Shown: positions 1 to 64,000 of the stretch, one piece after another
Layout of the letters: every line of letters starts with the position of its first letter
Numbering within the stretch: position 1 is the stretch's first letter
Virus record (IMG/VR): IMGVR_UViG_3300037790_000129
Coordinates: 3,502 to 67,501 of that record
DNA length: 64,000 nucleotides
Origin: a virus
Lineage: Duplodnaviria; Caudoviricetes
Strand: one strand, 5' to 3'
The notes under the pieces: generated by a model
What the model saw: only the letters and a program-made list of their open reading frames with translations
The model's database searches: none
What the model was told of the DNA's origin: nothing
Program-made: the position numbers and the translations under genes

Positions 1-36
1 CACCTTATTAATAGTTTATGCCCGGCCGTTAGTTTT

Positions 37-861
37 TTAAATGGCAACCTTTGCTTTTATGCTAGGGTGCGGATGGTAGTTGTCTAGTGTAAAATCTGAA
101 TAAGAAAATGAAAATATGTCTTTTATATCAGAATTAATTGTCATTTTAGGTAGCGGCCTTGTTGATCTGCTTAATTGAAGTTTCACTTGCTCTATATGAT
201 TGTTGTAAATATGAGCATCTCCAAAAGTATGAATGAAATCTCCTAGTTTATATCCGCAAACTTGAGCCATCATCATTGTAAGTAAAGCATAAGAAGCTAT
301 GTTAAACGGAACGCCTAAAAACACATCTGCGCTGCGTTGGTACAATTGGCAATAGAGCTTATTATTAGCTACATAAAACTGAAAAAAAGCGTGGCAAGGT
401 GGTAGTGCAGCTTTATTTTGGGCTACATTCTCGCTAAACGATAAATTTGTTTTAGGTAAAACACTCGGATTCCAAGCGGTTACTAACATTCTTCTGCTGT
501 TCGGGTTGTTTTTAAGTGTATTTATTACTTCTTTGATTTGGTCTATTTCTTCGCCATTCCAATTGCGCCATTGCTCGCCATAAATAGGTCCTAGATCTCC
601 TTTTTCATTAGCCCACTCATTCCATATTCTCACTCCATTTTCTTGTAGGTATTTAATGTTGGTATCGCCATTTAAAAACCACAATAACTCGTGTATAATT
701 GATTTTAGGTGTAATTTCTTGGTTGTTACCATAGGAAACCCTTTACTTAAATCAAATCGCATTTGGTAACCAAAGACAGATTTTGTACCCGTACCCGTTC
801 GATCACGTTTTTGGTGTCCGTGAATTAAAATATGCTCTAATAAATCGTGGTATTGCTTCAT
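37..861 (-). CDS. thyA: Thymidylate synthase
   Basis: DRTGTGT, NPNSRR, catalytic [19 protein letters not shown] and GDAHIY motifs. Likely start MKQYHDLL at 861, 1 nt after the upstream HTH gene stop, so it is in the phage operon. Confidence 0.96.
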
Positions 862-862
862 T

Positions 863-1087
863 TTAAAAAACTTTAAATTCAACGTCAGATCCTAAAGCTG
901 CTAAAACTTTATCCATTATTCTCATTGAATCTCCCGTTCCGTTTTCAATGCGATATATTTGGGTATGTGCAGCTCCTTCTCCAAAAGCTTCTTGAGCTAA
1001 TTTTTGTTGCGACCAACCAAGTTGTTGTCTTTTCCACTTTACAAATTGTCCTAGTTTTTTTCGGGAATTTAATTTTATTTTTGCCAT
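863..1087 (-). CDS. XRE-family HTH DNA-binding protein
   Basis: [16 protein letters not shown]...IYRIENG...KVLAALG pattern. Confidence 0.8.
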
Positions 1088-1101
1088 TTTCTGATAGTGT
1101 T

Positions 1102-1341
1102 TTATGATTTGTTTTTTCTTTTTTTATTGATGTTTTTAATAATCCTGTTCAATCTTGCATTTTCTTTTTCAACTTCTTTGAGTTGATCTCGTAGTTCCCG
1201 TACTCGTTTGGATTCAAATTGATACTCTGTAGTTAGAGTGTTTCTACAAGTGCATCTTTCAATACCGTAAACAGCCGTTCCCATACAACCAGGTATTAAA
1301 ACTTTCCCAACTTTTTCGTCATATATGTAGTGGCATTTCAT
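1102..1341 (-). CDS. Hypothetical phage protein (Cys-rich N-terminus, coiled coil)
   Basis: ORF in operon; CxxxxxxG...CTC followed by a heptad-rich tail. Confidence 0.5.
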   Translation of the reverse strand: MKCHYIYDEKVGKVLIPGCMGTAVYGIERCTCRNTLTTEYQFESKRVRELRDQLKEVEKENARLNRIIKNINKKRKNKS

Positions 1342-1343
1342 TG

Positions 1344-2024
1344 TTAATCGTATCTAAACCATTCGGTTTCCGGATTTAATTCGTCTGCAATAATTTTAAC
1401 TTGAGCGGAATAAAGTCTAAAGATTTTATGCTCAAGAATGCTTAAACTTGCTATTCTTGCCGGAGTAATTTTACCTTGACTAGTGAAATAATCTTGATGA
1501 TGAAATGAAAATATTGTATTACGCTCTGATGAAAATATAAAACGAATAGCGCATTGATGTTTTTCTTTATTTTCTTCTAAATCTAGTGCTACTTCAATCC
1601 AATTATGTTCTGTATTTTCCTCAACAATTATGGTTACCTCACCATCACTTTCATTATCTTCTTCCATAGCAGCTTGAATAAGCATTTCGAAAATTTCAGA
1701 TAATTTAATTTCTTTCTTTTCGATAAAACCTATTGCATTTTGTGTGAGATCAAGTATTGGCTGCAAGTTAACTTGCTGGGTTAAGTTCTCGTTTATAGTT
1801 TGCCCAACTAAAGCGTTATAATCTACAGTATCGAATTTTTGTAGATTAATGTCTAGCTTTTCCTCGATTTTAGATTTTATTTCTTTAGCCATATCTCCAT
1901 AAGTACTGAATACTTCACTAATTATAGATTCTAGCATTTTAACTGTTGCTTTTTCTACAATTTCAGGTAGTTTTTCAGCGATAATTTTATCGCTTGTATT
2001 TTGAATTTCTTTATTAATATCCAT
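1344..2024 (-). CDS. Hypothetical phage protein
   Basis: 226-aa ORF tightly packed in the operon; no function recognised. Confidence 0.6.
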   Translation of the reverse strand: MDINKEIQNTSDKIIAEKLPEIVEKATVKMLESIISEVFSTYGDMAKEIKSKIEEKLDINLQKFDTVDYNALVGQTINENLTQQVNLQPILDLTQNAIGFIEKKEIKLSEIFEMLIQAAMEEDNESDGEVTIIVEENTEHNWIEVALDLEENKEKHQCAIRFIFSSERNTIFSFHHQDYFTSQGKITPARIASLSILEHKIFRLYSAQVKIIADELNPETEWFRYD

Positions 2025-2027
2025 AAT

Positions 2028-2366
2028 CTAATTTTCTAATGATTTAATTTTTGCTTTTTCAATTTCTTCTGCAGCTTCTTTCGGGTCGCTGTAAACCCAA
2101 CCTCCTGGAATGGAGTCTGTAGATTTAAAATGTTCTCCTATCATCCATAATGAAAAATAAGTTCCGCGATCTTGTATTTCAGCAAAACAACTGGGTTTCT
2201 CTAGTGAATAACAGTTTTTAAATTCTTTCATTTTTTTGAATCCGAAACTTAAAAGCATTAGCTTGAAGTTCTTCCAGTATTTTTGCTTCTCTTTTCTTTT
2301 GGCTTTCACATATCTTTCCTGATCTTCTGTAAGTTCTATAATAACGCCTTCTACAATTGTTTTCAT
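2028..2366 (-). CDS. Hypothetical phage protein
   Basis: 112-aa ORF, start overlaps the stop of the MTase gene. Confidence 0.55.
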   Translation of the reverse strand: MKTIVEGVIIELTEDQERYVKAKRKEKQKYWKNFKLMLLSFGFKKMKEFKNCYSLEKPSCFAEIQDRGTYFSLWMIGEHFKSTDSIPGGWVYSDPKEAAEEIEKAKIKSLEN

Positions 2367-4039
2367 TAAGCTACGTTTTTAATTTTTTCGAAATGATTAA
2401 CTATTGCTTTGATATGTGTTGAAAACATAGCTCTTGCTGTGTTTACTTCAACACTATTTCCTATGAACTTTTTCTGATCTGTTTTGGTTCCTACAAGTGT
2501 GTAACCTTTTGGGAATCCTTGTATTCTTAAAAGCTCTTCAACCTCTAGCATCCGCATTTTTATATCTACTATTCCATAATAAGCCATAAACATTTTGATC
2601 TTTACCATTGTTTCACAATCATCATCGTAAACAGGAATTAAAAAACCTTTGCCTTTTTCACAAGAGATTAAACCAAGTGGTTTTTTATCTTGTCTAGCTA
2701 TAATTGTTGGGCTTGGTTTGTGAATTGAATTACCAGGATTCTTGAATTGAGGATTTAGTAAGTAATGGTCTTTTTTCTCGGGTTCTTGATCTTGTGTATT
2801 TACAAATGCGTACTTTGGATTTTGAGTAATATTGCTAAGTCGTTTATCTACACTTGAGGGTTTTAAGCTGCTAAAATGTTGATCAATAAATTTAGTTCTT
2901 ACAGCAGCAAAACGATCTTTTGTAGTTAGAGTAGGGCAGGGTTCATCTTGACTGTGCGGGTGGCCATTACCGTAGTAAGATTGCAAGAAATTTGCATTTA
3001 CAATCCCTAATCTTCCTTGTGTTGAAACTGTTGGGCTTGGGTTTTCTAAAGAAGGAGGTTTGTAATGTCCGTTTTTATTACGTGAATTATACTTTAACAT
3101 AAAATCACATTTCACATAAGCCTGACCGTCTATTGTTTTAACCGTTCCTGCTGGGCTGTTGATGCTAATTACTTTTCCTGCTGGTCTACCTGAATAATAT
3201 TTCTTAATGAAACTATCATCGCCTTTTGCTACAAATTTTACTAACCCAGCATAAATTCTTTTAAGTGTATTTTCTACTAAAGGTTTCTTTCTAGTGAAAA
3301 TAGAATTACCTTCATTTTCTAAATTGAGTACTTGCTTAACGGGTTTCCATTTTTTTAGTGAAGGGAATAAACTCGAATTTTCTGGCAGTTTTTTTATGTG
3401 TGTTTGTTCTGGCCATACTATTGGAAGTTTGCCTTTTGCAAATTGAGCAAAGTATCTTCTTCTTGTAGTATAACCGCCATAATCGGCAGCGTTTAATTCT
3501 TTCCAATCAAAACGATAACCATAAGTCTTAACTTTTTCGGTCCATCTAACATAATCTTTGCCAGCTTTTCTTGAAATTGGCTTGCCGTTTTTATCTAATG
3601 GACCCCAGCTCATAAACTCCATTACATTTTCAATCATTAAATAGTCTGGATTAATTGCATCTAAGTACATAAATAAATGATCTGCTAATGTTCTACTGTC
3701 TGCTTCTCTAGGTAAACCCCCTTTTGCTTTGCTGAAATTCGTGCATTCTAAGCTAGCCCATACTGTTATTATGCAATCGGGGTAAAGTTTTCTAAGTGCG
3801 TTTACTCTTAGTTTTAAAAACCAAACTACTTCGGGATTACGAATATCTTCTATAAAATGTTTAGCTGATGGATGATTTATTTTATGACTTTGAATTGCTT
3901 TTTCATCGTGATTCACACAAGCAATTACTACAGTTTCAAGATCTTTTATTTTATGACTTTCGGTATTGTTAGAAAGGTGAGCGCCGGTAGAAGTTCCACC
4001 GGCGCCACAAAACAAGTCTATTATAAATTCTTTTGGCAT
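2366..4039 (-). CDS. DNA cytosine-5 methyltransferase (orphan)
   Basis: Motif I DLFCGAGG, motif IV variant ASLECTNFS, motif VI IENV, RRRYF, C-terminal RIQGFP...IGNSV. Confidence 0.93.
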   Translation of the reverse strand: MPKEFIIDLFCGAGGTSTGAHLSNNTESHKIKDLETVVIACVNHDEKAIQSHKINHPSAKHFIEDIRNPEVVWFLKLRVNALRKLYPDCIITVWASLECTNFSKAKGGLPREADSRTLADHLFMYLDAINPDYLMIENVMEFMSWGPLDKNGKPISRKAGKDYVRWTEKVKTYGYRFDWKELNAADYGGYTTRRRYFAQFAKGKLPIVWPEQTHIKKLPENSSLFPSLKKWKPVKQVLNLENEGNSIFTRKKPLVENTLKRIYAGLVKFVAKGDDSFIKKYYSGRPAGKVISINSPAGTVKTIDGQAYVKCDFMLKYNSRNKNGHYKPPSLENPSPTVSTQGRLGIVNANFLQSYYGNGHPHSQDEPCPTLTTKDRFAAVRTKFIDQHFSSLKPSSVDKRLSNITQNPKYAFVNTQDQEPEKKDHYLLNPQFKNPGNSIHKPSPTIIARQDKKPLGLISCEKGKGFLIPVYDDDCETMVKIKMFMAYYGIVDIKMRMLEVEELLRIQGFPKGYTLVGTKTDQKKFIGNSVEVNTARAMFSTHIKAIVNHFEKIKNVA

Positions 4040-4041
4040 AA

Positions 4042-4365
4042 TTACTCTTTTATATTAACCACTGCAATGGCTCTGTCGTTGATTACTACTTTTATTTTTC
4101 CGTCAGGTGCATAATTCAAAGCTGTATAAATTCCTGCAATCACTCTATCTGCTAGAGTTTGATGTTGTGGAATATTTTTACCAGTACCGCTTAACTTTTC
4201 ACGCTGTTTTACGTTCCATTTAGAAACTTTCTTATTGGCTTTAATTAGATCTTCTAACGAAGTTTCGGGATCTAATTTTGAGCTTGGTTTATCGGTTATT
4301 CCCATCATATATAGATTCCATTCTATACAAGTACCTATAATTTTTTTAGCTTCTTTAATTTTCAT
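4042..4365 (-). CDS. Hypothetical phage protein
   Basis: 107-aa ORF in operon. Confidence 0.55.
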   Translation of the reverse strand: MKIKEAKKIIGTCIEWNLYMMGITDKPSSKLDPETSLEDLIKANKKVSKWNVKQREKLSGTGKNIPQHQTLADRVIAGIYTALNYAPDGKIKVVINDRAIAVVNIKE

Positions 4366-4367
4366 AA

Positions 4368-5147
4368 TTAAATAAAGTTTTTAGGGCGTTCTACTTGTTT
4401 AAAATCGTACACGAATACGAACGGGTTATCGTTCCAAGATTCTTTTCCGTTGATCGATTGCCATAGTGATTGAAAAGATTTTACAAATTCTTCTTCCTTA
4501 AAGTAAGGCCAGCCATCTGCGGATTTAGTCGTTTCTAAATAATTTCTAGGGTAAGAAATATAGTCTCCTGTATCTGCAATAGATTGTGTGTTAAATTCTA
4601 TTCCTTCTGCAATAGCATCATTTTCAGAAATATCTTGAAGGCGTTCTATTCTTACGTTGGTGCATTCTAAGAATAAACGGCAAGCTTCTCTCGGCATAAA
4701 AATGGAAGGTTTCCACGGGATCGTTTTACCGTCAGCTAATTCATATTTTTCTTCTTCGTCGTTGATCTGAAAGATTCCTTTCTGTAAAAGGTTTTCTGCA
4801 TAGTTGCAGATCCAATCTCCGTTTTCGTTAGGATCGTACATTTGGCACCAATTTTTTGTACCATCTTTGTATTGCACTAACATTTCACATATATCATCCC
4901 AAGCATTTACACGCCAAGTTTCCCGAACCCAAAGAATAATATCTTCAGGAAATTTTATTTTTACGTTTACAGAATGATTATCATTATTAATAAATGCAGC
5001 TACACCGTTATCAAAATATAGAAATTTCCAATCATCTGGATTTTTGTTAACCTCTTCAAGTCCTTGTGTTCTTCTGGTCTGTGTTTTTCTGCCGTTAAAA
5101 ATGGCTTCTACCATTGGGGTTGAAAAAAGTATCGGTTTAGTTTTCAT
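4368..5147 (-). CDS. Conserved phage protein, ASCH/PUA-like family
   Basis: KPILFSTPMVEAIFNGRKTQTRR, LWVRETW, WKPSIFMPREACRL, VRIERLQDISENDAIAEG and W..NPFVFVYDF pattern. Confidence 0.7.
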   Translation of the reverse strand: MKTKPILFSTPMVEAIFNGRKTQTRRTQGLEEVNKNPDDWKFLYFDNGVAAFINNDNHSVNVKIKFPEDIILWVRETWRVNAWDDICEMLVQYKDGTKNWCQMYDPNENGDWICNYAENLLQKGIFQINDEEEKYELADGKTIPWKPSIFMPREACRLFLECTNVRIERLQDISENDAIAEGIEFNTQSIADTGDYISYPRNYLETTKSADGWPYFKEEEFVKSFQSLWQSINGKESWNDNPFVFVYDFKQVERPKNFI

Positions 5148-5313
5148 AGTTTCTTTTTACCCTTTTTTCAGGGAAGTTTTCTTTTAAATATGCTTCTAAG
5201 TAATCTATTTTTCTTTTGGTCTTTTTTTCTGAAATGTATGCGTATAAAAAAACTACAAAAAGAACGCATCCTATTAGGATAGGCGTAATGTATAATAGCA
5301 TTGATAGTTCCAT
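5137..5313 (-). CDS. Small single-TM protein (58 aa, not in ORF track)
   Basis: Manual translation MELSMLLYITPILIGCVLFVVFLYAYISEKK...; fills the gap and overlaps the next start. Confidence 0.5.
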   Translation of the reverse strand: MELSMLLYITPILIGCVLFVVFLYAYISEKKTKRKIDYLEAYLKENFPEKRVKRNYEN

Positions 5314-5317
5314 AAGT

Positions 5318-5410
5318 TTAAAGTTTTATAAATCCGAAAAATGCGTGAAATAAAAGCCAGTAAATAGTTAACATAGTTAATACTACTGCCATACGTTTTA
5401 AAAATTTCAT
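5318..5410 (-). CDS. Small hydrophobic peptide (30 aa, not in ORF track)
   Basis: Manual translation MKFLKRMAVVLTMLTIYWLLFHAFFGFIKL. Confidence 0.35.
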   Translation of the reverse strand: MKFLKRMAVVLTMLTIYWLLFHAFFGFIKL

Positions 5411-5440
5411 CTTAGTTTCTAGTTTCATTTTTTTTGAATA

Positions 5441-5469
5441 AAAAAAAGCGTTCAGGATTTGAACGCTTT
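5441..5469 (-). terminator. Intrinsic terminator inside the early operon
   Basis: AAAGCGTTCA-ggatt-TGAACGCTTT stem with a U-run on the minus strand. Confidence 0.75.
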
Positions 5470-5573
5470 AATTGATGTTGATTAAAAATCTGCTTTTTTT
5501 ACCTAGTAACACTATATGTGCGTTATGGTCTTGCCAAGCAATATTAAATATTGCCAAATTCATTAGTGTGGGG

Positions 5574-5903
5574 TTACGATTGATCATTCCAGTATTTTAT
5601 AAAATTTACTACTTCTTGATAAACAAGTTCTATTGTTGCTGTGGCAAGTTCATCTCTAATAAGTAGAAATTCTTCAATATCGTAAACTCCTTCTATTTGG
5701 CTTATCTTTTGAACGACTGGCATAATCCAATCCCATTTATATTTATATTGCATTCCGTCTAATGTGGAAGGTACTCCAATGTGAGGGGTTAAATATCCTT
5801 CTGTTACTATTCCATTTTCAGTACCTATGTTGCAAGGTACTAAAGGCAAATTCATAAATTCTGCTATCAATTTATTGTTTTCAATTACTTCTTGATTTGT
5901 CAT
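5574..5903 (-). CDS. Hypothetical phage protein
   Basis: 109-aa ORF; NKLIAEFM...Y...WDWIMPVVQKI pattern seen in Bacteroidota phage hypotheticals. Confidence 0.6.
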   Translation of the reverse strand: MTNQEVIENNKLIAEFMNLPLVPCNIGTENGIVTEGYLTPHIGVPSTLDGMQYKYKWDWIMPVVQKISQIEGVYDIEEFLLIRDELATATIELVYQEVVNFIKYWNDQS

Positions 5904-5907
5904 AGTC

Positions 5908-6294
5908 TTAGTCTTTATGAGTTAATCCCATAGCATCGCCATTGTTGCTTATGGTTTCGTTAATAGTTTCTTTTGTGTAGTCCTCGTTAAGCGAAATATC
6001 TAATACTTGCATCGCTTCAACGTCTGTGCAATTAAACTTGGATTTAACATCATTTATTTGCCAAAGATTTTCTGTGTAATATCCTGCTTCTGATAGTGTT
6101 TTTTTCGCTTGTTCAATTCGGTCTTTTGGATTCATAAAATCCATTGTAGCATCATCTTCTTTTTTGATCTGCCAGTTAACAGGGAATTCTACTCCTGATT
6201 TAAATCCGTTTTCAATATGCTTGTGTATTTCATATAACACATGGTTAATATTTTGCTCGTCTTTTTCTTCTAAATGGATGGTTAATATTTTCAT
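5908..6294 (-). CDS. Hypothetical phage protein
   Basis: 128-aa ORF preceded by the AATCCATACAC motif. Confidence 0.6.
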   Translation of the reverse strand: MKILTIHLEEKDEQNINHVLYEIHKHIENGFKSGVEFPVNWQIKKEDDATMDFMNPKDRIEQAKKTLSEAGYYTENLWQINDVKSKFNCTDVEAMQVLDISLNEDYTKETINETISNNGDAMGLTHKD

Positions 6295-6306
6295 CTTGTG
6301 TATGGA

Positions 6307-6774
6307 TTAAATGTTAGTTTGTTGTTTTGACTGAAAATTTTCGATTGCTTTTTTATAGATTAATAACTCGGTTTTAGTTTGGTCTATCGAAATTTCAAAA
6401 TTCGGAATTTCTCCTCCATAATCTCTTTGTAAAAGTTGATCGGCAGAATCTCCTTCTTCAAACTCTTCATCTACCAACTTATCTAAGTCGTTTAACCTTG
6501 CTATCATATCACAACTAGAATAGTTAGGATAATGCTCTTCAACAAAATCCCAAGCGGTTTTTTCTTTCCATTCTTTTTTGTAAGAAGTGATTACAAAAGT
6601 TCCGTTAATTGCTGCTTCAGTTTTAATGGCTTGTATGATTTCTCTTTCGCTAAGCCCATAAAAGAAAATTTGATCGTCTATCTCTAAAACATCATCGTAC
6701 TCGTAAACTAGATAGTTTTCAAATTCTGTTTTATCGTCTGTGAAATATCCGTTTATACTGTATAGTCCTTTCAT
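6307..6774 (-). CDS. Acidic hypothetical protein
   Basis: 155-aa D/E-rich ORF preceded by a motif variant. Confidence 0.6.
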   Translation of the reverse strand: MKGLYSINGYFTDDKTEFENYLVYEYDDVLEIDDQIFFYGLSEREIIQAIKTEAAINGTFVITSYKKEWKEKTAWDFVEEHYPNYSSCDMIARLNDLDKLVDEEFEEGDSADQLLQRDYGGEIPNFEISIDQTKTELLIYKKAIENFQSKQQTNI

Positions 6775-6836
6775 TTTGTGTATAGATTTATTGTATGTAG
6801 GGTTTTGAAATTATCGCCACCCCTACACACTAAGTT

Positions 6837-8426
6837 TTAAAATAATGTTGATTGTGATTTTTCTAATTGTAATGGTTCGGGTTTTTGATTCTGCTTTTTT
6901 TGTTTGTCAGATTCTCTTCGTTTTTTCTTGTGTTCTTCCCACTTGGTTCGCTCATCATCAGGGAGCCAATTTTTTGTGGCGCAAGCTGTCATATTAAATA
7001 AATCCCAAAGCTTTTTATCTTTAAAATAAATATGAACTGTACCTTTTTTAAAGAACTTTATTTTAAAGTATGCGCTTTCACAAGTATTATCGAACTTATC
7101 GCCCGTTTTTATTTTGCCTAATTGATTAAATTTTTCTTCTAGTGCATAGCTTAAAGTGCTATAATCTGTTAGGGTGTGTCCTGCTAAATAAGCAATACAT
7201 TTATCTATATCGTTGTAAATATTGTTTGAATCCCACGGGAGTGAAAAATTATCTCCATATTCTTTTAGGCTGTGAGCATCAGAATAAGCTCCGTATTTAA
7301 CGCCATAAGGTAAAATTACCTTTCGGTTTATTTTAAATCTGTCGTTAGTTTTCCATCCCTCAACGTGGCTTCTGTTTTCTTTCCAGTACTCTGTCAACTT
7401 ATCAAAAACATCTTCAACGGCTTGATCCCAAATATTTTTTCGGTTGTTCATTATCATTTGAAAAAATGAGGCTACATTTTCTTTAGTGAACGACATGTTG
7501 GATTGCTGCCTAATAAAAGCTTCAAAATTACTACTAACTTTAGCGCTCATATATTTTTGAACGTCAAGCTCTTTTATCACCTTTCGCCACATGTGCTTTT
7601 TCATTTGCATTGAAAGATGGTTGTATTTTTGTTGCGCTGTTCCTTTGGATAATTCAAAACTATCTTCTTGGTAAAAACCTTCACCTTTAAGAAACATTTT
7701 TTTATAGTGTAAATATTTTTCTCTAGCTTTTAAATACTCAGCATATTCTTTTCTTACTTCTTCATACCTGATATTTAGATTGCCGATTAAATCTTCTCTT
7801 GCTATTTGGTTGTTTACAAAATCGAAATCGAAGTTTAGTTTTTCTTCTTCGCTTTTATCGAAATCAAAATCAAATTTTTCATCCTCTTTGTTGATGGTTA
7901 ATCTAACTAAGGCAATTTCAACATTTGTCTTTCTCTCGGCACTTTTAAATTCAGATTCTAAAAACTCATAACTCCCGTACTGGTTTATTTTGTCGAGTAG
8001 TATTTTTCTTTGTTTGGTGTATGGGTTTCGTATGGTTTCTGCATTGAGTAGGCAAACTATATCTGTTTGTTTTGCTACTTCAATAGCTTTTAATAAATGC
8101 TCATCTCCGTTGCTAAATGGTGGATTCATTACAATTAAATCGAAATAGTAATTCTCATTAAATTGTAGAAAATCGTTACCAATTATAGCAACTTCTTTTT
8201 CATATAGAATTGATTGTAAATCTTGATTCAACTCTATTGCATAAATCTCTCTATTGCTGTGGGTGTGTTCTTGTATGAAGTCTATTATATCTCCCTTACC
8301 TGCGCTTGGTTCTAGTATGCAAAGATCATCTAGTTTATTGTTGTATCGTCTAGAACCCTGAATGTAGGGTTCTAGCATTTTTCTGATTAGAGTTTTTGGC
8401 GTTGGGTAAAATTCTTTTGAAAACAT
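6837..8426 (-). CDS. N6-adenine-type SAM-dependent methyltransferase with DUF4942-like C-terminal domain
   Basis: FYPTP, LEPSAGKG (motif I), DLIVMNPPF (motif IV); C-terminal VEDVFDKLT...GWKTNDRFKINRKVIL and KFFKKGTVHI patterns. Confidence 0.85.
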   Translation of the reverse strand: MFSKEFYPTPKTLIRKMLEPYIQGSRRYNNKLDDLCILEPSAGKGDIIDFIQEHTHSNREIYAIELNQDLQSILYEKEVAIIGNDFLQFNENYYFDLIVMNPPFSNGDEHLLKAIEVAKQTDIVCLLNAETIRNPYTKQRKILLDKINQYGSYEFLESEFKSAERKTNVEIALVRLTINKEDEKFDFDFDKSEEEKLNFDFDFVNNQIAREDLIGNLNIRYEEVRKEYAEYLKAREKYLHYKKMFLKGEGFYQEDSFELSKGTAQQKYNHLSMQMKKHMWRKVIKELDVQKYMSAKVSSNFEAFIRQQSNMSFTKENVASFFQMIMNNRKNIWDQAVEDVFDKLTEYWKENRSHVEGWKTNDRFKINRKVILPYGVKYGAYSDAHSLKEYGDNFSLPWDSNNIYNDIDKCIAYLAGHTLTDYSTLSYALEEKFNQLGKIKTGDKFDNTCESAYFKIKFFKKGTVHIYFKDKKLWDLFNMTACATKNWLPDDERTKWEEHKKKRRESDKQKKQNQKPEPLQLEKSQSTLF

Positions 8427-8453
8427 AGCTTAGTGTGTATGGATTATTGATTT

Positions 8454-8696
8454 TTATATCTTGTTTCCTGAAGTTGTTAAAGCTTCGATTCCTTTAGCGT
8501 ATTTTATTGCTTCGTTCTCGTCTTTAAACTCTTCAACTGTGTAATCACAATTTGCAGCGAACGCAATAAAAACGCCTTTATCTAAAAAATAACCGCTGAA
8601 ATTATTTCCGCTCGGGTGATTGTATTTACCCGTTTTTTCTTGATGCTTAAACACTTCTTTTAGGTGTTTTTTGGCTGTTGTACCTGAAATTAACAT
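8454..8696 (-). CDS. Hypothetical protein
   Basis: 80-aa ORF in early operon. Confidence 0.55.
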   Translation of the reverse strand: MLISGTTAKKHLKEVFKHQEKTGKYNHPSGNNFSGYFLDKGVFIAFAANCDYTVEEFKDENEAIKYAKGIEALTTSGNKI

Positions 8697-8740
8697 ACTG
8701 ATAGTGGTATTGGTTTATGAATATTTAATTACTGGGAATA

Positions 8741-8769
8741 AAAAAAGCTACCCGTTTAGGTAGCTTTTT
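8741..8769. terminator. Bidirectional intrinsic terminator inside the early operon
   Basis: AAAAAGCTACC-cgttta-GGTAGCTTTTT. Confidence 0.78.
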
Positions 8770-8790
8770 AATTCTTGAGGTGTGTTTTTT

Positions 8791-9258
8791 TTAAGTCCAG
8801 TACTCTTTTACTCTTGAGCCTTTTTCTCTTATTGCTTCTTGCATTTCTCCTGAAGTAACGGTAAAAAAGTTTTCTTTCCATTCTTCAAAAGTTTCTGCTT
8901 CGTTTTCCCAATTCTCGGTTGATTCCTTGTTATTTAAAAATTCGTTAACCTCTTCTTGGCTGTCAAATTCGCCCACTACTTTGTTGTTGTTAAGCGTGTC
9001 CACTAAAAACAAAGTTTCTATTTTGTAGTTGTAATTTTCATTCACAAACTTTTTAATCTCTTCGATATGAGAATTTGCTTTTTCTTCGTTGTTTTCAAAT
9101 TCTTCAATTTCTTTATCTGATAAATAGAATAACCAACCTTGATCTGTTTCTTCTGCATTTTCCAATAAATATTCAGATACGGTTTGATCGCTTTCTTTTA
9201 TAAATTTTTCATTGTCAAATGCTACGCTATCTAAAAGTGTTTTAATGTTATTTTTCAT
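8791..9258 (-). CDS. Highly acidic hypothetical protein
   Basis: Manual count about 39 D/E versus about 16 K/R in 155 aa. Confidence 0.65.
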   Translation of the reverse strand: MKNNIKTLLDSVAFDNEKFIKESDQTVSEYLLENAEETDQGWLFYLSDKEIEEFENNEEKANSHIEEIKKFVNENYNYKIETLFLVDTLNNNKVVGEFDSQEEVNEFLNNKESTENWENEAETFEEWKENFFTVTSGEMQEAIREKGSRVKEYWT

Positions 9259-9328
9259 GTGTATTGATTTTTAAATTGTGTTTTAAGCCGAAAGCCCTTT
9301 GAAGTTATCGCCAGGCACTCGGAATTAT

Positions 9329-9580
9329 TTATAAGTTGTGATAAAATTCTGCATCTGATATTTCTTTTTCGACTTGTTCTAATGGAGTTGAAAAAATTAC
9401 GTTGTTGTAATCTGAAAAAGATAATTGATTTCTTCTAGTGTGATGCCCTTCTCTAATTGTAGACAAGGTAAAACCATTATCGCTTTCGTAGATAGCTACA
9501 TAATTTCCGCCGTTATCTTGTTGAATCATTTTAGCTATTTCTTCTTTTCTTCTTTTTGCTTCTTTGATTAATTCTTTCAT
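9329..9580 (-). CDS. Hypothetical protein
   Basis: 83-aa ORF between two conserved-loop hairpins. Confidence 0.6.
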   Translation of the reverse strand: MKELIKEAKRRKEEIAKMIQQDNGGNYVAIYESDNGFTLSTIREGHHTRRNQLSFSDYNNVIFSTPLEQVEKEISDAEFYHNL

Positions 9581-9716
9581 AATTTCCGAGTATTAAATTT
9601 TAGTTCTACTATCCTAGTTTGTATGGATGTTTACTAATTGGTAAATATAGTGAATTTTGCCTTGTGTTTTGTGAGGTTTGAAGTTATCGCCCCTCAATCC
9701 AAAACACAACTTTATT

Positions 9717-9965
9717 TTATAGGTTTTTAAGTAATATTATTAAGTCCTCTAAACTCTCGTTAAAGACGCTTTGATATAACCCTCTTTCGTCTATAAAGGT
9801 TAACTCATCGTTTACTATTACTAATTCAACTTTATCGCTTAAACTTACTTTAATGGCTTTATTGTTGATATAGTTAGATTCGTACTTGCTTTGATTTACT
9901 TTTGATTTAAGTTCGTTTAAAACTCGCATCTCTAGATCTCTGTATTGCTTTAAAAAGTTTTCCAT
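9717..9965 (-). CDS. Hypothetical protein
   Basis: 82-aa ORF. Confidence 0.55.
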   Translation of the reverse strand: MENFLKQYRDLEMRVLNELKSKVNQSKYESNYINNKAIKVSLSDKVELVIVNDELTFIDERGLYQSVFNESLEDLIILLKNL

Positions 9966-9967
9966 TT

Positions 9968-10285
9968 TTATAGGTTTTTAATGATGTTGCAAATATCTCT
10001 GTATGTTGCTTGTCCGCTTCCGCTCATCCTTTGGGCATCGAATCCAAGTTCAAAAATCAATTCTTTTAATTTTTCAAGATTGATGTTTTTAGGTAGTTGT
10101 ACGCCTAAATCAATTTGCGGTTCTTCATCATCTAATTGGCTGCTTGAAATTATATTTAAATTTTCAAGTGCTATATCGTTGTAATCTCCATCTTCTTCGC
10201 TTCCATCATTCGGGATTAAAAAGAAGTTTAGTTCTGTATCTTCGGGCGCTATCTCTAGCATTTTATTAAATTCTTTTAGTTTCAT
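9968..10285 (-). CDS. Acidic hypothetical protein
   Basis: 105-aa ORF preceded by AATCCATACAC. Confidence 0.6.
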   Translation of the reverse strand: MKLKEFNKMLEIAPEDTELNFFLIPNDGSEEDGDYNDIALENLNIISSSQLDDEEPQIDLGVQLPKNINLEKLKELIFELGFDAQRMSGSGQATYRDICNIIKNL

Positions 10286-10381
10286 CGTGTATGGATTTAT
10301 ATTTATACTACCTCAAGGCGTATTTAAACGCCCTGAACGCTCCAAGCTTAAAGCCTTTTTATACTCGCTTGGTCGAGTTGG

Positions 10382-10600
10382 TTAAATTAAAGACCATATT
10401 AAATCTTCCTCATCTACGCCTGAATTTAGGGCAATGTCTGAAATATCACTACTTCTAAAATTATCGCTGCCTAGTGCATCCCAAGCCATTTCGTTTGCTC
10501 GGCTTAGGTTTTCTTCGTACTGCTTTTTTTCTTCTCTAATTTCTTTTAAAACTTGGTCGCTAATTTTTTTAGCTTCTTCCCAATTAATAACTTGTTGCAT
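10382..10600 (-). CDS. Hypothetical protein (acidic C-terminus)
   Basis: Likely start MQQVINW at 10600; the track start at 10630 lies in a hairpin. Confidence 0.55.
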   Translation of the reverse strand: MQQVINWEEAKKISDQVLKEIREEKKQYEENLSRANEMAWDALGSDNFRSSDISDIALNSGVDEEDLIWSLI

Positions 10601-10671
10601 AATTTTTCTAAATTTTAAAGCCGTTAACATTACGCTAACGGCTTGGTGATGGTTTTAAATTTGATAGTGAT

Positions 10672-11973
10672 TTATAGGTTTAAAGCTGCCTTTACTTCTT
10701 CTGTTTTTGCTTTCGGGAATATCCATCCCGCTCCGCATTTTAACCTAAAATTAAACCTACCGCCTAAGCTTTTAAGCGTGTCTTTAAGTGGCTTTGTTTC
10801 GCCTATTACTGCAATCGCTTTATCGCTATACTCTACCAGTTCAATATTTAAATCTTCGTTTGTGCTTTCTGTGATGGTTGTTTTTTCTTCTTCATTAGGT
10901 ATAAAGCATAAGCCATTAGCTGCAGCAATATATATCTCCTCCCTATTTTCTTTTTTGGTGAGGTCAAAATATTTAAGCTTAGTAACTTTAAAGCCAAACC
11001 ATTGCTCCGTTCCTAAAAAATAGTTAGGCAAATAACTATGTCCTGAATTGTACTCGGTTACTTCCTCGTATTTGTTGTCCGTGTTGTTGTCTGCTCTTTC
11101 GGGGAAATCTTTTGTGTGTTCAAAATTTAACGCTGCTTTTCTTAACTCTTGCATGTTGTTTCTGTCGTTACGGCTGAACGCTAAAAATATCCTTTGGCTT
11201 ACGCTTGTGCTGAAATAATCTGTCATGCTGTCGCTGTCGTTTTGGTAGTTATCCGCTACGATTACGCATTTTGCCCAATCGGGTATATTTATTAATTTTT
11301 TCCCCTCTTCGATTTTGCCTTGCCTTGCTTGAGCCTTTAAAATTTGCTCGCTTTCCTCCCGTTGCTGCTCTTGTTTTTTCTTCTGCTTAGCTTCTATTAC
11401 TAGATTGTTTAAGTCGTCTTGTGAGCCTTCAAAATTAAAATCAGGTTCAAAGTATATGCCGATCCCAAACTTTTCACTAAATGGCTTTGGCGTGTCCTCT
11501 CTTTCTAGTTCTAAGGTGTCTTTTTCAACGGTCAAATATTTTGTTCCCCATTCGGTTTGCTCAATCTCGTAAACTATTCGATTATTGCCTTTGGTTCCTT
11601 TGGTTTCTCCGTAGCCATCTAAAAATAAAATGGTGCCTATTTTTGGTCCATCTGTTTTGGCTTTGTTCTCGGGTAGTTCTCCGCTTTCTTTTAGTCTGTC
11701 AAATTCGGCTAATGCTTTTACATGTTGTTCTTTTACGGTGTTTTCTGTCGCTCTCTTTTTTTCGCTTATTAATGTGATTGATGGACTTGTAAACATTCCA
11801 AAGGTAAACCCGCCATTTGGTAATAATTCGCCCGCTTGTGCCGTTGTTTGTAGTTTTCCATTACTTCTTTTCATCGTGCAAATTTTCCAGTCATAGCCGT
11901 TAAATTTCTCAATGCTTTCAAGTTCCCAACCTCCGCGAAATGATTTACTAGGATTCAAATTTAAAGTTTTCAT
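10672..11973 (-). CDS. Multidomain, polyvalent-protein-like early protein
   Basis: Internal DSDSMTDYF motif (LPD-type) and C-terminal YSDKAIAVIGETKPLKDTLKSLGGRFN..L.CG.GWIF module; preceded by AATCCATACAC. Confidence 0.6.
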   Translation of the reverse strand: MKTLNLNPSKSFRGGWELESIEKFNGYDWKICTMKRSNGKLQTTAQAGELLPNGGFTFGMFTSPSITLISEKKRATENTVKEQHVKALAEFDRLKESGELPENKAKTDGPKIGTILFLDGYGETKGTKGNNRIVYEIEQTEWGTKYLTVEKDTLELEREDTPKPFSEKFGIGIYFEPDFNFEGSQDDLNNLVIEAKQKKKQEQQREESEQILKAQARQGKIEEGKKLINIPDWAKCVIVADNYQNDSDSMTDYFSTSVSQRIFLAFSRNDRNNMQELRKAALNFEHTKDFPERADNNTDNKYEEVTEYNSGHSYLPNYFLGTEQWFGFKVTKLKYFDLTKKENREEIYIAAANGLCFIPNEEEKTTITESTNEDLNIELVEYSDKAIAVIGETKPLKDTLKSLGGRFNFRLKCGAGWIFPKAKTEEVKAALNL

Positions 11974-12042
11974 GTGTGTATGGATTTTATTTGTTAACCT
12001 CCGCCCAATTAAGGCGGAACGCTTGCAGCTTAATAACCTTTT

Positions 12043-12237
12043 TTAAGTCGCTGCATCGACTTTGTTTAACTCTTTCAACTGCTCGGGGAACTCAACGCCT
12101 TGAGTGTTAAAAGCTTCTCTAGTGTCTGCCGTTACTTTCCCGTATATTTTTAAATCTGTTTCAACAAAAAATAAAAGTGTTTCGTTTATCTCTTGCTTTA
12201 ACTCCTGAAGTATTTTTAATTTCTTGCTTTGCTGCAT
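12043..12237 (-). CDS. Hypothetical protein
   Basis: 64-aa ORF coupled to the upstream gene. Confidence 0.55.
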   Translation of the reverse strand: MQQSKKLKILQELKQEINETLLFFVETDLKIYGKVTADTREAFNTQGVEFPEQLKELNKVDAAT

Positions 12238-12587
12238 TATTTCCAGATTTTTATAGGTTGCCTTTTATTGCCTTTCAATAATTCGTTTAACGCTTCATCT
12301 ATTGAAGTAGTAATTTTATACACGTGCAGTTCGTTTTTATTTTTTCCTGCTTGGTACTCTGATACCTCGAAAAAATTATCTTTAGGATTTCCAAAATAAT
12401 TTAACATTAGACCATCAAAAAAATCTTTTCGTTTTCCGTTGGTCTTGTCTGTGGATGGTTCGAAAATAAAATCTTTGCCTAGCTTACTGGCGGTGCCATC
12501 CATCCCTTTGGATTGAAAAAAATAAATACATTTGTTTTTAAACTCTTCAAAAGTTGTTTTTTGCTCTAGGTCTAAAATCGTTTGCAT
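12237..12587 (-). CDS. Hypothetical protein
   Basis: 116-aa ORF preceded by AATTTAAAACCATCACC. Confidence 0.6.
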   Translation of the reverse strand: MQTILDLEQKTTFEEFKNKCIYFFQSKGMDGTASKLGKDFIFEPSTDKTNGKRKDFFDGLMLNYFGNPKDNFFEVSEYQAGKNKNELHVYKITTSIDEALNELLKGNKRQPIKIWK

Positions 12588-12612
12588 GGTGATGGTTTTA
12601 AATTAATGTTTG

Positions 12613-12792
12613 TTAGTCTAAATATATTTCAGGTTGTGAGCTATAAAAACAATTATATAATGTGGTAAAATCTTTTTTAGATTCAACGGCTAAAGCTTTT
12701 AATTTCTCTAAAACTTCATCAAATTTTGTCTTATCCGTTAAGAACTCTTTTTTTAATGAATTAATCTTAATTATTATTTCTTTTGTACTCAT
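12613..12792 (-). CDS. First ORF of the early operon (59 aa, not in ORF track)
   Basis: Manual translation MSTKEIIIKINSLKKEFLTDK...IYLD; preceded by AATCCATACAT. Confidence 0.55.
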   Translation of the reverse strand: MSTKEIIIKINSLKKEFLTDKTKFDEVLEKLKALAVESKKDFTTLYNCFYSSQPEIYLD

Positions 12793-13145
12793 AATGTATG
12801 GATTAATATTTGTTGATACCTCGAAAGGTTGCGAACCTTTGCCGTTAACTCTGTTTTAGTGTATGAATTAAGGTGAACCCGCTATACTTGGCACGAGGTA
12901 ATTATCTTTTTTATAGTTGTATTAATCCGCCCAACTTTGGCGGGGTGCGTATCTTTTTAAATATATTATCGCTCTACATTTCACAAATTAAACGGGATTT
13001 CCACCCGATTAAATAAGCTGCCTTAATAGCTGCCTAAATAACTAATTGAAGCGGTAGCGTTATTTTATATTTATACTCAATACGCTTATGGCTGTGCGGA
13101 ATCCGTCCGACCTTAAAGCCGTTGCGGTAATTCCTACCATATACA

Positions 13146-13163
13146 CAATATTTCAATGAACTT
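13146..13163 (-). promoter_or_regulatory. boxA-like antitermination element in the early leader
   Basis: AAGTTCATTGAAATATTG about 35 nt downstream of the promoter, between a small hairpin and TGTGT. Confidence 0.45.
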
Positions 13164-13201
13164 AAAAAACTTGGCTAAAATTAGCGGCCGTTTTGTGATT
13201 A

Positions 13202-13233
13202 CAAATATATAACAATATTGTAATAAAATGCAA
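13202..13233 (-). promoter_or_regulatory. Leftward Bacteroidota sigma70-type promoter (early operon)
   Basis: TTG-N21-TATATTTG fits the TTTG/TTG...TAnnTTTG consensus. Confidence 0.7.
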
Positions 13234-14241
13234 CAATAATGTAAAAAAATTATAACAGAAAAAACGCAAATAACTCCTAAAGATAGTAAATACAAGGCTT
13301 TACAAAGTATGTTAAAATTTTGTTAGAGGTTAAAAAAATACAATATCAATGCAACAAAATTGTAATTTATACCAAAACTCAAGAACTTAAAGCAGTCACG
13401 AAAACAAACTAATAATAACAACCAAGCAGCAACCCAAACCAAGCAAGGCAATAAGCTAAAGCAATTAAACATAAAAGAATAATAAATAAAGTTTATTGTA
13501 AATTGGTTAGAATGGAGGGAGGCTGTAAGCAAGCCAAGCACCTAAGCGAAGTAATTTTTTAAAGTCGATCAACAACTAAAAAAAACGGGTTCGAATCTAT
13601 AAAGGATTACACAACAAGCTAATAAAATACTGACAGTCAACCAGTTACAAAGTTAATATAGTTATTTTAAGCAATATTTTACCAGCAAATAGCCGTCCTA
13701 AAAAATCAACCCTAAAAAAACCAGTACTAAGCAAGCGAGTAAAAATAAAAACGAGTTAACACCAATCAAAAAGCTAAAAAATTTGATTGAACCCGGATAA
13801 ACAACACCCCATACCAATAAAAAAAACGATTTCGGAACTGGGCGCACCCGCCCGCATACTAGGTATCCGCCCCCACACTACGCACATACAACACATTTTT
13901 TTTCTATGGATAGATATATTCACACTAAACCATTAGTCCATTAGGGCCTATTCTATTGAACAACTAAGCGATGCGATTATGTTGTAATAATGATATAAAT
14001 TATTCGTGCTGATATAAAAACTCTATGGGTAAATGATTTTTAAGATTAAGTGTTTGGATTAGATTTTAAGTAACTCATTACGTTTAATGATTATATAGCC
14101 TTTTATTTTCATTAAGGATTGATTATCAAACAATTACTAAAAAGTTAGTGCATACCACGGGAATAATTAGTTCCCACCACGTACATTAACTGTTAACATA
14201 ATTTTAACATAAGGCAACAATCGACTAACAAATAAATAATG

Positions 14242-14249
14242 TAAGTTTG
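14242..14249 (+). promoter_or_regulatory. Rightward promoter -7 element
   Basis: TAAGTTTG 30 nt upstream of the first rightward ATG; -33 element poor. Confidence 0.6.
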
Positions 14250-14250
14250 T

Positions 14251-14280
14251 TGTAATTAAAGTGTAATTAAAATGTAATTA
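14251..14280 (+). repeat. Three tandem 11-bp direct repeats TGTAATTAAAR
   Basis: tgtaattaaa-g-tgtaattaaa-a-tgtaatta(tg); overlaps the predicted TSS and start codon. Confidence 0.85.
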
Positions 14281-14477
14281 TGAAAGGTAATAAAAGAGAT
14301 TTCAGTATTGCTCCCAAGAGTAAAGCTTCATTAAATGAAGGCCCTAAGATGCTACAACAACAAGTTAGAGTTCTTTCTTTAGATAGAGCCATACAAGCTC
14401 ACGCTACGGATAAAGAAATTAATATTGTTGAATTAGCTAAGGAGATTGAGGAGTATGTGAATAGGCCTTTTGAATAG
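14280..14477 (+). CDS. Hypothetical protein
   Basis: 65-aa ORF after the promoter. Confidence 0.55.
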   Translation: MKGNKRDFSIAPKSKASLNEGPKMLQQQVRVLSLDRAIQAHATDKEINIVELAKEIEEYVNRPFE

Positions 14478-14504
14478 TATTTAATTATTTAAAGATTGAT
14501 AAAT

Positions 14505-14576
14505 AGCGAGGTAGAGCAGAGGTAGCTCGGAAGGCTCATATCCTTCAGGTCGTTGGTTCGAATCCAACTCTCGCTT
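14505..14576 (+). tRNA. tRNA with CAT anticodon (Met; initiator-like body with atypical determinants)
   Basis: Acceptor AGCGAGG/TCTCGCT, D arm GAGC/GCTC, anticodon arm GAAGG-CTCATAT-CCTTC, T arm GTTGG-TTCGAAT-CCAAC; CCA not encoded. Confidence 0.9.
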
Positions 14577-14622
14577 CAGAAATCCAATCGTGAGGGTAGC
14601 TCCCATAGCGTAAAGGGTTGAA

Positions 14623-14694
14623 GCCTTACTAGCTCAATTGGTTAGAGCGTCTGGATTAACTAGGAGGTTCAAGGTTCAAATCCTTGGTAAGGTT
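14623..14694 (+). tRNA. tRNA-like gene with a shortened (5-nt) anticodon loop; pseudo-tRNA or mimic, Asn-like
   Basis: Acceptor GCCTTAC/GTAAGGT, D arm GCTC/GAGC, T arm CAAGG-TTCAAAT-CCTTG, but anticodon arm TCTGG-ATTAA-CTAGG. Confidence 0.7.
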
Positions 14695-14805
14695 CAAATT
14701 TAGAGAGGATCGAAAGCCATAGGCTTGGCATAGAAGCTGTCATTTGGTGAGTAGTAGCAAAGTAGATTCAAAGCAGGAATTATGCGCCTGTTTAGTTATT
14801 TGGAT

Positions 14806-14907
14806 ATGAAGCTAGTTATTATCGTATTGGTAGTTTTTATAATAGTTGCAGGATTACGTTTTGTATGGAATATCCTTAACGAGCTTATTCACGAAAACAG
14901 ATATTAA
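14806..14907 (+). CDS. Small single-TM peptide (33 aa, not in ORF track)
   Basis: MKLVIIVLVVFIIVAGLRFVWNILNELIHENRY; ends 1 nt before the next ATG. Confidence 0.45.
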   Translation: MKLVIIVLVVFIIVAGLRFVWNILNELIHENRY

Positions 14908-14908
14908 T

Positions 14909-15232
14909 ATGAATGAAATACAGTTTCACAATCCGGACCAGGTTCAAAATGTTAGGCAGAAGCAGCAAGAGAGCAAGGAAAAAATAATAGGTCGCATCTT
15001 ACCAAAAAAGGGCCACACGCTATGGGAAATAAATATGCGTGAAGAAACCATTACCAAGGCAGAATTTAAAGATGAATACATTGAGGTTATAAATGCAGAA
15101 ACCAAGCGTTTTGTAAAAAGGAGAAAGCTTATTCATAAACCCCATTGCTGTTATGTTTCTTGCTTGAGGAAAAAGAATATTCCTAAACATCTAAAAAGAA
15201 CCTATGGTATAGAGATCGAGTTGAATGAGTAA
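14909..15232 (+). CDS. Hypothetical phage protein
   Basis: Likely start MNEIQF at 14909; GRILPKKGHTLWEIN pattern. Confidence 0.6.
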   Translation: MNEIQFHNPDQVQNVRQKQQESKEKIIGRILPKKGHTLWEINMREETITKAEFKDEYIEVINAETKRFVKRRKLIHKPHCCYVSCLRKKNIPKHLKRTYGIEIELNE

Positions 15233-15404
15233 AAAAACCACACCAAAAAAATGGAGGTGGTCTTGTGCCGGTAAGGTAAAGCATAAGGTTAAATTATCGG
15301 CTGATTACATTTTGGAAAATAGCAGAATGTATCGAACGCATAAAGTCTATAAATGTAAATTCTGTGGTAATTACCACATAGGAAGAAAAATTAAAAAAAG
15401 ATAA
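15225..15404 (+). CDS. Small basic zinc-finger-like protein (59 aa, not in ORF track)
   Basis: Manual translation ...SCAGKVKH...VYKCKFCGNYHIGRK; overlaps both neighbours. Confidence 0.6.
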   Translation: MSKKTTPKKWRWSCAGKVKHKVKLSADYILENSRMYRTHKVYKCKFCGNYHIGRKIKKR

Positions 15405-15661
15405 TGGTTAAAATTTTAATTGTACTGGTGATCTACTCAATCCTTAAAGACGTGCCAAAACTTATAAGTGTATTTAAGTTGGACTATAAGGATTATATGG
15501 ATAAAAAGATTAAAAAATACAAGCTATTAAAAGAGCGTATTTCTAACAAATCTACCATTAAAGAAGAAAATAAAAATACTGTAGTGAGAGTCGTGGCTGT
15601 AATTATAGTTATGACTAAGATTTCAATTTTACTAACCCTTATATTTAAAACGAATGGATAA
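15404..15661 (+). CDS. Hypothetical membrane protein
   Basis: Hydrophobic N- and C-terminal segments. Confidence 0.5.
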   Translation: MVKILIVLVIYSILKDVPKLISVFKLDYKDYMDKKIKKYKLLKERISNKSTIKEENKNTVVRVVAVIIVMTKISILLTLIFKTNG

Positions 15662-15974
15662 GCATACTTATAATATAGGAGCTGCAATGCAAGCCTTGGA
15701 AGAAGGTAAGCGCGTAAGACGATTGGCTTGGCCGTCAGAGATGGTTTTTGTTTTTAGACAAGTTCCGGCTAAAATCAACAAAAAGATTTTACCTAAAATG
15801 AATAGCTTACCGCCATCGGTGAAAGCTTATTTTAAAGAGAAATTTGAAACTTCAGAACAAGATTTTTTCTACTACAAAAATCAAATCGCGTTGGTGAAAC
15901 CAGACAATCAAATTACCGGTTATTCACCTACTATGGAAGATTTATTATCAGAAGATTGGTTAATACTTGATTAA
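15654..15974 (+). CDS. DUF2829 / Tad2-like (Thoeris anti-defence 2 family) protein
   Basis: A..AL.EGKRVRR.AW...FVF.QVP...Y.NQIA.V....ITGYSP...DLLSEDW family pattern. Confidence 0.8.
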   Translation: MDKHTYNIGAAMQALEEGKRVRRLAWPSEMVFVFRQVPAKINKKILPKMNSLPPSVKAYFKEKFETSEQDFFYYKNQIALVKPDNQITGYSPTMEDLLSEDWLILD

Positions 15975-16219
15975 TGAAAAGATCTGAATTAAAATTAGGT
16001 AGTATTTATAAGTGCCAATTTTCGGGGTTTAAGATGATTATCTCTAGGATAGAAAAAGATAAAACCCAAGAAGGAAAAGAAACGCTAGTTGTTTTTGGTA
16101 GATACTTCAACAATGTTACCGGCAAGTTCGAAGAAACCTATATTAACGATGGCCAACTGGGTTTAACTAGCGAACACATTAAAGAGCAAAAAAGGAAAAA
16201 GTACCGAAAAAACTTATAA
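15974..16219 (+). CDS. Hypothetical protein
   Basis: 81-aa ORF, translationally coupled. Confidence 0.55.
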   Translation: MKRSELKLGSIYKCQFSGFKMIISRIEKDKTQEGKETLVVFGRYFNNVTGKFEETYINDGQLGLTSEHIKEQKRKKYRKNL

Positions 16220-16220
16220 A

Positions 16221-16661
16221 ATGAAAATACTAGCATTAGATCCGGCAACAGTAACCGGTTTTTGTACCTCAACAACTTCCGGAGTTTGGAATTTAAAAAC
16301 AAAAAGCTACGAAAGTAAAGGTATGCGCTTGATTAAAATGCGCTCATCAATAGATGAAATTTGTAAAGCCGAAGGGATCACTTTTATTGTTTACGAAAAA
16401 CCAGGAGGAAGAAACTACAACGCTTTAAAATCTCACTCTAATTTTGAAGGTATTATTCAGGCTTATGCTTTGGATAACGGAATAGAGTACAAAGGTTATT
16501 CAGCTTCAGAAATTAAAAAGTTTGCAACCGGAAAAGGAAACGCTAACAAGCAAGCAATGATTGATGCTTGCATAAAAACATACGGATTTACACCCGAAGA
16601 TGATAACCAAGCAGATGCGGTTCATTTATACAACTTAGCAAAATCAGAATTCAAAATTTAA
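16221..16661 (+). CDS. RuvC-like Holliday junction resolvase
   Basis: ILALDP, IVYEKP, SEIKKFATGKGNANK, DDNQADA acidic catalytic residues. Confidence 0.85.
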   Translation: MKILALDPATVTGFCTSTTSGVWNLKTKSYESKGMRLIKMRSSIDEICKAEGITFIVYEKPGGRNYNALKSHSNFEGIIQAYALDNGIEYKGYSASEIKKFATGKGNANKQAMIDACIKTYGFTPEDDNQADAVHLYNLAKSEFKI

Positions 16662-16664
16662 CCA

Positions 16665-16946
16665 ATGACAGAATTAAAAAAATTTGAAGCCGTAGGGCCA
16701 TACATTTTAGTAAAGCTAGACGAAAAGCAGATTAAGAATACGGCAGGATTAAATATGCCTAACAGAGAAGTGTTAACCGGCGAAGTGATTTCGGTTGGAA
16801 ACGGAAGTCCGGGATGGCCAGAAATGAAGTGTAAAGTTGGCCAACGAATAAAATGGCACCGACATTCAGGAGAGCGATTAAAAGTTGACGGAGTAGAGTG
16901 TATTATTCTGAACGAAGAGAAACGCGAAATTCAAGGAATAATTTAA
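16665..16946 (+). CDS. groES: Co-chaperonin GroES (Cpn10), phage-encoded and divergent
   Basis: ILVK...mobile loop...GEVISVGNG...KVGQRI...G..LKVDGVECIILNE. Confidence 0.85.
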   Translation: MTELKKFEAVGPYILVKLDEKQIKNTAGLNMPNREVLTGEVISVGNGSPGWPEMKCKVGQRIKWHRHSGERLKVDGVECIILNEEKREIQGII

Positions 16947-16966
16947 CCAATATAAATTCGAATAAA

Positions 16967-17419
16967 ATGAAAATCAAGTACAATTTAGAGCCTTTAAAAA
17001 ATAAGGAGAACTTAAACATTTTTACGCGATACATTAATGGCTTCTCAAAAGAAGAAGAAGTTATTGAGCTTATCGATCAAATTAAGGTAGTTGAAGAAGA
17101 TACCGATCTTACAGAGGAGCCAGATCAACCTCAGAAACAAAAGCCAAATCCCCAAGAAGAATCTAAATCAGATTCTGAAATTGAAATTGATCAATCGGTA
17201 AATCCTTTAGAAGAAAAGGAGGAAACCGACAATGATAAGGTTGACGGATTGGAGTGCACAGCAGAAGAATTGGAAGAGGAATTTGAAAAAGCTATTTCAG
17301 GTCAAAAAGCAGACCTCATCGCCTTTGCAGAAAAGTACGGTATTGATTTAGAAAATGCCACCAAAAATGAGCAAAGAAAACTTGCTATAACCGAGTGGTA
17401 CAACGACAAGATTAATTAA
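16967..17419 (+). CDS. Acidic protein with a C-terminal HeH/Rho-N-like helical module
   Basis: Likely start MKIKYN at 16967; D/E-rich middle; KADLIAFAEKYGIDL...K...I. Confidence 0.55.
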   Translation: MKIKYNLEPLKNKENLNIFTRYINGFSKEEEVIELIDQIKVVEEDTDLTEEPDQPQKQKPNPQEESKSDSEIEIDQSVNPLEEKEETDNDKVDGLECTAEELEEEFEKAISGQKADLIAFAEKYGIDLENATKNEQRKLAITEWYNDKIN

Positions 17420-17426
17420 AAAAAAC

Positions 17427-17448
17427 AAGGGTAGCTAAGGCTACCCTT
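17427..17448 (+). other. GC-rich hairpin upstream of groEL (weak terminator or stabiliser)
   Basis: AAGGGTAGC-taag-GCTACCCTT; U-tail short. Confidence 0.5.
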
Positions 17449-17468
17449 TAAACAACTTTATAAGATAT

Positions 17469-19082
17469 ATGTTACAAGACAAGATTAAGAATATTCACAC
17501 TAACGAAGAGTTGCGAAAAGCAATGCGCGAAGGAGTGAAAGAAGTGGCCGATATTGTAAAATCAACACTTGGCCCAAGAGGTAGAAATGTAAGTTTACCA
17601 TTCCCGGGAGGTAGATCGCTTATTACAAAAGATGGAGTTTCAGTTGCGATGCAAGTAAGGCTTAAAGACCCGTTGAAAAATATGTGGGCCTTAAAAACCA
17701 TAGAGGTTGCAAGCAAAACAAACGAAGATGCTGGTGATGGAACCACTACGGCAACTGTTTTGGCACAGGCAATTATAGAAGAAGGATTAAAAAACGTAAC
17801 GGCCGGAGCCAATCCTATGGATCTTAAAAAAGGAATAGACAAAGCCGTTGAAACCATTACTAAACAACTAGAAACAATCGCGCTTCCGGTAAAACAGGAT
17901 AGCAAGCAGATTACACAAGTAGCCACCATTAGTGCCAATGGGGATAAACAACTAGGAAGTTTAATTGGGGAAGCTTTTTCTAAAATTGGGCCGGAAGGCC
18001 ACATTGAAGTAAAACATTCTAAAAACGGTAAAACATACCTAGACTTTATAGAAGGTTATGAAATTGAATCCGGATATATCTCTCCGCTATTCATTAATAA
18101 CTTTAAGAAAAGATCTGTGGAATTTTCTAACCCGTTGATTTATGTTGCTGCAGAAAAACTCAAAAAATATGAGGACATTCAAGCGGTTGTAGAGTTTGCT
18201 TTAGAAAATAAGCGCCCGTTGGTTTTTATTGCTAATGACGTAGAGAATGAAGCCTTATCTTTACTTTTAAATAACGCTAACTACCAACGTAAACCAGAAG
18301 AGCGTTTGCCCTTTGTTGCTATTCAGGCTCCATCACACGGCAAGGAACAAGCAGAGTATTTACAAGATATTGCAATGGCCACAGGAGCATCAGTTGTAAG
18401 TAAAGACCTTGGACTAGCCATAGATCAAGTGAACGAATCTCACTTAGGTACTTCAGATAAAATTATTATTCAGGAGCGTAAAACAAATATCATAAAAGGA
18501 GATAGCGATAAAAAGTCTATCGAAAACAAGATAGAAGAATTGCGCGAGAACCTGAAAGAAGAAAAAGACGAAACGCTTCAGCGAAAGCTAAAAAATAGAA
18601 TTTCTAAACTTAACGGACTTTCGGCCGAATTGAATATTGGTGTTTATTCAGAAACCGAGTATTATGAAATTCGCGATCGTATTGAAGATGCTGTGAAAGC
18701 TACTCGCGCGGCTAGTGAAGAAGGAGTGGTTCCAGGCGGAGGTGTAGCTTTAGTTAGAGCAATGAAAGCGCTTAAAAAGTTAAAGGTAGAAAACCAAGAC
18801 CAGAAAACAGGAGTGGCGATTATTCAAAAAGCTATTGAAGCCCCGATTCGTCAAATAGTAAAAAATGGCAACGGAAAACCAGACGTGGTAATTGATAAAT
18901 TACTTCGCGCAAGAAAATGGAGCCAAGGCTATGATTTACGAAACGACAAGTTTGTAGATATGATGGAAGCCGGGATAATAGATCCTAAAAAAGTAACGCG
19001 TGTAGCTTTACAGAATGCTGCAAGTGTTGCCGGTTTAATGCTTACAACAGAAGGAGCTTTAACCTTTGCAGAAGAAGAGTAG
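17469..19082 (+). CDS. groEL: Chaperonin GroEL (Cpn60), phage-encoded
   Basis: TLGPRGRNV, ITKDGVSVA, AGDGTTTATVLA, RIEDAVKATRAA, VVPGGGVAL and GIIDPKKVTRVALQNAAS motifs. Confidence 0.96.
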   Translation: MLQDKIKNIHTNEELRKAMREGVKEVADIVKSTLGPRGRNVSLPFPGGRSLITKDGVSVAMQVRLKDPLKNMWALKTIEVASKTNEDAGDGTTTATVLAQAIIEEGLKNVTAGANPMDLKKGIDKAVETITKQLETIALPVKQDSKQITQVATISANGDKQLGSLIGEAFSKIGPEGHIEVKHSKNGKTYLDFIEGYEIESGYISPLFINNFKKRSVEFSNPLIYVAAEKLKKYEDIQAVVEFALENKRPLVFIANDVENEALSLLLNNANYQRKPEERLPFVAIQAPSHGKEQAEYLQDIAMATGASVVSKDLGLAIDQVNESHLGTSDKIIIQERKTNIIKGDSDKKSIENKIEELRENLKEEKDETLQRKLKNRISKLNGLSAELNIGVYSETEYYEIRDRIEDAVKATRAASEEGVVPGGGVALVRAMKALKKLKVENQDQKTGVAIIQKAIEAPIRQIVKNGNGKPDVVIDKLLRARKWSQGYDLRNDKFVDMMEAGIIDPKKVTRVALQNAASVAGLMLTTEGALTFAEEE

Positions 19083-19083
19083 T

Positions 19084-19902
19084 ATGAAATATTTTTTAGA
19101 TACGGAATTTATTGAAGGACCTCAACAAAAGAGGTTCTTCGGTATTCCATTTGGAGAAACAAAACCCACCATCGATTTAATTTCAATAGGTGTCGTGTCT
19201 GAAGATGAACGAGAATATTACGCAGTTTCTAAGGACTTCAATTTAAAAGAAGCTTGGAATAGGTATCAGCTAAAACAAGTAAGTGGTGATGCAAGAAACC
19301 GCTATCCGGATGGAATAAAACAATATTGGATTCGCGAAAATGTATTGGAACCAATATTCAATGAGTTATATAATATCTACTTAGAAGAAGTTAAGTCTTA
19401 CAGGAAACAAGGAGATATAGATACTTATTTCGTAAATATTGAATATAAGTTTACTTACTCTAATTTCAAAAAGCTTTTAAATAAATACGGTAAAACCAAT
19501 AAACAAATTGCTAAAGAAATTTATCATTTCATCAATCCCGAAATTTTAATGCCTAATTTTTCAAAATCTAAAGGATGGAAAAATGATAAAAACCCTGAAT
19601 TCTACGCTTACTATGCAGACTATGATTGGGTGGTGTTTTGTTGGTTGTTTGGATTAATGAACGACTTACCTAAAAGTTTTCCAATGTACTGCCGTGATTT
19701 AAAACAGATGCTTGATGATGCTGTAGAAAACGAGATTAAAAAACAATGTTTCAACAGCGGCAATCATACTATTTTAAGTTATGATGATGCTTTAAAATCT
19801 ATTAAAAAGGATTTTAACTACCCAAAACAACAAAACGAGCATAACGCATTAGAAGATGCTCGTTGGAATAAAAAATTGTATAACTTTTTAAATAAACTGT
19901 AA
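19084..19902 (+). CDS. DEDDh 3'-5' exo(ribo)nuclease, Rv2179c/RNase AS-like
   Basis: YFLDTEF, DLISIG, YADYDWV, PMYCRDLKQ and HNALEDARW motifs; start at 19084. Confidence 0.85.
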   Translation: MKYFLDTEFIEGPQQKRFFGIPFGETKPTIDLISIGVVSEDEREYYAVSKDFNLKEAWNRYQLKQVSGDARNRYPDGIKQYWIRENVLEPIFNELYNIYLEEVKSYRKQGDIDTYFVNIEYKFTYSNFKKLLNKYGKTNKQIAKEIYHFINPEILMPNFSKSKGWKNDKNPEFYAYYADYDWVVFCWLFGLMNDLPKSFPMYCRDLKQMLDDAVENEIKKQCFNSGNHTILSYDDALKSIKKDFNYPKQQNEHNALEDARWNKKLYNFLNKL

Positions 19903-20213
19903 TGAAAGTAATAACCCCAGGACACAAATATCTTTTAGAAGGATTTGAAACAGAAAAAGGAAATCAAGAAATCCAATTTATCGAAAAAGCTCCAATTTCA
20001 GAAGGAAGCACAGAATTAGCAACCTTGAATGACGGAACTACCAATGAAGAGCTTCTTGAAGTTTTAATTAACCGAATGAATCATCTTCAAAGTAAATTCC
20101 CTTGTCGCGAAAATGCAATTGTTATAACTAAATTGGAGGAATCTTTAATGTGGTTAGAAAAAAGAACAAAAGACCGCAAAAAAAGAGGTGTAGAAGGCAA
20201 ACAGGAGAAGTGA
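19902..20213 (+). CDS. Tad1-like immune-signal sponge (Tad1 helical-hairpin family)
   Basis: GTTNEELLEVLINRMNHLQ..FPCRENAIVITKLEESLMWLEKRTKDRKKRGVEG matches the recalled Tad1 pattern G..D.DLLEIV.DRL..FQ.GPF..REN..A.TH.EEALMW...R..DR..R.V.G. Confidence 0.78.
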   Translation: MKVITPGHKYLLEGFETEKGNQEIQFIEKAPISEGSTELATLNDGTTNEELLEVLINRMNHLQSKFPCRENAIVITKLEESLMWLEKRTKDRKKRGVEGKQEK

Positions 20214-20302
20214 TAAATAAAATTATTCAAAAATTCAACTACAACTACGGTTGCTACGATAGCATTTGGTGTTATAAAATCGAACAACATAATTTATAAG
20301 TA

Positions 20303-20611
20303 ATGGCAAAGTTTAGAAAAAAACCGATCGTAATTGAAGCTTTTCAATTCACTAAAACTTGTTATACTCCAGATTGGTTTATAAAAGAATTAAAAGCCGG
20401 TAGAGCTTGGTTTCAAGATGGAAATGAACCTTATTACACCATAGAAACCTTAGAAGGAGAAATGAAAGCTAATCTTGGAGATTATATCATAAAAGGAATT
20501 AAAGGAGAATGCTACCCTTGTAAACCCGAAATTTTCAAAGCTACTTACGAGCCTATTTATATAGCAGGAATAGATCCTTACGAAAAAACAAAAAACAATG
20601 GCCCCACCTAA
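20303..20611 (+). CDS. Widespread small phage protein (KFRKKP...TLEG...GDYII.G..GE.YPCKP.IF..TY; PGDYG-like)
   Basis: Conserved family pattern; function not established from sequence. Confidence 0.7.
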   Translation: MAKFRKKPIVIEAFQFTKTCYTPDWFIKELKAGRAWFQDGNEPYYTIETLEGEMKANLGDYIIKGIKGECYPCKPEIFKATYEPIYIAGIDPYEKTKNNGPT

Positions 20612-20879
20612 AAAAAAGAAAGGAGCGCTTAGTAAAAGCGCTAAATATTACAGAGATAATCCGGAAGCTCGCAAAAAGAAAGCAGAAACCGATAAGAGGA
20701 TAAATGCCCGTCCAGAGCAAAAAAAGAAGCGTAGAGAATCGGGTAAAAAAAGATACGAAGCCAAGAAAAAAGGCCAGAATATAAAAGGGAAAGACTACGA
20801 TCATCATTCTAATCGTTTTATTTCATCTTATAATAATCGCGCACGCAAAGGTGAAGGCGGTAGAAAAAAGAAAGAATAA
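20598..20879 (+). CDS. Very basic protein with degenerate HNH-like tail
   Basis: K/R-rich; GKDYDHH...NNR. Confidence 0.55.
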   Translation: MAPPKKKKGALSKSAKYYRDNPEARKKKAETDKRINARPEQKKKRRESGKKRYEAKKKGQNIKGKDYDHHSNRFISSYNNRARKGEGGRKKKE

Positions 20880-20885
20880 CCAATT

Positions 20886-21116
20886 ATGAAAACATATCCA
20901 TTTAGTAAAGATTCGAAAGAAAATAAATTTCCAAAAAGCGGTAGGTCTGTTATAATTAAAGAAGTTTTAAAAAACGAAAATTCTCATAAACAGATTCTAA
21001 TTGAATTTGATCTTGATGTAATTAAAGAATACTTCCCTGAAGCTGATGATAGAGAAAGTCAATTAGCAATTATTGAGTGTATTTTACCTTCAATTGTAAT
21101 GATAGATAAAAAATAA
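20886..21116 (+). CDS. Hypothetical protein
   Basis: 76-aa ORF. Confidence 0.5.
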   Translation: MKTYPFSKDSKENKFPKSGRSVIIKEVLKNENSHKQILIEFDLDVIKEYFPEADDRESQLAIIECILPSIVMIDKK

Positions 21117-21134
21117 AAAAGAGATTAAAAGTGC

Positions 21135-21653
21135 TTGGAATCAAAGAAAAAAATATTACGTTACATTGTTGGGATAGACCAAAAGAAAAGCACCCCAGAA
21201 ATAAAATACCCGAAATGGCGCAATGAAAAAGTAGAAACGGCCAACGTAAAATGCTATTCCAACAGCATAAGTATTCTAGTTAAATTATCCCCGGCAGCAA
21301 GAACTTTGTTAGATTTTATTGTGCAAGAAATGGACCGGTGGAACTTCATTGCGAACGATAAGCTTTTAAAGTACCATTTTAATAAAATACTCAAAGCTGC
21401 AAAATTACCCGAATACAAAGATGGCACAATCAATAAGGGTTTTCTTGAGTTAACTCAACAAGATATTCTCATTAAAAAAGAAAGTTATGGCCGTGGCGTA
21501 TATCGTGTTAATCCTAAATACTTTGGTAAAATTCCAGAAAATCAGCGATTAGATTTAATGCGATCAATGCGAGAACAACCGTTTAAAGACCAGAATAATA
21601 TGATAAGGCGAGAAGCTTTTAAAAAAGGATCAGTAAAAAAAAAGGAAGATTAA
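21135..21653 (+). CDS. RepL-like winged-HTH protein
   Basis: LSPAARTLLDFI...TINKGFLEL...LIKK...GRGVYRVNPKYF; TTG start. Confidence 0.6.
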   Translation: MESKKKILRYIVGIDQKKSTPEIKYPKWRNEKVETANVKCYSNSISILVKLSPAARTLLDFIVQEMDRWNFIANDKLLKYHFNKILKAAKLPEYKDGTINKGFLELTQQDILIKKESYGRGVYRVNPKYFGKIPENQRLDLMRSMREQPFKDQNNMIRREAFKKGSVKKKED

Positions 21654-22420
21654 CGCTTCCTTTTTTCAATTTCTTTTTTCTTTTTGTCTAGCCTTTGCTG
21701 AAACTTTATTTTTTCAAAAATATCGCTAAATCGCTCTTTAGCTTCATCGCTATTACCCTTTACGCGTTTTTGTATGCGCGCATCTAATTTAATATGAGCA
21801 TCTGTTTTAGTTTCATCCCCTCTAATTATCTGATTCATTTGGCAAATCGCTTTAGCTTTCATTTGATCAATAGGAGCAACATCTACTCTAAATAAAGGAT
21901 TGTTCTTAGCCTCTTCAGGAATTGTCTTTTGTAAATGAAGGTGATCATAAAAAGCCGCCACAATACGCTTAGCATATTTACTCAATCTATAACATTGCTT
22001 GTCAGAATTAAGTGCAATGTTATCAAATATAGGCTCGCATAAGCCTTTTCTAAATAAGGTTTTGACTGTTCGCGTAGAAAAGGTATGAGGAAAAGTGCTG
22101 TAGTCTTTTTTAGACCAAAATTGCACCGGATATAAATACAGAAGTAATTCTAGCTCTCTAAACACTAAGTTGTGCTTACGCTGAATATAGTGCCTTACAA
22201 CTCCCATATATTGCATACAAGCAAAATCTAAACTTGTTTTTAAAGCTATTGTTTCTTTTTTCTTTTTATCTCTTTTACTTCTAAACCTCACGTGTCTATA
22301 TTTATTGTTAGTGTAATGGTTTATATGAAAACCTGCTTTTCTTAATAACCTTCTAGTATCTGTACTTACCCTGCTATCCTCGGCCCGAGGGGTTAAAGGC
22401 TTCATTCCTTCATAAAACAT
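21650..22420 (-). CDS. Winged-HTH putative transcription regulator on the opposite strand
   Basis: Y..VVRHYIQRKHNL...ELELLLYLY...L..KGL......YRLSKYAKRIV..FY (MarR-like wHTH); divergent from the late promoter. Confidence 0.6.
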   Translation of the reverse strand: MFYEGMKPLTPRAEDSRVSTDTRRLLRKAGFHINHYTNNKYRHVRFRSKRDKKKKETIALKTSLDFACMQYMGVVRHYIQRKHNLVFRELELLLYLYPVQFWSKKDYSTFPHTFSTRTVKTLFRKGLCEPIFDNIALNSDKQCYRLSKYAKRIVAAFYDHLHLQKTIPEEAKNNPLFRVDVAPIDQMKAKAICQMNQIIRGDETKTDAHIKLDARIQKRVKGNSDEAKERFSDIFEKIKFQQRLDKKKKEIEKRKR

Positions 22421-22457
22421 ACTATTTATTTATAATTGCATCAAGATTGCATTTTAC

Positions 22458-22488
22458 TTGCAATATATAAATTATATTTATACCTTCG
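22458..22488 (+). promoter_or_regulatory. Late (lysis/structural) promoter
   Basis: TTG-N20-TACCTTCG, 22 nt upstream of ATG 22511. Confidence 0.6.
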
Positions 22489-22510
22489 TTATTGTTTATC
22501 GTATAAATCT

Positions 22511-22855
22511 ATGAAGAGTATTATCGCTACTTATTTGCTTCTTTTTTCTGTAGGACTTTTTGTTGGCTATATGCTTTTTAATTGCGATGATACAATTGTT
22601 AATGAAAAATATCTTGAGGAATTAAAGCAGAATATTAAGGAAAAAGATTTAAAAATCGACAGTCTTAAAAATGCAATTTTAATTACAAAAAATGCAATTT
22701 CAGTAATTGAAGATGAAGAAAGAGAAGCAGAAGAGAAATTAAAAAATTTTAAGCAAACTAAAGATGAAAAGAAAAAAATGCTTGATGGTATTAATGATAC
22801 TGTTTATAACAAGCAGCTTCTCGATTCACTCGCAAACAACGTACAGTTTCGATAA
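22511..22855 (+). CDS. Putative spanin-like protein (N-terminal TM plus coiled coil)
   Basis: MKSIIATYLLLFSVGLFVGYML followed by heptads; overlaps the next ORF out of frame. Confidence 0.5.
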   Translation: MKSIIATYLLLFSVGLFVGYMLFNCDDTIVNEKYLEELKQNIKEKDLKIDSLKNAILITKNAISVIEDEEREAEEKLKNFKQTKDEKKKMLDGINDTVYNKQLLDSLANNVQFR

Positions 22856-23207
22856 TCAAGGTAGGTTTGTTAGCTATGAAAAACTCAATGAATTTGCAAA
22901 ATATGTTGCGTTTAAAAGCTATGCCGATTCATTAATTACTGATTATAAAAAAGAACTAAACCAAGCATACACACTCTTAGGAATTAAAGATAGAAAGATT
23001 AATGAGTTAGAATATGGATTGATTCCGCAGTTAAACTTAGAAATAGAACTATTAGAATCTCAACGCAAAGATGATAAAATACTAAGCAATAAAATACAAG
23101 AAAAGCACAAAGGGGAAATCATAAGCTTAAAAAAATCGGTATTCAAGTGGTCGGGCATAACAACACTTTTTGGAATAATAATAGGAATACTCATTAGTAA
23201 TGGCTAG
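22764..23207 (+). CDS. Putative second spanin-like protein (signal peptide, coiled coil, C-terminal TM)
   Basis: MKRKKCLMVLMILFITSSFSIHSQ...WSGITTLFGIIIGILIS. Confidence 0.5.
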   Translation: MKRKKCLMVLMILFITSSFSIHSQTTYSFDNQGRFVSYEKLNEFAKYVAFKSYADSLITDYKKELNQAYTLLGIKDRKINELEYGLIPQLNLEIELLESQRKDDKILSNKIQEKHKGEIISLKKSVFKWSGITTLFGIIIGILISNG

Positions 23208-25272
23208 GATAAAAAACACAGACGTTTACCCATTTGACACAAAAGTTTCATTGGATGATCACGTTATTGGAACCGATAAAGAAAATAACGGGAAAACTAA
23301 AAACTATAAAATAGGCGCTTTAGTAAATCTGTTTCAAGAGTTAGTAGGCGTTGCTACATTGGCCTATACATTTTCTGATGGATCGGCAGATAATGACGGG
23401 GCGGTTTTTACTCACGAAGATCCCGGATTTTTTGGCACAGACAACAACCAAACAGATTATTCTGCAATTACTTATTTTAGATTTAATCATATTAACGCTT
23501 TTGGCGTTGATCTAAAAAAGTATTTTGAAACTTTAATCAACAACCCTAATTCGTTAGCACTTAAAATAGGTAAACCTGGAAACCCAGATAATTTTTCTTA
23601 TTTTAAAGTAGTAAGCGGTTTACAGAATGACACCTATTCTACTATAGAAGTTGAGTTGATAGATCAAATTGCCACAGGATCTTTATCAAATCGAGAAACC
23701 TATAGTGTTACTTTAGATGCTTCTTTTTTATCAGAGCAAAACAATAAAATAAAAGTTATTGATTTAGGTCAGCACAATATGCGACTTGATGATAATAAAG
23801 TTTTCAATACAGGCATACAGCAACTAAATTCAGATGGATTTTCACTTTCTCAAGAAGAAAATTTACTGGTAAAAATATTAAAAGGATCTTTTAAAGAAAC
23901 CACGCCAGAACCAACATCTTGTAAGCTTTATGAAATGACTTTGCTAGATGAAGATTCTGTATTTAGATTTGAATATGAAGATTGCGAAGGCATAACAAGG
24001 TTAGCTACTTTAGACACTACAAATACCCCATTAAGGTTCTATGGTAAACAAATTTTTTCACCTATTTTACCTTATGTAAACCTAGAAGAATTACAAAATA
24101 CCCAACCCGTTCAAAAAGAAACCTTTGCAGAGCAAAAATACCTATTTGTTTTTAAAGGTAAAGGTGATTATGGTTTTGCAGCCGGCAATCCTGTTGCTCC
24201 TTCAGATTTTGAATTAATATACAACGAAGAAAGCCTATCTAGCATAGAAGGTGAAGTGATAGATCTTGGCGATGTAACCTCATTTGGAGGGTTTACCCAG
24301 TTTATCAACAACGCATCCAATCCGCAATCTTTTACCTTAAACCAAGATTCTATTTATTTTTTTAAAGGAGTTTTAGATGGTGAAGATTATAAATACCTAT
24401 ACGTGGGCCAAAAGCCAATTACGCTAGGTTACAATGATACTCTAATACAAGCTAACGACTTAGAATTAATTGAAGTAGGAGGTAAGAAGGTTTTGACTTC
24501 TCACAATGCTTTAGATGGAATACAAGGAGGTGAGGAAGGCCAGAGATACCACATAAGTCTTTTAGAATTAGCTAAGATTTATAGCGCTATTCAACCAGGT
24601 GATTTGCCAGACTTCAGTAATTTTCAAACTAAATCACCACAAAATGATAAGTTGTATTTTTTAAAAAACGGCGGATTAGAAGAGTACAAGAATGTTTTAT
24701 TGCAAGAAATCACCTCCGGCGGTAACTACCACAATGTAACCCTAACAGGCAACGTGCTAGTATTAACTAACACCAATGCTCAGGCAATTATAACAGGATT
24801 TGATCCTGAGAAATACAAGCGCATAGTAATTATTAATAACTCCGATTATGAAGTTATACTCAACAACCAAGACACCAACAGCCTAGAAGCAAACCGCATA
24901 AAACTACCCACAGGATTAGCAAATATAGGTATTCAAGGTAGTTGCGAACTCATATACATAGATGCCATACAAAAATGGCAGATAGTAGATGCTTTTGCCT
25001 CTAAGTATCGACCAGAACACAGAGGTTTAACCGAAAACCACGTAGAGATTGTTACCCCAGGCGCAAAGTCTGAAACCGTGGGAATAATAGAATTAATTGT
25101 ATTTCGTGATGCTCAAAATACAGCAATGACAAAAACAGATCTTAATACTGCTTACCCTGAAGCTTCACGCGGATTTCAAGTAGTTTGCAAGGAGATTGAC
25201 ACGATTTACATTAAAACAGACAACAATACAAACGATTGGCAACCCATAACCACAGGAGGAAATGTTTTATAG
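23200..25272 (+). CDS. Virion fibre/appendage protein (mosaic)
   Basis: MARIKN..YP.D.....D.VIGTD....KTKNY anchor, SC..Y...F.Y.DC module and HNALDGIQGG...RYH fibre repeat. Confidence 0.6.
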   Translation: MARIKNTDVYPFDTKVSLDDHVIGTDKENNGKTKNYKIGALVNLFQELVGVATLAYTFSDGSADNDGAVFTHEDPGFFGTDNNQTDYSAITYFRFNHINAFGVDLKKYFETLINNPNSLALKIGKPGNPDNFSYFKVVSGLQNDTYSTIEVELIDQIATGSLSNRETYSVTLDASFLSEQNNKIKVIDLGQHNMRLDDNKVFNTGIQQLNSDGFSLSQEENLLVKILKGSFKETTPEPTSCKLYEMTLLDEDSVFRFEYEDCEGITRLATLDTTNTPLRFYGKQIFSPILPYVNLEELQNTQPVQKETFAEQKYLFVFKGKGDYGFAAGNPVAPSDFELIYNEESLSSIEGEVIDLGDVTSFGGFTQFINNASNPQSFTLNQDSIYFFKGVLDGEDYKYLYVGQKPITLGYNDTLIQANDLELIEVGGKKVLTSHNALDGIQGGEEGQRYHISLLELAKIYSAIQPGDLPDFSNFQTKSPQNDKLYFLKNGGLEEYKNVLLQEITSGGNYHNVTLTGNVLVLTNTNAQAIITGFDPEKYKRIVIINNSDYEVILNNQDTNSLEANRIKLPTGLANIGIQGSCELIYIDAIQKWQIVDAFASKYRPEHRGLTENHVEIVTPGAKSETVGIIELIVFRDAQNTAMTKTDLNTAYPEASRGFQVVCKEIDTIYIKTDNNTNDWQPITTGGNVL

Positions 25273-26524
25273 TGTTGACGGAAAAATAGTGAAGTTAGAA
25301 AACGGCTTCCCACAACGGAAAGTAAAATCACTTACCTATGAAGTACAAGGTAGTTGGTTCCCACAATCTTATTATAATTATAATAATGATACCAATACTA
25401 TAAGTGGTAATGAATATATAACCTTTACTTCATTGACTCCTAATTCAGTTGTAATTAATTATGGTGACGGAACAGTTGTTACTAAACAGTTTGAATTAGT
25501 TGGTAACGAATATAAGGTAGGTTATCAATTAGGCGATGAAACGCCTAATTGGGTGATACCCCAACATACCTTTCAAGACGGTAATTCTGGTAGAAGAAAA
25601 ATCACGTTTGAATTTGAAAAACCGCTTTCTCTTTCACAGGTTGTATTTCAATTTATAGAGTTAAGAGGTAGTTTGCCTATTGAAATGGTTGAATTTACTG
25701 CAATAGAAAGAATTAGATATAGTTTCGCGCAATATGTTGATAACATACCAATTGATTTTCCTTTAAATTTAGATTATTTACAATACTCAAGAATCACACA
25801 AAACAAATTAACTAAATTACCAGACGGTGTTTTTTCCTCTAATTTAAGAGTAATATCAGCATCAAATACTTTTAACTTAAGTAACCATATAGAATCTAAT
25901 CTATATAAAATAAATCAATTAAAAACAAGCCTAGAAGAATTAGGTATTTCATATTGTGATTTACAAAGCCTGCCTAATGAAATAAGTGAGTTAATAAACT
26001 TAAAGTTCTTAGATGTAAGTGGAAATAAGTTTAATTCTTTTCCTACTGAAGCTCTTCATTTACAAAACCTTTATAGGTTTTATATTGGAAATACAACAGG
26101 ATTTTTAGATGATATAGAAATGCCCTTCTTTTATACCCCTAAATTATCAACAATTTGGATTGGTTTTAGAAATATTGATTTATTTGATTTAAACTTAAAG
26201 TGGCAAAACTTAAAAAGTTTACGAAAAATACACTTGTTCGAAAGTTTTGTACATACCAACGCACGTTTTGACGAGTTCATCAATTCATTCTATACCCTTT
26301 GCACCAACGAAGCCAACATTACAGAAGATCCTAACGCCTTTGGTGGCGAGTACCCGCACCGTTTTCGTGATATAAGTTGGGGACATAGTTCACTTGCATT
26401 CACAGGTACAAAACAAGCACCGCAAGGTTACATTCAAGGCGTATCTAACGGCACACCTGCTAATGAGGGCGAAAAAGTATATGTACTGCAAAATCAATAC
26501 GGGCATACCATAACCCACGCATAA
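25262..26524 (+). CDS. Leucine-rich-repeat protein with an Ig/PKD-like N-terminus (putative receptor-binding protein)
   Basis: LEELGISYCDLQSLPNEISELINLKFLDVSGNKFNSFP...LQNLYRFYIG LRR units; INYGDGT. Confidence 0.75.
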   Translation: MFYSVDGKIVKLENGFPQRKVKSLTYEVQGSWFPQSYYNYNNDTNTISGNEYITFTSLTPNSVVINYGDGTVVTKQFELVGNEYKVGYQLGDETPNWVIPQHTFQDGNSGRRKITFEFEKPLSLSQVVFQFIELRGSLPIEMVEFTAIERIRYSFAQYVDNIPIDFPLNLDYLQYSRITQNKLTKLPDGVFSSNLRVISASNTFNLSNHIESNLYKINQLKTSLEELGISYCDLQSLPNEISELINLKFLDVSGNKFNSFPTEALHLQNLYRFYIGNTTGFLDDIEMPFFYTPKLSTIWIGFRNIDLFDLNLKWQNLKSLRKIHLFESFVHTNARFDEFINSFYTLCTNEANITEDPNAFGGEYPHRFRDISWGHSSLAFTGTKQAPQGYIQGVSNGTPANEGEKVYVLQNQYGHTITHA

Positions 26525-26535
26525 AACCAAGCAAT

Positions 26536-26766
26536 ATGACACAGCAAGAAATAGACAACACCATAGTAGATGTAATTTACAATGACAAAGAAATTAAACA
26601 CGTACTAGCACCCAATACCGAGGGCGTTCGTGGCGTACCAGTAGGGCAAAATATGCTTAGAGAAAGCCTAAAAAGAGTAAAAGGCATTTTAGGCTACTAC
26701 GGCTATGACCTAGCCAAAATCAATGAGTATCAACAAGAATTAATCAATCAAAATCAAAATCAATGA
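26536..26766 (+). CDS. Hypothetical protein
   Basis: 76-aa ORF. Confidence 0.55.
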   Translation: MTQQEIDNTIVDVIYNDKEIKHVLAPNTEGVRGVPVGQNMLRESLKRVKGILGYYGYDLAKINEYQQELINQNQNQ

Positions 26767-27008
26767 AAAACTTAAAATTATTCGCATCGGGATTCGGCTT
26801 ACAAGCCTTATGGGTAATCATTTTGCTTGCAATAGGCAAACTAACAGAAACCACGCACGCTATAAGCGTAATAACAAGCGTAGTCTTAATAGCAGCCTAC
26901 ACAACATACAAATTCAACACAGACGGCACAATGAACGGCCGTAAAGGTTTAATTGCTTGCGGTGGCGTAGTGTTAGTATTAATCTTAACAATATGGAAGA
27001 TCTTATGA
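26763..27008 (+). CDS. Small membrane protein (3 TM, holin/antiholin candidate)
   Basis: Three hydrophobic segments, in the lysis block. Confidence 0.55.
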   Translation: MKNLKLFASGFGLQALWVIILLAIGKLTETTHAISVITSVVLIAAYTTYKFNTDGTMNGRKGLIACGGVVLVLILTIWKIL

Positions 27009-27289
27009 AAAACTTAATCGCAAAAATTAAAAAAGAACGCTGGCACCTGCACGCTTTAATTGCGTTTATAATCGCCTTAGCAGCAAACGTGTTATTCTTA
27101 TCACCTCATCCGCCTTTTTATATGGCGCTAGGAGTGGCTTTTGCAGCATTCTTTTTCTCTTTATTTTGGGAAGAATACCACAAAAAAACAAGCAACGCAA
27201 AATTCTCGTGGAGCGACATAGCAGTCGGCACTTTGGTAGCCTTCCTGTTCACGCTAATATATCAATTAATTAAGCAGTTCCTTTTTTAA
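27005..27289 (+). CDS. Small membrane protein (3 TM)
   Basis: Start MKNLIAK via ATGA overlap; H.LIAF...WEEY...SDI pattern. Confidence 0.55.
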   Translation: MKNLIAKIKKERWHLHALIAFIIALAANVLFLSPHPPFYMALGVAFAAFFFSLFWEEYHKKTSNAKFSWSDIAVGTLVAFLFTLIYQLIKQFLF

Positions 27290-27312
27290 GCTGCTTAAAA
27301 AAACACCTAACA

Positions 27313-27687
27313 ATGAATTTCATCACGTTTTATCAGATACCAGTAGATTCCGCAGCAAATATATTCCTTGATTACGGATTAATAGGCGCAGTCGCCATTT
27401 TCTTAATAATTGTTGTGCATAAATTTTATTCCAAAATTGACGATAATGCTCAAGAGTGGAAAAACGAAGCAAAAGATATGCGCGCCAAATATTATGATCT
27501 ATTTATGATGATGCGCGATTCTAGTGAAAAGTTGATCGATATACGTGAGCGAGATGTAAAAGAGCGTAGAGAACACGAGCAAAATTTAGACAAAAAAATG
27601 GATGAACTTCCAGAACGCATTGTTAAGGAAATTCATTTTGCAAGGTTGCAAGATTCGCAAAAAGTAAAAAAAACACCAACAGGATAA
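27313..27687 (+). CDS. Putative holin (single TM plus coiled coil)
   Basis: DYGLIGAVAIFLIIVV directly upstream of the endolysin. Confidence 0.55.
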   Translation: MNFITFYQIPVDSAANIFLDYGLIGAVAIFLIIVVHKFYSKIDDNAQEWKNEAKDMRAKYYDLFMMMRDSSEKLIDIRERDVKERREHEQNLDKKMDELPERIVKEIHFARLQDSQKVKKTPTG

Positions 27688-27697
27688 AGGTTTAAAA

Positions 27698-28225
27698 ATG
27701 AAAGCAAGCGACAAGATAAAGACATTCATAAAGAAGTATGAAACGCTACACGATGGCGACCTTACACAAATTGGCTTACAACCAAAATTAGATGGTGCCG
27801 GTATATGGACAGAAGGTTGGGGCCACCCTATGAGAAAGGGAGGTAAGTATATGCGCTTAGAAGATTACCCAAGCTTATCAAGCGTGATGCCTTATAGAAA
27901 AATTAAGACCTTAGAAGATGCTGATAGATATTTTGATAAGGACTTATCCAAGACTGAAAAACTGGTAAACATATACCTAAAAATAAAGGTTAAACAACAC
28001 CAATTTGATGCGCTAGTATCACACGCATACAACTGTGGTATCTCAAAAACTTTGTATCGATTAGTCAACAAAGAAGCTCCCGAGGAGGAGATTAAAAAAT
28101 GGATTACCACAAGATATGTTACTTCTAGCGGAATCTACTTTAAAGGTTTGCAGTACAGAAGAAATGATGAGTGGGAAATCTTTGCCGGTATTAACTATGA
28201 TCGCGAGTATAAATTAAGTGTATAA
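27698..28225 (+). CDS. Endolysin, GH24 lysozyme
   Basis: YETLHDGDL..IGLQPKLDGAGIWTEGWGH (E..D..T triad), QFDALVSHAYNCG, GL..RR..E. Confidence 0.9.
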   Translation: MKASDKIKTFIKKYETLHDGDLTQIGLQPKLDGAGIWTEGWGHPMRKGGKYMRLEDYPSLSSVMPYRKIKTLEDADRYFDKDLSKTEKLVNIYLKIKVKQHQFDALVSHAYNCGISKTLYRLVNKEAPEEEIKKWITTRYVTSSGIYFKGLQYRRNDEWEIFAGINYDREYKLSV

Positions 28226-28863
28226 TGCAGGGTATTACAGACTACATAATAGAATTTAGAGAAACACACAAAACAGAGTTTGAAGTTTCGGGCCATAGCC
28301 TAAAAATCAATCCAAATTTCAACCAACCTAAGTGGATTAATAGAATTGGCAGAGTGGTTTCTGTTCCGTTACATCAAGAAGTTGAAAGTCCTATTAAAAA
28401 AGGATATGAAGTTATAGTGGTTCATACCTCTTTACTTAATGATTTTTATGATAAGGTAGGAAAATCAAGAAGCTCATTTTTAGTAGATGATAAAAAAGAT
28501 TATTTCCGGTTCACCCCTAATCTTATTGTAATGTATCGAGAAAGCAATAAGCACGAATGGAAATCTCATTTAGACAGCGTATTTATTTCGCCTATAAAAA
28601 TAGACAAAGAAAAAAAGAAAACACCTAAAGGATTGCTGCTTCCAGATTCGATTTTTGAAAAAGAAAAAGGCTATAAAGGCAACCAAACCCAACAAGGCAT
28701 TGTAGCCTACTCAAACAACAACCTTACAAAACTAGGTATTTATGTTGGTGATGAAGTGATGTTTAAAATTGATCGGGAATATGAGTTTAAGATAAACGGT
28801 AAGACCTTATGGCATATGGAAAATAACGATATTATTCTTCATAAAAAAACAAACTATAAATAA
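28225..28863 (+). CDS. Tandem GroES-fold protein
   Basis: C-terminal half VFISPI...KTPKGLLLP...GIV...G..VGDEVMF....EFKINGKTL..M...DII; N-terminal half GRVVSVP...IKKG.EVIV. Confidence 0.6.
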   Translation: MQGITDYIIEFRETHKTEFEVSGHSLKINPNFNQPKWINRIGRVVSVPLHQEVESPIKKGYEVIVVHTSLLNDFYDKVGKSRSSFLVDDKKDYFRFTPNLIVMYRESNKHEWKSHLDSVFISPIKIDKEKKKTPKGLLLPDSIFEKEKGYKGNQTQQGIVAYSNNNLTKLGIYVGDEVMFKIDREYEFKINGKTLWHMENNDIILHKKTNYK

Positions 28864-28883
28864 AATCTATTAAATTAGTAGTT

Positions 28884-29159
28884 ATGAGTGATAAAAATTA
28901 TAGTAGAGAAAAGAAAGGGGAATTAATTGAAAAGTTAAGATCGGCCATTGACCAATGCCTATCCATTATCGGAGAAGATATTGCTGAAGATATTAAAGAC
29001 GACAAGCTTCACAATGTATTAAAAGGTAAAAAGATGGCTACAGAAGATGTAAGCTACTACCTTGATAAGCTTCAATTATTAGAAGAAGATATTAACGGAG
29101 TAAGCGAAGAAAGTAAAAAAAGAAATGTTGTGAATTTTGCTGAAGCAAATGCAGAATAA
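28884..29159 (+). CDS. Putative terminase small subunit
   Basis: 91-aa helical protein immediately before TerL. Confidence 0.5.
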   Translation: MSDKNYSREKKGELIEKLRSAIDQCLSIIGEDIAEDIKDDKLHNVLKGKKMATEDVSYYLDKLQLLEEDINGVSEESKKRNVVNFAEANAE

Positions 29160-31376
29160 ATGAGAGAACTTTTAGGAGAAATACGAACTGACATTGTACC
29201 TAATGGTATTCGCAAGAAACGAAACGAAAACAATTCTTGGGAATATGGTTACAACAAAGAATACGATATAGTTATCGTTTCTAAAGATGGTACACTTGGC
29301 CAAATTTATGAGCTAAGCGGTATTCGTATTGGTATTCCTGAAGTGCCTAAAGACAAAACAAAAATAATCAACCACGATTTACCCCAGTACAAGCAAAAAT
29401 GGAAGCGCCAAGAAATGCCAAAGGGTTTACGTGAGGATAACAAAGAAAAATACTATGATTATATAGTTGAAGAATTTAGAAGAAGAAAAGAAGGCGTTTT
29501 CATTTATATCAATGGTGAAATCGAGTATTTTTCGGGTAGTTATTATTTTTTCTTAGAATGGTTTGCAATAGGCCGTATATACCCTCATTTTAGATACACT
29601 CAAAAAGAGTTGATGTTATTTTGGGAAGCCTGTTATGCAGATCAGAGATGTTACGGTATTCTTTACGTGAAAAACAGACGTTTAGGATGGTCAACAATGC
29701 AGCAATCAGAATGTAATAATAGAGGTACTATTTATCGCGAAGGATTGATAGGGATCATTTCAAAAACCGGTAAAGATGCTAAGTCAGCATTTAGAAAAGT
29801 AGTTCAAGGTTTCAAGCGATTGCCTTTCTTTTTTAAACCGCAAACCGATGGTACCGATTCTCCAAAATCTGAATTAGCATTTACTAAGCCGGCCAAAAGA
29901 ATTACCCACAAAACATCGGCAGATTATTCAGATGATGAAGCTTTAAATACATTTATAACCTGGTACAACACCGATTTAAACTCGATGGATTCAGAGCGTA
30001 TTGCTCCAATTCAAATTATAGATGAGCCGGGTAAGTTTCCTACCAATGTTCCGTTTAGTGAATACTGGGAGGTAGCCAAAGAATGTTTGGTTGAAGGAGA
30101 TGAAATTGTAGGTAAAGCAATGGTAGGATCTACCATTGAAGCTCCCGAAAGAGGAGGGAGAGAGTTTGAGATTGTTTGGGATCATTCAGACGTGAACAAT
30201 CGTGATGGCAATGATCAAACAGTAAGCGGTTTATACCGAATTTTTATTCCGGCCGAATACAATATAAGAGGATTTTTTGATGAATTTGGTTATCCTATTT
30301 TAGAAGATCCTGAAACCCCAATAAAAAATAACGAAGGCAAGCTAAAGGAGATTGGCGCCATACGTTACCTCAACAATAAAGAAGATGCGCTAAAACACGA
30401 TCCGGATAAGCTTGCTAGTAGAAAAAGAAAATATCCTAGAACAATAATTGATGCTTTTAGAAGTGCCAATACAGATTGTCGTTTTAATGCGCAAAAACTG
30501 TATGATCAATTAGATTGGATTAATCAAGAAATGAATCCGGCTTTAATTCAGGTAGGTGATTTAACTTGGGTGGATGGTATTCAAGACGGTGAAGTAAAAT
30601 TTACACCCAACCCAAGCGGAAGATGGAAAATAGCTTGGCAACCTTCAAAAGAATTACGAAACAAGTACGAAAACACACCACGCGGAAAGAAGCCACTTAA
30701 CGCACATTTGGGAGCTTTTGGTTGTGATCCATACAATAGAGGTAAGACAGCAGATGGTCGCGGATCTAATGGTTCAATTCACGGCCTCACCAAGAACAAT
30801 ATGCAAGGAGTTCCTAGTAGATTTTTCTTTTTAGAATACTTAGCAAGACCGCCAAAGGTTGAAATCTTTTATGAAGATATGATTAAAGCTATGGTGTATT
30901 ACTCGATGCCGGCAGCTATTGAGCAATCAAACGATGATTTTCTTAAATATTTAAAAGCGCGTGGTTATCGTCCTTTTGTACTAACAAGACCTGGCGTAGC
31001 ATTTAAAGATTTAAACCCCACAGAGCAAGAATTAGGAGGTATTCCGGCCCAAGGAAATAAAATAGGTGATGCTCAATTTTATGCTATTGAAGCTTTTATT
31101 GATGATTATGTAGGTAGGGCCTCATCAAATAAAATAAGGCCAATTGGTGAAATAGGTGAAGTTTACTTCCACGATTTAGTTGAGCAATGGCTAAAAGTTG
31201 ATCCTGATAAGCGAACAAAATTTGATGCTTATATATCATCAAGTTTAGCTGCAATTGTAACTCAACCAAGAATACAGACTAAAAAAACCACACAGTCAAG
31301 ACCGGTTAGCAACCCACTTACTACATACGATAATTCAAGTTCAATAAGTAAACGAAGCACAAATGAGCAAAAATAA
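29160..31376 (+). CDS. terL: Terminase large subunit
   Basis: Walker A KNRRLGWS, Walker B IIDEPGK, motif III GST, RNase H-like GCDP and AAIEQS motifs. Confidence 0.9.
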   Translation: MRELLGEIRTDIVPNGIRKKRNENNSWEYGYNKEYDIVIVSKDGTLGQIYELSGIRIGIPEVPKDKTKIINHDLPQYKQKWKRQEMPKGLREDNKEKYYDYIVEEFRRRKEGVFIYINGEIEYFSGSYYFFLEWFAIGRIYPHFRYTQKELMLFWEACYADQRCYGILYVKNRRLGWSTMQQSECNNRGTIYREGLIGIISKTGKDAKSAFRKVVQGFKRLPFFFKPQTDGTDSPKSELAFTKPAKRITHKTSADYSDDEALNTFITWYNTDLNSMDSERIAPIQIIDEPGKFPTNVPFSEYWEVAKECLVEGDEIVGKAMVGSTIEAPERGGREFEIVWDHSDVNNRDGNDQTVSGLYRIFIPAEYNIRGFFDEFGYPILEDPETPIKNNEGKLKEIGAIRYLNNKEDALKHDPDKLASRKRKYPRTIIDAFRSANTDCRFNAQKLYDQLDWINQEMNPALIQVGDLTWVDGIQDGEVKFTPNPSGRWKIAWQPSKELRNKYENTPRGKKPLNAHLGAFGCDPYNRGKTADGRGSNGSIHGLTKNNMQGVPSRFFFLEYLARPPKVEIFYEDMIKAMVYYSMPAAIEQSNDDFLKYLKARGYRPFVLTRPGVAFKDLNPTEQELGGIPAQGNKIGDAQFYAIEAFIDDYVGRASSNKIRPIGEIGEVYFHDLVEQWLKVDPDKRTKFDAYISSSLAAIVTQPRIQTKKTTQSRPVSNPLTTYDNSSSISKRSTNEQK

Positions 31377-33771
31377 TATATTCCCAGATGCTTTAGCACC
31401 CTTTGAAGATAAGGTGCAAGATGAATACGGTTTAAAAGTAGCACAAGCCATTGCTCAAGAATGGTTTGAAGGCGGTATGATTCAAGAGGATTGTGATTAT
31501 AACCGAAGAAGAGAGTGGATTCAAAAAATGCGATTATACTCAAGAGGTAGTCAATCTATTCAATATTACCAAAATTTAATGTCGCGAAACGACAAAGATC
31601 TGAATTACCTAAATTTAGATTGGCGCCCAGATAACACCGTAGGCAAATATGTTAATTTGGTAGCCAATGGTATGAACGAAAAGTATTACCGATTTGGAGT
31701 TACCGCCATAGATAGAATTTCATCTGACCAAAAAGGAGAGTACAGAAAGCATTTAGAAAAGGAGATGTATGCTAGAAACATAACCAAAAAAACAAAAGAA
31801 TTATTTGGTTTAGACCTTACTGGTGGAGAAGTAATTCCTGAAAGCGATGAAGAACTCGATATACATCTTAGCACAAAATTCAAACCTAAACAGGAAATAG
31901 CCGAAGAATTATTGGTTCAGGCAGTTTTTGATATGAACGAGTGGGATCATATTAAAGAAGCTGTAAACAAAGACTTGGTTCAATCGGGTATTGGTATAGT
32001 GCAATGTTACGTTCACCCCACTAAAGGGATTGTTTTAAAATATGTAAATGCTGAAAATTATATTCATAGTTACATAGAAAATGACAATAATTTTAAAGAC
32101 AAATATTACGAGGGAGAAGTAAGAACAATCACTATTTCAGAGTTGCGTGTAGAATCCAATCTATCTGATGATGAATTAAGAAAAGTAATTCAAAAGTACG
32201 CGAGTAGAAACGGAAATAAAAGCTACACACACAATAATTTTACTCGTAATTTTGATGTTGATAAATACCTAGACTATAAAGTAGATGTTTTAGATTTTAG
32301 CTATAAAACAAGCAAACGAGTTGCTTATAAGAAAAAGTACAGCAACAAAGGAACAGCGAAGTTAATACGAAAAGAATCTACCTTTAACGCTCCTAGAACA
32401 CCAAAATTCGAAACCATAGCAAAGACTTTTGATGTTTGGTTTGAAGGAAGTTTTATAATAGGGAGTGATATTGTATATGGTTGGAAACAAAGCGAAAACA
32501 TTGCTAAAGATACCTTAAACAGAGCGCAGTCTAGATACATAACTTTTGCTACCGATATTTATAAGAATCAGCTTCATTCATTTGAGAGCGATATAATACC
32601 TATTGCCGATAGAATTCATATTACAAAGTTAAAACTTCAACACATTATTGCCGAAATAAAACCAGGAGGTGCTGAAATTGACTTTGATATGTTAGCCAAT
32701 TTGACCGGAGGAGATAAAGTAGATTATAAAGAAATCTTATCTATATTCAACGCAAAAGGTATTGTGTTTAAAAAGAGAATTGTTGATGAATTAGGAAACG
32801 TAAAAGAAGGCAGGGCCGTAGAAGAATTACACAATGGTATTCCGGCCAATCTTGTTCATTTACTTCAGGTATTACAGCATCAAAATCAAGAGCTAAGAGA
32901 AGTAACCGGTATAAATCCATCGGCAGACGGAACGCAACCTTCAGATATGTTAGTTGGCGTACAGCAAGCACAATTAATGGCAAAAAACACCATTACCCAA
33001 CATATTGTAGAAGCTTCTAAAAAAATAAAGTTAAAAACAGCAGAAATAATATCGACTAGAATTTCAGATATTTTTGAATTCCCCGAATTCAAAGACATTA
33101 AGAAGGTTTACCAGACAACAGTAGGTAAACTCAACGTAGATATTTTAGAGGATATAGGCTCTATTCATTTACACGAATTTGGTTTTAGTTTAGAATTACT
33201 ACCTACACCTGAAGAAATGGCCAAATTTGATGAGTATATGAAGATCGCTTTACAGAAAGGGTTAATAGATGAAGATGATGTATATGAATCAAGAGAGATT
33301 GCGAAAATTAATCCGAAATACGCTATTCAATATTTAAAAGTGCGTAAAAAGAAACGCACAGAAGAATTAATGCAGCAAGAAGCACAGCGATCAAAAATAA
33401 AATCGCAAAATGATATTGCTAGTGCAAATGCAGCAAGTGGTAATCGTATTAAAGAGAAGCAAGCAGAAGCTCAAATTGATGTTCAAAAAGAGCGTGCCTT
33501 AGCAGAAATAAGAGCCATTGAGCAAGATTTCCTAAATAGAGTAAACGCCCCGTTAAGAGATAAGGAATTGAAAATTGACTTGTTAAAAGAACAAATGAAA
33601 AGCGCTGCCACACTAAATCTAGCCAAATATAAAGAAGAGGCAAAAGATAAGCGGCAAGACAAGAACAACACCGATCATTCAAAAATGATAAAACAAAGAC
33701 AATTAAATAGCGAACCTATTGATTTTAGTGAGAATGAAGATCTTGAAAAATTACTTCAAGAATATTTATAG
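31363..33771 (+). CDS. Portal protein
   Basis: 802 aa after TerL; LNLDW.P.....KYVNLV.NG, ELREVTGIN..ADG and helical crown. Confidence 0.82.
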   Translation: MSKNNIFPDALAPFEDKVQDEYGLKVAQAIAQEWFEGGMIQEDCDYNRRREWIQKMRLYSRGSQSIQYYQNLMSRNDKDLNYLNLDWRPDNTVGKYVNLVANGMNEKYYRFGVTAIDRISSDQKGEYRKHLEKEMYARNITKKTKELFGLDLTGGEVIPESDEELDIHLSTKFKPKQEIAEELLVQAVFDMNEWDHIKEAVNKDLVQSGIGIVQCYVHPTKGIVLKYVNAENYIHSYIENDNNFKDKYYEGEVRTITISELRVESNLSDDELRKVIQKYASRNGNKSYTHNNFTRNFDVDKYLDYKVDVLDFSYKTSKRVAYKKKYSNKGTAKLIRKESTFNAPRTPKFETIAKTFDVWFEGSFIIGSDIVYGWKQSENIAKDTLNRAQSRYITFATDIYKNQLHSFESDIIPIADRIHITKLKLQHIIAEIKPGGAEIDFDMLANLTGGDKVDYKEILSIFNAKGIVFKKRIVDELGNVKEGRAVEELHNGIPANLVHLLQVLQHQNQELREVTGINPSADGTQPSDMLVGVQQAQLMAKNTITQHIVEASKKIKLKTAEIISTRISDIFEFPEFKDIKKVYQTTVGKLNVDILEDIGSIHLHEFGFSLELLPTPEEMAKFDEYMKIALQKGLIDEDDVYESREIAKINPKYAIQYLKVRKKKRTEELMQQEAQRSKIKSQNDIASANAASGNRIKEKQAEAQIDVQKERALAEIRAIEQDFLNRVNAPLRDKELKIDLLKEQMKSAATLNLAKYKEEAKDKRQDKNNTDHSKMIKQRQLNSEPIDFSENEDLEKLLQEYL

Positions 33772-33802
33772 TGTAAAATAATTGCAATTTAATTGCTAAA
33801 TG

Positions 33803-33833
33803 TTTGCATTATAAGAATTATCTATTATTTTTG
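33803..33833 (+). promoter_or_regulatory. Promoter for scaffold/capsid genes
   Basis: Full consensus TTTG-N19-TATTTTTG. Confidence 0.75.
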
Positions 33834-33854
33834 TTATTGAATTAAATTTTAGTT

Positions 33855-35090
33855 ATGAGTATTCCAACGGGAAAATTTGGTAGTCAAGCAGCTTCACCTC
33901 AACCAACAGAAGGGAGTGAGCCAACAGATGCTGCACAACCATCAGGGGATAATGGTGCTGCACAGCCTGAAGATAATCAAAATCAGGAGCCTTCTGTTGA
34001 TTCCAATCAACAGGAAAATAATCAAGATCCACAAGCCCAATCAGGTAATGAGCCTAGTAACGCGGCTGAACCAAGTGATGATCAGGCAGAATTAGAAGAA
34101 AGTAAGATTAAAGATTTCTTTAAAAAGAAGTACGGAAAAGAAGTAGATTCTTTCGATGAACTTTTTAAGGAACCTGAAGGCAACCAACAATCTACCACTT
34201 TAGAAGATCGTGATGAAGAAGTTTTACTTTTTGAGCGATTTAAAAAAGAAAACGGAGGAGGACTAAAAGAATTTAATGAATTACATAAAGATTGGGGAGA
34301 AGTAAGTGATTTAGATGTAATTCGCGAACAAATAAAAGAAGAATCAGGCATTAATGATAAAAAGAAGATTGACGCTTTAATTAAAAGAAAGTACGATATT
34401 GATCCTGATGAAGATTTAAAATCGCTTGATGAGGACGACAAAGTTTTCATAGAAGCAGATGCTAATAAATTCCGGAAACATAAGTCAAATAAAAATGCTG
34501 AAATCCTAGAGAAGCTAAAGCAAGGCTCATTAGGTCAAGATCCTCAACGAAGTAATCGTGAGGAAATGATAACCTTGAATAATGGGCAGCAAGTTACTAA
34601 GGAGCAGTACAAAGAAATGACTGATGCTCGCGATAGATATTTAGAAACAAATCAAAAAGCTATTGATGAAATTTCTGAAGCAAAATTTAGCGCGAAACTA
34701 ACCACCAAAGATGGTGAAAAAAGCTTTGATTTTAACTACCAATACACAGATCAAGATAAACAGAGTATGTTATCTACCACAGAAGATCTAAGTAAAGCGT
34801 TGGCTAAGTTTAAAACCGAAGATGGCCAGTTAAATCACAAAGAACTCAACGAAGGACTTTTGTGGGCCAACAGAGAATTTAGGGAAAATGCAATCAATAA
34901 GATCGTTCAGCAAGCATTGTCGAACGGTATTCAGGAACAATTGAAAGAGGAGAGAAACATTGTAGATCCTAAAAATCCGCAATCTTCAAAACCTTCGTCC
35001 ACCCAAAAACGGAATAAGGTGGATCATTCAAAACTTCCGGGAGGTAATACAACGTCTGGGCCTATGTATTCATTTAACAAAAGAAATTAA
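33855..35090 (+). CDS. Putative capsid scaffolding protein
   Basis: Acidic, Q/P/N-rich disordered N-terminus, coiled coils; lies between portal and MCP. Confidence 0.65.
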   Translation: MSIPTGKFGSQAASPQPTEGSEPTDAAQPSGDNGAAQPEDNQNQEPSVDSNQQENNQDPQAQSGNEPSNAAEPSDDQAELEESKIKDFFKKKYGKEVDSFDELFKEPEGNQQSTTLEDRDEEVLLFERFKKENGGGLKEFNELHKDWGEVSDLDVIREQIKEESGINDKKKIDALIKRKYDIDPDEDLKSLDEDDKVFIEADANKFRKHKSNKNAEILEKLKQGSLGQDPQRSNREEMITLNNGQQVTKEQYKEMTDARDRYLETNQKAIDEISEAKFSAKLTTKDGEKSFDFNYQYTDQDKQSMLSTTEDLSKALAKFKTEDGQLNHKELNEGLLWANREFRENAINKIVQQALSNGIQEQLKEERNIVDPKNPQSSKPSSTQKRNKVDHSKLPGGNTTSGPMYSFNKRN

Positions 35091-35092
35091 AA

Positions 35093-36448
35093 ATGGCAAA
35101 TACAATACAACCAACGCCAGGGGTACAAACTACTCCACACCCAGAGTTGGCAACTTCTGCTAACTTTATGAATTATTTTGACTACGCTATGGTTTACGAG
35201 CCAGATGCGATGGTTGATATTTACCCACGTTATGGAAACGGTAAATTGTTTTCTTTTACCAAATTTATGGGGAGAGATATTCCATTTGCAAGTGATATTG
35301 TAATGTGGCAAGAGCAAGGTAGATTACATCAATTAGTAGAAGATGTAACTATTACCGGTGATGTTTTTGATTGTGGTTCAACAAAGCACAATTTAAGAAT
35401 AAATGACATTATCTGGATTTCAGATGGTACAGATCAAGAGCAAGCCGATGTTTATGAGGTGGTAGATGAAAACACCTTTAAAGCGCACAGGCGAACCGGA
35501 ACTGGTGCCTTTCCTTTTGATACCACCACAACTACTGTAAACCTTTTTGTAGGTTCAAATGAGTGGGGTAAAAAAACAGAGAACTTCACTCAAGGAAGAA
35601 CGGAGAAGCCTGAATTTAAGGAGAATTACCCACAAATTCTCAAAGAATTTTACGATGCGGCTAAATCTGATTTAGCGCAATTAACTTGGGTTACACCGCC
35701 AAGCGGAGGTAAAGATAAGTGGTTTGTTTATGAGTGGGAAAGAACTCGTATTCGTTTTGAAAACTTGAAAGAGGTTACTAATTTATTTGGTACTAGAGCT
35801 GTAGCTGGATCTAACGCTGCTATTGCAGGTAAGAAAGGTATGGACGGTGCGATACCTCAAATTCAAGCAGGAGGAAATGTTGGTAACGGTTATATTACCG
35901 ATATTACTGATGTTGATGATTGGACCAAGCGTTTAAGAAAACAAGGAAATGTGAATACATTTACCTTATGGAATGATCAACAACAAATGATTCATTACAA
36001 TACCTTGCTTGCTTCTCAAAACTCATACTGGGATGGAGGTACTAATTATGGTATGTTCCAAAACAGTCCTGGTGATGATGGTAAAGGATTATCATTGCAC
36101 TTAGATTTTCAAGCCTTTACCCGAAACGGATACCATATGTTTGTTTCTCGTTTAGATGTGTTAGACGAGCCAACAATGTTTGGTGGTAATAAATTCATCG
36201 ATACCGGTATTGGAAGTTTGATGGTTCCGGGTAGTGAAAAAATAGTTACCGAAAAAGGAGAATCTGTAGCTAGACCATATATGGTTACTCGACACAGAAA
36301 ATCTGGTGAAATTGATAGAACTTGTGAAACTAAAATCTTAGGATTGGATGCTAACCCTACTCGAAGAGATGCGTTAGAAATTCATTATACTTCTGAATTC
36401 ACCAACCAAATTATTGGTTCTAACGAATGGGGCTTCAATAACAGATAG
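35093..36448 (+). CDS. Major capsid protein (HK97 fold)
   Basis: 451 aa with its own promoter and a strong downstream terminator; W.EQGRLH, NYPQILKEFY and GMDG motifs. Confidence 0.82.
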   Translation: MANTIQPTPGVQTTPHPELATSANFMNYFDYAMVYEPDAMVDIYPRYGNGKLFSFTKFMGRDIPFASDIVMWQEQGRLHQLVEDVTITGDVFDCGSTKHNLRINDIIWISDGTDQEQADVYEVVDENTFKAHRRTGTGAFPFDTTTTTVNLFVGSNEWGKKTENFTQGRTEKPEFKENYPQILKEFYDAAKSDLAQLTWVTPPSGGKDKWFVYEWERTRIRFENLKEVTNLFGTRAVAGSNAAIAGKKGMDGAIPQIQAGGNVGNGYITDITDVDDWTKRLRKQGNVNTFTLWNDQQQMIHYNTLLASQNSYWDGGTNYGMFQNSPGDDGKGLSLHLDFQAFTRNGYHMFVSRLDVLDEPTMFGGNKFIDTGIGSLMVPGSEKIVTEKGESVARPYMVTRHRKSGEIDRTCETKILGLDANPTRRDALEIHYTSEFTNQIIGSNEWGFNNR

Positions 36449-36456
36449 AATAAACT

Positions 36457-36484
36457 AGGCGTAGCAATACTTATTGCTACGCCT
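36457..36484 (+). terminator. Terminator-like hairpin after MCP
   Basis: AGGCGTAGCAATA-ct-TATTGCTACGCCT followed by TTAATT. Confidence 0.7.
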
Positions 36485-36497
36485 TTAATTATAAATT

Positions 36498-37274
36498 ATG
36501 AAAGGACAGAATAGGTATATACTTACTGAAAGATCTAAATCTTTAAATGCCCCGGTTTGGGTATTAAGAAAAAACCCTTATATCGAAACCGAAGAAGGTT
36601 TAAAGCAAATTAGATATGTGAGAGGATCAAAAACTATTTTTGCTGACGATATTGATGAGAAGTTACCTTCAACAACAATTGAGTTTCACGATGGTACATT
36701 AAACGTGCCTAAAGCAGATAAGTTGTTAAACGAATATTTGCAAGCGCACCCAGAGTTTAATAAGAACTTTAAACTTTTTGATCCGGATGCAGAAGCTTTA
36801 GCTGAATTACAAATGGAAGATGAAATAGATGAAGCTATCGTAATTCTTAATTCAATGAAGCAAAGCGAAAGAGAAGCGGTATCAGTTTCTATTTGGGGTG
36901 ATTTAGGAACCAGAGATTCTAATGATGAAATTCTTAGATTAAAATTAAAGAAGTACATCAAAGAAAAAACAAAAGATGGCAAGTTGAAAGAAGATTTTAC
37001 TGGTAAGACACAAGCTAAGCATTTTGTAGAATTAGCTCAAGACCCAACCAACGAAGTTAGATTTTTAGCTATTCAGGCAAAGAGAGCCGGTATTATCGAA
37101 ATTTCACCCAACAAGACTGCGGTAACGTGGGCTAACGGTGGTGTTATTGTTCCGGTAGCTTCAGGCCAAAGTCCTATCTCTAAATTTGTAGATCACTTAA
37201 ATTCTAGCGAAGGAGAATTAACCTTACAAGAGTTATCTAAAAAATTAGGGGGTAACAAAAAAGGAAAAAAATAA
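36498..37274 (+). CDS. Conserved hypothetical protein downstream of MCP
   Basis: 258 aa; I.F.DG.L.VP..D..L..YL..HP pattern. Confidence 0.6.
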   Translation: MKGQNRYILTERSKSLNAPVWVLRKNPYIETEEGLKQIRYVRGSKTIFADDIDEKLPSTTIEFHDGTLNVPKADKLLNEYLQAHPEFNKNFKLFDPDAEALAELQMEDEIDEAIVILNSMKQSEREAVSVSIWGDLGTRDSNDEILRLKLKKYIKEKTKDGKLKEDFTGKTQAKHFVELAQDPTNEVRFLAIQAKRAGIIEISPNKTAVTWANGGVIVPVASGQSPISKFVDHLNSSEGELTLQELSKKLGGNKKGKK

Positions 37275-37316
37275 AGATTCCCAGACTATTAGTGCCGACT
37301 AATTGTCATTTTCCCG

Positions 37317-37351
37317 GAAACCCCTGACAATAGTTTAGGGGTTTCTTTTTT
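37317..37351 (+). terminator. Intrinsic terminator between head and tail genes
   Basis: GAAACCCCT-N11-AGGGGTTTC-TTTTTT. Confidence 0.75.
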
Positions 37352-37364
37352 AAAAAACAATTCA

Positions 37365-38093
37365 ATGATCAACAGAATATTCAATACGGTAAGATTTATA
37401 AGTAACAATCAACTGCAAGGTAATGTTACACCTTTAGAGTTTAATATAGCTTTATACGACCGTATGCTAGAGCGATACGAGGAATATTTTGCAGAGTTAA
37501 ACCGGATATTAAATAGGGAGAATAAAGGTTTAATCACCAATCATGGATTTGGAAATATGAGCGATAAGCTAAAACAAAAAATCGCTCATTACTTATTCAA
37601 AGAAGATATTTCAGTTAACTTAGATGTTACTCACCCTGAATTTCCCGTAGCTAGTATTAATTTACCTGATGATCATAGATACACAGATTATGTAGTTAAC
37701 AAAAAGAACAGAAGGCCTTTTGATTTAGCTCTAAGCAGATCTCAATTTGATTTGATTGACAGTTACAAGCATACCAAACCTACAAGTTCATATCCGCTTT
37801 ATTATCCCGAAGGTAAGAAACTATTAGTTTTGCCTACCACCCTAGAAACGGTAACGCTGTATTATTTAAGAACCCCAAAAAGGCCAAATTGGACTTACTT
37901 TATTCAAAATGATGTAGAAATGTTCAATGCCGCAGACCCGGCTTTTCAAGATGTTGATATGCACCCGGCCGAAGAAAACGAGCTGACTATAAGAGTACTC
38001 AAAAGTTTTGGTATTAACCTTAAAGAAAATGAGTTAACTCAAATAGCCAACAGCGAAGAAATGCAAGATTACCAAAAAGATAACACCTTATAA
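37365..38093 (+). CDS. Head-tail adaptor / tail ring protein
   Basis: NKNQ-like G.VTP.EFN...; Y.R.PKRPNWTY; position typical of podoviral ring proteins. Confidence 0.65.
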   Translation: MINRIFNTVRFISNNQLQGNVTPLEFNIALYDRMLERYEEYFAELNRILNRENKGLITNHGFGNMSDKLKQKIAHYLFKEDISVNLDVTHPEFPVASINLPDDHRYTDYVVNKKNRRPFDLALSRSQFDLIDSYKHTKPTSSYPLYYPEGKKLLVLPTTLETVTLYYLRTPKRPNWTYFIQNDVEMFNAADPAFQDVDMHPAEENELTIRVLKSFGINLKENELTQIANSEEMQDYQKDNTL

Positions 38094-38095
38094 CA

Positions 38096-38938
38096 ATGGC
38101 ACAAAGCGCACAAGCATATTACACGACAGAATCTGAATGGGGTGGCTATCAATTTACTCCATTAAGCGAACTTATCGATAGTATGATGATGGAGATTGAA
38201 GGAGATCCTGATCATTATTTAAAAAATAAAAAAAGATCTTTAATCATAAAGTACGCTAAGGATGCTATTAAAGATTTAACCTTTGATATGGCCAATGACG
38301 TATTAAAGCTTGAATTAGAGATTGGAGATGATTTACAATTTATTTTACCACAAGACTATGTAGATTGGGTAGGCGTTTTTAAAGTAGGTAAAGACGGAAC
38401 CCTTTATCCTTTAGATATAAACAAACAATCTAACCGAGCCAAAACCTTTTTACAAGATCATAATTTTAAAATACTGTATGATGATCAGGGAGGAGCGCTA
38501 GAAGCAGACGGCTACAATATTTACAACAAGCCAATGCAACGTAAAGGGTATAGCGCGCATACCCCTCAATTCAATTTAGATACCAGTAAGTTAAGTAAGT
38601 ACGGAGAGTTCTCTATTGATAAAAGAAAAGGGGTTATTTCGTTTGACAGCAGCTTGGCTAGACAACCTATTGCTGTTTATTATATTAGCGATGGCCTACA
38701 ATGGTACGATATTGATGAAAGCGAAATAACCGTACATAAATACTGGGAACAACCTATATTAAACTGGATTTTCTGGAAAGCTATTGAACGCGGAAGAAAT
38801 ATACCGGCCAATAGAATCATAATGGCAGAAAGAAAGTATAGAGGTTCAAAACAAAAAGCTTTTGCAAGAACGGCAAACTTAAACATTTCAGAAATAAGCA
38901 AAGCATTTAGATCAAGTACTAGATGGGTTAAAACTTAA
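38096..38938 (+). CDS. Second tail ring/adaptor protein
   Basis: YQF..L.ELI..., LPQDYV.WV, YISDGL pattern; position before the nozzle. Confidence 0.6.
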   Translation: MAQSAQAYYTTESEWGGYQFTPLSELIDSMMMEIEGDPDHYLKNKKRSLIIKYAKDAIKDLTFDMANDVLKLELEIGDDLQFILPQDYVDWVGVFKVGKDGTLYPLDINKQSNRAKTFLQDHNFKILYDDQGGALEADGYNIYNKPMQRKGYSAHTPQFNLDTSKLSKYGEFSIDKRKGVISFDSSLARQPIAVYYISDGLQWYDIDESEITVHKYWEQPILNWIFWKAIERGRNIPANRIIMAERKYRGSKQKAFARTANLNISEISKAFRSSTRWVKT

Positions 38939-38941
38939 TCA

Positions 38942-41900
38942 ATGGATATAAAAAGAAATTTTCTAAGAGGTATTATGGATAAGGACAGCGATGAAAGGCT
39001 AGTCCAACCTGGAACTATGCGTAATGCAGAGAATATTCGTATATCCAATAGTGAAGGATCTGATGTTGGCGCCATTGAAAACAGCTTAGGAAATAAAAAA
39101 TTAACCAACATAAATTTTGGTCCAAACCCGAGAACCATCACCCCACAACCATTAACAGATGAATCTACTGACAGGATTTATTGGATGGTTAAGTCAGATA
39201 CCGGATGCTATGTAGTAGAATGGGATAATCTTAGTCAAAGTTATTCCTTTGTACTAAAAGACACCAGACCTGAAAATGAAAATGTATTAGGTTTCAATGA
39301 AGAATTTTTAATTACGGCAATTAACATAATTGTTGATACTGATAATGACAATAGATTTTTATGTTGGAACGACAACAATAAACCGCCAAGATGCGTAAAC
39401 ATTGAGCGCGCAAAAACTTATGGTGAAAATAATTTTGAAGATAAACACATATCATTAGTAAAAGCACCTCCATTAGACCCTCCTATTACAGAGCCATTAA
39501 ACACCGCTTCAAATCAAGAGAATTTCATTAAAGAAAAGATGCTTCAAATAGCATATCGCTTTAAATTTATAGATGGAGAATACAGCGCCACCTCTCCTTT
39601 CACCGTTGAAGCTTTTAAGCCAAAATCATTTCGGTATGACTTTAATACTTCGACTAACAAATCTATGGTTAACAGCTATAACGCTATAAATATAACATTT
39701 AACACCGGTGATGAATTAGTAGAAGAAATAGATATTTTATTCAAAGAAAGCGGAGAGAACAATATTTATGTAGCTGAAACTTTCAATAAAAAATTCAAAG
39801 GTTGGGATGATAATGAAAATGTTTCTTTTCAGTTTTTTAATAATAAAATTTTTAAAACACTTCCAGAAAAAGAACTAGGTAGATTATTCGATAATGTGCC
39901 TTTAAAAGCTTTAGCTCAAGATGTAATTTCTAATAGATTAGCTTTTGGTAATTATACTGAAAACTATGATATTAAAGATTGTAAAGGAAATAAAATTCAC
40001 CCTGATTATTCGCTAAGTTTCATATCAAAAGAAGTTGTAGGCCCTTCAGGAACGTGTAAATCTAACAGGGATTATGAAGCTGTTATAGCTTATGGAGATA
40101 ATTATGGAAGGTTAACCACAGGCCTTAAAAGCGAAGGTAATTCAGTACACATACCAATAGGCAATAGTAACCTTAAAAACCTTTTAAAACTAGATATTCG
40201 CCATAAAGCTCCTTGTTTTGCTAAGTTTTATAGAGTATATGTAAAAGAATCAAAAACAGATTACAATCTAATAGTACCTACTTTATTCTTTAAACAAGGT
40301 AATTACACCTATTTTTATATTCAACCTTCTGAAGCTCAAAAAGTAAAAGAAAATGATTTTATTATAATCAAAGCAGATACAGAAGGAATTAAAAACAAAG
40401 TAATTAAAGTAAAAGTTCTAGAGATAGCTCAAAAGAATGAAAACTTTATAAGTGGAGATAATCCCGAAAACGGGGGAGAGCCAGGAGGATATTATATAAA
40501 AACAAGCTTAACCGGTGAAGATGTACTTTTTGATCCTGATTCGTACAATTATTCAGAGTTAACTGATTATCATAAAGCCGATTCCGGCAGAGATAGATAT
40601 GACACCGCTTCGGAACAAGCTGACCATACCTTTACAATTTTCAAGGGATTAACCTTAGACGATTTAACACCAACAGTTCAATATACTCTTGGGGAGGATT
40701 TAAGGTATGAAGTTGAAATATTAACGACAAACGGTACCGAAGATACCTTTAGATGGAGAACGCAGTCAAAAGACGGATCTTATTCTAATTGGAACGACAA
40801 CCAAGGGAACGGAATAGCAATAACAGGATTATCACAACAATTAGATGCAGATGTTTCAATTACTTTTGGAAACACTACCGGCCATAGCATAGAAGATAAA
40901 TGGTTGATTAAAAAGAACATAGGTGAAAAGTTTGATGAATACTACAGATCTTATCCATTTATGGGATATGATCAGAATATACCTATTGGCTCTTTGATCA
41001 CCTTAAAATACTATTCTAAAAAACAAAAAAGTGAAGATGTAGATCAATTTTTGCTAGAATTAATCGCTAATGATTCTTATGAAAATTTTGAAGAATGGTT
41101 TTATGGTGATGAGATTTATAATGTGTTAAATGAACAAAACAACTTTGATCCAGACTACACTAACATATGGTTTAGAAATGTAAACATAGTTAATAGCGAT
41201 CAGGTCAGAGGGATTGCATCCTTAGATATTCAGCCAGATGGCAAATATTCAGGAATGATTATAGAATCGCGCAGAAAAAGTTCATCCAGAAAAGTTTATT
41301 CTGATGTTTATGTAGAAGTTAGAAAGCTTGATGAATTACCTTTATTTGAAACCGAATCTATTGATTTGGCAAGTGATATTTATTATGAGGTAGGAAGGAC
41401 TTTTTATATTGATGAAAACAGGAATCATTTAGGATTTGATAGTGATGATGTAGATCAAACCAACTCAAATAATGCAGAATTAATTCTACCTGTAATCAAT
41501 GCGTTTAGTTGGGGTAATGGGTTTGAAAGCTATAAGATTAAAGATTTAATAAATAGTAAACCATTAAAATTAAATTCAAGGCCCATAGGAGTAATTGAAG
41601 ATTACAAGCAGAACCACCGACAATCTTCAATCACTTATGGAGGTATTTTTGAGCAAAGCACAAATTACAACGCTTTAAATGAGTTTAATTTATCTACTGC
41701 AAATTATAAAGATTTTGACGATAAGTACGGCCCCATTCAAAGAATTGTCGCAAAGGATGGAGATTTAATTCTATTTCAAGAAGATAAAGTTTCAAAAGTA
41801 CTGTATAACAAAAGTGTTATTTATGATGCAGATGGGGGGTCAACAGTAAGGCAGACCAACGAGGTTTTAGGTAGTCAAGTGTACTACACATACGAAGGCG

Positions 41901-43465
41901 GTATTTCTAAAGATCCTGCGGCGTTAGTAAAAAGAGGTAATCAAATTTGGTTTCCTGATGCAAAACGAGGGTTATGGTTAAGACTAAGCCTTAACGGAAT
42001 AGTGCCAATTTCTAGTTTTGGTATGATTGATTGGTTTAGAGATTATTTTACAGCCAACCAATATGCAAAAAAGATAGCCTCATTCGACCCTTATTTTAAT
42101 GAAGTGGTAATTACTCTTGGTACGCAACCACAATTACCAACTTTGGTTATGAATTGCAATCAAGAAATATTTAAGTCAGATCAAACTGAACCATTTAGTT
42201 ATATATTAAAACTCAATGAGCTGTCAGGAGATGTGGTTATTAATTTTGATATAGAAGGTACAGCCATATTACAAGCCGAATTTAACGGCCAAAATTACAA
42301 TACCGGAGAAGTTAATGGAGTTGGAAACTTAACATTTGATCGAGATACACTAGATAAAGACGAGGTAATTGTTACTATAACACCAGTTTCTGAAACCATA
42401 AGTTATAATATCAAAAACTCTTGTCCCACAGGAATTTCAATGAAACTAGCCCTTGTAATCATTAACGATAAAGGAGATAAGAACCAAACAATGACAAGTA
42501 GGTTTAAATGGGATAATAGCACATTTTTCTCTGAAGTACCTATTTTTAAAGAAAATGAGATCACTTTATTTGAAATAATTGAAGGTAAACAAGGTGAAGG
42601 TAAATTTCCGTTACCAGGAGCAAATATTGAAATTCAAGCAGTAAAAGATTATATCAATACCGGTGGATTTGATGAGGAAGCTGCAAATGAACTTATGTAT
42701 TTAATAAGCTCTACAGAATACAATGAATACCAAATCGAAAATTTAATTGCATCGGCAACCAGTTTAGATATAACAACTCAAAATAAAGGAAGTGTTCCAG
42801 AAATAAACAAAAGTAGCTTTATTTTTAATCCTAATAGCCAAAATGATATTCTCTATTTGATATGGAACTATAAAAGCTTATCGATAAATAGAAATACTCA
42901 CATTTATATTTATTTTGATTCCTCGGGATCTATGGACGATACTTTGGCGCCGCTTCAAACAATGAAAGACACCTTGCTAAAAGATGCACTACTTCCTTTG
43001 TATGACAATGATGATAATTTATATAGCTCACGTGTAACCATTATTAGCCAGTCAAATGAACGCACGTTAGATATGCTAAACATTAATGGAAACACACCAC
43101 AAGGAAATGTTATTTCATTAGTATTTCAAGATGAATCATCGCCCTATGGAACCGGAGGGAATACTTTTTCTGACACAGATCCTAGGATGGCCGATTACGA
43201 TACAGATTTGGCTATTTTTAGAAACAGATTGGAATCCTTCACCCCTGCGTACTATCGCGGAGTTGTGTTTCAAGTAACAGGAAATAATGCCTTTCCTTTG
43301 TTCTTAGATGCGGTAAGAAATGGTACAGGAAATTATTCGGGAACTAATGGTTTGTCAGACAGAAATGAATTAAATTACAAGTTAAATATAACAGACGGAG
43401 GAACACCTCAATACTACTTGAATTTAATCACAGAAGCTTTAAGAGAATTAGGTTATAATTTATAA
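38942..43465 (+). CDS. Tail nozzle/muzzle (stabilisation) protein with a C-terminal vWA-like domain
   Basis: KRNFLRGIMDKDSDERLV..G..R.AENI start, RL.FGNY.ENY, beta-propeller-like repeats; YIYFDSSGSM near the end. Confidence 0.72.
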   Translation: MDIKRNFLRGIMDKDSDERLVQPGTMRNAENIRISNSEGSDVGAIENSLGNKKLTNINFGPNPRTITPQPLTDESTDRIYWMVKSDTGCYVVEWDNLSQSYSFVLKDTRPENENVLGFNEEFLITAINIIVDTDNDNRFLCWNDNNKPPRCVNIERAKTYGENNFEDKHISLVKAPPLDPPITEPLNTASNQENFIKEKMLQIAYRFKFIDGEYSATSPFTVEAFKPKSFRYDFNTSTNKSMVNSYNAINITFNTGDELVEEIDILFKESGENNIYVAETFNKKFKGWDDNENVSFQFFNNKIFKTLPEKELGRLFDNVPLKALAQDVISNRLAFGNYTENYDIKDCKGNKIHPDYSLSFISKEVVGPSGTCKSNRDYEAVIAYGDNYGRLTTGLKSEGNSVHIPIGNSNLKNLLKLDIRHKAPCFAKFYRVYVKESKTDYNLIVPTLFFKQGNYTYFYIQPSEAQKVKENDFIIIKADTEGIKNKVIKVKVLEIAQKNENFISGDNPENGGEPGGYYIKTSLTGEDVLFDPDSYNYSELTDYHKADSGRDRYDTASEQADHTFTIFKGLTLDDLTPTVQYTLGEDLRYEVEILTTNGTEDTFRWRTQSKDGSYSNWNDNQGNGIAITGLSQQLDADVSITFGNTTGHSIEDKWLIKKNIGEKFDEYYRSYPFMGYDQNIPIGSLITLKYYSKKQKSEDVDQFLLELIANDSYENFEEWFYGDEIYNVLNEQNNFDPDYTNIWFRNVNIVNSDQVRGIASLDIQPDGKYSGMIIESRRKSSSRKVYSDVYVEVRKLDELPLFETESIDLASDIYYEVGRTFYIDENRNHLGFDSDDVDQTNSNNAELILPVINAFSWGNGFESYKIKDLINSKPLKLNSRPIGVIEDYKQNHRQSSITYGGIFEQSTNYNALNEFNLSTANYKDFDDKYGPIQRIVAKDGDLILFQEDKVSKVLYNKSVIYDADGGSTVRQTNEVLGSQVYYTYEGGISKDPAALVKRGNQIWFPDAKRGLWLRLSLNGIVPISSFGMIDWFRDYFTANQYAKKIASFDPYFNEVVITLGTQPQLPTLVMNCNQEIFKSDQTEPFSYILKLNELSGDVVINFDIEGTAILQAEFNGQNYNTGEVNGVGNLTFDRDTLDKDEVIVTITPVSETISYNIKNSCPTGISMKLALVIINDKGDKNQTMTSRFKWDNSTFFSEVPIFKENEITLFEIIEGKQGEGKFPLPGANIEIQAVKDYINTGGFDEEAANELMYLISSTEYNEYQIENLIASATSLDITTQNKGSVPEINKSSFIFNPNSQNDILYLIWNYKSLSINRNTHIYIYFDSSGSMDDTLAPLQTMKDTLLKDALLPLYDNDDNLYSSRVTIISQSNERTLDMLNINGNTPQGNVISLVFQDESSPYGTGGNTFSDTDPRMADYDTDLAIFRNRLESFTPAYYRGVVFQVTGNNAFPLFLDAVRNGTGNYSGTNGLSDRNELNYKLNITDGGTPQYYLNLITEALRELGYNL

Positions 43466-44184
43466 TGGAAAAAACACTAACATTTTCAGAAAAGGTAAAA
43501 GGATTCACTTCTTTTCATTCGTTTATTCCGGATGCTATAAACTTTTTAAACAATAGATTGTTTAGCATTAAAGACGGCCAACTTTACTTGCATAACCAAG
43601 AAGATGTACCTCGAAATAATTTTTATGGAGAACAATTCACAAGTAAAGTTGAGTTGGTTTTCAATGAATTGCCAAGCGATGATAAAATATTTAAAAGCAT
43701 TAACCTTGAAGGCAACACCCCTTGGAATATTTCATTACACACCAATTTAAGTGAAAGCACAATAAAAGAAGAGGAGTTTCAAAAAAGAGAGAGTAGGTAT
43801 TTTGCTTACACCAGAAGAAATGAGAACAATAGCGACAACACCAGTTTATCAACTCAAGGTATTGGCCTTTTAGAAAGCTTTAATAATAATATTTTAAATT
43901 TTAACGGCACAACAGAGTACCTATCTACCAATGATGAAATTTACCAAGTAGTTAATAATGCAAATCAATTAATAGGAAGCATTCAAAGCATAGATAAATT
44001 AAGTATCACCGTAGCATTGCAAAACACACCCGTACCAGGTAGTTTTTGTTTTGCTAAAAAACCGGCAAGAATAGAAGGTGGTCCAATGCGAGGATATTAT
44101 ATGAAAGCTGTACTAGAAAATAGTAACACAGAACCTATTGAATTATTTTCTGTAGGATGCAAAATTGTAAAAAGTTATGTTTAA
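43465..44184 (+). CDS. Nozzle-associated protein (separately encoded C-terminal part)
   Basis: F.SF.SF.PD....LNN...S.K.G.LY.HN...RNNFYG...FN..P...K.FK.I.LEG; GPMRGYY. Confidence 0.65.
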   Translation: MEKTLTFSEKVKGFTSFHSFIPDAINFLNNRLFSIKDGQLYLHNQEDVPRNNFYGEQFTSKVELVFNELPSDDKIFKSINLEGNTPWNISLHTNLSESTIKEEEFQKRESRYFAYTRRNENNSDNTSLSTQGIGLLESFNNNILNFNGTTEYLSTNDEIYQVVNNANQLIGSIQSIDKLSITVALQNTPVPGSFCFAKKPARIEGGPMRGYYMKAVLENSNTEPIELFSVGCKIVKSYV

Positions 44185-44572
44185 GCATAGAAGATTAGAA
44201 ACAAGAGATTATCCAGTTTTATTAGGATGGTGGAAATGGTTTAGGTTTCCGGCTCCAAAACAAACTATGCTTCCTGATAACGGTAAAGGTGGTATTATGG
44301 TTTCTAAAGATGGTATTAATATTTGTGCCGGATTTATCTATCAAACCAATTCTAATTTTTGTTTGATTGAGTATATTGTATCAAACCCCTCATATAAAGA
44401 TAAAGACCGAAAAGAAGCCGTAAAACATTTAATAGAATTATTAGAAAAAACAGGGAAATCACTAGGATTTCAATTGGTTTTTTCTTCAGTTAAAAATGAG
44501 AATCTAACCAATACATTTAAAGATGTAGGTTATACAATTAGCGAATCAAAAGAAGTAATTAAGTTGATATGA
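44177..44572 (+). CDS. GNAT-fold protein at the T7 gp13-equivalent position
   Basis: GGIMV...ICAGFIY.TNS...IEYIVSNP..K...R..A...LI pattern. Confidence 0.6.
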   Translation: MFKHRRLETRDYPVLLGWWKWFRFPAPKQTMLPDNGKGGIMVSKDGINICAGFIYQTNSNFCLIEYIVSNPSYKDKDRKEAVKHLIELLEKTGKSLGFQLVFSSVKNENLTNTFKDVGYTISESKEVIKLI

Positions 44573-45096
44573 CAGAGGTAGTCCACATAACCGTTTTAGA
44601 TAACTTTTTGCAAGATCCGGAAGCGCATTTAGAGGACATAAATTCTAATGTATTTCAAGACTTTCAGGACGGAGAAAGAGTTTTTAAAAATATACAACTT
44701 AGGTCCGGTGATGAAGTAGAAAGTAAGTTGCTTAGTATAATTCAAGAATTTGATTGTAGTTACAATTTTGTAAGAAAATCGCCTAAGAGCCAAGAAGAAC
44801 CAAATTGGATTCACCACGATAAAATGATAGGCGATATGATTGCTATTCTATATTTAAACAAGGAGCATCCTGACGTTGCAGGAACTTCCATATTTAAACA
44901 CCAAGGTTCGTTTATAGGAAAGGAAGATCAACCAATTGTAGAAGATGCTACACCAACCATAAATATAGCTATGCAATTTAATAGAATGGTAGTGCTACCG
45001 GCCCACGTTTATCACGGTAGAAATATGGTTAACAATTTTGGTAAAGACAGTAATAGTAGAATGGTGCAAATACTATTCTTAAAAAAAACACAATAA
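44569..45096 (+). CDS. 2OG-Fe(II) oxygenase-like protein
   Basis: WIHHD (HxD), ILYLN, GTSIF, FNRMVV...YHGR. Confidence 0.75.
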   Translation: MTEVVHITVLDNFLQDPEAHLEDINSNVFQDFQDGERVFKNIQLRSGDEVESKLLSIIQEFDCSYNFVRKSPKSQEEPNWIHHDKMIGDMIAILYLNKEHPDVAGTSIFKHQGSFIGKEDQPIVEDATPTINIAMQFNRMVVLPAHVYHGRNMVNNFGKDSNSRMVQILFLKKTQ

Positions 45097-45097
45097 A

Positions 45098-45775
45098 ATG
45101 GCAGCAGTAACAACAGCAGTAGCGGGAGGTCTTGCACTTGCAGGAGGAGTAACTTCAACAGTTGCAGGTATCCAAAAGACCAAAGAAGGGAAAAACCTTA
45201 TGCAAAAAGGACAAAATGCTATAGATTCTTTTCAATGGCAAGATATTGACGGGGCCATACCTATAGCAACAGAAGGAACCGAATTAATGATGGAAGAGAA
45301 TGCTAGAACAGCAGCAACAACAATAGATGCGCTAGAAGCTAGTGGTAGTCGAGGAGTTTTGGGAGGAGCCGGTAAAGTTCAAGCCGCTACTAATGATCAA
45401 AACAGACAAGCAAGAGCATACTTGGACGATCAAATAATTAAGAAAGCCTACACTAAGCTAGGAATGACAGAGCAGCGACAAGCAGCAGAACTTGATGGTT
45501 ATGGCCAAATGATGAATGTAGGAATGGGAATGAAATATCAAGGCAGAGCTGATGTTTACAACGGTTTAATGAGTGCCGGAGAAAACATAATGGCTATGGG
45601 TTACACAAACGCAAACCTATTAGGAGGTCAAAATCCAAACGCCAATAGACCAAACGTATCAACAGTTAATGCTTTAACGCCAAATATGAATATGATGCCT
45701 TTAGGATCAACCGGTTTATCTCAACAAGGAGCAGGACAAATAGATTTGAGCTATGACGGTTCATTTGGTTTTTAA
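45098..45775 (+). CDS. Ejection (internal virion) protein 1
   Basis: G/A-rich hydrophobic N-terminus, Q/A-rich helices; position. Confidence 0.6.
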   Translation: MAAVTTAVAGGLALAGGVTSTVAGIQKTKEGKNLMQKGQNAIDSFQWQDIDGAIPIATEGTELMMEENARTAATTIDALEASGSRGVLGGAGKVQAATNDQNRQARAYLDDQIIKKAYTKLGMTEQRQAAELDGYGQMMNVGMGMKYQGRADVYNGLMSAGENIMAMGYTNANLLGGQNPNANRPNVSTVNALTPNMNMMPLGSTGLSQQGAGQIDLSYDGSFGF

Positions 45776-45808
45776 TTGGTTAATTGCAAAACATTAAAAT
45801 AGATTAAA

Positions 45809-47320
45809 ATGGCAGGAGGAGCAGCATATAGAAGATTACAAAAACCTAATGATGGTTTAAGTCAAAGCGCACAATATTGGGGCGGCCAAGCAGCGCGCAG
45901 AAACAATATGTTTTTGCGGAATAAACTTGCAGACGACAGAATAAAAGCAGCCGAAGCTAGAGAAGCGCAGAAAAAGTTTGATGAAGATTTTGCTACCAGT
46001 TTATCTGGCATAAAAGCTTTTGACACCAAAAATAATGACCTTAATACCTTGGTTATTCGCGGAGTTGAGCGAGCAAAAGAAAAGATGTATGAATATGCAA
46101 AAATAGCAGATCCAACAAATACTTCGGTTACACGAGAAGAGAGAATTCAAGCTATGGCCGAAATGAAAAAATTAGAAGCTATTCCGGAAAAGCTAAAGAT
46201 AATGTCAAGTCAAATAACTAAGCAAATTGAAGCTAATCAAGCAGGATTGGCTGAAGGTACACTTAGAGCAACACCGGAAGCAGATGATTTTATGAAGTCT
46301 GGATATGATTTAGGAGAAGATAATGAAGTGGTGAGCGATGTTTTTATTAAAGATGGAGAAGTTTTTTATGGATATAAAAACAAAGAAAACGGAAAAGTTC
46401 AAACTATATCTTTTAAGGAAGTTTCTAGCGGACAAATGCCAAGCTACCTACCAACTTGGAATAGAGAAGATGCTTTGGCAAAAGGTAATAAGCTAATGGG
46501 AACATTCACTAATACCAATCAAGAAGGTTTTACAACCACAGAAGATGTTACTATAAACCCACAAAGCCAAAAATTAGCAGAAGCTTTATCAAACAAAACA
46601 TTTTCGGTTTCTGAAAATGGAGAAAACAGTGTTCCTTTAAAAAATTACCTATTAGATATGGGCCTAGACCCTAACACTCAGATTGATGAACAGCAATTGC
46701 AAGAAATAAGAAGTCAATTTCAGCAAGACTTAGGAGCCAATTTAGAATTATCAAAAAGTAAAACTATTGATCAAGACGGTATTACTTCTCGTATGCGAGA
46801 AAACAGAGCCAAAAAGAAAGAAGAAGATCAATACTCTACACCAGAAATTGCCATTGATCAACAAACTGGAAAACCGGTTAAAAAGACCATAGAATTACAT
46901 AGCGCAAGTGATTTACCTACTAAACAAGAAGGTTATTTGGTAACATTTGATGGTGGAAATTCATTGATGCTTGAAGAAAATGAAAATGAAAAAACAGAGG
47001 TAGAAAATGTTACAGTTACCGACCAAGGTAAAGTTTTTGCTGATGTTCAAAAATTTAAAAGAGTTTATGATGATGCTACCGCTAAATACGAATGGAAAGA
47101 AGTTAAAAACAGAAGAGGCGGTGAATTAGGAATGGAGGAGTTAAGCGCACAAAAAGCTAACAACTTATTTAGAAATTCAACTCTTAGAAAAGAGAATGGA
47201 GATCGATTTAAAAACGCAAAAGAATTCGTTGACTACACTAAAGCGAAATACGAAAAGCAAGGTGGAAAAAGAAAACCACTAAGCGCAGAAGAAATTAGAA
47301 GAACTTACGGAACTGAATAA
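45809..47320 (+). CDS. Ejection (internal virion) protein 2
   Basis: 503-aa helical protein between ejection proteins 1 and 3. Confidence 0.55.
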   Translation: MAGGAAYRRLQKPNDGLSQSAQYWGGQAARRNNMFLRNKLADDRIKAAEAREAQKKFDEDFATSLSGIKAFDTKNNDLNTLVIRGVERAKEKMYEYAKIADPTNTSVTREERIQAMAEMKKLEAIPEKLKIMSSQITKQIEANQAGLAEGTLRATPEADDFMKSGYDLGEDNEVVSDVFIKDGEVFYGYKNKENGKVQTISFKEVSSGQMPSYLPTWNREDALAKGNKLMGTFTNTNQEGFTTTEDVTINPQSQKLAEALSNKTFSVSENGENSVPLKNYLLDMGLDPNTQIDEQQLQEIRSQFQQDLGANLELSKSKTIDQDGITSRMRENRAKKKEEDQYSTPEIAIDQQTGKPVKKTIELHSASDLPTKQEGYLVTFDGGNSLMLEENENEKTEVENVTVTDQGKVFADVQKFKRVYDDATAKYEWKEVKNRRGGELGMEELSAQKANNLFRNSTLRKENGDRFKNAKEFVDYTKAKYEKQGGKRKPLSAEEIRRTYGTE

Positions 47321-50300
47321 TGAGCAAAGTAACCAAACCCACACCGCAACAACTTAGTCAAGAAGAATACGATGCTAAGTTAGAGAAAAATGTAAATTTG
47401 ATGCTTGATAAGGGCGCGCCAGAGCAAGATGTAAAAGCTTATGTCAAAGATTTTAGTACGCGTTTTTCTGTAAAAAAAAAAGAAGAATCGAATTCTGCAC
47501 CACCTCAACAAAATTTGGGATCAAATGGGCTTACGGGAAACACTTCTTTGGCTTCACCCAAAATTCCTAAAGCACAAGAAAATGTTTTAAAGCTTCAAGA
47601 TCAAGCAGCAAAGGAAATCCAAAGGGAGTACAAACAGAAAGGTATTCAGGAGTATGAAATTTCTAACGAGCAAATTCAAAATCGCGTTTTAGAAATTGAA
47701 AACAGAGATACCAATTTAAAAAAAGAAAAAGCAGTTGAAAGTTCTAAAGAAGAAATAAATTGGTTTACAGATTTAAAAAACCAACTTAAAAGCGGTACTG
47801 CAGAAACACTTGCCGGATTGTATGGAATACCTATGTTTTTAGAAAAAATGAAAACTGGTATTGCTCTATCTATGATGCCAGATAAGTATAGTGAAGAGTT
47901 TAATAAATTGTCTGTTGATGATCGGGAAAACTTAATTAAGTTAATGAATCCTGAAAACAAGCTAGGTACAATTGTTGGCGATGATTTACAAGATCACTTT
48001 ACTCAAATTGCAGATAAAGCAGCAGAAAACACCATAAAGTTTGAAGGGAACATTGTTGATGATATTGCTAATGGAAACTACAATCAAGCAGCTTACAGAG
48101 TGGTTCAAGGCGCTACCAACTCATTACCTTCTTTAGTAGTTGCAGGTACACCAGGAGGATTTGTAATGCTAGGAGCAGGATCGGCTTCGCAAAAACAAGA
48201 AAGACTTGAACGAGAAGGCGAAAGTTTAGATATGAAGTCATTGGCCAACTCAACCGTAAATGGCGTTGTTGAGGGAGGATTTGAAAGAGTTACCGCAGGG
48301 ATGCTTAAACCTTTACGACAAATAGCACTTGGTAATAAAGAAGTCGCGAAAGAGGTTTCTGAAAGTTTGGTTAAAACCGTAATTAAAGATTTTGGGAAGG
48401 AATCGGCATCTGAAGCCGGAACGGTTGTCATACAAGAAACGGCCGATAAATTGTTTAAGGGAGAGGAAATTAGTCTAATTAATATTGCTAAAAACGCTGC
48501 AGATGCAGCTATAATTGGCGGAGTTATGGGTGGTGGAACCGGAGCTACTACCGGTTTAGCCGGATATATTGCTAACAAGCGTATGACACCCGAAAAAAAG
48601 GCTAAAATAATAGCCAACACAGAGCGCGCTTCAAAATTCAAAGAACAGTCAAAAAACCCTAATCTTGATGAAGAGATAAAAAAAAGCCTAGAAAACAAAG
48701 CTACAGAATTAGAATCTGAAGCAAACGCCATCATTGATGAAGAGATAAAAAAAGCTGAATCAATGACAGAGGAAGATACTAAAGAATTAGTACGCATTGA
48801 TGGTGAAATTTCTAAAGAAGTTAAAAACCTTCAAAAAATAGAAGATAGCGAACTAGATGAAGATTCTAAAGAAGATTTAATTAAGGACAAAAAAAATCAG
48901 ATTCAAAAACTTAAAGAAGAAAAGGATAAAATTGTAAATAAAGAAGTTGATGAAGCCGAAACACCAACCGAAGAAACAATTATTTATCATGGAACTGATA
49001 ATGAATTTGACAAATTCGATGACAATAAAATATCAAGTAAAAGCGGTAATAATGGTTTCTTAGGTAAAGGCACATACTTTACAAATAATAAAGATTTCGC
49101 AAGTAGATGGGGGAAAAGAATAGTAGCAAAAAAGCTAGATAAAAATTTAAAACTTTATAAGCATACTAAGAAACAAGCAGAGGAATTAGGTTTAGATCCT
49201 AACAAAAGCTTATTGGAGTTAACAAATTATGGCGAAAAAACTAATTACATAACTGAATTATTAAAATCGAACGGTTATGAAGGAGTTTATTTTAAACATA
49301 ATTCTAATGAAAGTGAATATATGATTTTTGATCCAAATTCACTAGAAAACTACAAAGATAATAATGAAAACCAAACGCCAACCGAAGAAACAACGCAGCC
49401 AGAGGTGGAAGAAGCAACACCTGAAACCGAAGTTGAACCAGAAGAAGTAAACCCGTCTGATTCGACACCTTTAGAAACTAATACCAATGAAACAACACCG
49501 GCAGAAAATACTCAACCTGATGGAGAAGTTCAATCTACAACTTCACCAAGTAACCCAAAACAACAAAACCAAGACGTACCGGCCCCCGTTGAACCTACAA
49601 CAAGTGAAAGAAAAACTGAAGTAGTAGAACCAAAAATAACTACCAAAAGGATAAAATCTCACAAAGGGGCCGAATATGATGTTGATTTTGATAATGAAGG
49701 CGAAGTAAAATCCATTAGAAGCGCCAAGACGGGAAAAGAAATAAAGAAGTGGCGCTATGATAAAAAAACTGGGAAACCAATAGGTAGAAACGCTAATTAT
49801 GCTAGAATTGAAGCAGATGCTTACGGAACGAAAACCGAAGGAAAAATAAATGAAGAGGATTTAGAAAAAAGAATGAAAGCGCTACACGAATTTATACCTT
49901 CAAATCCTTATGAAATAGCACTACACGCATTAGCTTCAGGAGTTGCAATAGATTTAGAAGATGCAAGTAAAGAAACTGGTGCCTCTAAATCTGAATTAAA
50001 ATGGGCTTCTGGTAACGGGTTTTCTAAAAAAGGAGAAAGACTTACCGTTGACCAATTAGCACACGCGTTATGGGAAGAATCTGATCTGGATTATGATACA
50101 TACGATATAAAAAACGCTATTATCGATGTTTTAAAAGAATTTAGCAGCGTAGTAAACGCTCAAGAACAAATACTGGAAATTACAGATCTAGAAACCGAAA
50201 AAGCGTTCGAAGAAGAGTTAAGAGCATCTATGTCTAACTGGACTCCGGAAGAATTCGCTATCTTTGAAGCAAATAGAGTAGATGATGAATTTATTGATCA

Positions 50301-53300
50301 ACTTACAGACGAAGAAGCTATTGAGTATTTTCAAGATAAACTAGATGAATATGAACAAGGACAACAAGCAACCATACAACAGCAAGAACAAGAAGCTATC
50401 ACGAGCAGACAGGCTCCTAGCGACAGCAATGAAGCGCAGAAAGGCGAAACAGAAAAAGAAACCAAACCAAAAGAATTAGATGAAGATAATTCTGACCAAG
50501 ACAACGATCAAGATCCTGACGATGATGTTCAGGCAATGGGTTTTACCGGTAAAAAGAAACCAAGAAATTTATCGTTAAGTGATGGTGGTCCAGTATTAGA
50601 ACAAAATAGATTTCAAAGAGTTTTTAAAAGATTTTGGAATAATACTTTTAAAACAAATCAAGGCGCCACAAAAGAGGTTGCTGAAACTATACGCTCTAAA
50701 GATCGCGAAGTGAGTGCTTTTACAGATGCTATTTCTTACGAAGCATCAAGACTGAAGAGCATCACTAAGTCTATAAAGAAAAAAAGCAAAAAGAAAATTA
50801 ATGAGCGTTTAAGAGCTGTAAATGACTATTTAAATGGCGATAAAAATGCAGATATTTCATTTTTAAACCCAAATCAAATTGCAGATTTAGATGCTTTAAG
50901 GTATAGAATTGACAGTTTATCAGATCAATTAAATACAAAAATCGAAAAACAGATTGAAGAAGCTGAAAAACAACTTCAAAAATACAAAGAAGGAAGTTTA
51001 GTGCATACCGCTATTTCTGAAAGCATTGCGCGTAAACAAGCTTTAATTGATACGATAAAATCTAATAAAGGAAAATATATTTACAGAAGTTATGAAGCTT
51101 TTAGTAATCCTAAATACTTAGAAGCCTTAATGAGTACACGACCCAATAAAGAGGAAAGAAGAAGAATACGAAACGCTGTAAATTATTTAATGCAAAACAG
51201 TAGTAATTTATTCGGAAGCCAAATTACTGAAGCTGAAGCCAGAAAACAGATTTTTGAGTATTTAGACAGCTTAAAAGGTAATAAAGATTTTATTACCGAA
51301 GTATCTAATGGAAAAGCTGACGATCCATTCCTTAAAAAAAGAAAAGATATACCAGAGCCAATTAGAGAATTGCTAGGAGAAGCTAAGGATCCTATTTACA
51401 ATTATGTAAACACTACATTTAAAATAAGCAATTATATAGCCAATTTAGAATATCAAGACAGGCTTCTTGAAGCGCTAAAAAATACTGGACTAGCAACTTA
51501 TGAAGGTAAAGAAGGCTATACTAAATTAGTGCCTGATAGTGAAGGGTGGAATACGTTGCACGGTATTTACGTTCCTATAGAAATGTCCGAATCAATAGCC
51601 GATTTACAACCTTTAAAAACCATTGAAGATGGCTTCTATAAATCCTGGGTAGCTCTTTCAGGATTAACTAAATTAGGAAAAACCGTACTCTCACCAACAA
51701 CTACCGCACGTAACGTGATTAGTGGTATATTTTTAGGACTTAATTCAGGTTTCTTTTTTATGAGTAATCCTAAGCGTACAGCAACAGCCGTTAGTCAAGC
51801 TTGGGGAACCGCTAAATCTAAAACTCAATTAAAAGCAGAACGTCAAAAATTAATTAAATTAGGTATTTTACTTGATGGAGCTGTTTCTGGTGAAATAATG
51901 GAAACATTAAACGATTTCAGTAAATCTATAGATCGATTAGTAAGTAAAAATCCATTAGAAAAAACAATGGAGATTTTACAAACAGCCTACGCAATGGGTG
52001 ATGATACTTATAAAGTTATAGGGTTTTATGAGTACAAAAATCGATATATGAAAGCAGGATTTACAGAAGTAGATGCGGAAGCTAAAGCTGCAGAAAGAAT
52101 AACAAACACATTCCCTACTTACAGTAAAATACCTAGAAACATTCAGAAGCTAAGGAGAATACCAGTTGTAGGAACCTTTGTTTCTTTCCCGTATGAAGCA
52201 ATAAGAACCACTAAAAACGGACTTGATTATATTATTGAAGATATTGAAGCCGGTAGAACAAAAATGGCAATGCAACAGGCCGCAGGTATGATGGTAGCTT
52301 CTGGAACCTTATTTGCACTTTCAGCTTTTACGCGTTCGATGTTTGGTTTTGATGATGAAGATGATGATAAAATTAGAGATATGTTGCCGGAATGGCAGAA
52401 AAACAGTACCCTTATATACACAGGAAGGGAAAATGGAAAACCTACTTTTATAGATGGTACTGCAATATTTCCGGCAGAAACCTACATAAAACCTTTACGT
52501 GTTTTATTTGAACAACGAGAGGGGAGAGATCTTAAAGATAAATTAAAAATTGCTACCCAAGAATTAGCAGCACCCTATTTAGGATTGGATATTTCTTTTA
52601 AAACTGCAACAGATTTATTGAGAAACAAAGATGAATATAGCCGCGATATTTATGAGGGAGAAAACTTAATAGATGGCATCGTAAATAATCCTGATAAAAT
52701 TACAGATTACATTTTGAAAAAAGCGGGGCCAGGTGTTTACAATAACTTTACTGAATTTATGCGAGCAAACGAAATAAATTCAGAATTCTTTGGAGATAAA
52801 TATACCAGTTATGGTAAAGAATATACCAACCAAGAAGCATTATTAGCTTTGTTTGGTTTTAGACTTTCTACTATTAATTACGCTAGTGGTATGACCGGTT
52901 TAGGTTATGAAGCAAAAGAAAAATACAATTTAGAGCGATCTGAAATAAGTCAAAAATTAAAATCTACTCGTAATATTGATGATGAAAAAATTCAGAAATT
53001 AGTTAATGACTATAAAAAAGAAAACGAGGAAATAAATAAAGGGATTATGATTTCTATAAAAGGCGCTCGTAAACTAGGAATGACTGATATAGAAATTAAA
53101 AAAGCTTTAAAATTAAGCGGTTATTCTCAAAGCGATTTAAGATACTTACTAAGAGGTGTAACCCCTCCTTTAAAAGATATAAGTAGAAGCAGCCAAAAAA
53201 GAACAAAAACAAAGTTAGAAATTAACTATAAAGGGCAAGACGATAAGAAGGAAATCGTTGTAGGAAACTATCAATCAAATATTAGAAAATTCAATGCCAA

Positions 53301-53379
53301 GGTGAGAAAAATTAACAGAGAAAATAGAAAAGCCTTGGCTAGTGAAAACCAAGGCAATAATCTTGTTATTTTTGAATAG
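47320..53379 (+). CDS. Large ejection / polyvalent protein with an ADP-ribosyltransferase-like domain
   Basis: 2019 aa; membrane-like G/A-rich segments; YHGT...GKGTYFT...ESEYMIFD module; C-terminal FPTY..IP...RR.P..G.FVSF..E pattern. Confidence 0.75.
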   Translation: MSKVTKPTPQQLSQEEYDAKLEKNVNLMLDKGAPEQDVKAYVKDFSTRFSVKKKEESNSAPPQQNLGSNGLTGNTSLASPKIPKAQENVLKLQDQAAKEIQREYKQKGIQEYEISNEQIQNRVLEIENRDTNLKKEKAVESSKEEINWFTDLKNQLKSGTAETLAGLYGIPMFLEKMKTGIALSMMPDKYSEEFNKLSVDDRENLIKLMNPENKLGTIVGDDLQDHFTQIADKAAENTIKFEGNIVDDIANGNYNQAAYRVVQGATNSLPSLVVAGTPGGFVMLGAGSASQKQERLEREGESLDMKSLANSTVNGVVEGGFERVTAGMLKPLRQIALGNKEVAKEVSESLVKTVIKDFGKESASEAGTVVIQETADKLFKGEEISLINIAKNAADAAIIGGVMGGGTGATTGLAGYIANKRMTPEKKAKIIANTERASKFKEQSKNPNLDEEIKKSLENKATELESEANAIIDEEIKKAESMTEEDTKELVRIDGEISKEVKNLQKIEDSELDEDSKEDLIKDKKNQIQKLKEEKDKIVNKEVDEAETPTEETIIYHGTDNEFDKFDDNKISSKSGNNGFLGKGTYFTNNKDFASRWGKRIVAKKLDKNLKLYKHTKKQAEELGLDPNKSLLELTNYGEKTNYITELLKSNGYEGVYFKHNSNESEYMIFDPNSLENYKDNNENQTPTEETTQPEVEEATPETEVEPEEVNPSDSTPLETNTNETTPAENTQPDGEVQSTTSPSNPKQQNQDVPAPVEPTTSERKTEVVEPKITTKRIKSHKGAEYDVDFDNEGEVKSIRSAKTGKEIKKWRYDKKTGKPIGRNANYARIEADAYGTKTEGKINEEDLEKRMKALHEFIPSNPYEIALHALASGVAIDLEDASKETGASKSELKWASGNGFSKKGERLTVDQLAHALWEESDLDYDTYDIKNAIIDVLKEFSSVVNAQEQILEITDLETEKAFEEELRASMSNWTPEEFAIFEANRVDDEFIDQLTDEEAIEYFQDKLDEYEQGQQATIQQQEQEAITSRQAPSDSNEAQKGETEKETKPKELDEDNSDQDNDQDPDDDVQAMGFTGKKKPRNLSLSDGGPVLEQNRFQRVFKRFWNNTFKTNQGATKEVAETIRSKDREVSAFTDAISYEASRLKSITKSIKKKSKKKINERLRAVNDYLNGDKNADISFLNPNQIADLDALRYRIDSLSDQLNTKIEKQIEEAEKQLQKYKEGSLVHTAISESIARKQALIDTIKSNKGKYIYRSYEAFSNPKYLEALMSTRPNKEERRRIRNAVNYLMQNSSNLFGSQITEAEARKQIFEYLDSLKGNKDFITEVSNGKADDPFLKKRKDIPEPIRELLGEAKDPIYNYVNTTFKISNYIANLEYQDRLLEALKNTGLATYEGKEGYTKLVPDSEGWNTLHGIYVPIEMSESIADLQPLKTIEDGFYKSWVALSGLTKLGKTVLSPTTTARNVISGIFLGLNSGFFFMSNPKRTATAVSQAWGTAKSKTQLKAERQKLIKLGILLDGAVSGEIMETLNDFSKSIDRLVSKNPLEKTMEILQTAYAMGDDTYKVIGFYEYKNRYMKAGFTEVDAEAKAAERITNTFPTYSKIPRNIQKLRRIPVVGTFVSFPYEAIRTTKNGLDYIIEDIEAGRTKMAMQQAAGMMVASGTLFALSAFTRSMFGFDDEDDDKIRDMLPEWQKNSTLIYTGRENGKPTFIDGTAIFPAETYIKPLRVLFEQREGRDLKDKLKIATQELAAPYLGLDISFKTATDLLRNKDEYSRDIYEGENLIDGIVNNPDKITDYILKKAGPGVYNNFTEFMRANEINSEFFGDKYTSYGKEYTNQEALLALFGFRLSTINYASGMTGLGYEAKEKYNLERSEISQKLKSTRNIDDEKIQKLVNDYKKENEEINKGIMISIKGARKLGMTDIEIKKALKLSGYSQSDLRYLLRGVTPPLKDISRSSQKRTKTKLEINYKGQDDKKEIVVGNYQSNIRKFNAKVRKINRENRKALASENQGNNLVIFE
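48959..49393 (+). repeat. 21-bp direct repeats (20/21 identical) flanking the ART-like domain
   Basis: AAACACCAACCGAAGAAACAA at 48959-48979 and AAACGCCAACCGAAGAAACAA at 49373-49393; offset 414 bp (in frame). Confidence 0.9.
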
Positions 53380-53799
53380 CTACCTTACAAAAAAGTAACT
53401 GTCAGAATCTATTTTTAAAACCAATTCATTGGAGCTTACACTTTCTATGCTGTAGTTGAAAACATCACCAAATTCATCGGTAATCACCAATTCATTTTCA
53501 TCTTGGTTGTAAGTGTAAGTTCCTTCAACGTAAATATCGTTGATGCAACCCTTGTTAGGATGGTCATAAAAATAACTTTCTACGGTATTTCCGTTTTTAC
53601 TAAATTGTAAATATCCATTCTGTTCACAGTTATCGGCCGTATATATTTCGCCATCACTATATTTTGTATGGCTTACAAACCAACGGTCGATTATTTCTGT
53701 TTCAAAATTAGCTTGAGAAGTCTTGGCGTTGCTAGAATCATCATCACTACAGCTAAAAAATAGTGTGATTGCCAAACATAGTAATAAGACTTTTTTCAT
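53380..53799 (-). CDS. Lipocalin-like lipoprotein (moron)
   Basis: Lipobox LFFSC followed by SDDDS; II.RW; G.Y.Y...EL.I beta-barrel pattern. Confidence 0.8.
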   Translation of the reverse strand: MKKVLLLCLAITLFFSCSDDDSSNAKTSQANFETEIIDRWFVSHTKYSDGEIYTADNCEQNGYLQFSKNGNTVESYFYDHPNKGCINDIYVEGTYTYNQDENELVITDEFGDVFNYSIESVSSNELVLKIDSDSYFFVR

Positions 53800-53927
53800 A
53801 GATTAAATTTAAAAATTATTAATAATAATACGATAGTAATTATAAAACCCCAGAAACCAAATAAGGCGGTTACAAAGCAAATTAACGCAATGATATTTAG
53901 TAAAGGGCTGTTTCCATAGTGTTTCAT
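53796..53927 (-). CDS. Small membrane protein (43 aa, not in ORF track)
   Basis: MKHYGNSPLLNIIALICFVTALFGFWGFIITIVLLLIIFKFNL; ATGA-coupled to the lipoprotein. Confidence 0.55.
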   Translation of the reverse strand: MKHYGNSPLLNIIALICFVTALFGFWGFIITIVLLLIIFKFNL

Positions 53928-53931
53928 AGGT

Positions 53932-53964
53932 CAAATATAAGTGTTAAAAAAACAAAGGAGCAAA
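53932..53964 (-). promoter_or_regulatory. Moron promoter (predicted leaderless transcript)
   Basis: TTTG-N21-TATATTTG ending 4 nt before the ATG at 53927. Confidence 0.65.
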
Positions 53965-53982
53965 TAATTTTGCTCCTTTGTT
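53946..53982 (-). terminator. Terminator of the replication operon
   Basis: AACAAAGGAGCAAA-taat-TTTGCTCCTTTGTT with a minus-strand U-run. Confidence 0.8.
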
Positions 53983-53989
53983 AATGATC

Positions 53990-54412
53990 CTAATTTCCTG
54001 TGCTTCCGTAACCGCCATCACCACGGGAGGTTTTTATGAGATTTTCAACAAACTCAAATTCAATTTTATTTACTTTTTCAAGATGAATTTGTATAATTCT
54101 ATCACCAACATTGTAAGGTTTTAGGTTTTTTAATACGTGATAAAAAACAGCCTTATACTCACCTGTATATCCTTGATCACCGGTACCAATACAATTACTT
54201 AAAATTAGTCCGGTTTTATGAATAGAGCTTCTGGATCTTAAATCTAGTCTAGTACCTTCAGGTAATTCTGCTGAAAAGCCTAAACCATATACAATTCTGC
54301 CATCCCCTAAATCCTCTTTTGAAGTTGCTACTAGATCAAAACAAGCATCTGTATTATGCTTTTTAAAAGGGTTCTTGAATTCTGAATTTAGTTTTTTAAT
54401 TTTAATTTTCAT
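53990..54412 (-). CDS. dut: Trimeric dUTPase
   Basis: ACFDL, RSRSS, GTGDQGYTGE, RIIQI and SRGDGGYGSTG motifs; start MKIKIK at 54412. Confidence 0.92.
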   Translation of the reverse strand: MKIKIKKLNSEFKNPFKKHNTDACFDLVATSKEDLGDGRIVYGLGFSAELPEGTRLDLRSRSSIHKTGLILSNCIGTGDQGYTGEYKAVFYHVLKNLKPYNVGDRIIQIHLEKVNKIEFEFVENLIKTSRGDGGYGSTGN

Positions 54413-54416
54413 TTTA

Positions 54417-55478
54417 TTATTGATTTTCTGAATTAAAGTAAACAAGGTAATAATACATTTGACGTTCTTCATCCCAACCCTTCTCGATGTATTTTTGAGC
54501 GCTTTCCGGGTTGATAAAGTCCATTTTTATAGTTACATTCGTATCTAGCTCTATTACGCTCTTAAACTTCTTCCTAGCGTTATTTACAGCTTGATTAGAA
54601 ACAGAAAACTCTGATATATCTTCAACTTTATATTTTGGCGCCTTCTCTTCTTTGTAGTTTTTGAACTCTGGAATTAAGCTAGGATTTTCAATAACCTCAT
54701 TTAAAAAAGAATCTTCTTGAAACTCATCATTACTAGCAAAATGGTTTACCGCACGATTCATAAACATAATCTCTTCTTGCTTATCTTCTGCCGGAAGCAC
54801 TACGTTTTTAGCGAAATCTCTACAAAAATCTAAATAGTTTTTAGTGTAAAAATTAGCATCTTCTGCTTCTTGCAGTCCTAAGAAATTTTCTAACCAATAC
54901 TTAGTATCGTATTTGTTTTGATCTATGGTTAGTATGCGATAACCATCTTCTTTTTCTGTATTAAAAATTATGGCCCCTTTATCTAGCTTTTGTAGGTTTA
55001 CGCCTTTTTGAAGTATTGCTTTTATTTGGTCCGGCTCATCTTTAAATTGAAGGAAGTCTTGTTTTATTTCTGATTTGAATATCCCAATTCCGTTTACTCG
55101 TTCGTTATCAAACATCATATTTTCTAAATAACAAACATAAAGCTCTCCCGATTTAATGTGAGGGTGGTTAGCTTGATTGTATAAATGCTTTGCAATTATT
55201 TTAGAGGTTATGTCTAGAGAAGTTGGATAAGATCCATCTAAGGCGTTATTAATAGCTGTGTGAATTTCATTAAACTCTAAATCAACCTCGTGAGTAAATT
55301 TATAATAATACTCTTCTTTTTCTCTAAAAGCTTTTAGGAAATATTCTTTGAGTAGGGAGTGCATTTCATCATCTAAAGCATAAGGTTTTTCTGATAAAAT
55401 TAATTCTTCGTTTCTTGATTTGTTTCCAACTTTATGAAGGAACATTTCTTCGATTTGAGTAGCATACAAGTTAATCAT
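54417..55478 (-). CDS. Nucleoid-associated protein (NdpA/YejK-like, flavobacterial type)
   Basis: HKVGNKSRNE, NHPHIKSGELYV, IGIFKSE, KLDKGAIIFN, YWLENFL motifs. Confidence 0.82.
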   Translation of the reverse strand: MINLYATQIEEMFLHKVGNKSRNEELILSEKPYALDDEMHSLLKEYFLKAFREKEEYYYKFTHEVDLEFNEIHTAINNALDGSYPTSLDITSKIIAKHLYNQANHPHIKSGELYVCYLENMMFDNERVNGIGIFKSEIKQDFLQFKDEPDQIKAILQKGVNLQKLDKGAIIFNTEKEDGYRILTIDQNKYDTKYWLENFLGLQEAEDANFYTKNYLDFCRDFAKNVVLPAEDKQEEIMFMNRAVNHFASNDEFQEDSFLNEVIENPSLIPEFKNYKEEKAPKYKVEDISEFSVSNQAVNNARKKFKSVIELDTNVTIKMDFINPESAQKYIEKGWDEERQMYYYLVYFNSENQ

Positions 55479-55530
55479 AGTGTATGGATTTTAATTATTA
55501 AAAATTGATTGAATATTAATTAATGGTTTT

Positions 55531-56295
55531 TTATTCTCGAAAACTTTCACCTCTCCACGGGATTATATTAAACATTTCAGGTAATCGATCTCCAATTCGC
55601 TCTCCGTATCGGTTTGCTATTTCTGAAGGCTTGTGGTTGGTAGTTACAAAAGTTTGAGTTATAATATTTTTTCTTTCGCCTTTGGAATATAACCTAGTTT
55701 CTTCTGTGAAATTTCTATAGCGTTCAAACAAAAGTTCTCCAAAAATTTCTGTTTTGTTAAACGCTTTTTTCTCAAAACCTAGATCATCGATATAGAGTTT
55801 TCCTTTGTAAAACTTCTTCAATTGAAAGGTAGAACTGGGGTCTTTGGTTGATTCCATGTACTGATCTACAAAGGATCCTGCGGATATGCAATTGAACCAA
55901 ATATCTGTGCAATTAACCTTGGTTGCTAGTTCTTTGCCTACTAGATGCAAGGTGCTAAATAATTGTGTTTTACCCACTCCGTAATCTCCGTAAAGCAAAA
56001 TTCCTTTATCAAGACTAGGTTTGTTATTTATCAAGCCAAATTCATTGAAGCTTTCATCTTTTAGAAAATATTTGAAAATTGTAAAAAGCACTTGTTCGTT
56101 TTCTAGGGTTACCTGATAATCTTTAGGCATGTGCTTTTTAAACAGTTTCCAGAATATTGTTTTATCTAAAACAAAATCGTTGGTTTGTATGGGTTTTCCG
56201 TATGGTTTATATACCTGATGTTCTTGTTTTAAATCTTTTTTTCCTTTTTTTAAACGGCTAAGGTTTTCAACCGCTTTTCTTATTGAATTTGCCAT
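55531..56295 (-). CDS. DnaC/IstB-like AAA+ ATPase (helicase loader)
   Basis: Walker A GDYGVGKT, Walker B LYIDDLG, TTN, YGERIGDRL.EMFN. Confidence 0.85.
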   Translation of the reverse strand: MANSIRKAVENLSRLKKGKKDLKQEHQVYKPYGKPIQTNDFVLDKTIFWKLFKKHMPKDYQVTLENEQVLFTIFKYFLKDESFNEFGLINNKPSLDKGILLYGDYGVGKTQLFSTLHLVGKELATKVNCTDIWFNCISAGSFVDQYMESTKDPSSTFQLKKFYKGKLYIDDLGFEKKAFNKTEIFGELLFERYRNFTEETRLYSKGERKNIITQTFVTTNHKPSEIANRYGERIGDRLPEMFNIIPWRGESFRE

Positions 56296-57164
56296 TAGTC
56301 GTCGTATTTAGATATTTTTTGAATTACTTTTTCATTCATTTCTGTTTTCAGTTCTGATGAATTTTTTTTAGGAGATTTATCCCAGTTTGCCAAAAGCTTC
56401 TGTAAGCGTTTCTTCATCAACTTTGGGTTATCGGTGATTTCTTCTTTCTCTACCGCGTACTCAAAATTAGCTTTAAAAATTTCCCAGTTAGGAATTAGTC
56501 TGCGATTGTTCATTTCAAAAGTTTCTATCCAAGACGGGGAATCTTCTTTTAAAATTTGATAAGCTGTTTTTTCTTCTCCCGAACCCTCTTCTTTTTCTAT
56601 ATCTATATTTACATCTTCATTTGCATCTCCATGTTGCGTTCGCAATATATGCGTATCGCTTAGCGATACGCTACTTGTATTTTTATTTAGTTGTGATAAG
56701 AAGTTATTTAAGAAATCATATATAGATCTTTTTCTTTTTTCATTGTCGGGTATTCCGTAAAAAGCAACCCCTTTATTAAAGGCCTTTTTAAGCTCTCTCT
56801 CCTCTGTAATACTTAGTTTGGTAGCTTTTATGAAGTTGCCGAAAACAGCTAATACTGATTTTTTTATTGCGCCAGATTTTCTTTCTGCTTGTACTTTTGC
56901 TAGTTTTTTGTTGTATAATTTCCCTTCGCTTAGCGATTCAAATTTACTCGCTAAGCGTAACGCCCAGATCTTTTTAAAAGTTTCGAATTCAGAATATTTT
57001 ACTCGGGCCACTTGAGCGATACTTTCTTCATCTTGGGGTATGTAACCATTACCCGCTTGAAAAATTAATAATCTTATGTACCAACCAATTGCATTTGACT
57101 CCCAATCTGCGGTATCATTATCGAAATCTTTATAATAAAATAAAAAAGCTGGATCTTGTGCCAT
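56295..57164 (-). CDS. Phage replication initiator (DUF1376/YdaU-like N-terminus)
   Basis: DPAFLFY..DF..DT......IG.YIRLL..Q...G.IP; upstream of the loader. Confidence 0.75.
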   Translation of the reverse strand: MAQDPAFLFYYKDFDNDTADWESNAIGWYIRLLIFQAGNGYIPQDEESIAQVARVKYSEFETFKKIWALRLASKFESLSEGKLYNKKLAKVQAERKSGAIKKSVLAVFGNFIKATKLSITEERELKKAFNKGVAFYGIPDNEKRKRSIYDFLNNFLSQLNKNTSSVSLSDTHILRTQHGDANEDVNIDIEKEEGSGEEKTAYQILKEDSPSWIETFEMNNRRLIPNWEIFKANFEYAVEKEEITDNPKLMKKRLQKLLANWDKSPKKNSSELKTEMNEKVIQKISKYDD

Positions 57165-57165
57165 G

Positions 57166-57669
57166 TTACGAATGTATTTGGTTAGGTTTTGGAAGCATTT
57201 TAACTATAGCTTCTACTCTTGTTTGTACAATTTCAAATTGATCTTCGGGGATCTTATTTAAGGTTTGTACAATAGGCATTAAATAAGGTTTAAGATTGGT
57301 TTCTTGTAGATTGAAAATCTCTCTTTCCAATTTTAAAATCACATCTCTTAATTTGTCGCTTTCTAATATATCTCCCTCATAGCTTTTTCCTGAAAAAATT
57401 AATTTTAGGCGGTTAAACACTTTATTGTAGTGATTATAATCGTTTATGTATCCGTCTAATTCTTTAAGTCCATTATTTACAGAAGAGTGGTTTCTATTAA
57501 CAAGGCGAGCTATATTTTCGTAAGACTTATTGGTATAGATGGTAGCGAAATGAAAATACATATATCTAGCAACCACGAAATCGCGTTTTCTTGTTGGGTT
57601 AGATATATCTTTTACTCCCATATGGGTTTCTACTTTGAATTTAATTACTTCTAATTCTATGGTTTTCAT
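57166..57669 (-). CDS. Stand-alone DnaA domain-IV-like HTH protein
   Basis: TRKRDFVVARYMYF......SY..IA..VNRNHSSV. Confidence 0.7.
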   Translation of the reverse strand: MKTIELEVIKFKVETHMGVKDISNPTRKRDFVVARYMYFHFATIYTNKSYENIARLVNRNHSSVNNGLKELDGYINDYNHYNKVFNRLKLIFSGKSYEGDILESDKLRDVILKLEREIFNLQETNLKPYLMPIVQTLNKIPEDQFEIVQTRVEAIVKMLPKPNQIHS

Positions 57670-57728
57670 AAAAAATAAGTATGTTTGTATTAGTGTATGG
57701 ATTAGGCCCCTTTTGGGGCTTTTTCTTT

Positions 57729-58136
57729 TTAAAATGGTAAATCGTCATTATCTTCTTCCAGTCCAGGTTGTTGTGGATGCTGCGCGTTATGACTATTTTC
57801 GTTTTTACTACTGTTGATCTTAACTTGGTTTACAAAAAACTCATTAGAATATCTAGTAGTTCCATCTTTGGCTTCGTATGGTCTTGAGCTATATTCAGTT
57901 TCTACGATTATTGATGTTCCTTTTGGAATATATTTATCGAATATATCGGCAACATTGTTACGGGCCACTAGATTTATCCACGTAGTTGTGGTTTGTTTTT
58001 GGCCTTCTTTGTCTTTGTAGGATTTATTTACTGCTAAAGGAATTCTACCTAGCTTGTTGCCGTTGTCAAAATTGGTTATTTTAACGTTATCTCCGGTATA
58101 GCCTACAAATCGGCAACTATTTTCAATTCTACTCAT
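57729..58136 (-). CDS. ssb: Single-stranded DNA-binding protein
   Basis: OB-fold LAVN..Y...T.WI......A....KG....VE....R.Y; acidic DDLPF tail. Confidence 0.9.
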   Translation of the reverse strand: MSRIENSCRFVGYTGDNVKITNFDNGNKLGRIPLAVNKSYKDKEGQKQTTTTWINLVARNNVADIFDKYIPKGTSIIVETEYSSRPYEAKDGTTRYSNEFFVNQVKINSSKNENSHNAQHPQQPGLEEDNDDLPF

Positions 58137-58137
58137 A

Positions 58138-58335
58138 TTACTTGTTTTTGAAATACATCACAGTATTAATAGTAGGTCTAATGGTTATTTTCTTTTCTAC
58201 TACTAATTCTTCTAGTATGGGTTTTAATTCGTTTAAATGGAATCCGCAATGACCTTGAGATTCTTGGTGTTTCTTTTCTATTAGGTATAGGAAAGTTTTT
58301 TTTAGTTCTTGTTTTTCTTCATCTGTAAAAATCAT
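58138..58335 (-). CDS. Small hypothetical protein (wHTH-like)
   Basis: 65-aa ORF in operon. Confidence 0.5.
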   Translation of the reverse strand: MIFTDEEKQELKKTFLYLIEKKHQESQGHCGFHLNELKPILEELVVEKKITIRPTINTVMYFKNK

Positions 58336-59063
58336 TAAAAAGGATCTTTGTTAAAATCTACTTCTATTCCGTTATTAGCTACGGTTACTTTTTTTCCAAG
58401 TCTTGAGATACGTTGTTGAAATTCTCTTTCATTACTATTTAAATCTGATAAATGAATGAGAACAATGTTTCTAACTTTTCTAAGGTTGTTTAATTTTAAA
58501 TGCTCTTCGCAAGTATCTATTGACATGTGCGATTGCAAAATTCTATCTCTTAAAAACTCTCTTTGATTAAGTTTCTGTTTTGCTATTTCTGGGCAATAGT
58601 TAGCTTCAATTATAAAATGATTGATGTCGTTAAATATGTATGGGCAGTAAGCTGTATCTGTTAGAAAAACTATATTTCCGCTATCTGGGTGAAAAATTTG
58701 AAAACCAACACAAGGAACATCGTGAACAACCTCAAAAGCCATTATTTTAAAATTACCAACTTTAAATTTTTTTAATGGTGTTATGTTTTTTTGTCTGTGA
58801 TTGGAAACAGATTTTACAGTTTTCTCAAATACGCGCGGAATAGCATATACATTTATTCCACTTTTCATAACTTCATTGATTGACTTGCTATGATCTGAAT
58901 GTTCGTGAGTAATTAGTGCTCCTGCTACTTTTCTAAGGTTGAAATTTAATGCTTTTTTAATGTCATTAAAATTCACCCCACATTCAATTAAAAGGCTCTC
59001 ATCTTTATTCTCAAGAATATAGCAATTCCCCTTACTACCCGTGCCGACTATTTTTAATACCAT
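58335..59063 (-). CDS. MBL-fold metallohydrolase (YycJ-like nuclease)
   Basis: GTGSKGN, THEHSDH, HD, TDT, EANY, SHMS and LIHLS motifs. Confidence 0.9.
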   Translation of the reverse strand: MVLKIVGTGSKGNCYILENKDESLLIECGVNFNDIKKALNFNLRKVAGALITHEHSDHSKSINEVMKSGINVYAIPRVFEKTVKSVSNHRQKNITPLKKFKVGNFKIMAFEVVHDVPCVGFQIFHPDSGNIVFLTDTAYCPYIFNDINHFIIEANYCPEIAKQKLNQREFLRDRILQSHMSIDTCEEHLKLNNLRKVRNIVLIHLSDLNSNEREFQQRISRLGKKVTVANNGIEVDFNKDPF

Positions 59064-59981
59064 TTAAAAATTAGGTTGTTTTTTGGTTTCCTCTTCTATT
59101 GCTTGATCGTGAAGTTTTTGCATTTCTTCATCTGAAAGTTTTTTTTCAGCGATTTGTTTTGGTTGAACCTCTTCGTGTTCAGCATCTTCAACATCATTAA
59201 AATCTAAACTTTGTTTGTTAGCTTTAGTTTCTTTTTGATGGTTTAAATGCGCTTCTGAAACGGTTTCTTCTGGTATATCTTCTTCGTACAAATCAGAATC
59301 ATCTGAACTATTTATAATTCCTTTACAAGCACGATTAATAACTGTTTTTTTACACATTTCTCCTGCGAAATTTTTATGTGCAGGTGAATTTCCTTTTGCG
59401 GCCCCTTGTTGCCAAGACTTTCGAATGTCATTTATAGTCATAATCTCGGCATAAGTGCTGCCATCGTTCATTTTCACTACGGCATAAGCTCCTTTTATCT
59501 CACCGTCTAAAGATTCTAAAGTTTGATCGTGTTGAGTAACGTGTTTTTTACCTTCAGTTGGATCGAGTTTAAAAGCAAACTTATCACCTTGGTATATAAC
59601 TACCGCTTTAATATCTTTCATACCTTGGCGCTTTGCTAAAAGAATTGAGCCTTGGTATTCTCTTTGAAATATTAATTTTGAACCATACGCCACGAATGAT
59701 CCTTGATCCTTTTGGGTGTTTAAGCCTTGAGTAATCATTTTAAGTACTGCATTTGCTATACTTTGTTTTGAACATACTTGTAGTACTGGCTTACCGTCTT
59801 TTGTTGTGGTTTCTTGAAGAGTTAACCAAGCTGCTCGCGCAGCATTTTCTGCGGAGTAGTTTTTAGGGAATTTCATATTCCCTTCTTCTAGATTTTGAAT
59901 TCTTTCGATTATAACATCAAAAGTTGATTCGGCCATTTGAGCCGGCTTGTTACTTGTTTTTACGGGTGTGTTTGTTGCCAT
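59064..59981 (-). CDS. recT: RecT-family single-strand annealing protein
   Basis: SI.NA.L....GL......YG..L.FQ..Y.G...LAKR; W...F..EM.KKTVI.RA. Confidence 0.88.
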   Translation of the reverse strand: MATNTPVKTSNKPAQMAESTFDVIIERIQNLEEGNMKFPKNYSAENAARAAWLTLQETTTKDGKPVLQVCSKQSIANAVLKMITQGLNTQKDQGSFVAYGSKLIFQREYQGSILLAKRQGMKDIKAVVIYQGDKFAFKLDPTEGKKHVTQHDQTLESLDGEIKGAYAVVKMNDGSTYAEIMTINDIRKSWQQGAAKGNSPAHKNFAGEMCKKTVINRACKGIINSSDDSDLYEEDIPEETVSEAHLNHQKETKANKQSLDFNDVEDAEHEEVQPKQIAEKKLSDEEMQKLHDQAIEEETKKQPNF

Positions 59982-59991
59982 CGTAATTAAT

Positions 59992-62001
59992 TTATTCTAT
60001 TCTTAATTTTTTATCTTTTTTGCTAACTATTAATTTTATGATCTGGGTATCTGTCGGTAAAAATTTAGTTATACTCTCTGCGTTATCTATGAAAACTGGT
60101 GCCGAAACTTGATAGTGATTTGATAGCACATTAATAATATCTATACCGGCATTTATTTTTGATGCGGTGTTTAAATCTGCGAATGGTACGCCATCTATTG
60201 TAGCTTTACAAGTAGGTATTTCGCCACCGTTAACTTGGGTTTCAAACAATTGAAACTTCACTAATTCAAATCGGTTATTAACCAAATCTTCTAGCGCTGT
60301 ATCTTTTGATTTATTAAATCTCTCAATAACAAATTGATCTTTTTCTAGGTTTACAATTGTTTGGGCCAATTCAGCTTCTGAATCTGATAACTCTTTTATT
60401 CTTTCATCTGCTTTCTTGATTAGTTGTTCATCATCAAGCTTTTTATTGAGTTTTTCAATTTCGTTTTCGTGTTGAAGTTTAAGTTCTTCAAGTTCTTGAG
60501 TGTCAACTTTTTTAACATCGCTAAGCGAGTTGTTAAGTGAAGTAATTTCCTTTTTTAGTTTAGCGTATTCTTTATTGTTAGATAGTTCTTCAACAACAAT
60601 TTCTTCTAAGGTTTTTTGATTTTTAATTGATTCTTTTTCTTTCTCTATTTTCTGTAATAAAGATTGGTATTCTTCCTTCTGATCAGCTATAACCTTTTCA
60701 CCTTTTTTGATGTTTTCGCTAAACTTATTTTTCATTTCTTGGTTTTTAGAAATGATCTTTTTGTTTGCTTGACCTTTTAATTCAATTGAATCTAATTGGC
60801 TTATTTTTTCTTGGGTGAAATTTTTTTCTAACTCTTGTTTTTTAGCTTCTACATCATCTGAATCATAGGTTCTTTTACAAGTAGGGCATTTAAGTTCTTC
60901 ATCATCAATCTTAAATTCTTTTGTGTTAACTTGATGCCATTGCTTTCGAATAGCATCATTATCTTCGTTGTATTTTTTTATTTCATCAACAACATTTTGA
61001 AGCTTAGTTTGTAGTGTTTCTAAGGCTTTTTGGTTATCTGAAATTTCACTTGATAATTTTTCTTCTTTAGTTTCTAACTCCTCTAGGGTAGCAGTTACGT
61101 TATTTACTTTTTCTTTAGCTTTTAATTTAGCCTTGTGCTTAATATCGCTAAGCTGCTCTTCTAGCTTTTGAATTTTATTCAGCGTATTTGTGCGCTCATC
61201 ATTAAGCTTTTTTTGCGCCTTTGATTTGTCTGCAATTTGATCTTGAATTGATTTAAGTTCTTTTTTATTTGCAGCAATATCAATTCGCACATCATCAAAA
61301 TCAATAGCTTCAGGTTTATTAAAATCTACTTCATCTATTCTAGTAGGAATAGCGTTAAGCTCTTTTTTTGATTTAGCTATAGAAGCTTTAAGTTGTTTCT
61401 CATATTCCTCTAATGTTATATCACTAAGTTTTGAGAATAACGCCTTAAACTCGGGATCTGATTTAATTAATTCATCTTCGTTAATACCGCCCGAAATATT
61501 AAGTAGTACTTTGCGTTGTTTGTCTTTATGTAGCGCATTAAAAGCGTATGGAGAAGTAATAAGTTTGAATACCTCTTCATCTACCATATCATTTATTTTG
61601 GCAGCATAATCTCTGGCCGTCATAGGAACATCGTTCCAGTAATACAATGTTTCGTGGCCTTTAAATGTAGGTTCAAGTGAGCCGCGAGTTTTAGACCATT
61701 TTTCTCTGTAAACCCTTTTTAAAGTTACTTTTTGATCGTTGATTAAAAGTTTAGCTTCAACGCTATGATCTATTTTGGGTATCTCTTTTCCAGTTTCTTT
61801 TTCAATGGTTTTTATTCCGAATTGGTTTCGATCTGTTGAATCTTTACCAAAAAGCGTCCATATAAAAGAATCGAACAATGAGGTTTTTCCGGTTCCGTTA
61901 TCACCGAAAATACTAATTTCTTTATTTCCTAGTTGAGCTTTGAATTTTCTAACCCCTTTGAAATTTACAACTGTTAATTCTTGTAATGTTATTTGCTTCA
62001 T
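59992..62001 (-). CDS. Rad50/SbcC-like ABC ATPase with a long coiled coil
   Basis: Walker A GDNGTGKT, central CPTC zinc hook, LNTAS signature variant, Walker B FIDNAE. Confidence 0.85.
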   Translation of the reverse strand: MKQITLQELTVVNFKGVRKFKAQLGNKEISIFGDNGTGKTSLFDSFIWTLFGKDSTDRNQFGIKTIEKETGKEIPKIDHSVEAKLLINDQKVTLKRVYREKWSKTRGSLEPTFKGHETLYYWNDVPMTARDYAAKINDMVDEEVFKLITSPYAFNALHKDKQRKVLLNISGGINEDELIKSDPEFKALFSKLSDITLEEYEKQLKASIAKSKKELNAIPTRIDEVDFNKPEAIDFDDVRIDIAANKKELKSIQDQIADKSKAQKKLNDERTNTLNKIQKLEEQLSDIKHKAKLKAKEKVNNVTATLEELETKEEKLSSEISDNQKALETLQTKLQNVVDEIKKYNEDNDAIRKQWHQVNTKEFKIDDEELKCPTCKRTYDSDDVEAKKQELEKNFTQEKISQLDSIELKGQANKKIISKNQEMKNKFSENIKKGEKVIADQKEEYQSLLQKIEKEKESIKNQKTLEEIVVEELSNNKEYAKLKKEITSLNNSLSDVKKVDTQELEELKLQHENEIEKLNKKLDDEQLIKKADERIKELSDSEAELAQTIVNLEKDQFVIERFNKSKDTALEDLVNNRFELVKFQLFETQVNGGEIPTCKATIDGVPFADLNTASKINAGIDIINVLSNHYQVSAPVFIDNAESITKFLPTDTQIIKLIVSKKDKKLRIE

Positions 62002-62246
62002 AATTCAATAGATTGAAGGTTGTTATGGGTCTGGATTGATTGATTGAATCTTTGGGCCGCAATTGATCTACATTGCTCTATATCTTGATCATTAACTAAC
62101 CAAAACACATTGTTGCGCTTATCGATTATGATATTCGTTCGGTTTGGGGAATAGTCATTAGGTAGCTGAATGAATTTTTTTTGCTTTAACGCTTGTGCAT
62201 CTTCGGCCTTGGCATTTTGTAAAATGCAATAAATACTATTGCTCAT
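61998..62246 (-). CDS. Hypothetical protein
   Basis: 82-aa ORF. Confidence 0.5.
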   Translation of the reverse strand: MSNSIYCILQNAKAEDAQALKQKKFIQLPNDYSPNRTNIIIDKRNNVFWLVNDQDIEQCRSIAAQRFNQSIQTHNNLQSIEL

Positions 62247-62532
62247 AATTATTGATGTATTTAATTAACTCGGATTTTTTTATAGCTACAAACCTTTCAT
62301 CTTTAACGAACTTAATTTTACCATCTCGAAGTCTATTATCTAAAGATCTAATGTTTATCTTTAGGAAGTCTGCGGCTTCTTGACGTGTAAGTACTTCTTC
62401 TTGAATATGCTTTTGTTTTGTTTTATGGTTGACTTCTTTTAATCGATCATCAACCATTTGTTTTAACAACTCTTTCATTTTTGAAAAGAACTCTTCCTGA
62501 TCAATACTTTCTACTTGAAACACTTTTGCCAT
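62236..62532 (-). CDS. Excisionase-like HTH_17 DNA-binding protein
   Basis: LTRQEAADFLKINIRSL....RDGKI. Confidence 0.78.
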   Translation of the reverse strand: MAKVFQVESIDQEEFFSKMKELLKQMVDDRLKEVNHKTKQKHIQEEVLTRQEAADFLKINIRSLDNRLRDGKIKFVKDERFVAIKKSELIKYINNYEQ

Positions 62533-62543
62533 TTTTCAAAAAA

Positions 62544-62801
62544 TTATAAGTTTCTAACTTGTTTGTACGCTTTAATAAAGTCGAGAGTAATATCTCTACT
62601 CTCTTTTTTAATAGTGGCTAATAGATCCGAAAGGATCTGTTCGTTTTTCCTACCATCATTAAGGATATTGTAAATGTTTTGTTTTGAACAATTAAAAGAT
62701 TTACAAACTCTAGCTTTGGTTCCAGGAGGTGCTAACTCCCAAGCTTTTTTAACCGTGTTAAGTAGCGAGGTTTGGGTACTTGTTTTTTTACCTAAAAGCA
62801 T
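62544..62801 (-). CDS. Cro-like HTH protein
   Basis: KARVCKSFNCSKQNIYNIL; first gene of the leftward operon, divergent from the repressor. Confidence 0.6.
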   Translation of the reverse strand: MLLGKKTSTQTSLLNTVKKAWELAPPGTKARVCKSFNCSKQNIYNILNDGRKNEQILSDLLATIKKESRDITLDFIKAYKQVRNL

Positions 62802-62874
62802 TAATGTTGTTTTAATTAACTATATTCTAGTTGAGTAAAGGCTTATTTTTTAAATTTGTACTTTACATACAAGT

Positions 62875-62906
62875 CAAAAGTATAAACTAATGCAAACTAA
62901 AACAAA
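62875..62906 (-). promoter_or_regulatory. Lytic promoter of the cro operon, overlapped by AAACTWA repeats
   Basis: TTTG-N20-TACTTTTG; AAACTAA/AAACTAA/AAACTTA at 62884, 62894 and 62904 (10-bp period). Confidence 0.72.
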
Positions 62907-62992
62907 CTTAAAGCTTTAAAAAGTTAATTTAAGTTTCTATTTGTATTGATTATAAATTAACCACTATGTATGGTTAATCGTAAATCTTATAT

Positions 62993-63000
62993 TAAATTCG
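62993..63000 (+). promoter_or_regulatory. Repressor promoter -7 element (predicted leaderless mRNA)
   Basis: TAAATTCG ends 4 nt before ATG 63005; -33 element non-consensus and inside the IR TTAACCA-N7-TGGTTAA. Confidence 0.55.
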
Positions 63001-63004
63001 TATT

Positions 63005-63451
63005 ATGGAAACAAAGAATACAGGAAAATTATTTTTATGGCTTAAAGATTTGAAAGTCAAACATAAAGTTTCGTATAACGCAATGGCATCTGCTATTGGC
63101 TATACGGGGCCGGGAATTTCAAAAGCTATAAAAAAGGAAAGTTTATCTTTTAATCAGGTAAAAAAAATAGCTCAAGAAACAGGTTTTTCAGAGGATTTTA
63201 GCAATCTTTTTGAAACTGAATCAAACGAAAGTAAAGTTTCTGAAACTACTATGAGCTATGGTGAAAGTGATACAATAGAGGATAGAATAGCTAATCGGGT
63301 TGTAAATAAAATAAAGCCAATGCTAGAGAAGCTTTGTGGTGAAAATCTTGAGATCATTAAGTTATTGGCCGAACAAGCATTGGAATTAGATGAAATAAAA
63401 GATTTAGTTGAGCAAACTAAAGACAAAGTAGTAACTAAAAATAGTAACTAA
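63005..63451 (+). CDS. CI-like HTH repressor (no S24 peptidase seen)
   Basis: VSYNAMASAIGYT..GISKAIK N-terminal HTH; helical C-terminus. Confidence 0.7.
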   Translation: METKNTGKLFLWLKDLKVKHKVSYNAMASAIGYTGPGISKAIKKESLSFNQVKKIAQETGFSEDFSNLFETESNESKVSETTMSYGESDTIEDRIANRVVNKIKPMLEKLCGENLEIIKLLAEQALELDEIKDLVEQTKDKVVTKNSN

Positions 63452-63598
63452 CTCTTATTTAGAAAATCGATTATATCGATCATTTTATTAGGTATCTCTC
63501 TAATTTGTGATTTTAGCTTTTCTCTTATTATTTTACGTTCTTCTGCTGTGTAAAATTCTCGGTTCTCTTTATACCTTTTTAATTCTTCTAAAAAATTC

Positions 63599-64000
63599 TT
63601 ACTCATTTCTGTATTTTTTAATTAGGTACCAAATTGTAATGATTGCAAATGAAGTAAAGCTTACTATAAACTTTACATTTAGATCATTAAAAGAAGTTGA
63701 TTTTAAATTACATATATGTACGATAATTTGGTAGGTTGTGCTTATTACTGGTAAAGCAATAACAAATCTGTAATTCTTTTTTTTGGCGTTAACCCAAGCT
63801 ACAATCCATCCGGCTAGGCCGAATATATTGATAAATAAAACATATAAAAATACCCGTAAACTACTATAGCCCGGGTATTCTATTCCAGTAGGTATTGCAT
63901 CATGAATGTAAGGCATTATTGATGCAATAATAATTAATAGGCTAAATGTCGCCGTCTTTAATTTCTCCTTTTTTAATGTCTGTTGTGGTGTTGGTTTCAT
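63599..64000 (-). CDS. Multi-pass membrane protein convergent with the repressor
   Basis: Four hydrophobic segments. Confidence 0.6.
   Translation of the reverse strand: MKPTPQQTLKKEKLKTATFSLLIIIASIMPYIHDAIPTGIEYPGYSSLRVFLYVLFINIFGLAGWIVAWVNAKKKNYRFVIALPVISTTYQIIVHICNLKSTSFNDLNVKFIVSFTSFAIITIWYLIKKYRNE

What the first reader, a model, noticed from the sequence alone, without database searches (positions are those of the whole stretch)
6793..9709. Three intergenic stem-loops with unrelated stems but the same large loop GGCGAUAA(C/U)UUCAA
Seen (minus-strand RNA): 6793-6830 GUGUGUAGGG-[loop]-CCCUACAUAC; 9287-9322 CCGAG.GCCU-[loop]-AGGGC.UUCGG; 9662-9709 UUGUGUUUUG..UGAGG-[loop]-CCUCA.CAAAACACAA. 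A shorter variant AAAUGUA-GAGCGAUAA-UAUAUUU lies at 12959-12981 in the leader. Different stems with one conserved 14-nt loop is the signature of a protein- or RNA-recognised element. I know no described family with this loop. Candidate roles: nut/put-like antitermination site, processing site, repressor-titrating decoy, or ssDNA hairpin acting on injected DNA.
Basis: partly seen in the sequence, partly recalled or inferred. Interest (0 to 1): 0.78.

Follow-up and report, generated by a model that had tools for sequence, protein, structure and literature searches.

The report
Capped RNA hairpins between phage genes
The three hairpins are real members of a widespread RNA hairpin family, absent from Rfam, with one conserved 15-base tip; many unrelated phages place it just after highly expressed genes (most often the capsid gene), and the same tip also caps domain VI of one class of group II introns.

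Summary
Exact copies of GGCGAUAA(C/U)UUCAA plus a following A lie on the minus strand at 6804-6818, 9298-9312 and 9677-9691, each closed by an unrelated stem. The "shorter variant" at 12959-12981 is not a member.

The tip is not peculiar to this phage. Pattern scans and two covariance models found over 60 independent hairpins in IMG/VR contigs with consensus R-G-M-G-A-U-N-R-Y-H-U-C-A-A-A and covarying stems.
- They are intergenic and on the sense strand, mostly 4-15 nt after a stop codon.
- In 12 of 28 cases they directly follow the major head protein gene, across at least 7 PHROG families.
- The same tip caps domain VI of one group II intron class (Rfam RF02004 type).
- It is nearly absent from cellular genomes otherwise, and Rfam 15 has no matching family.
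- After one capsid gene family, close relatives carry a plain GC-rich hairpin at the same spot.

My best reading is an intercistronic mRNA hairpin that protects or defines 3' ends and lowers downstream expression, with a structured cap. Here it punctuates an early operon that also holds two Pistol ribozymes and an intrinsic terminator. What reads the cap is unknown. A phage-specific nut/put site, a repressor decoy and an ssDNA role are disfavoured.

The parts
6793..6830 (-). Capped hairpin 1. The stem is GUGUGUAGGG(G)U / A(A)CCCUACAUAC and the 15-nt cap GGCGAUAAUUUCAAA lies at 6818->6804. It starts 6 nt after the stop codon of the 529-aa DNA methyltransferase/DUF4942 gene (6837-8426) and ends 18 nt before the ATG of the 155-aa ORF 6307-6774.
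   Evidence: z -3.7; 39.2 bits; 34.6 bits; gene identity.
9287..9322 (-). Capped hairpin 2. The stem is CCGAGUGCCU / GGGCUUUCGG, with a U.G closing pair and one U.U mismatch. The cap GGCGAUAACUUCAAA lies at 9312->9298. It starts 6 nt after the stop of the 83-aa ORF 9329-9580 and ends 28 nt before the ATG of the 155-aa ORF 8791-9258.
   Evidence: z -2.1; 38.5 bits; 35.2 bits.
9662..9709 (-). Capped hairpin 3. The stem is UUGUGUUUUG-GAU-UGAGG / CCUCA-CAAAACACAA (5 bp, a 3-nt bulge, then 10 bp). The cap GGCGAUAACUUCAAA lies at 9691->9677. It starts 7 nt after the stop of the 82-aa ORF 9717-9965 and ends 81 nt before the ATG of ORF 9329-9580.
   Evidence: z -3.9; 40.6 bits; 37.6 bits.
10306..10378 (-). 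Context, not a member: a Pistol self-cleaving ribozyme in the next intergenic spacer upstream in the same operon, between ORFs 10382-10630 and 9968-10285.
   Evidence: Rfam RF02679, 66 bits against a gathering score of 34.5.
11993..12061 (-). Context, not a member: a second Pistol ribozyme in the same operon, just upstream of the 433-aa ORF 10672-11973.
   Evidence: Rfam RF02679, 63 bits.
8741..8769 (-). Context: an ordinary intrinsic-terminator-like hairpin, AAAAAGCUACC-UAAAC-GGGUAGCUUUUUU, after ORF 8791-9258. It shows that the operon also uses plain hairpins at gene junctions.
   Evidence: Read from the sequence. The only Rfam hits here are weak, terminator-driven ones (Phe_leader).

Best explanation
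The three elements are RNA hairpins of a widespread family that I did not find described. The family is defined by a 15-nt apical module, R-G-M-G-A-U-N-R-Y-H-U-C-A-A-A, on top of a stem of any sequence.

**Shown.**
- The family is real. The stem covaries and the tip is held constant in unrelated phages.
- It sits on the mRNA-sense strand in short intergenic spacers just after stop codons, and it is strongly enriched right after major capsid protein genes.
- It is a feature of mobile elements (phages, one group II intron class, one mobilisable element), not of host genes.
- At an orthologous site it is interchangeable with an ordinary stable hairpin.

**Inferred.**
- It works in the transcript as an intercistronic 3'-end element. 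It would block 3'-to-5' decay or define a processed 3' end of the upstream cistron, and lower expression of what follows. Where a U-run follows the stem, it would act as a terminator.
- The conserved tip would be a compact structured cap: stacked purine-purine pairs G1.A15, G2.A14 and M3.A13, then a G-C/A-U(/U-A) mini-helix, then a U-turn triloop. Such a cap could let a short stem behave like a long one, or be read by a conserved partner that is still unknown.
- In this phage, three such hairpins, two Pistol ribozymes and a plain terminator together cut the early operon into units with different fates.
For: - **Family and covariation.** Exact-tip hairpins with unrelated stems of 5-15 bp occur in many IMG/VR contigs. 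A scan that fixed only the tip and three closing pairs gave 58 unique sites, and the unconstrained pairs 4, 5 and 6 from the cap pair in 83, 62 and 59% against 37.5% expected. Pair counts beat every shuffle and every slid register.
- **Tip conservation found without using the tip as a query.** Domain VI tips found through Rfam RF00029 read GGCGAUAACUUCAAA, GGAGAUUACAUCAAA, GGAGAUCAUCUCAAA, AGAGAUAACAUCAAA, GGAGAUUGCAUCAAA and GGAGAUGACUUCAAA, on covarying stems. A capsid-gene orthologue found by protein homology has GGAGAUAAUUUCAAA.
- **RNA sense strand.** Flanking ORFs are (+,+) in 29 cases and (-,-) in 1. G-U pairs outnumber A-C pairs 21 to 5.
- **Position.** 30 of 53 hairpins start 4-15 nt after the stop codon, and the next start codon is mostly 15-30 nt downstream.
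- **Gene association.** The upstream gene is a major head protein in 12 of 28 cases, from PHROGs 14242, 1328, 283, 1357, 212, 10 and 1646. One case follows a phi29-type SSB gene.
- **Interchangeable with a plain hairpin.** After one capsid family, L444-L448 carry the cap. The 88%-identical relative L449 has a 9-bp G-C hairpin with loop CUAAAAA at the same place, and relatives at 52-54% identity have other plain hairpins.
- **Mobile-element restriction.** In 151 Bacilli genomes, 7 had hits and all were intron domain VI tips. Only 2 of 151 Bacteroidota genomes had a hit.
- **Some are terminator-like.** A minority are followed by U-runs, for example L146, L334, L294, L387, L407 and L426.
Against: - No transcript data exist for any member, so 3'-end formation, stabilisation and attenuation are all inferred from position.
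- A simple stabiliser does not need a 15-nt conserved tip. Ten nearly invariant bases across phyla point to a specific partner or fold that this explanation does not name.
- The three window copies follow small early genes and a methyltransferase, not obviously abundant products.
- Only about 8-20% of members have a U-tract, and none in the window does, so termination cannot be the general role.
- Host genes almost never use the cap. That is odd if it simply exploited a general property of host RNA decay.
- The role of the same cap in intron domain VI is unknown and may be unrelated.
- The inner pairing of the cap is unproven, because G4-C12 and A5-U11 never vary.
Confidence: 0.45

Rival explanations
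1. The cap is a binding site for a protein that regulates transcription or translation. This could be a host factor common to all bacteria, such as NusA, a ribosomal protein or an RNase, or a protein carried by the mobile elements. It would act as an operator, an antitermination or pause signal, or a nuclease entry site. The stem only presents the cap.
For: - About ten nearly invariant bases sit on freely varying stems.
- The hairpins lie 15-30 nt before the next start codon.
- The distribution spans phages of hosts with very different GC content and ribosome-binding sites, CPR bacteria and Firmicute introns. This fits a universally conserved partner.
Against: - No shared protein was identified in the loci, and the flanking genes differ.
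- Host genomes almost never use the cap.
- A plain hairpin replaces it in a close relative.
- A lineage-specific N/nut or put system cannot explain presence in many unrelated phages.
Confidence: 0.2
2. The cap is an RNA-RNA docking module, either a receptor or a kissing loop. In group II introns it would anchor domain VI to another intron domain or to the maturase. In phage mRNAs it would dock to another RNA, such as a GNRA loop, a tRNA or a second copy, and fold the transcript.
For: - It is a class-wide feature of domain VI tips in RF02004-type introns, where terminal modules commonly make tertiary contacts (general knowledge of group II introns).
- A U-N-R turn presents the variable triplet.
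- Purine-rich internal loops are typical receptors (my own knowledge).
Against: - Most phage loci hold a single copy and no conserved partner sequence was seen.
- The variable triplet drifts within one hairpin lineage with no obvious compensating change.
Confidence: 0.13
3. The hairpins are RNA decoys or anti-defence elements of mobile elements. They could mimic the domain VI tip to titrate reverse-transcriptase-like defence proteins, or mimic an anticodon arm to divert anticodon nucleases. High copy number would come from co-transcription with the most abundant messages.
For: - The cap is restricted to mobile elements.
- The tip is identical to that of a retroelement RNA.
- It is placed behind the most strongly expressed genes.
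- The loop A5-U6-N7-R8-Y9-H10-U11 has U at the position of tRNA U33.
Against: - This is purely analogical, with no defence or anti-defence gene association tested or seen.
- A plain hairpin substitutes for it at an orthologous site.
- The "anticodon" varies, and the stem next to the loop has only one or two Watson-Crick pairs.
Confidence: 0.07
4. The cap is itself a cleavage site. It would be a very small self-cleaving motif or the substrate of a trans-acting ribozyme or RNase, doing the same job as the two Pistol ribozymes that occupy equivalent junctions of this operon.
For: - Two Pistol ribozymes lie in neighbouring spacers of the same operon.
- The distribution is sporadic, cross-phylum and limited to mobile elements, like that of small ribozymes (my own knowledge).
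- The architecture of an internal loop plus a short helix plus a U-turn loop resembles ribozyme substrate hairpins (my own knowledge).
Against: - A self-cleaving tip would cut domain VI of the introns that carry it.
- No other hairpin locus holds a known ribozyme: 28 loci, about 280 kb.
- 21 conserved or structured nucleotides is smaller than any known natural self-cleaver.
- A plain hairpin can replace it.
Confidence: 0.06
5. The elements act as single-stranded DNA hairpins, in replication, packaging or on injected DNA.
For: G-T pairs are tolerated in DNA hairpins. One cellular copy lies near a relaxase gene.
Against: - The orientation follows transcription, not genome position.
- The same module functions inside an intron RNA.
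- The hairpins sit between a stop codon and the next start codon.
- There is no strand or position pattern expected of origins or pac sites.
Confidence: 0.03

Closest known systems
Tip of domain VI in RF02004-type (group-II-D1D4-5) bacterial group II introns
   Same: The same 15-nt module, GG(C/A)GAU-NRY-HUCAAA, closed by a short covarying helix, occurs in introns of Bacillaceae and Clostridia genomes and in phage-borne introns.
   Different: - The window hairpins are free-standing.
- They have no domain V, no bulged branch adenosine, no splice site and no reverse transcriptase nearby; Rfam finds no intron in the window.
- The role of the tip in the intron is itself not described in anything I could find.
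Conserved RNA elements and plain stem-loops downstream of phage major capsid genes (for example the Mu-gpT-DE motif of Rfam), and 3' stabiliser or attenuator hairpins in general
   Same: - The position is immediately 3' of the capsid gene, on the sense strand, and the effect would be cis-acting on the message.
- A plain hairpin occupies the same site in close relatives.
   Different: - There is no Rfam match at all.
- The defining feature here is the tip, not the stem.
- The element is also used between early genes and in introns.
Intercistronic processing signals of phage early operons (RNase III sites of T7/T3; self-cleaving ribozymes such as the two Pistols in this operon)
   Same: They are hairpins in the spacers of a polycistronic early transcript, alternating with Pistol ribozymes in this window.
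   Different: - Stems of about 10-15 pairs with a near-terminal internal loop do not look like RNase III substrates of two helical turns.
- No cleavage has been shown.
- Other members show no link to ribozymes.
[quoted passage not shown]
   Same: The first five bases, R-G-M-G-A, fit AGNNA, and the last five, U-C-A-A-A, begin with U and end with A.
   Different: The invariant G at position 2 of the second T-loop is C in every member, and position 1 of the first is G rather than A in 69 of 70. There is also no intervening helix.
Lambda nut boxB and HK022 put RNAs
   Same: They are small RNA hairpins in phage operons whose loop, not stem, is recognised.
   Different: Those are lineage-specific, sit in leaders, and have GNRA-like pentaloops or two-stem folds. 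This tip is shared by unrelated phages and sits after stop codons, mostly of late genes.

Membership tests
Any Rfam 15 family | A covariance-model match at the gathering score, or at least at E <= 10 | tested here: not met
   No hit overlaps the hairpins in window 6000-14000 at E <= 10, in two small outside loci at E <= 10, or in 40 outside loci at gathering score.
Capped-hairpin family defined here (model R2) | A stem of at least 4-5 pairs directly closing the 15-nt module RGMGAU-NRY-HUCAAA | tested here: met
   The three window sites score 34.6-37.6 bits with R2 (E of about 1e-6) and 38.5-40.6 bits with R1. Both models included these sites, so the independent support is their identity to outside members.
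Capped-hairpin family defined here (model R2) | Sense strand, intergenic, shortly after a stop codon | tested here: met
   The window copies start 6, 6 and 7 nt after stop codons of minus-strand ORFs.
Intrinsic (Rho-independent) terminator | A stable hairpin immediately followed by a U-tract | tested here: not met
   None of the three window hairpins is followed by a U-run. Only about 8-20% of family members are.
Group II intron domain VI | It lies 3' of a domain V hairpin and carries a bulged branch adenosine before the 3' splice site | tested here: not met
   The window has no RF00029 or RF02004 match. Only the apical module is shared.
[quoted passage not shown] | Six invariant residues, A-G-N-N-A and U-G-N-N-A (PMC3664808) | tested here: not met
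   The second pentad is UCAAA in all 70 aligned members, with C where G is required. The first pentad starts with G in 69 of 70.
Pistol ribozyme | A match to RF02679 (hairpin, pseudoknot and second stem) | tested here: not met
   Only 10306-10378 and 11993-12061 match. The three hairpins do not.
Lambda-type nut (boxA/boxB) or HK022 put | A lineage-specific leader element read by the phage's own N protein or by RNA polymerase, with a boxB GNRA-like pentaloop | tested here: inconclusive
   The sequence and position do not fit, and the tip is shared by unrelated phages. Antitermination activity itself cannot be tested with these tools.
RNase III processing site (T7 type) | About two helical turns of double-stranded RNA with a central internal loop, cleaved by host RNase III | not testable with these tools
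   Stems total about 9-15 pairs and the internal loop is near-terminal. This does not look like a typical substrate, but cleavage was not assayed.

The most novel reading that the evidence does not exclude
The 15-nt cap is an autonomous RNA signal that works independently of the host and is carried only by mobile genetic elements. It would then be a new class of mRNA punctuation that sets the ratio of capsid protein to downstream products. In this phage it would do a job equivalent to that of the neighbouring Pistol ribozymes.
Probability: 0.25. Interest if true: 0.8.

Novelty: new variant of a known kind. Interest (0 to 1): 0.62.

Why it matters
- **Capsid gene dosage.** Hairpins after capsid genes are assumed to set the large excess of capsid protein over its neighbours, but they are usually treated as generic. 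This family has a precise, recognisable tip reused by many unrelated phages, so the assumption can be tested with point mutants.
- **Link to group II introns.** The same tip caps domain VI of a group II intron class. This connects phage mRNA architecture to a ribozyme domain whose apical part has no assigned role, so a structure or partner found for one context would inform the other.
- **Annotation.** A covariance model of this family would label a recurrent intergenic feature in viral metagenomes and help locate capsid genes and operon junctions.
- **Engineering.** If the cap lets short stems act like long ones, it is a compact part for RNA design.
- **This phage.** It shows an early operon punctuated by three different devices: Pistol ribozymes, capped hairpins and a plain terminator.

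Tried and rejected
- **Fourth copy at 12959-12981.** Rejected: the fold is no better than shuffles and neither model finds it.
- **Chance.** Most of the 114 IMG/VR exact 14-mer hits are chance matches, including one large cluster inside a coding sequence of an abundant gut phage. They were separated from true members by stem geometry and intergenic position. GC-rich genome hits inside ORFs (L324, L327, L329 and others) were treated as chance.
- **Known RNA family.** Nothing in Rfam at relaxed thresholds.
- **Literature.** Sequence strings and several concept searches found nothing relevant.
- **Double T-loop or tRNA-elbow binder.** Attractive at first (GGCGA / UUCAA), but U10 is variable and the required G is a C.
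- **Similarity to the RfaH ops element (GGCGGTAGnnTG, 8 of 12).** Dropped, because positions 7-10 are variable and the stem would have no role.
- **Intron homing target.** The 5' exon of one such intron has no capped hairpin upstream.
- **Backup stop codon.** U6-N7-R8 spells a stop codon in 86% of caps, but it shows no frame preference relative to the upstream ORF.
- **General link to ribozymes.** None was found in 28 other loci.
- **Close relatives of this phage.** A protein-seeded search with the methyltransferase found none, and megablast against cultured phages found none.
- **A cultured phage carrying the element.** BLAST with a short hairpin and tblastn with two capsid proteins gave nothing usable. 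The Serratia phage OS31 hit is not a member.
- **Complementarity to 16S rRNA, recalled from memory.** Not pursued. It is bipartite, in a base-paired region, and within chance.
Full report
**1. The observation**

The minus strand of the window carries exact copies of GGCGAUAA(C/U)UUCAA at 6805-6818, 9299-9312 and 9678-9691. There are no others in the 67.5-kb virus record the window comes from. Each copy is followed by an A and is closed directly by a helix of unrelated sequence:
- GUGUGUAGGG(G)U / A(A)CCCUACAUAC
- CCGAGUGCCU / GGGCUUUCGG
- UUGUGUUUUG-GAU-UGAGG / CCUCA-CAAAACACAA

The folds beat dinucleotide shuffles, with z = -3.7, -2.1 and -3.9. Each hairpin starts 6-7 nt after the stop codon of a minus-strand ORF and ends 18, 28 or 81 nt before the next ATG. 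The "shorter variant" at 12959-12981 folds no better than shuffles (z = +0.29), and neither covariance model finds it. I do not count it as a member.

**2. The element is a widespread family, not a feature of this phage**

- A scan of IMG/VR for the exact 14-mer returned mostly chance hits. It also returned hairpins with the same geometry (stem | 15 nt | stem) and quite different stems of 7-15 pairs, for example L142, L077, L005, L031, L110 and L128.
- Adding one closing pair to the pattern enriched for true members.
- A pattern that fixed only the constant parts of the tip and three G-C closing pairs, and left four central bases free, gave 70 loci and 58 unique sites. Pairs 4, 5 and 6 from the cap, which the pattern did not constrain, form in 83, 62 and 59% of sites against 37.5% expected.
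- On a 70-sequence alignment the outer helix shows changes on both sides at all eight pairs and beats all 500 shuffles and all slid registers. Part of this signal comes from how I selected sequences. The figures do not.

Conservation of the tip was also seen without using the tip as the query:
- Capsid-gene orthologues found by protein similarity carry GGCGAUAACUUCAAA or GGAGAUAAUUUCAAA on covarying stems.
- Intron domain VI tips found through Rfam RF00029 carry six different versions that agree at positions 2, 4-6 and 11-15.

The consensus is R-G-M-G-A-U-N-R-Y-H-U-C-A-A-A. Weaker model hits show that positions 1 and 15 can both be U.

**3. What the "loop" probably looks like**

The constant bases flank a variable centre.
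- ViennaRNA pairs G4-C12 and A5-U11 in all three window copies.
- U6 faces A10 in 27 of 70 members, and U or C in the rest.
- That leaves G1 G2 M3 opposite A15 A14 A13, a purine-rich 3x3 internal loop, and a triloop N7 R8 Y9 that begins with a U-N-R turn.

This inner fold is an inference. The two inner pairs never vary, so covariation cannot test them.

[quoted passage not shown] That module requires U-G-N-N-A in the second loop, and every member here has U-C-A-A-A. I rejected it.

**4. Where the family sits**

- **Strand.** Among intergenic members, the flanking ORFs are both on the hairpin's strand in 29 cases and both on the other strand in 1. Seven members lie between convergent genes. G-U pairs outnumber A-C pairs 21 to 5 in the five pairs nearest the cap. 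The structure therefore belongs to the sense-strand transcript.
- **Spacing.** Thirty of 53 members start 4-15 nt after a stop codon. The next start codon is usually 15-30 nt beyond the hairpin.
- **Upstream gene.** It is a major head protein in 12 of 28 independent cases, drawn from at least seven PHROG families. A phage has one such gene among dozens. Other neighbours include a phi29-type SSB gene (upstream), a Mu-like transposase, a DNA ligase and a GIY-YIG endonuclease (downstream), and small early genes.
- **Copy number.** Most loci hold one copy. L133 and L404 hold two or three. Three copies within 3 kb, as here, is at the high end.
- **U-runs.** A minority of members are followed by U-runs and look like intrinsic terminators, including copies in CPR bacterial genomes. 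The window copies are not followed by U-runs.

**5. The link to group II introns**

In phage-borne introns (L020, L037 and relatives) and in introns of Bacillaceae and Clostridia genomes, the same module is the tip of domain VI. It sits just after a domain V matched by Rfam RF00029, in introns whose 5' part matches RF02004. The short helix under the tip covaries between intron lineages: AUCC/GGAU, AGGG/CCCU, AGAU/GUCU and AGCC/GGCU.

- A model search of 151 Bacilli genomes found the module in seven, and every hit was such an intron.
- In 151 Bacteroidota genomes only two had a hit.
- One further cellular copy lies beside a relaxase gene.

The module is therefore a feature of mobile elements and is hardly used by host genes. 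The window hairpins are not intron fragments, since there is no domain V, branch site or intron match. One intron I checked is not inserted behind such a hairpin.

**6. Interchangeability**

After the capsid gene of one family (PHROG 1357), five relatives carry capped hairpins with three different tips. A relative with an 88% identical capsid protein has a plain hairpin of nine G-C pairs with loop CUAAAAA at the same position. Relatives at 52-54% identity have other plain hairpins. So the site needs a stable hairpin, and the capped form is one way to provide it.

**7. How it most likely works**

- **Shown:** it is a selected RNA structure on the message, placed at the 3' end of cistrons, preferentially the most highly expressed one, and replaceable by a plain stable hairpin.
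- **Inferred:** it protects or defines the 3' end of the upstream message and reduces what reaches the downstream genes. Where a U-run follows, it acts by termination. The cap is a compact fold that strengthens a short stem or is read by a conserved partner.

In this window the early operon (about 13.2 kb down to 5.4 kb, minus strand) contains, in order:
1. a Pistol ribozyme (11993-12061)
2. a 433-aa ORF with no family match
3. a second Pistol (10306-10378)
4. capped hairpins 3 and 2, flanking an 83-aa ORF
5. a plain terminator-like hairpin (8741-8769)
6. the methyltransferase gene
7. capped hairpin 1

The hairpins thus occupy the same kind of junction as the ribozymes. Twenty-eight other hairpin loci hold no Rfam ribozyme, so that pairing is particular to this phage.

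I put 0.45 on this reading. The main weakness is that a stabiliser does not need ten constant bases, and that host genes do not use the cap. Both points leave room for a specific partner.

**8. Rivals**

- A protein-binding operator or pause site: 0.20.
- An RNA-RNA docking module, as it may be in domain VI: 0.13.
- A decoy against RT-like or anticodon-nuclease defences: 0.07.
- A cleavage site or tiny ribozyme: 0.06.
- An ssDNA hairpin: 0.03.

**9. Novelty**

No Rfam 15 family matches. Full-text searches for the sequence and for the concept found nothing. The paper library lacks most subscription journals, so absence there is weak evidence.

Notes from this scan on other genomes (e1-5818090, e1-5826724) describe early-operon hairpins in other phages that display AUAACA, some within twister ribozymes. 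The window's tip contains AUAAC, but in this family those positions are the variable ones. I treat the resemblance as an untested lead.

I class the finding as a new variant of a known kind: conserved cis-acting hairpins at phage gene junctions. The unexpected part is the shared module with a ribozyme domain.

Noticed in passing
window 10306-10378 (-) and 11993-12061 (-): Two Pistol self-cleaving ribozymes (Rfam RF02679, 66 and 63 bits) lie in the same early operon. They coincide with two of the three sites that another first-stage note (e1-5933457) described as a 'hairpin - GAGGU - AAUCCAUACA - AUG' leader. That architecture is at least partly the Pistol fold.
   Followed up: partly
window 10672-11973 (-): A 433-aa ORF lies between the two Pistol ribozymes, together with the 82-aa ORF 10382-10630. 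It has no Pfam or PHROG match. Ribozyme cleavage would release it on its own RNA segment.
   Followed up: no
window 8741-8769 (-) and 5445-5469 (-): Ordinary intrinsic-terminator-like hairpins with U-runs lie inside the same minus-strand gene block, so read-through or several transcription units must exist.
   Followed up: no
window 6775-6790, 8427-8450, 9259-9275, 9610-9625 (-): The motif AATC(C/A/T)ATACA(C/A) recurs shortly before the start codons of several early genes. Another first-stage note (e1-5933454) saw it too. It is not part of the capped hairpins.
   Followed up: no
L020, L037, L090, L160, L161, L171, L183, L388 (IMG/VR contigs): Complete RF02004-type group II introns with a reverse-transcriptase ORF are carried by viral contigs. 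All have the same domain VI tip as the window hairpins.
   Followed up: partly
L247 3810-3844 (-) (a Minisyncoccia genome): A DUF805b RNA (Rfam RF02914, 49 bits) lies about 150 nt downstream of a capped, terminator-like hairpin on the same strand in a CPR bacterium.
   Followed up: no
Cap positions 6-8, family-wide: U6-N7-R8 spells UAA, UAG or UGA in 61 of 71 unique caps (37.5% expected for U-N-R). It has no frame preference relative to the upstream ORF. I have no explanation.
   Followed up: partly
L127, L132, L136, L137, L263, L403, L406, L413, L422: One hairpin lineage keeps nearly the same bulged stem (GGUAGUCGGG / CCCGUUACC). It occurs in several phage contigs and a Rikenellaceae genome, while the variable cap positions drift (AACU, AGCA, AAUC, AACC; M = C or A). 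This is a natural mutational series for the cap.
   Followed up: partly
window 14505-14576 and 14623-14694 (+): Two tRNA genes lie at the start of the rightward gene block (Rfam RF00005).
   Followed up: no

Follow-up and report, generated by a model that had tools for sequence, protein, structure and literature searches.

A putative host-type rrn boxA at the head of the predicted early operon of a Bacteroidota prophage

The leftward early operon of a Bacteroidota prophage begins with an untranslated leader that contains an exact copy of the boxA element from the rRNA (rrn) operons of its host family. Because this copy stands at the start of the early operon, the prophage most likely borrows the Nus antitermination of its host, in the manner reported for phage T7 in E. 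coli. Sequence comparison gives good support to this co-option of host rRNA antitermination, and we propose that the 18-mer at 13163–13146 is probably a working rrn-type boxA. Unless a locus is named, positions refer to the window, which is the whole stretch of 64,000 nucleotides that was analyzed. The features are listed in Table 1.

The source is an IMG/VR provirus of 67.5 kb, and the same DNA is contained in a 179.6-kb JGI metagenome contig. The host flank of the prophage corresponds to L013:11685-20423, with host genes from approximately 1.2 kb past the end of the IMG/VR record. Ordinary bacterial genes are found past the prophage end, specifically those of an aldehyde dehydrogenase, CorA, TruA, and succinyl-CoA ligase. 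The aldehyde dehydrogenase showed the best similarity to Mesonia (71% and 70%), followed by other Flavobacteriaceae. Judging from the similarity of the flanking genes, the prophage host is a Mesonia-like Flavobacteriaceae bacterium. The public sequencing runs containing the prophage DNA are three pond metagenomes (DNA), and no RNA run was present among those listed.

A 2-kb gene-free region (12793–14845) separates the leftward block (minus strand, genes up to 12792) from the rightward block. Since the leftward genes lie on the minus strand up to 12792, the leader is read on the same strand from about 13200 to the first ATG at 12792 and comprises 408 nt (12793–13200). The early 59-aa and 116-aa first ORFs had no match in PHROG. 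A scan of the early region for minus-strand TAnnTTTG sites in intergenic DNA gave only two that are preceded by a TTG. The predicted promoter in front of the leader is one of them, and its −7 box is the same as that of the host-family rrn promoters. Transcription would start near 13195.

Table 1 Positions of the features in the window and of related elements in other phages.
Feature	Position	Strand	Remarks
Bacteroidetes-type sigma-A promoter (predicted)	13202–13233	−	TTG at 13233–13231, 21-nt spacer, TATATTTG at 13209–13202
AU-rich hairpin GCUAA-UU-UUAGC ("boxB" of the preliminary description)	13174–13185	−	−2.8 kcal/mol, z +0.13
rrn-type boxA (putative) AAGUUCAUUGAAAUAUUG	13146–13163	−	Matches flavobacterial rrn leader and spacer; identity with Maribacter reaches 13144
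UGUGU ("boxC" of the preliminary description)	13143–13147	−	Overlaps the 3' end of the extended boxA
55-nt branched hairpin right after boxA	13087–13141	−	−17.3 kcal/mol, z −1.97, 8/200 shuffles as good
Tandem 12-nt direct repeat with AGGCAGCU twice	13016–13039	−	92% identity
Hairpin CGGG-UGGAAAU-CCCG, then UUUAAUUUGU	12993–13007	−	−5.3 kcal/mol, z −0.63; no terminator call
GC hairpin CCGCC-AAAGUUG-GGCGG without a U tract after it	12927–12943	−	−9.3 kcal/mol, z −1.31
Closing structure UACCUCG...CGAGGUA around two hairpins, then AAUCCAUACAUU and AUG	12817–12900	−	−19.7 kcal/mol, z −2.3
First ORF of the leftward operon	12613–12792	−	59 aa, Lys/Glu-rich, no family match
Pistol ribozyme	11993–12061	−	RF02679, 63.0 bits (gathering score 34.5); untranslated spacer in the transcription unit of the leader
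Second Pistol ribozyme	10306–10378	−	RF02679, 66.0 bits; untranslated spacer in the transcription unit of the leader
Canonical intrinsic terminator in the leftward block	8741–8769	−	AGCUACC-UAAAC-GGUAGCU, then U7; read directly
Second canonical intrinsic terminator	5445–5469	−	10-bp stem, then U8; genes beyond
boxA of Cellulophaga phage phi46:3	L225:2501-2518		KC821622; related loci L229, L230
tRNA/tmRNA-associated IMG/VR loci			L119, L120, L122, L134, L136, L158, L162, L167, L168, L176, L194, L204, L207, L111

The exact 18-mer, AAGTTCATTGAAATATTG (13163–13146), occurs once in the 64-kb window and in none of 100 shuffled sequences, and it is the sole match with up to two mismatches in the 67.5-kb virus record. 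It is the only motif of the leader that lies far beyond chance. The 18-mer begins 39 nt past the −7 box and runs in the direction of the leftward genes (the promoter and the start are predicted), and about 350 nt of untranslated RNA extend from it to the first start codon. In the minimum-energy fold boxA is unpaired, and the centroid fold offers just a weak 5-bp alternative. A coincidental match in AT-rich noncoding DNA would agree with the AT-rich composition of the motif and with the number of looser versions (up to three mismatches), which are present at the chance rate (6 found and 5.1 expected). Against this stand the shuffled sequences and the reversed control pattern, which gave approximately two matches in an estimated total of ~420 Mb, corresponding to ~3e-4 expected per 64 kb; the position and the strand of the 18-mer also fit. 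The probability left for coincidence is minute, and this reading is effectively refuted by the reversed controls and shuffles.

The 16S genes were mapped in five Flavobacteriaceae genomes (19.6 Mb), and the upstream leader was readable in four of them. All four rrn leaders contain the pattern AAGTTCATTGA[AC][AG]TA[TC]TG at approximately 140–180 nt 5' of the 16S gene. In this comparison, which was made with relatives of the prophage host (aldehyde dehydrogenase identity of up to 71%), the Maribacter rrn boxA and its next two bases were the same as the phage sequence (20/20 nt), and those of Mesonia ostreae and M. maritima were identical at 17 of 18 positions with the difference at one variable position. 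Scanning of the five genomes with the pattern gave 11 matches, compared with one for the reversed control. Nine are located ~140–180 nt upstream of mapped 16S genes. The other two, in the draft genome of M. maritima, were not placed beside a 16S gene because the single 16S gene of this genome abuts a contig end. In 121 Flavobacteriaceae genomes, approximately 103 pattern matches were distributed over 58 genomes, compared with a single match of the reversed control, and the genomes without a match may simply be those without assembled rrn operons. Within the family, the pattern was located almost solely at rrn operons.

An Rfam-annotated rrn operon (L227) has one boxA about 100 nt before 16S and, past the two spacer tRNAs, a second one that precedes 23S by about 90 nt. 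The boxA of E. coli has the same layout in the leader and the 16S–23S spacer. The core of the motif, GTTCATTGAMA, fits the gamma-proteobacterial boxA consensus GYTCTTTAANA at 9 of 11 positions (PMC5725501). From its placement in the rrn leader and spacer and its likeness to the consensus, the 18-mer motif is recognized as the flavobacterial rrn boxA, of which the phage copy is exact. The preliminary description of this DNA had named a GUUCAUUGAC-type boxA for flavobacterial rrn leaders, and the leaders read in four genomes bear this out. The alignment that it suggested, of 13146–13163 with boxA from the rrn leaders and spacers of the host family, revealed the same sequence and not an unrelated one. 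NusB (PF01029) was above the cut-off in all five host-family genomes, and the Nus interaction network is reported to be conserved in Bacteroidota (PMC13753749). Our literature search yielded nothing on a boxA from flavobacteria or other Bacteroidota, nor on an rrn-type boxA in their phages; Arnvig et al. 2008 may cover the bacterial side.

Exchange of DNA between prophages and hosts does occur, and the exactness of the match would also suit a piece of host rrn leader that was gained by recombination and is now carried unused. Such an inert fossil is very unlikely. The identity ends at the ~20-nt boxA core, beyond which the phage flanks resemble none of the rrn leaders examined, and unrelated phages share the core alone, at a similar type of site and in a similar orientation.

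This recurrence was observed in IMG/VR, where at least 116 stretches matched the pattern, including many chance matches inside genes. Among the matches listed, the variable bases were of the rrn type in 18 of 31 noncoding copies and in 8 of 75 coding or chance copies (Fisher p ~1e-6), and the latter proportion is near the 1 in 8 expected for three variable positions. The noncoding copies among the listed matches typically lie 10–30 nt past a TAnnTTTG-like promoter. Many of these noncoding copies, within the same listed set, head or sit within phage tRNA arrays or directly precede a tmRNA gene, and all 15 of the listed copies that are associated with tRNA or tmRNA genes are co-directional with those genes. 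The exact 21-mer of the prophage had no further copy in IMG/VR. In L106, GAAUUACCGCA follows boxA as in the prophage, yet the phage is unrelated and its leader is short. A match of the boxA probe in a Lak megaphage was rejected as a chance match, being inside an ORF with a mismatch in the core.

Cultured phages also carry the element. In the Cellulophaga baltica phages phi46:3 and phi13:2, the exact 18-mer precedes the first gene of an operon by about 120 nt and lies in a divergent intergenic region of 1.1 kb, whose layout resembles that of the prophage. In Cellulophaga phage phi18:3, the match extends over the first 17 nt of the 18-mer. The leader is conserved among these three phages and the first genes differ. 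Small ORFs (e.g. gp052) are annotated across the Cellulophaga phage boxA and are probably spurious. Approximately 160 nt upstream, AATTCATTGACYTATAAG forms a second, degenerate boxA-like motif. A blastn search of cultured phages with the promoter and boxA region gave chance matches only. Judging from the tRNA- and tmRNA-associated copies in IMG/VR, host boxA looks like an element used generally for untranslated phage transcripts.

A boxA on early RNA might also act against transcription or translation. The early leader RNA, carrying an exact host boxA and presumably strongly transcribed, might titrate NusB–S10 off the host rrn operons as a shut-off decoy, or the boxA complex might repress the early genes of the phage, since boxA elements of 5' untranslated regions can be repressive, as documented for the mRNA of E. 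coli suhB (PMC5725501). However, suhB and the other boxA elements surveyed in that study lie within ~50 nt of the start codon (PMC5725501), and the prophage boxA is ~350 nt upstream. In addition, the other phage copies, among the matches listed, mostly head untranslated tRNA or tmRNA units, for which repression of translation would be meaningless and protection from termination sensible. We thus consider the decoy or repressor function quite unlikely and return to antitermination.

In the proposed mechanism, host RNA polymerase would initiate at the TTG/TATATTTG promoter, ~30 nt 5' of boxA, and the host NusB–S10 (NusE) pair would bind boxA in the nascent RNA. NusA and NusG would join, and the polymerase would adopt the Rho-resistant, faster form that is normally kept for rRNA operons. 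The modified polymerase could then cross the ~350 nt of untranslated leader and the ribozyme spacers into the ~13-kb leftward early block. A need for antitermination is plausible in a unit with a ~350-nt untranslated leader, two ribozyme spacers, and two terminators without a later consensus promoter. The scan for TAnnTTTG promoters found none after either terminator (8741–8769 and 5445–5469) though genes follow, and terminators with downstream genes but without a consensus promoter are consistent with staged readthrough. In E. coli, complexes formed at rrn-type boxA are effective against Rho-dependent termination and far less so against intrinsic terminators. Because of this weakness on intrinsic terminators, boxA alone may not explain the passage of two hairpin-U terminators, and an extra phage factor may be needed at these two sites.

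Compared with the boxA of host rrn operons, the prophage element has the sequence of the Flavobacteriaceae rrn boxA, is single-stranded in the predicted fold, and occupies a promoter-proximal position on the sense strand of a long unit. It differs in that it heads a protein-coding operon and is a single copy, with no partner for a leader–trailer helix and no demonstrable boxB and boxC companions. Lambdoid nut sites consist of boxA and boxB and act with the N protein. By analogy with nutL and nutR of lambda, the phage boxA proposed here would recruit NusB–S10 for processive antitermination of the early operon. In contrast to nut sites, the sole hairpin near the prophage boxA is upstream of it and no better than chance, the product of the first ORF is rich in lysine and is not an arginine-rich N-like peptide, and boxA has the complete host rrn form instead of the weakened nut version. 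Neither a downstream boxB hairpin nor an arginine-rich N protein, the marks of a lambda-type nut site, was found in the prophage.

The T7 system is similar in a different manner. According to a passage in PMC3709561, which cites Savalia 2010, T7 has a boxA antitermination element downstream of its early promoters. The likeness to the prophage, as far as that passage describes T7, is a host-type boxA behind early promoters of the host polymerase (A1–A3 in T7; PMC3709561), and no N-type protein or boxB partner was found for the prophage element. Unlike T7, the prophage has a host in Bacteroidota and the boxA variant GUUCAUUGA rather than GCUCUUUAA, and it is temperate (integrated); a single promoter precedes its leader of 408 nt, and Pistol ribozymes follow downstream. 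As T7 and lambdoid phages already show the principle, the principle itself is not new. The searchable literature gave no description of the Bacteroidota boxA or of its use by Bacteroidota phages, a use deduced here from sequence. Little work exists on how transcription elongation is controlled in Bacteroidota and their phages, and the prophage locus and the three cultured Cellulophaga baltica phages provide a concrete, mutable element for testing whether Nus and boxA operate in this phylum and are exploited by phages. The boxA elements before phage tRNA arrays and tmRNA suggest a rule that phages guard their untranslated transcripts as cells guard rRNA. A bolder generalization, which we regard as unlikely, would be that Bacteroidota phages make untranslated RNA (leaders, ribozyme spacers, tRNA arrays, and tmRNA) Rho-proof with the host rrn boxA, and that the early operon of the prophage is a mimic of an rRNA operon, transcribed by an antitermination complex of the rrn type and cut by Pistol ribozymes, in which the ~350 nt after boxA are a functional folded RNA.

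The motifs enumerated in the preliminary description are all present in the sequence, on the minus strand. Their proposed order as an rrn-like boxB-boxA-boxC arrangement did not hold up. The hairpin taken as boxB is no different from chance, as 108 of 200 shuffles fold equally well. The boxC of E. coli belongs to the leader–trailer helix of 16S (PMC10250234), which has no counterpart in the prophage leader. The bases after boxA are not conserved in rrn leaders or phage copies; host-family leaders run on as UGUGGAGA, UGUUGACAG, or UGAAUUGACAG, and the phage copies vary too. The suggestion of host antitermination co-option is backed by the sequence identity with the host-family rrn boxA, and the parts that invoked boxB, boxC, and a structured RNA are not supported.

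For the latter part, just two local folds, 13141–13087 and 12900–12817, are mildly better than shuffles. The first, which includes GGUA-GGAAU-UACC at 13138–13126 (minus strand), had no comparative support. The fold of the whole 408-nt leader has a z-score of −1.0, with 14 of 100 shuffles equal to it, and that of the opposite strand is −0.6; the label of a 400-nt structured leader is thus not borne out. The Rfam search of the leader gave no match at E ≤ 10, either on a 431-nt stretch alone or on 3.5 kb. No coding potential was found in the leader, even when TAA readthrough was allowed. A hidden ORF expressed by TAA readthrough with the UUA-anticodon tRNA was rejected because no convincing frame and no new frames near the leader were detected.

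In the fetched regions of the nearest relatives, no homologue of the leader was found. The relative identified by a 433-aa early protein (L002, 47% identity) has a different layout without homologous noncoding DNA. Those identified by the 116-aa early protein (L221–L224, 69% and 54%) have other genes or a short leader instead, and no boxA was found in their fetched regions. Since these relatives have neither the leader nor boxA, boxA is not required by all kin of the prophage. The leader contains no traces of pseudogenes, and the idea that it is a remnant of the extra genes of these relatives was discarded. Without a leader homologue, a test of covariation is impossible.

These results bear on the possibility that the leader itself is a functional structured RNA (a regulator, sponge, or scaffold) and that boxA ensures its full-length synthesis. 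Its 408 nt without coding potential, also under TAA readthrough, and the two local folds with z-scores of about −2 argue for such an RNA. The z-score of the whole leader, the lack of an Rfam match at lax thresholds, the lack of a homologue and hence of covariation, and the lack of a cleavage site or terminator between the leader and the first gene argue against it, and we regard it as unlikely. The search results also leave the preliminary term of an unclassified noncoding RNA without an Rfam match or a homologous leader in the nearest relatives to lean on. As coding potential, an Rfam family, and a homologue are all lacking, we take the remainder of the leader for a long 5' untranslated region that contains a few local hairpins rather than for a demonstrated RNA gene.

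Of the three "hairpin-GAGGU-AAUCCAUACA-AUG" architectures seen in the preliminary description, two are explained by the Pistol loci. Pistol ribozymes cleave at GU, and GAGGU contains that GU. The possibility that the leader ends in a third Pistol copy was considered and rejected; at its 3' end, only the terminal hairpin, GAGGU, and AAUCCAUACA are shared with the Pistol loci, and the core is absent.

Several further elements were observed in the divergent region. On the rightward side, there are a tRNA-Met gene at 14505–14577 (plus strand) and an odd tRNA at 14623–14695 (plus strand), which has the anticodon UUA by ARAGORN, an Rfam tRNA score of 51 bits, and a shortened anticodon loop. No second boxA was found on this (tRNA) side of the region. 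Approximately 1 kb of further gene-free DNA (13300–14240) contains a GC-rich block at ~13830–13885 and had no Rfam match; it may hold an origin of replication, operators, or RNA. A second, weaker promoter-like site, TAACTTTG, is located at 13655–13648 on the minus strand. Close to the early promoter, an operator-like pair of 18-nt direct repeats, AATGCAACAAnAnTGTAA, lies 121 nt apart (13227–13244 and 13348–13365), overlapping or preceding the promoter, and an operator-like pair of 21-nt tandem repeats is present within 13210–13251. The direct repeats at the early promoter may be repressor sites of the prophage.

Follow-up and report, generated by a model that had tools for sequence, protein, structure and literature searches.

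A GroES-X-GroEL chaperonin locus in a Mesonia prophage, with a conserved middle gene and polar replacements at the co-chaperonin interface

The chaperonin genes of a temperate phage integrated in a Mesonia genome form a complete GroES-X-GroEL locus, which is under purifying selection, encodes a GroEL from a clade found only in phages and differs from the host chaperonin at the positions presumed to connect GroES with GroEL. We favour, with moderate confidence, the reading that this is a phage-owned and partly host-insulated group I chaperonin operon serving protein folding in the lytic cycle, with the middle gene product, X, as an accessory.

Three closely spaced genes of the + strand fill positions 16665 to 19082 of the window, by which we mean the whole 64,000-nucleotide stretch of DNA that was analysed. 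They encode a GroES of 93 aa (16665..16946), X of 150 aa (16967..17419) and a GroEL of 537 aa (17469..19082). GroES was identified by its Cpn10 domain (Pfam, 36.7 bits, curated cut-off 21.1 bits; phrog_3188, 1.2e-10) and GroEL by its Cpn60_TCP1 domain (212.9 bits, curated cut-off 34.3 bits, residues 26-527), and the locus is complete, as the initial annotation had it. The start of groES lies 3 nt past the stop codon of a gene for a RuvC-like Holliday-junction resolvase (16221..16661, +; Pfam RuvC, 24.5 bits; phrog_159, 2.3e-22), in the place of which relatives carry RusA, a non-orthologous replacement. Directly downstream of GroEL follows a DEDD-type 3'-5' exonuclease (19084..19902, +; Pfam Rv2179c-like, 37.9 bits; phrog_2259, 6.5e-49). 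The three genes lie between the resolvase and the exonuclease inside a polycistronic phage operon, which continues into the structural genes. The 49-nt spacer between X and GroEL contains a 9-bp GC-rich hairpin (17427..17448, no strand assigned) with a folding energy of -15.1 kcal/mol (z -4.2); none of 200 shuffled sequences was equally stable, and the stem is kept in the related locus L047, with a compensatory exchange in one outer pair and a T6 run behind it. The hairpin may serve in attenuation, in transcript processing or in mRNA stability. The chaperonin operon was searched for a CIRCE heat-shock operator and none was found; a scan for sigma-70-type promoters, whose model is ill-suited to Bacteroidota, gave no separate promoter signal above chance.

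The element that carries the locus is an integrated prophage of ~70.5 kb, located in tRNA-Arg of a marine Mesonia species. On the parent contig there is an integrase, the tRNA-Arg, 22-bp direct repeats (att) and, on both sides, Mesonia host genes, whose products share 90% identity or more with Mesonia proteins. The integrase, tRNA-Arg, repeats and flanks rule out that the DNA is a non-integrated piece of the genome of a large lytic phage. The integrase sits just outside the window; within the viral record itself neither a tyrosine integrase nor terminal repeats were found. The phage had been described as small and temperate: the integrase, the att repeats and the tRNA-Arg bear out the second word, the first is true in a relative sense only (~70.5 kb). 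The prophage is related to Cellulophaga and Flavobacterium podophages. Anti-defence genes (Tad2, Acb2/Tad1, ArdA) are common in the neighbourhood of the chaperonin genes.

The best PDB match of the phage GroEL is an ancestral FCB-group GroEL (1e-136), and in an alignment to E. coli-type GroEL all ATP-site residues (T30, G32, D52, D87-T91, D398, G414-416, D495) are retained. The apical domain has an insertion of 5-6 residues after helix I as well as changes in the KAPGFGDRRK segment, the inter-ring residues (E461K, S463D) and an allosteric residue (R197S) are altered, and the protein terminates in TFAEEE. The GGM tail, present in the Mesonia GroEL, is missing in the whole clade and in other phage GroELs. 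The initial annotation had described the kept ATPase motifs, the remodelled apical region (the string quoted there is present) and the missing tail correctly. Phage and Mesonia GroEL are 48% identical, and the phage protein falls in a phage-only clade of seven members (support 100/100) outside the cellular Bacteroidota (96/96), which rules out a recent capture of host groESL; the comparison with host Cpn60 that had been proposed at the outset thus yielded a separate clade and not a near-identical host paralogue. With other phage GroELs, including those of phi38:1 and the Calle phages, the clade is joined loosely, on long branches (support 80/90). Searches of GTDB representative genomes and IMG/VR for clade GroES and X found no members, the only matches being distant cellular GroES sequences of at most 34% identity, and isolate phages, queried by tblastn with the same two proteins, gave contaminating host GroES or nothing. 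Measured against L047, dN/dS was between 0.04 and 0.12 for all three genes (GroES 0.09, N-domain of X 0.04, C-domain of X 0.07), which indicates purifying selection.

The mobile loop of the phage GroES reads NTAGLNMPNRE: it keeps G24, has the changes I25L, V26N and L27M, and is three residues shorter. This is the AGLNMP in place of GGIVL to which attention had been drawn earlier (G-L-N-M versus G-I-V-L). The roof hairpin is shortened, too. The phage GroES is 81% identical to that of L047, 53% to that of L027 and 42% to that of L030; the loop tripeptide of other clade members is L-D-M, L-E-T, I-D-A or L-E-V, and position 26 (V) is N, D or E across the clade. On the GroEL side of the contact the apical groove has polar residues, Q at L234 and N at V264, and position 234 is Q, E, Q, S, K and Q in the clade, whereas the Mesonia GroEL keeps M234, L237, V263 and V264. 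Residue 26 of GroES presumably pairs with GroEL residues 234 and 264, an assumption that we take from the published E. coli structures and not from a computation on the phage pair. The polar replacements on both sides (GroES V26N; GroEL L234Q and V264N), with the host residues unchanged, agree with the co-diverged interfaces suggested in the initial annotation. Of the remaining groove residues, Y199, F204 and L259 are kept, the replacements Y203L, L237V and V263L leave hydrophobic side chains in place, and N265 is retained. Because the groove is otherwise hydrophobic (Y199, F204, V237, L259, L263), cross-reaction with host partners is possible.

A further GroES-type gene is located between the lysozyme and terminase genes (28225..28863, +). 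It encodes a tandem, Cpn20-like protein of 212 aa, with a Cpn10 match (29.9 bits) on residues 124-204 and a match to phrog_13932 (2.6e-28). The AF2 model of the protein matches GroES chains and the tandem Cpn20 7ekq_R over 223 columns; when the 93-aa GroES was compared with the PDB, the best match was likewise Cpn20. In the phage isolate database the tandem GroES occurs only in phi38:1, phi40:1 and the Calle phages, which carry GroEL. It is probably the second co-chaperonin of the system.

X is an acidic protein (pI 4.3), in which a small conserved N-domain (residues ~1-42) is joined to a C-domain (99-150) by a disordered linker of acidic character (43-98). AF2 pLDDT values are 80-92 for the N-domain, ~53 for the linker and ~90 for the C-domain; helices are predicted in the C-domain at 99-111, 114-124 and 134-149. 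Its ATG start codon at 16967 is conserved in the L047 orthologue. Conservation of the start and the low dN/dS rule out that X is a chance ORF or that the gene is a 173-aa ORF overlapping groES. Pfam, including PF12949, PF02037, PF07498 and PF21488, gave no match for X, the PHROGs search nothing usable, Foldseek against the PDB and BFVD no significant match, and the Atlas search using the N-domain was uninformative. For the C-domain, the Atlas neighbours are the Rho_N, SAP, YqbF_HeH and Ku clusters (TM 0.64-0.74 over ~47 residues), a weak match; Foldseek aligns it with a HeH/LEM protein with an rmsd of 1.1 over 39 residues, but at an E-value of 2.3, and one member of the X family gives YqbF_HeH at E 0.092. 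Of the earlier description of X as an acidic, HeH-like gene between groES and groEL, the acidity and the position stand, and the likeness to HeH is a weak structural match only.

X has 12 relatives among 1.84 billion representatives; P0179, P0182 and P0184 are among them, the last being a Capnocytophaga canis protein (WP_400134132.1). In eight of nine related loci (the window, L047, L027, L048, L049, L050, L052/53 and L054, the exception being L030) GroES and GroEL have a member of the family between them, and all relatives of the N-domain for which the context could be read occupy this slot. The arrangement persists where GroEL identity is down to ~50% and where the flanks are mosaic (RuvC in one locus, RusA in others). 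The X proteins of L027 and L049 consist of the N-domain and a charged tail only, and the linker, acidic in some loci, is lysine-rich in another. The C-domain is also found in proteins away from chaperonins, as in P0183, which is situated among genes for 601, 323 and 353 aa, a setting that might belong to head morphogenesis. Like P0183, the proteins P0185-P0187 have the C-domain only. Other ORFs seen in the slot are the 'a' family (L027, L030, L052), a 109-aa ORF (L050) and ORFs of 55 and 93 aa (L052, L054).

In the reading that we favour, groES-X-groEL would be a chaperonin operon owned by the phage and placed in a rightward transcription unit of the lytic cycle. Judged by its retained residues, the phage GroEL is predicted to be an active, ATP-driven chaperonin, which would have the 93-aa GroES as its own co-chaperonin and probably a second one in the 212-aa tandem GroES encoded at a distance. 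The polar replacements across the contact between the mobile loop and helices H and I would insulate the phage pair, at least in part, from host GroES and GroEL. The most likely task would be the folding of phage proteins during lytic growth, for example of the capsid protein and of two very large virion proteins (1507 and 2019 aa). As for X, it would be an accessory of the module that is specific to the clade: the N-domain probably binds the chaperonin, and the rest of the protein, with the linker and the HeH/SAP-like domain, probably holds a partner on a tether, be it nucleic acid or a client.

It can be argued that phage and host chaperonin components combine freely and that the phage genes do no more than add folding capacity in the burst, the changes being tolerated drift at a promiscuous interface. 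Most groove residues are indeed hydrophobic, N265 is kept, and polar loop residues were found in 23% of viral GroES sequences, including those of phages which carry only GroES (PMC5649160) and must therefore use the host GroEL. However, the polar change at GroES 26 and GroEL 234 is clade-wide and under strong purifying selection, and the canonical residues are kept in the host GroEL; we consider free mixing unlikely. We regard as very improbable that the prophage chaperonin is expressed in the lysogen and improves the stress tolerance of the host, even though the phage is temperate and the hairpin between X and GroEL could be the sign of a separate transcript. A heat-shock operator is absent, the genes lie between resolvase and exonuclease in an operon that continues into structural genes, and the strictly lytic phi38:1 and Calle phages have the same module. 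The suggestion in the initial annotation that the locus stress-proofs the lysogen does not hold up against the missing CIRCE element and a groES gene beginning 3 nt past the resolvase inside a polycistronic phage operon.

The role of X is a separate question; it may be an adaptor or a substrate, as the initial annotation proposed. The spacer between GroES and GroEL may be a permissive slot for small early genes (regulators, anti-defence or DNA-binding proteins), with X as its commonest occupant by descent and no relation to the chaperonin, and to this we give appreciable, if lesser, credence. The slot carries non-homologous ORFs in different phages, among them an unrelated 90-aa ORF in Calle_2, the neighbourhood is rich in anti-defence genes, and a HeH/SAP-like fold suggests nucleic-acid binding. 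What speaks for a link with the chaperonin is that the N-domain relatives with readable context are all in the slot, despite GroEL divergence and mosaic flanks, and that dN/dS of the X domains equals that of GroES and GroEL. One can also go further and imagine a viral chaperonin machine of four components, a view which we think rather improbable. X would then be a dedicated adaptor, docked through its N-domain to the phage GroEL and bringing or tethering, by its HeH/SAP-like domain, a specific client, either a protein of capsid type or a complex bound to DNA; the lid could mix the two co-chaperonins, for example three tandem chains and one single chain filling seven positions, as in chloroplast Cpn10/Cpn20; and E461K, S463D and R197S might result in a ring cycle unlike that of bacterial GroEL.

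To our knowledge, biochemical study of phage chaperonins has been almost confined to those of jumbo phages, which are co-chaperonin-independent. In the present case a temperate phage, from a marine genus that can be cultured, carries a GroES/GroEL set which is compact, complete and apparently self-contained. The set includes a conserved third gene, known so far only from the chaperonin operon. Should the product of this gene, X, bind the chaperonin, it would represent a new type of accessory factor for chaperonins, and should the polar replacements at the interface confer orthogonality, the phage would offer a natural insulated chaperonin system and a possible co-expression tool. Should neither be the case, the locus would be another member of the already described group of virioplankton viral GroES and GroEL.

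It is instructive to compare the Mesonia phage module with known chaperonin systems. With the bacterial proteins (E. coli, Mesonia) it shares the group I architecture, all nucleotide-binding residues and the upstream position of the co-chaperonin gene. The bacterial operon has no third gene inside; the phage GroEL differs by the insertion after helix I, the lack of the GGM tail and the replacements L234Q, V264N, R197S, E461K and S463D, and the phage GroES by its shorter loop with LNM. Phage T4 encodes a GroES, gp31, which retargets host GroEL to the capsid protein, and has no GroEL of its own. The tandem protein of the Mesonia phage resembles gp31 in being a phage co-chaperonin of GroES fold, and it adjoins morphogenesis genes, but this phage has its own GroEL, and gp31 is a weak structural match to the tandem protein (1g31, E 0.48). 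As in chloroplasts (Cpn60/Cpn10/Cpn20), a single-domain and a tandem-domain co-chaperonin are encoded together with one Cpn60, and the model of the tandem GroES aligns to Chlamydomonas Cpn20 over both domains; this likeness is one of architecture, not of descent.

The jumbo-phage proteins EL gp146, OBP gp246 and AR9 gp228 are likewise phage-encoded GroEL homologues without a GGM tail. They function without a co-chaperonin (PMC5934643), whereas the Mesonia phage has a dedicated GroES upstream and a GroEL much closer to that of bacteria (EL gp146, 6tmt: 8e-39 over residues 17-448, versus 1e-136 for bacterial-type GroEL). The initial annotation, which referred to jumbo phages and to phages with GroES only, missed that GroES-ORF-GroEL modules are known from ~60-100 kb Bacteroidota phages and virioplankton contigs (PMC5649160), and that altered mobile loops favouring the viral GroEL had already been proposed by Marine et al. 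2017 (PMC5649160). The closest parallel in layout is provided by phi38:1, phi40:1 and Calle_1-3 (Pervagoviridae), lytic Cellulophaga podophages of ~72.5 kb. Common to both are the order Cpn10, short ORF, GroEL and 3'-5' exonuclease (read in Calle_2), a separate tandem GroES of ~200 aa (phrog_13932), a GroEL with a polar residue at 264 and no GGM tail, Flavobacteriaceae hosts and, at a lower level, a related large terminase. Their GroEL is ~37% identical to that of the Mesonia phage, and homology of X to their middle ORF was ruled out (BLASTP empty, hhalign probability 0.1). Unlike these lytic isolates, the Mesonia phage is integrated and has an integrase. Phage chaperonins of the GroES-ORF-GroEL layout are thus already known; what this locus adds is a middle gene that is conserved and its occurrence in a temperate phage.

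Five closely spaced genes on the + strand, at 16.2-19.9 kb of the window, encode a RuvC-like resolvase (16221-16661) directly followed by a 93-aa GroES (16665-16946), the 150-aa acidic protein X (16967-17419), a 537-aa GroEL (17469-19082) and, directly downstream of it, a DEDD exonuclease (19084-19902). GroES and GroEL were assigned by Pfam Cpn10 (36.7 bits, cut-off 21.1) and Cpn60_TCP1 (212.9 bits, cut-off 34.3), and by phrog_3188 and phrog_5725, respectively; X matches no Pfam family. In the solved-structure search the top match of GroEL was a resurrected ancestral Fibrobacteres-Chlorobi-Bacteroidetes GroEL (1e-136), phage EL gp146 matched at 8e-39 only. The resolvase preceding groES is of the RuvC type here and of the RusA type in three related loci (L047, 1643-2074; L027, 5490-5921; L030, 883-1317): judged by sequence family, the function is kept at this position and the family differs between the window and its relatives.

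The comparison with host Cpn60, proposed by the initial annotation as a check, set the phage GroEL apart from the cellular proteins. Among 5.8 billion protein clusters just five proteins had more than 50% identity to it (85%, 62% and three at 51-52%), and cellular GroELs of Bacteroidota, Mesonia among them, were 47-49% identical. In maximum-likelihood trees the window GroEL, these five proteins and the GroEL of the related locus L050 formed a clade (100/100 support) outside the cellular Bacteroidota clade (96/96). This phage clade joined the phage GroELs of Calle_2, phi14:2, elemoC, immuto and cr108 only weakly (80/90, long branches). These identities and the position of the clade rule out a copy of the host chaperonin; as far as sequences can tell, the phage chaperonin is an old phage lineage. 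Relative to L047, the closest relative, dN/dS was 0.09 for GroES, 0.05 for the N-terminal 175 codons of GroEL and 0.12 for X, with synonymous sites saturated. Whereas the window clade lies outside the cellular Bacteroidota, the GroEL of Bacteroides phage SJC03 (L046) and of the DAC phages nests within cellular Bacteroidales (99/92 with a Bacteroidaceae protein). It is positioned at the extreme end of linear records, which suggests either recent acquisition from a host or an artefact of assembly or packaging.

An exhaustive phmmer search of 1.84 billion representative proteins found only 12 relatives of X, one of them annotated in Capnocytophaga canis. The family shares an N-terminal motif approximating MKYNL..LK, NG and EV..LD.I in succession, and a C-terminal one close to FA.KYGIDL.EATNNE.R..AI..WYN; the linker between them varies in length and charge. 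We read the context of every relative for which it was readable, and an X-family gene was present in the GroES-GroEL slot at eight of nine loci. X alone separates GroES and GroEL in the window and in L047; it is preceded by a 109-aa ORF in L050 and followed by a 93-aa ORF in L054. The order in L052/53 is an ORF of the 'a' type (a family found in this slot), X, a 55-aa ORF and GroEL. In L027 GroES is followed by 'a', an X consisting of the N-domain and a lysine-rich tail, and GroEL; in L049 the X between GroES and GroEL has the N-domain and an acidic tail. L048 starts, at a contig end, with the C-domain of X before GroEL, and L030 has GroES, 'a' and GroEL without X. The flanks of the module are mosaic (RuvC here, RusA elsewhere), thus GroES, X and GroEL travel together, and by gene context X belongs to the chaperonin module as a conserved member. 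Pattern searches of GTDB species representatives and of IMG/VR found neither X relatives nor clade-type GroES; the chaperonin clade appears to be rare.

The AlphaFold2 model of X, built on the family alignment, comprises two small, confidently predicted domains (pLDDT 80-92 for one, about 90 for the other) connected by a disordered linker. The initial annotation called X HeH-like. Residues ~100-150 have Atlas structural neighbours in Rho_N, SAP, YqbF_HeH and Ku-C-terminal clusters (TM 0.64-0.74 over about 47 residues), but Foldseek returned no significant match with the model, therefore the description is plausible for the C-domain, yet unproven. The C-domain is also borne on other N-termini (P0183, P0185-P0187), in one case among genes of 601, 323 and 353 aa with no chaperonin nearby.

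The phage was thought to be temperate, and its surroundings bear this out. The IMG/VR 'provirus' record, the source of the window, contains no integrase and no terminal repeats, and integration was judged on the parent metagenome contig (179.6 kb). A 448-aa integrase (Arm-DNA-bind_5 and Phage_integrase) lies ~0.9-2.2 kb past the right end of the window (11854-13200 of the flanking sequence L039), followed by host Pol IV and DnaE2 genes; host aldehyde dehydrogenase, CorA and TruA genes form the left flank. A perfect 22-bp direct repeat (att), CGAATCCTGTCGCGATCACAAA, brackets the element. One copy is at 13350-13371 of L039; the left one overlaps a host tRNA-Arg(TCT) gene at the gene's 3' end (11489-11566 of L041, also beyond the window). 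The element is therefore a temperate prophage of ~70.5 kb, whose integrase end was trimmed in the record. The flanking proteins share 90%-identity clusters with proteins of Mesonia sp. HuA40 and M. sediminis; the consecutive accession numbers of the HuA40 aldehyde dehydrogenase, Pol IV and DnaE2 would imply an empty integration site in that strain. The large terminase shares 45% identity with its counterparts in the Cellulophaga podophages phi18:3 and phi46:3, and 37% with those of Flavobacterium 'elemo' phages; the portal protein and the giant virion proteins have hits in the corresponding PHROGs. Precomputed Pfam hits place an ART-PolyVal (ADP-ribosyltransferase) domain in a 2019-aa virion protein (47320-53379, +), whose 1507-aa neighbour was assigned to phrog_14478 (virion structural protein).

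Two large proteins resembling DNA methyltransferases, one with DUF4942, and a thymidylate synthase are encoded in the leftward arm (2366-4039, 6837-8426 and 37-882, all -). Two Pistol self-cleaving ribozymes (10306-10378 and 11993-12061, both -; Rfam RF02679, 66 and 63 bits, gathering score 34.5) sit in leaders of leftward early genes and probably account for the repeated 'hairpin-GAGGU' leaders of the initial annotation. A tRNA-Met and a second tRNA (14505-14577 and 14623-14695, +) both exceed the Rfam tRNA threshold; the second would be ochre-suppressor-like if the UUA anticodon read by ARAGORN holds. Around the chaperonin there are anti-defence-type genes (15654-15974, 19902-20213, 58335-59063). 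They encode a Tad2-like protein (50.2 bits), a hairpin domain of the Acb2/Tad1 type at 25.2 bits, slightly below its cut-off of 27, and a protein of the MBL fold that weakly matches Anti-Pycsar Apyc1. The chaperonin modules of the relatives adjoin the same genes and ArdA.

A fourth component of the chaperonin set is probably a 212-aa tandem GroES, encoded at 28225-28863 between the lysozyme and terminase genes. Its C-terminal half exceeds the Cpn10 cut-off, phrog_13932 matches its full length, and its model (pTM 0.66) matches GroES chains, with the Chlamydomonas tandem Cpn20 covering both halves. In the isolate-phage database homologues were found only in phi38:1, phi40:1 and Calle_1-3, which make up seven of the nine Cellulophaga records with a GroEL; the phi18:3 group, closer by terminase, has neither GroEL nor tandem GroES.

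The GroEL was aligned with Mesonia GroELs and with an E. coli-type GroEL that a Salmonella contig of the phage collection supplied. The peculiarities described for the two chaperonins were all confirmed: all nucleotide-site residues examined are kept (T30, G32, D52, D87-T91, D398, G414-416, D495), the protein has a TFAEEE terminus and no GGM tail, the apical region carries a 5-6 residue insertion directly after apical helix I, and the GroES mobile loop reads G-L-N-M in place of G-I-V-L. This loop is shortened by three residues and the roof hairpin by four. In the E. coli complex GroES I25/V26/L27 contact GroEL L234/L237/V264. Beyond what the initial annotation noted, the phage groove has L234 changed to Q and V264 to N, S stands in place of the allosteric R197, and the inter-ring positions E461 and S463 have become K and D, respectively; Mesonia host-type GroELs retain M234, L237, V263, V264, R197, E461 and S463. 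Because of the published contact residues, the polar swap on both the loop and the groove side would bias pairing to cognate partners, and we regard free mixing of the phage and host chaperonins as unlikely.

The chaperonin genes are packed within a rightward operon running on into the structural genes, with 3 nt between the resolvase stop codon and the start of groES, and no CIRCE operator was found. The module is therefore most likely expressed as part of the lytic programme, and a role in lysogenic conversion seems highly improbable. Between X and groEL lies a stable hairpin (-15.1 kcal/mol, z -4.2); its counterpart in L047 is conserved, shows one compensatory pair and precedes a T-run. The hairpin may adjust the ratio of the two transcript halves or their stability. 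We propose that the phage GroEL, working with one or more lids of its own, folds proteins of the phage, and that X could serve as an accessory tether. That X is an unrelated passenger of the slot we consider possible rather than probable.

We found no description of the distinct GroEL clade itself, of a conserved two-domain X family tied to the GroES-GroEL slot, of the corresponding polar substitutions in GroEL (234/264), or of such a module in an integrated temperate phage. Marine et al. 2017 (PMC5649160) found GroES>GroEL operons to be widespread among viruses, with a polar residue at the second or third loop position in 23% of viral GroES, and put forward that such changed loops would give preference to viral GroEL. 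Calle_2 has the order Cpn10, 90-aa ORF, GroEL, exonuclease; Immuto has GroES>GroEL, the elemo phages (60 kb) GroEL>GroES, and a GroEL is present in the crAss-like phages phi14:2 and cr108. Neither the general phenomenon nor the gene order nor the idea of orthogonality is therefore new. A short ORF between GroES and GroEL was also described in Cellulophaga phage phi38:1 and two estuarine contigs (PMC5649160); that of phi38:1 is unrelated to the X family of the window.
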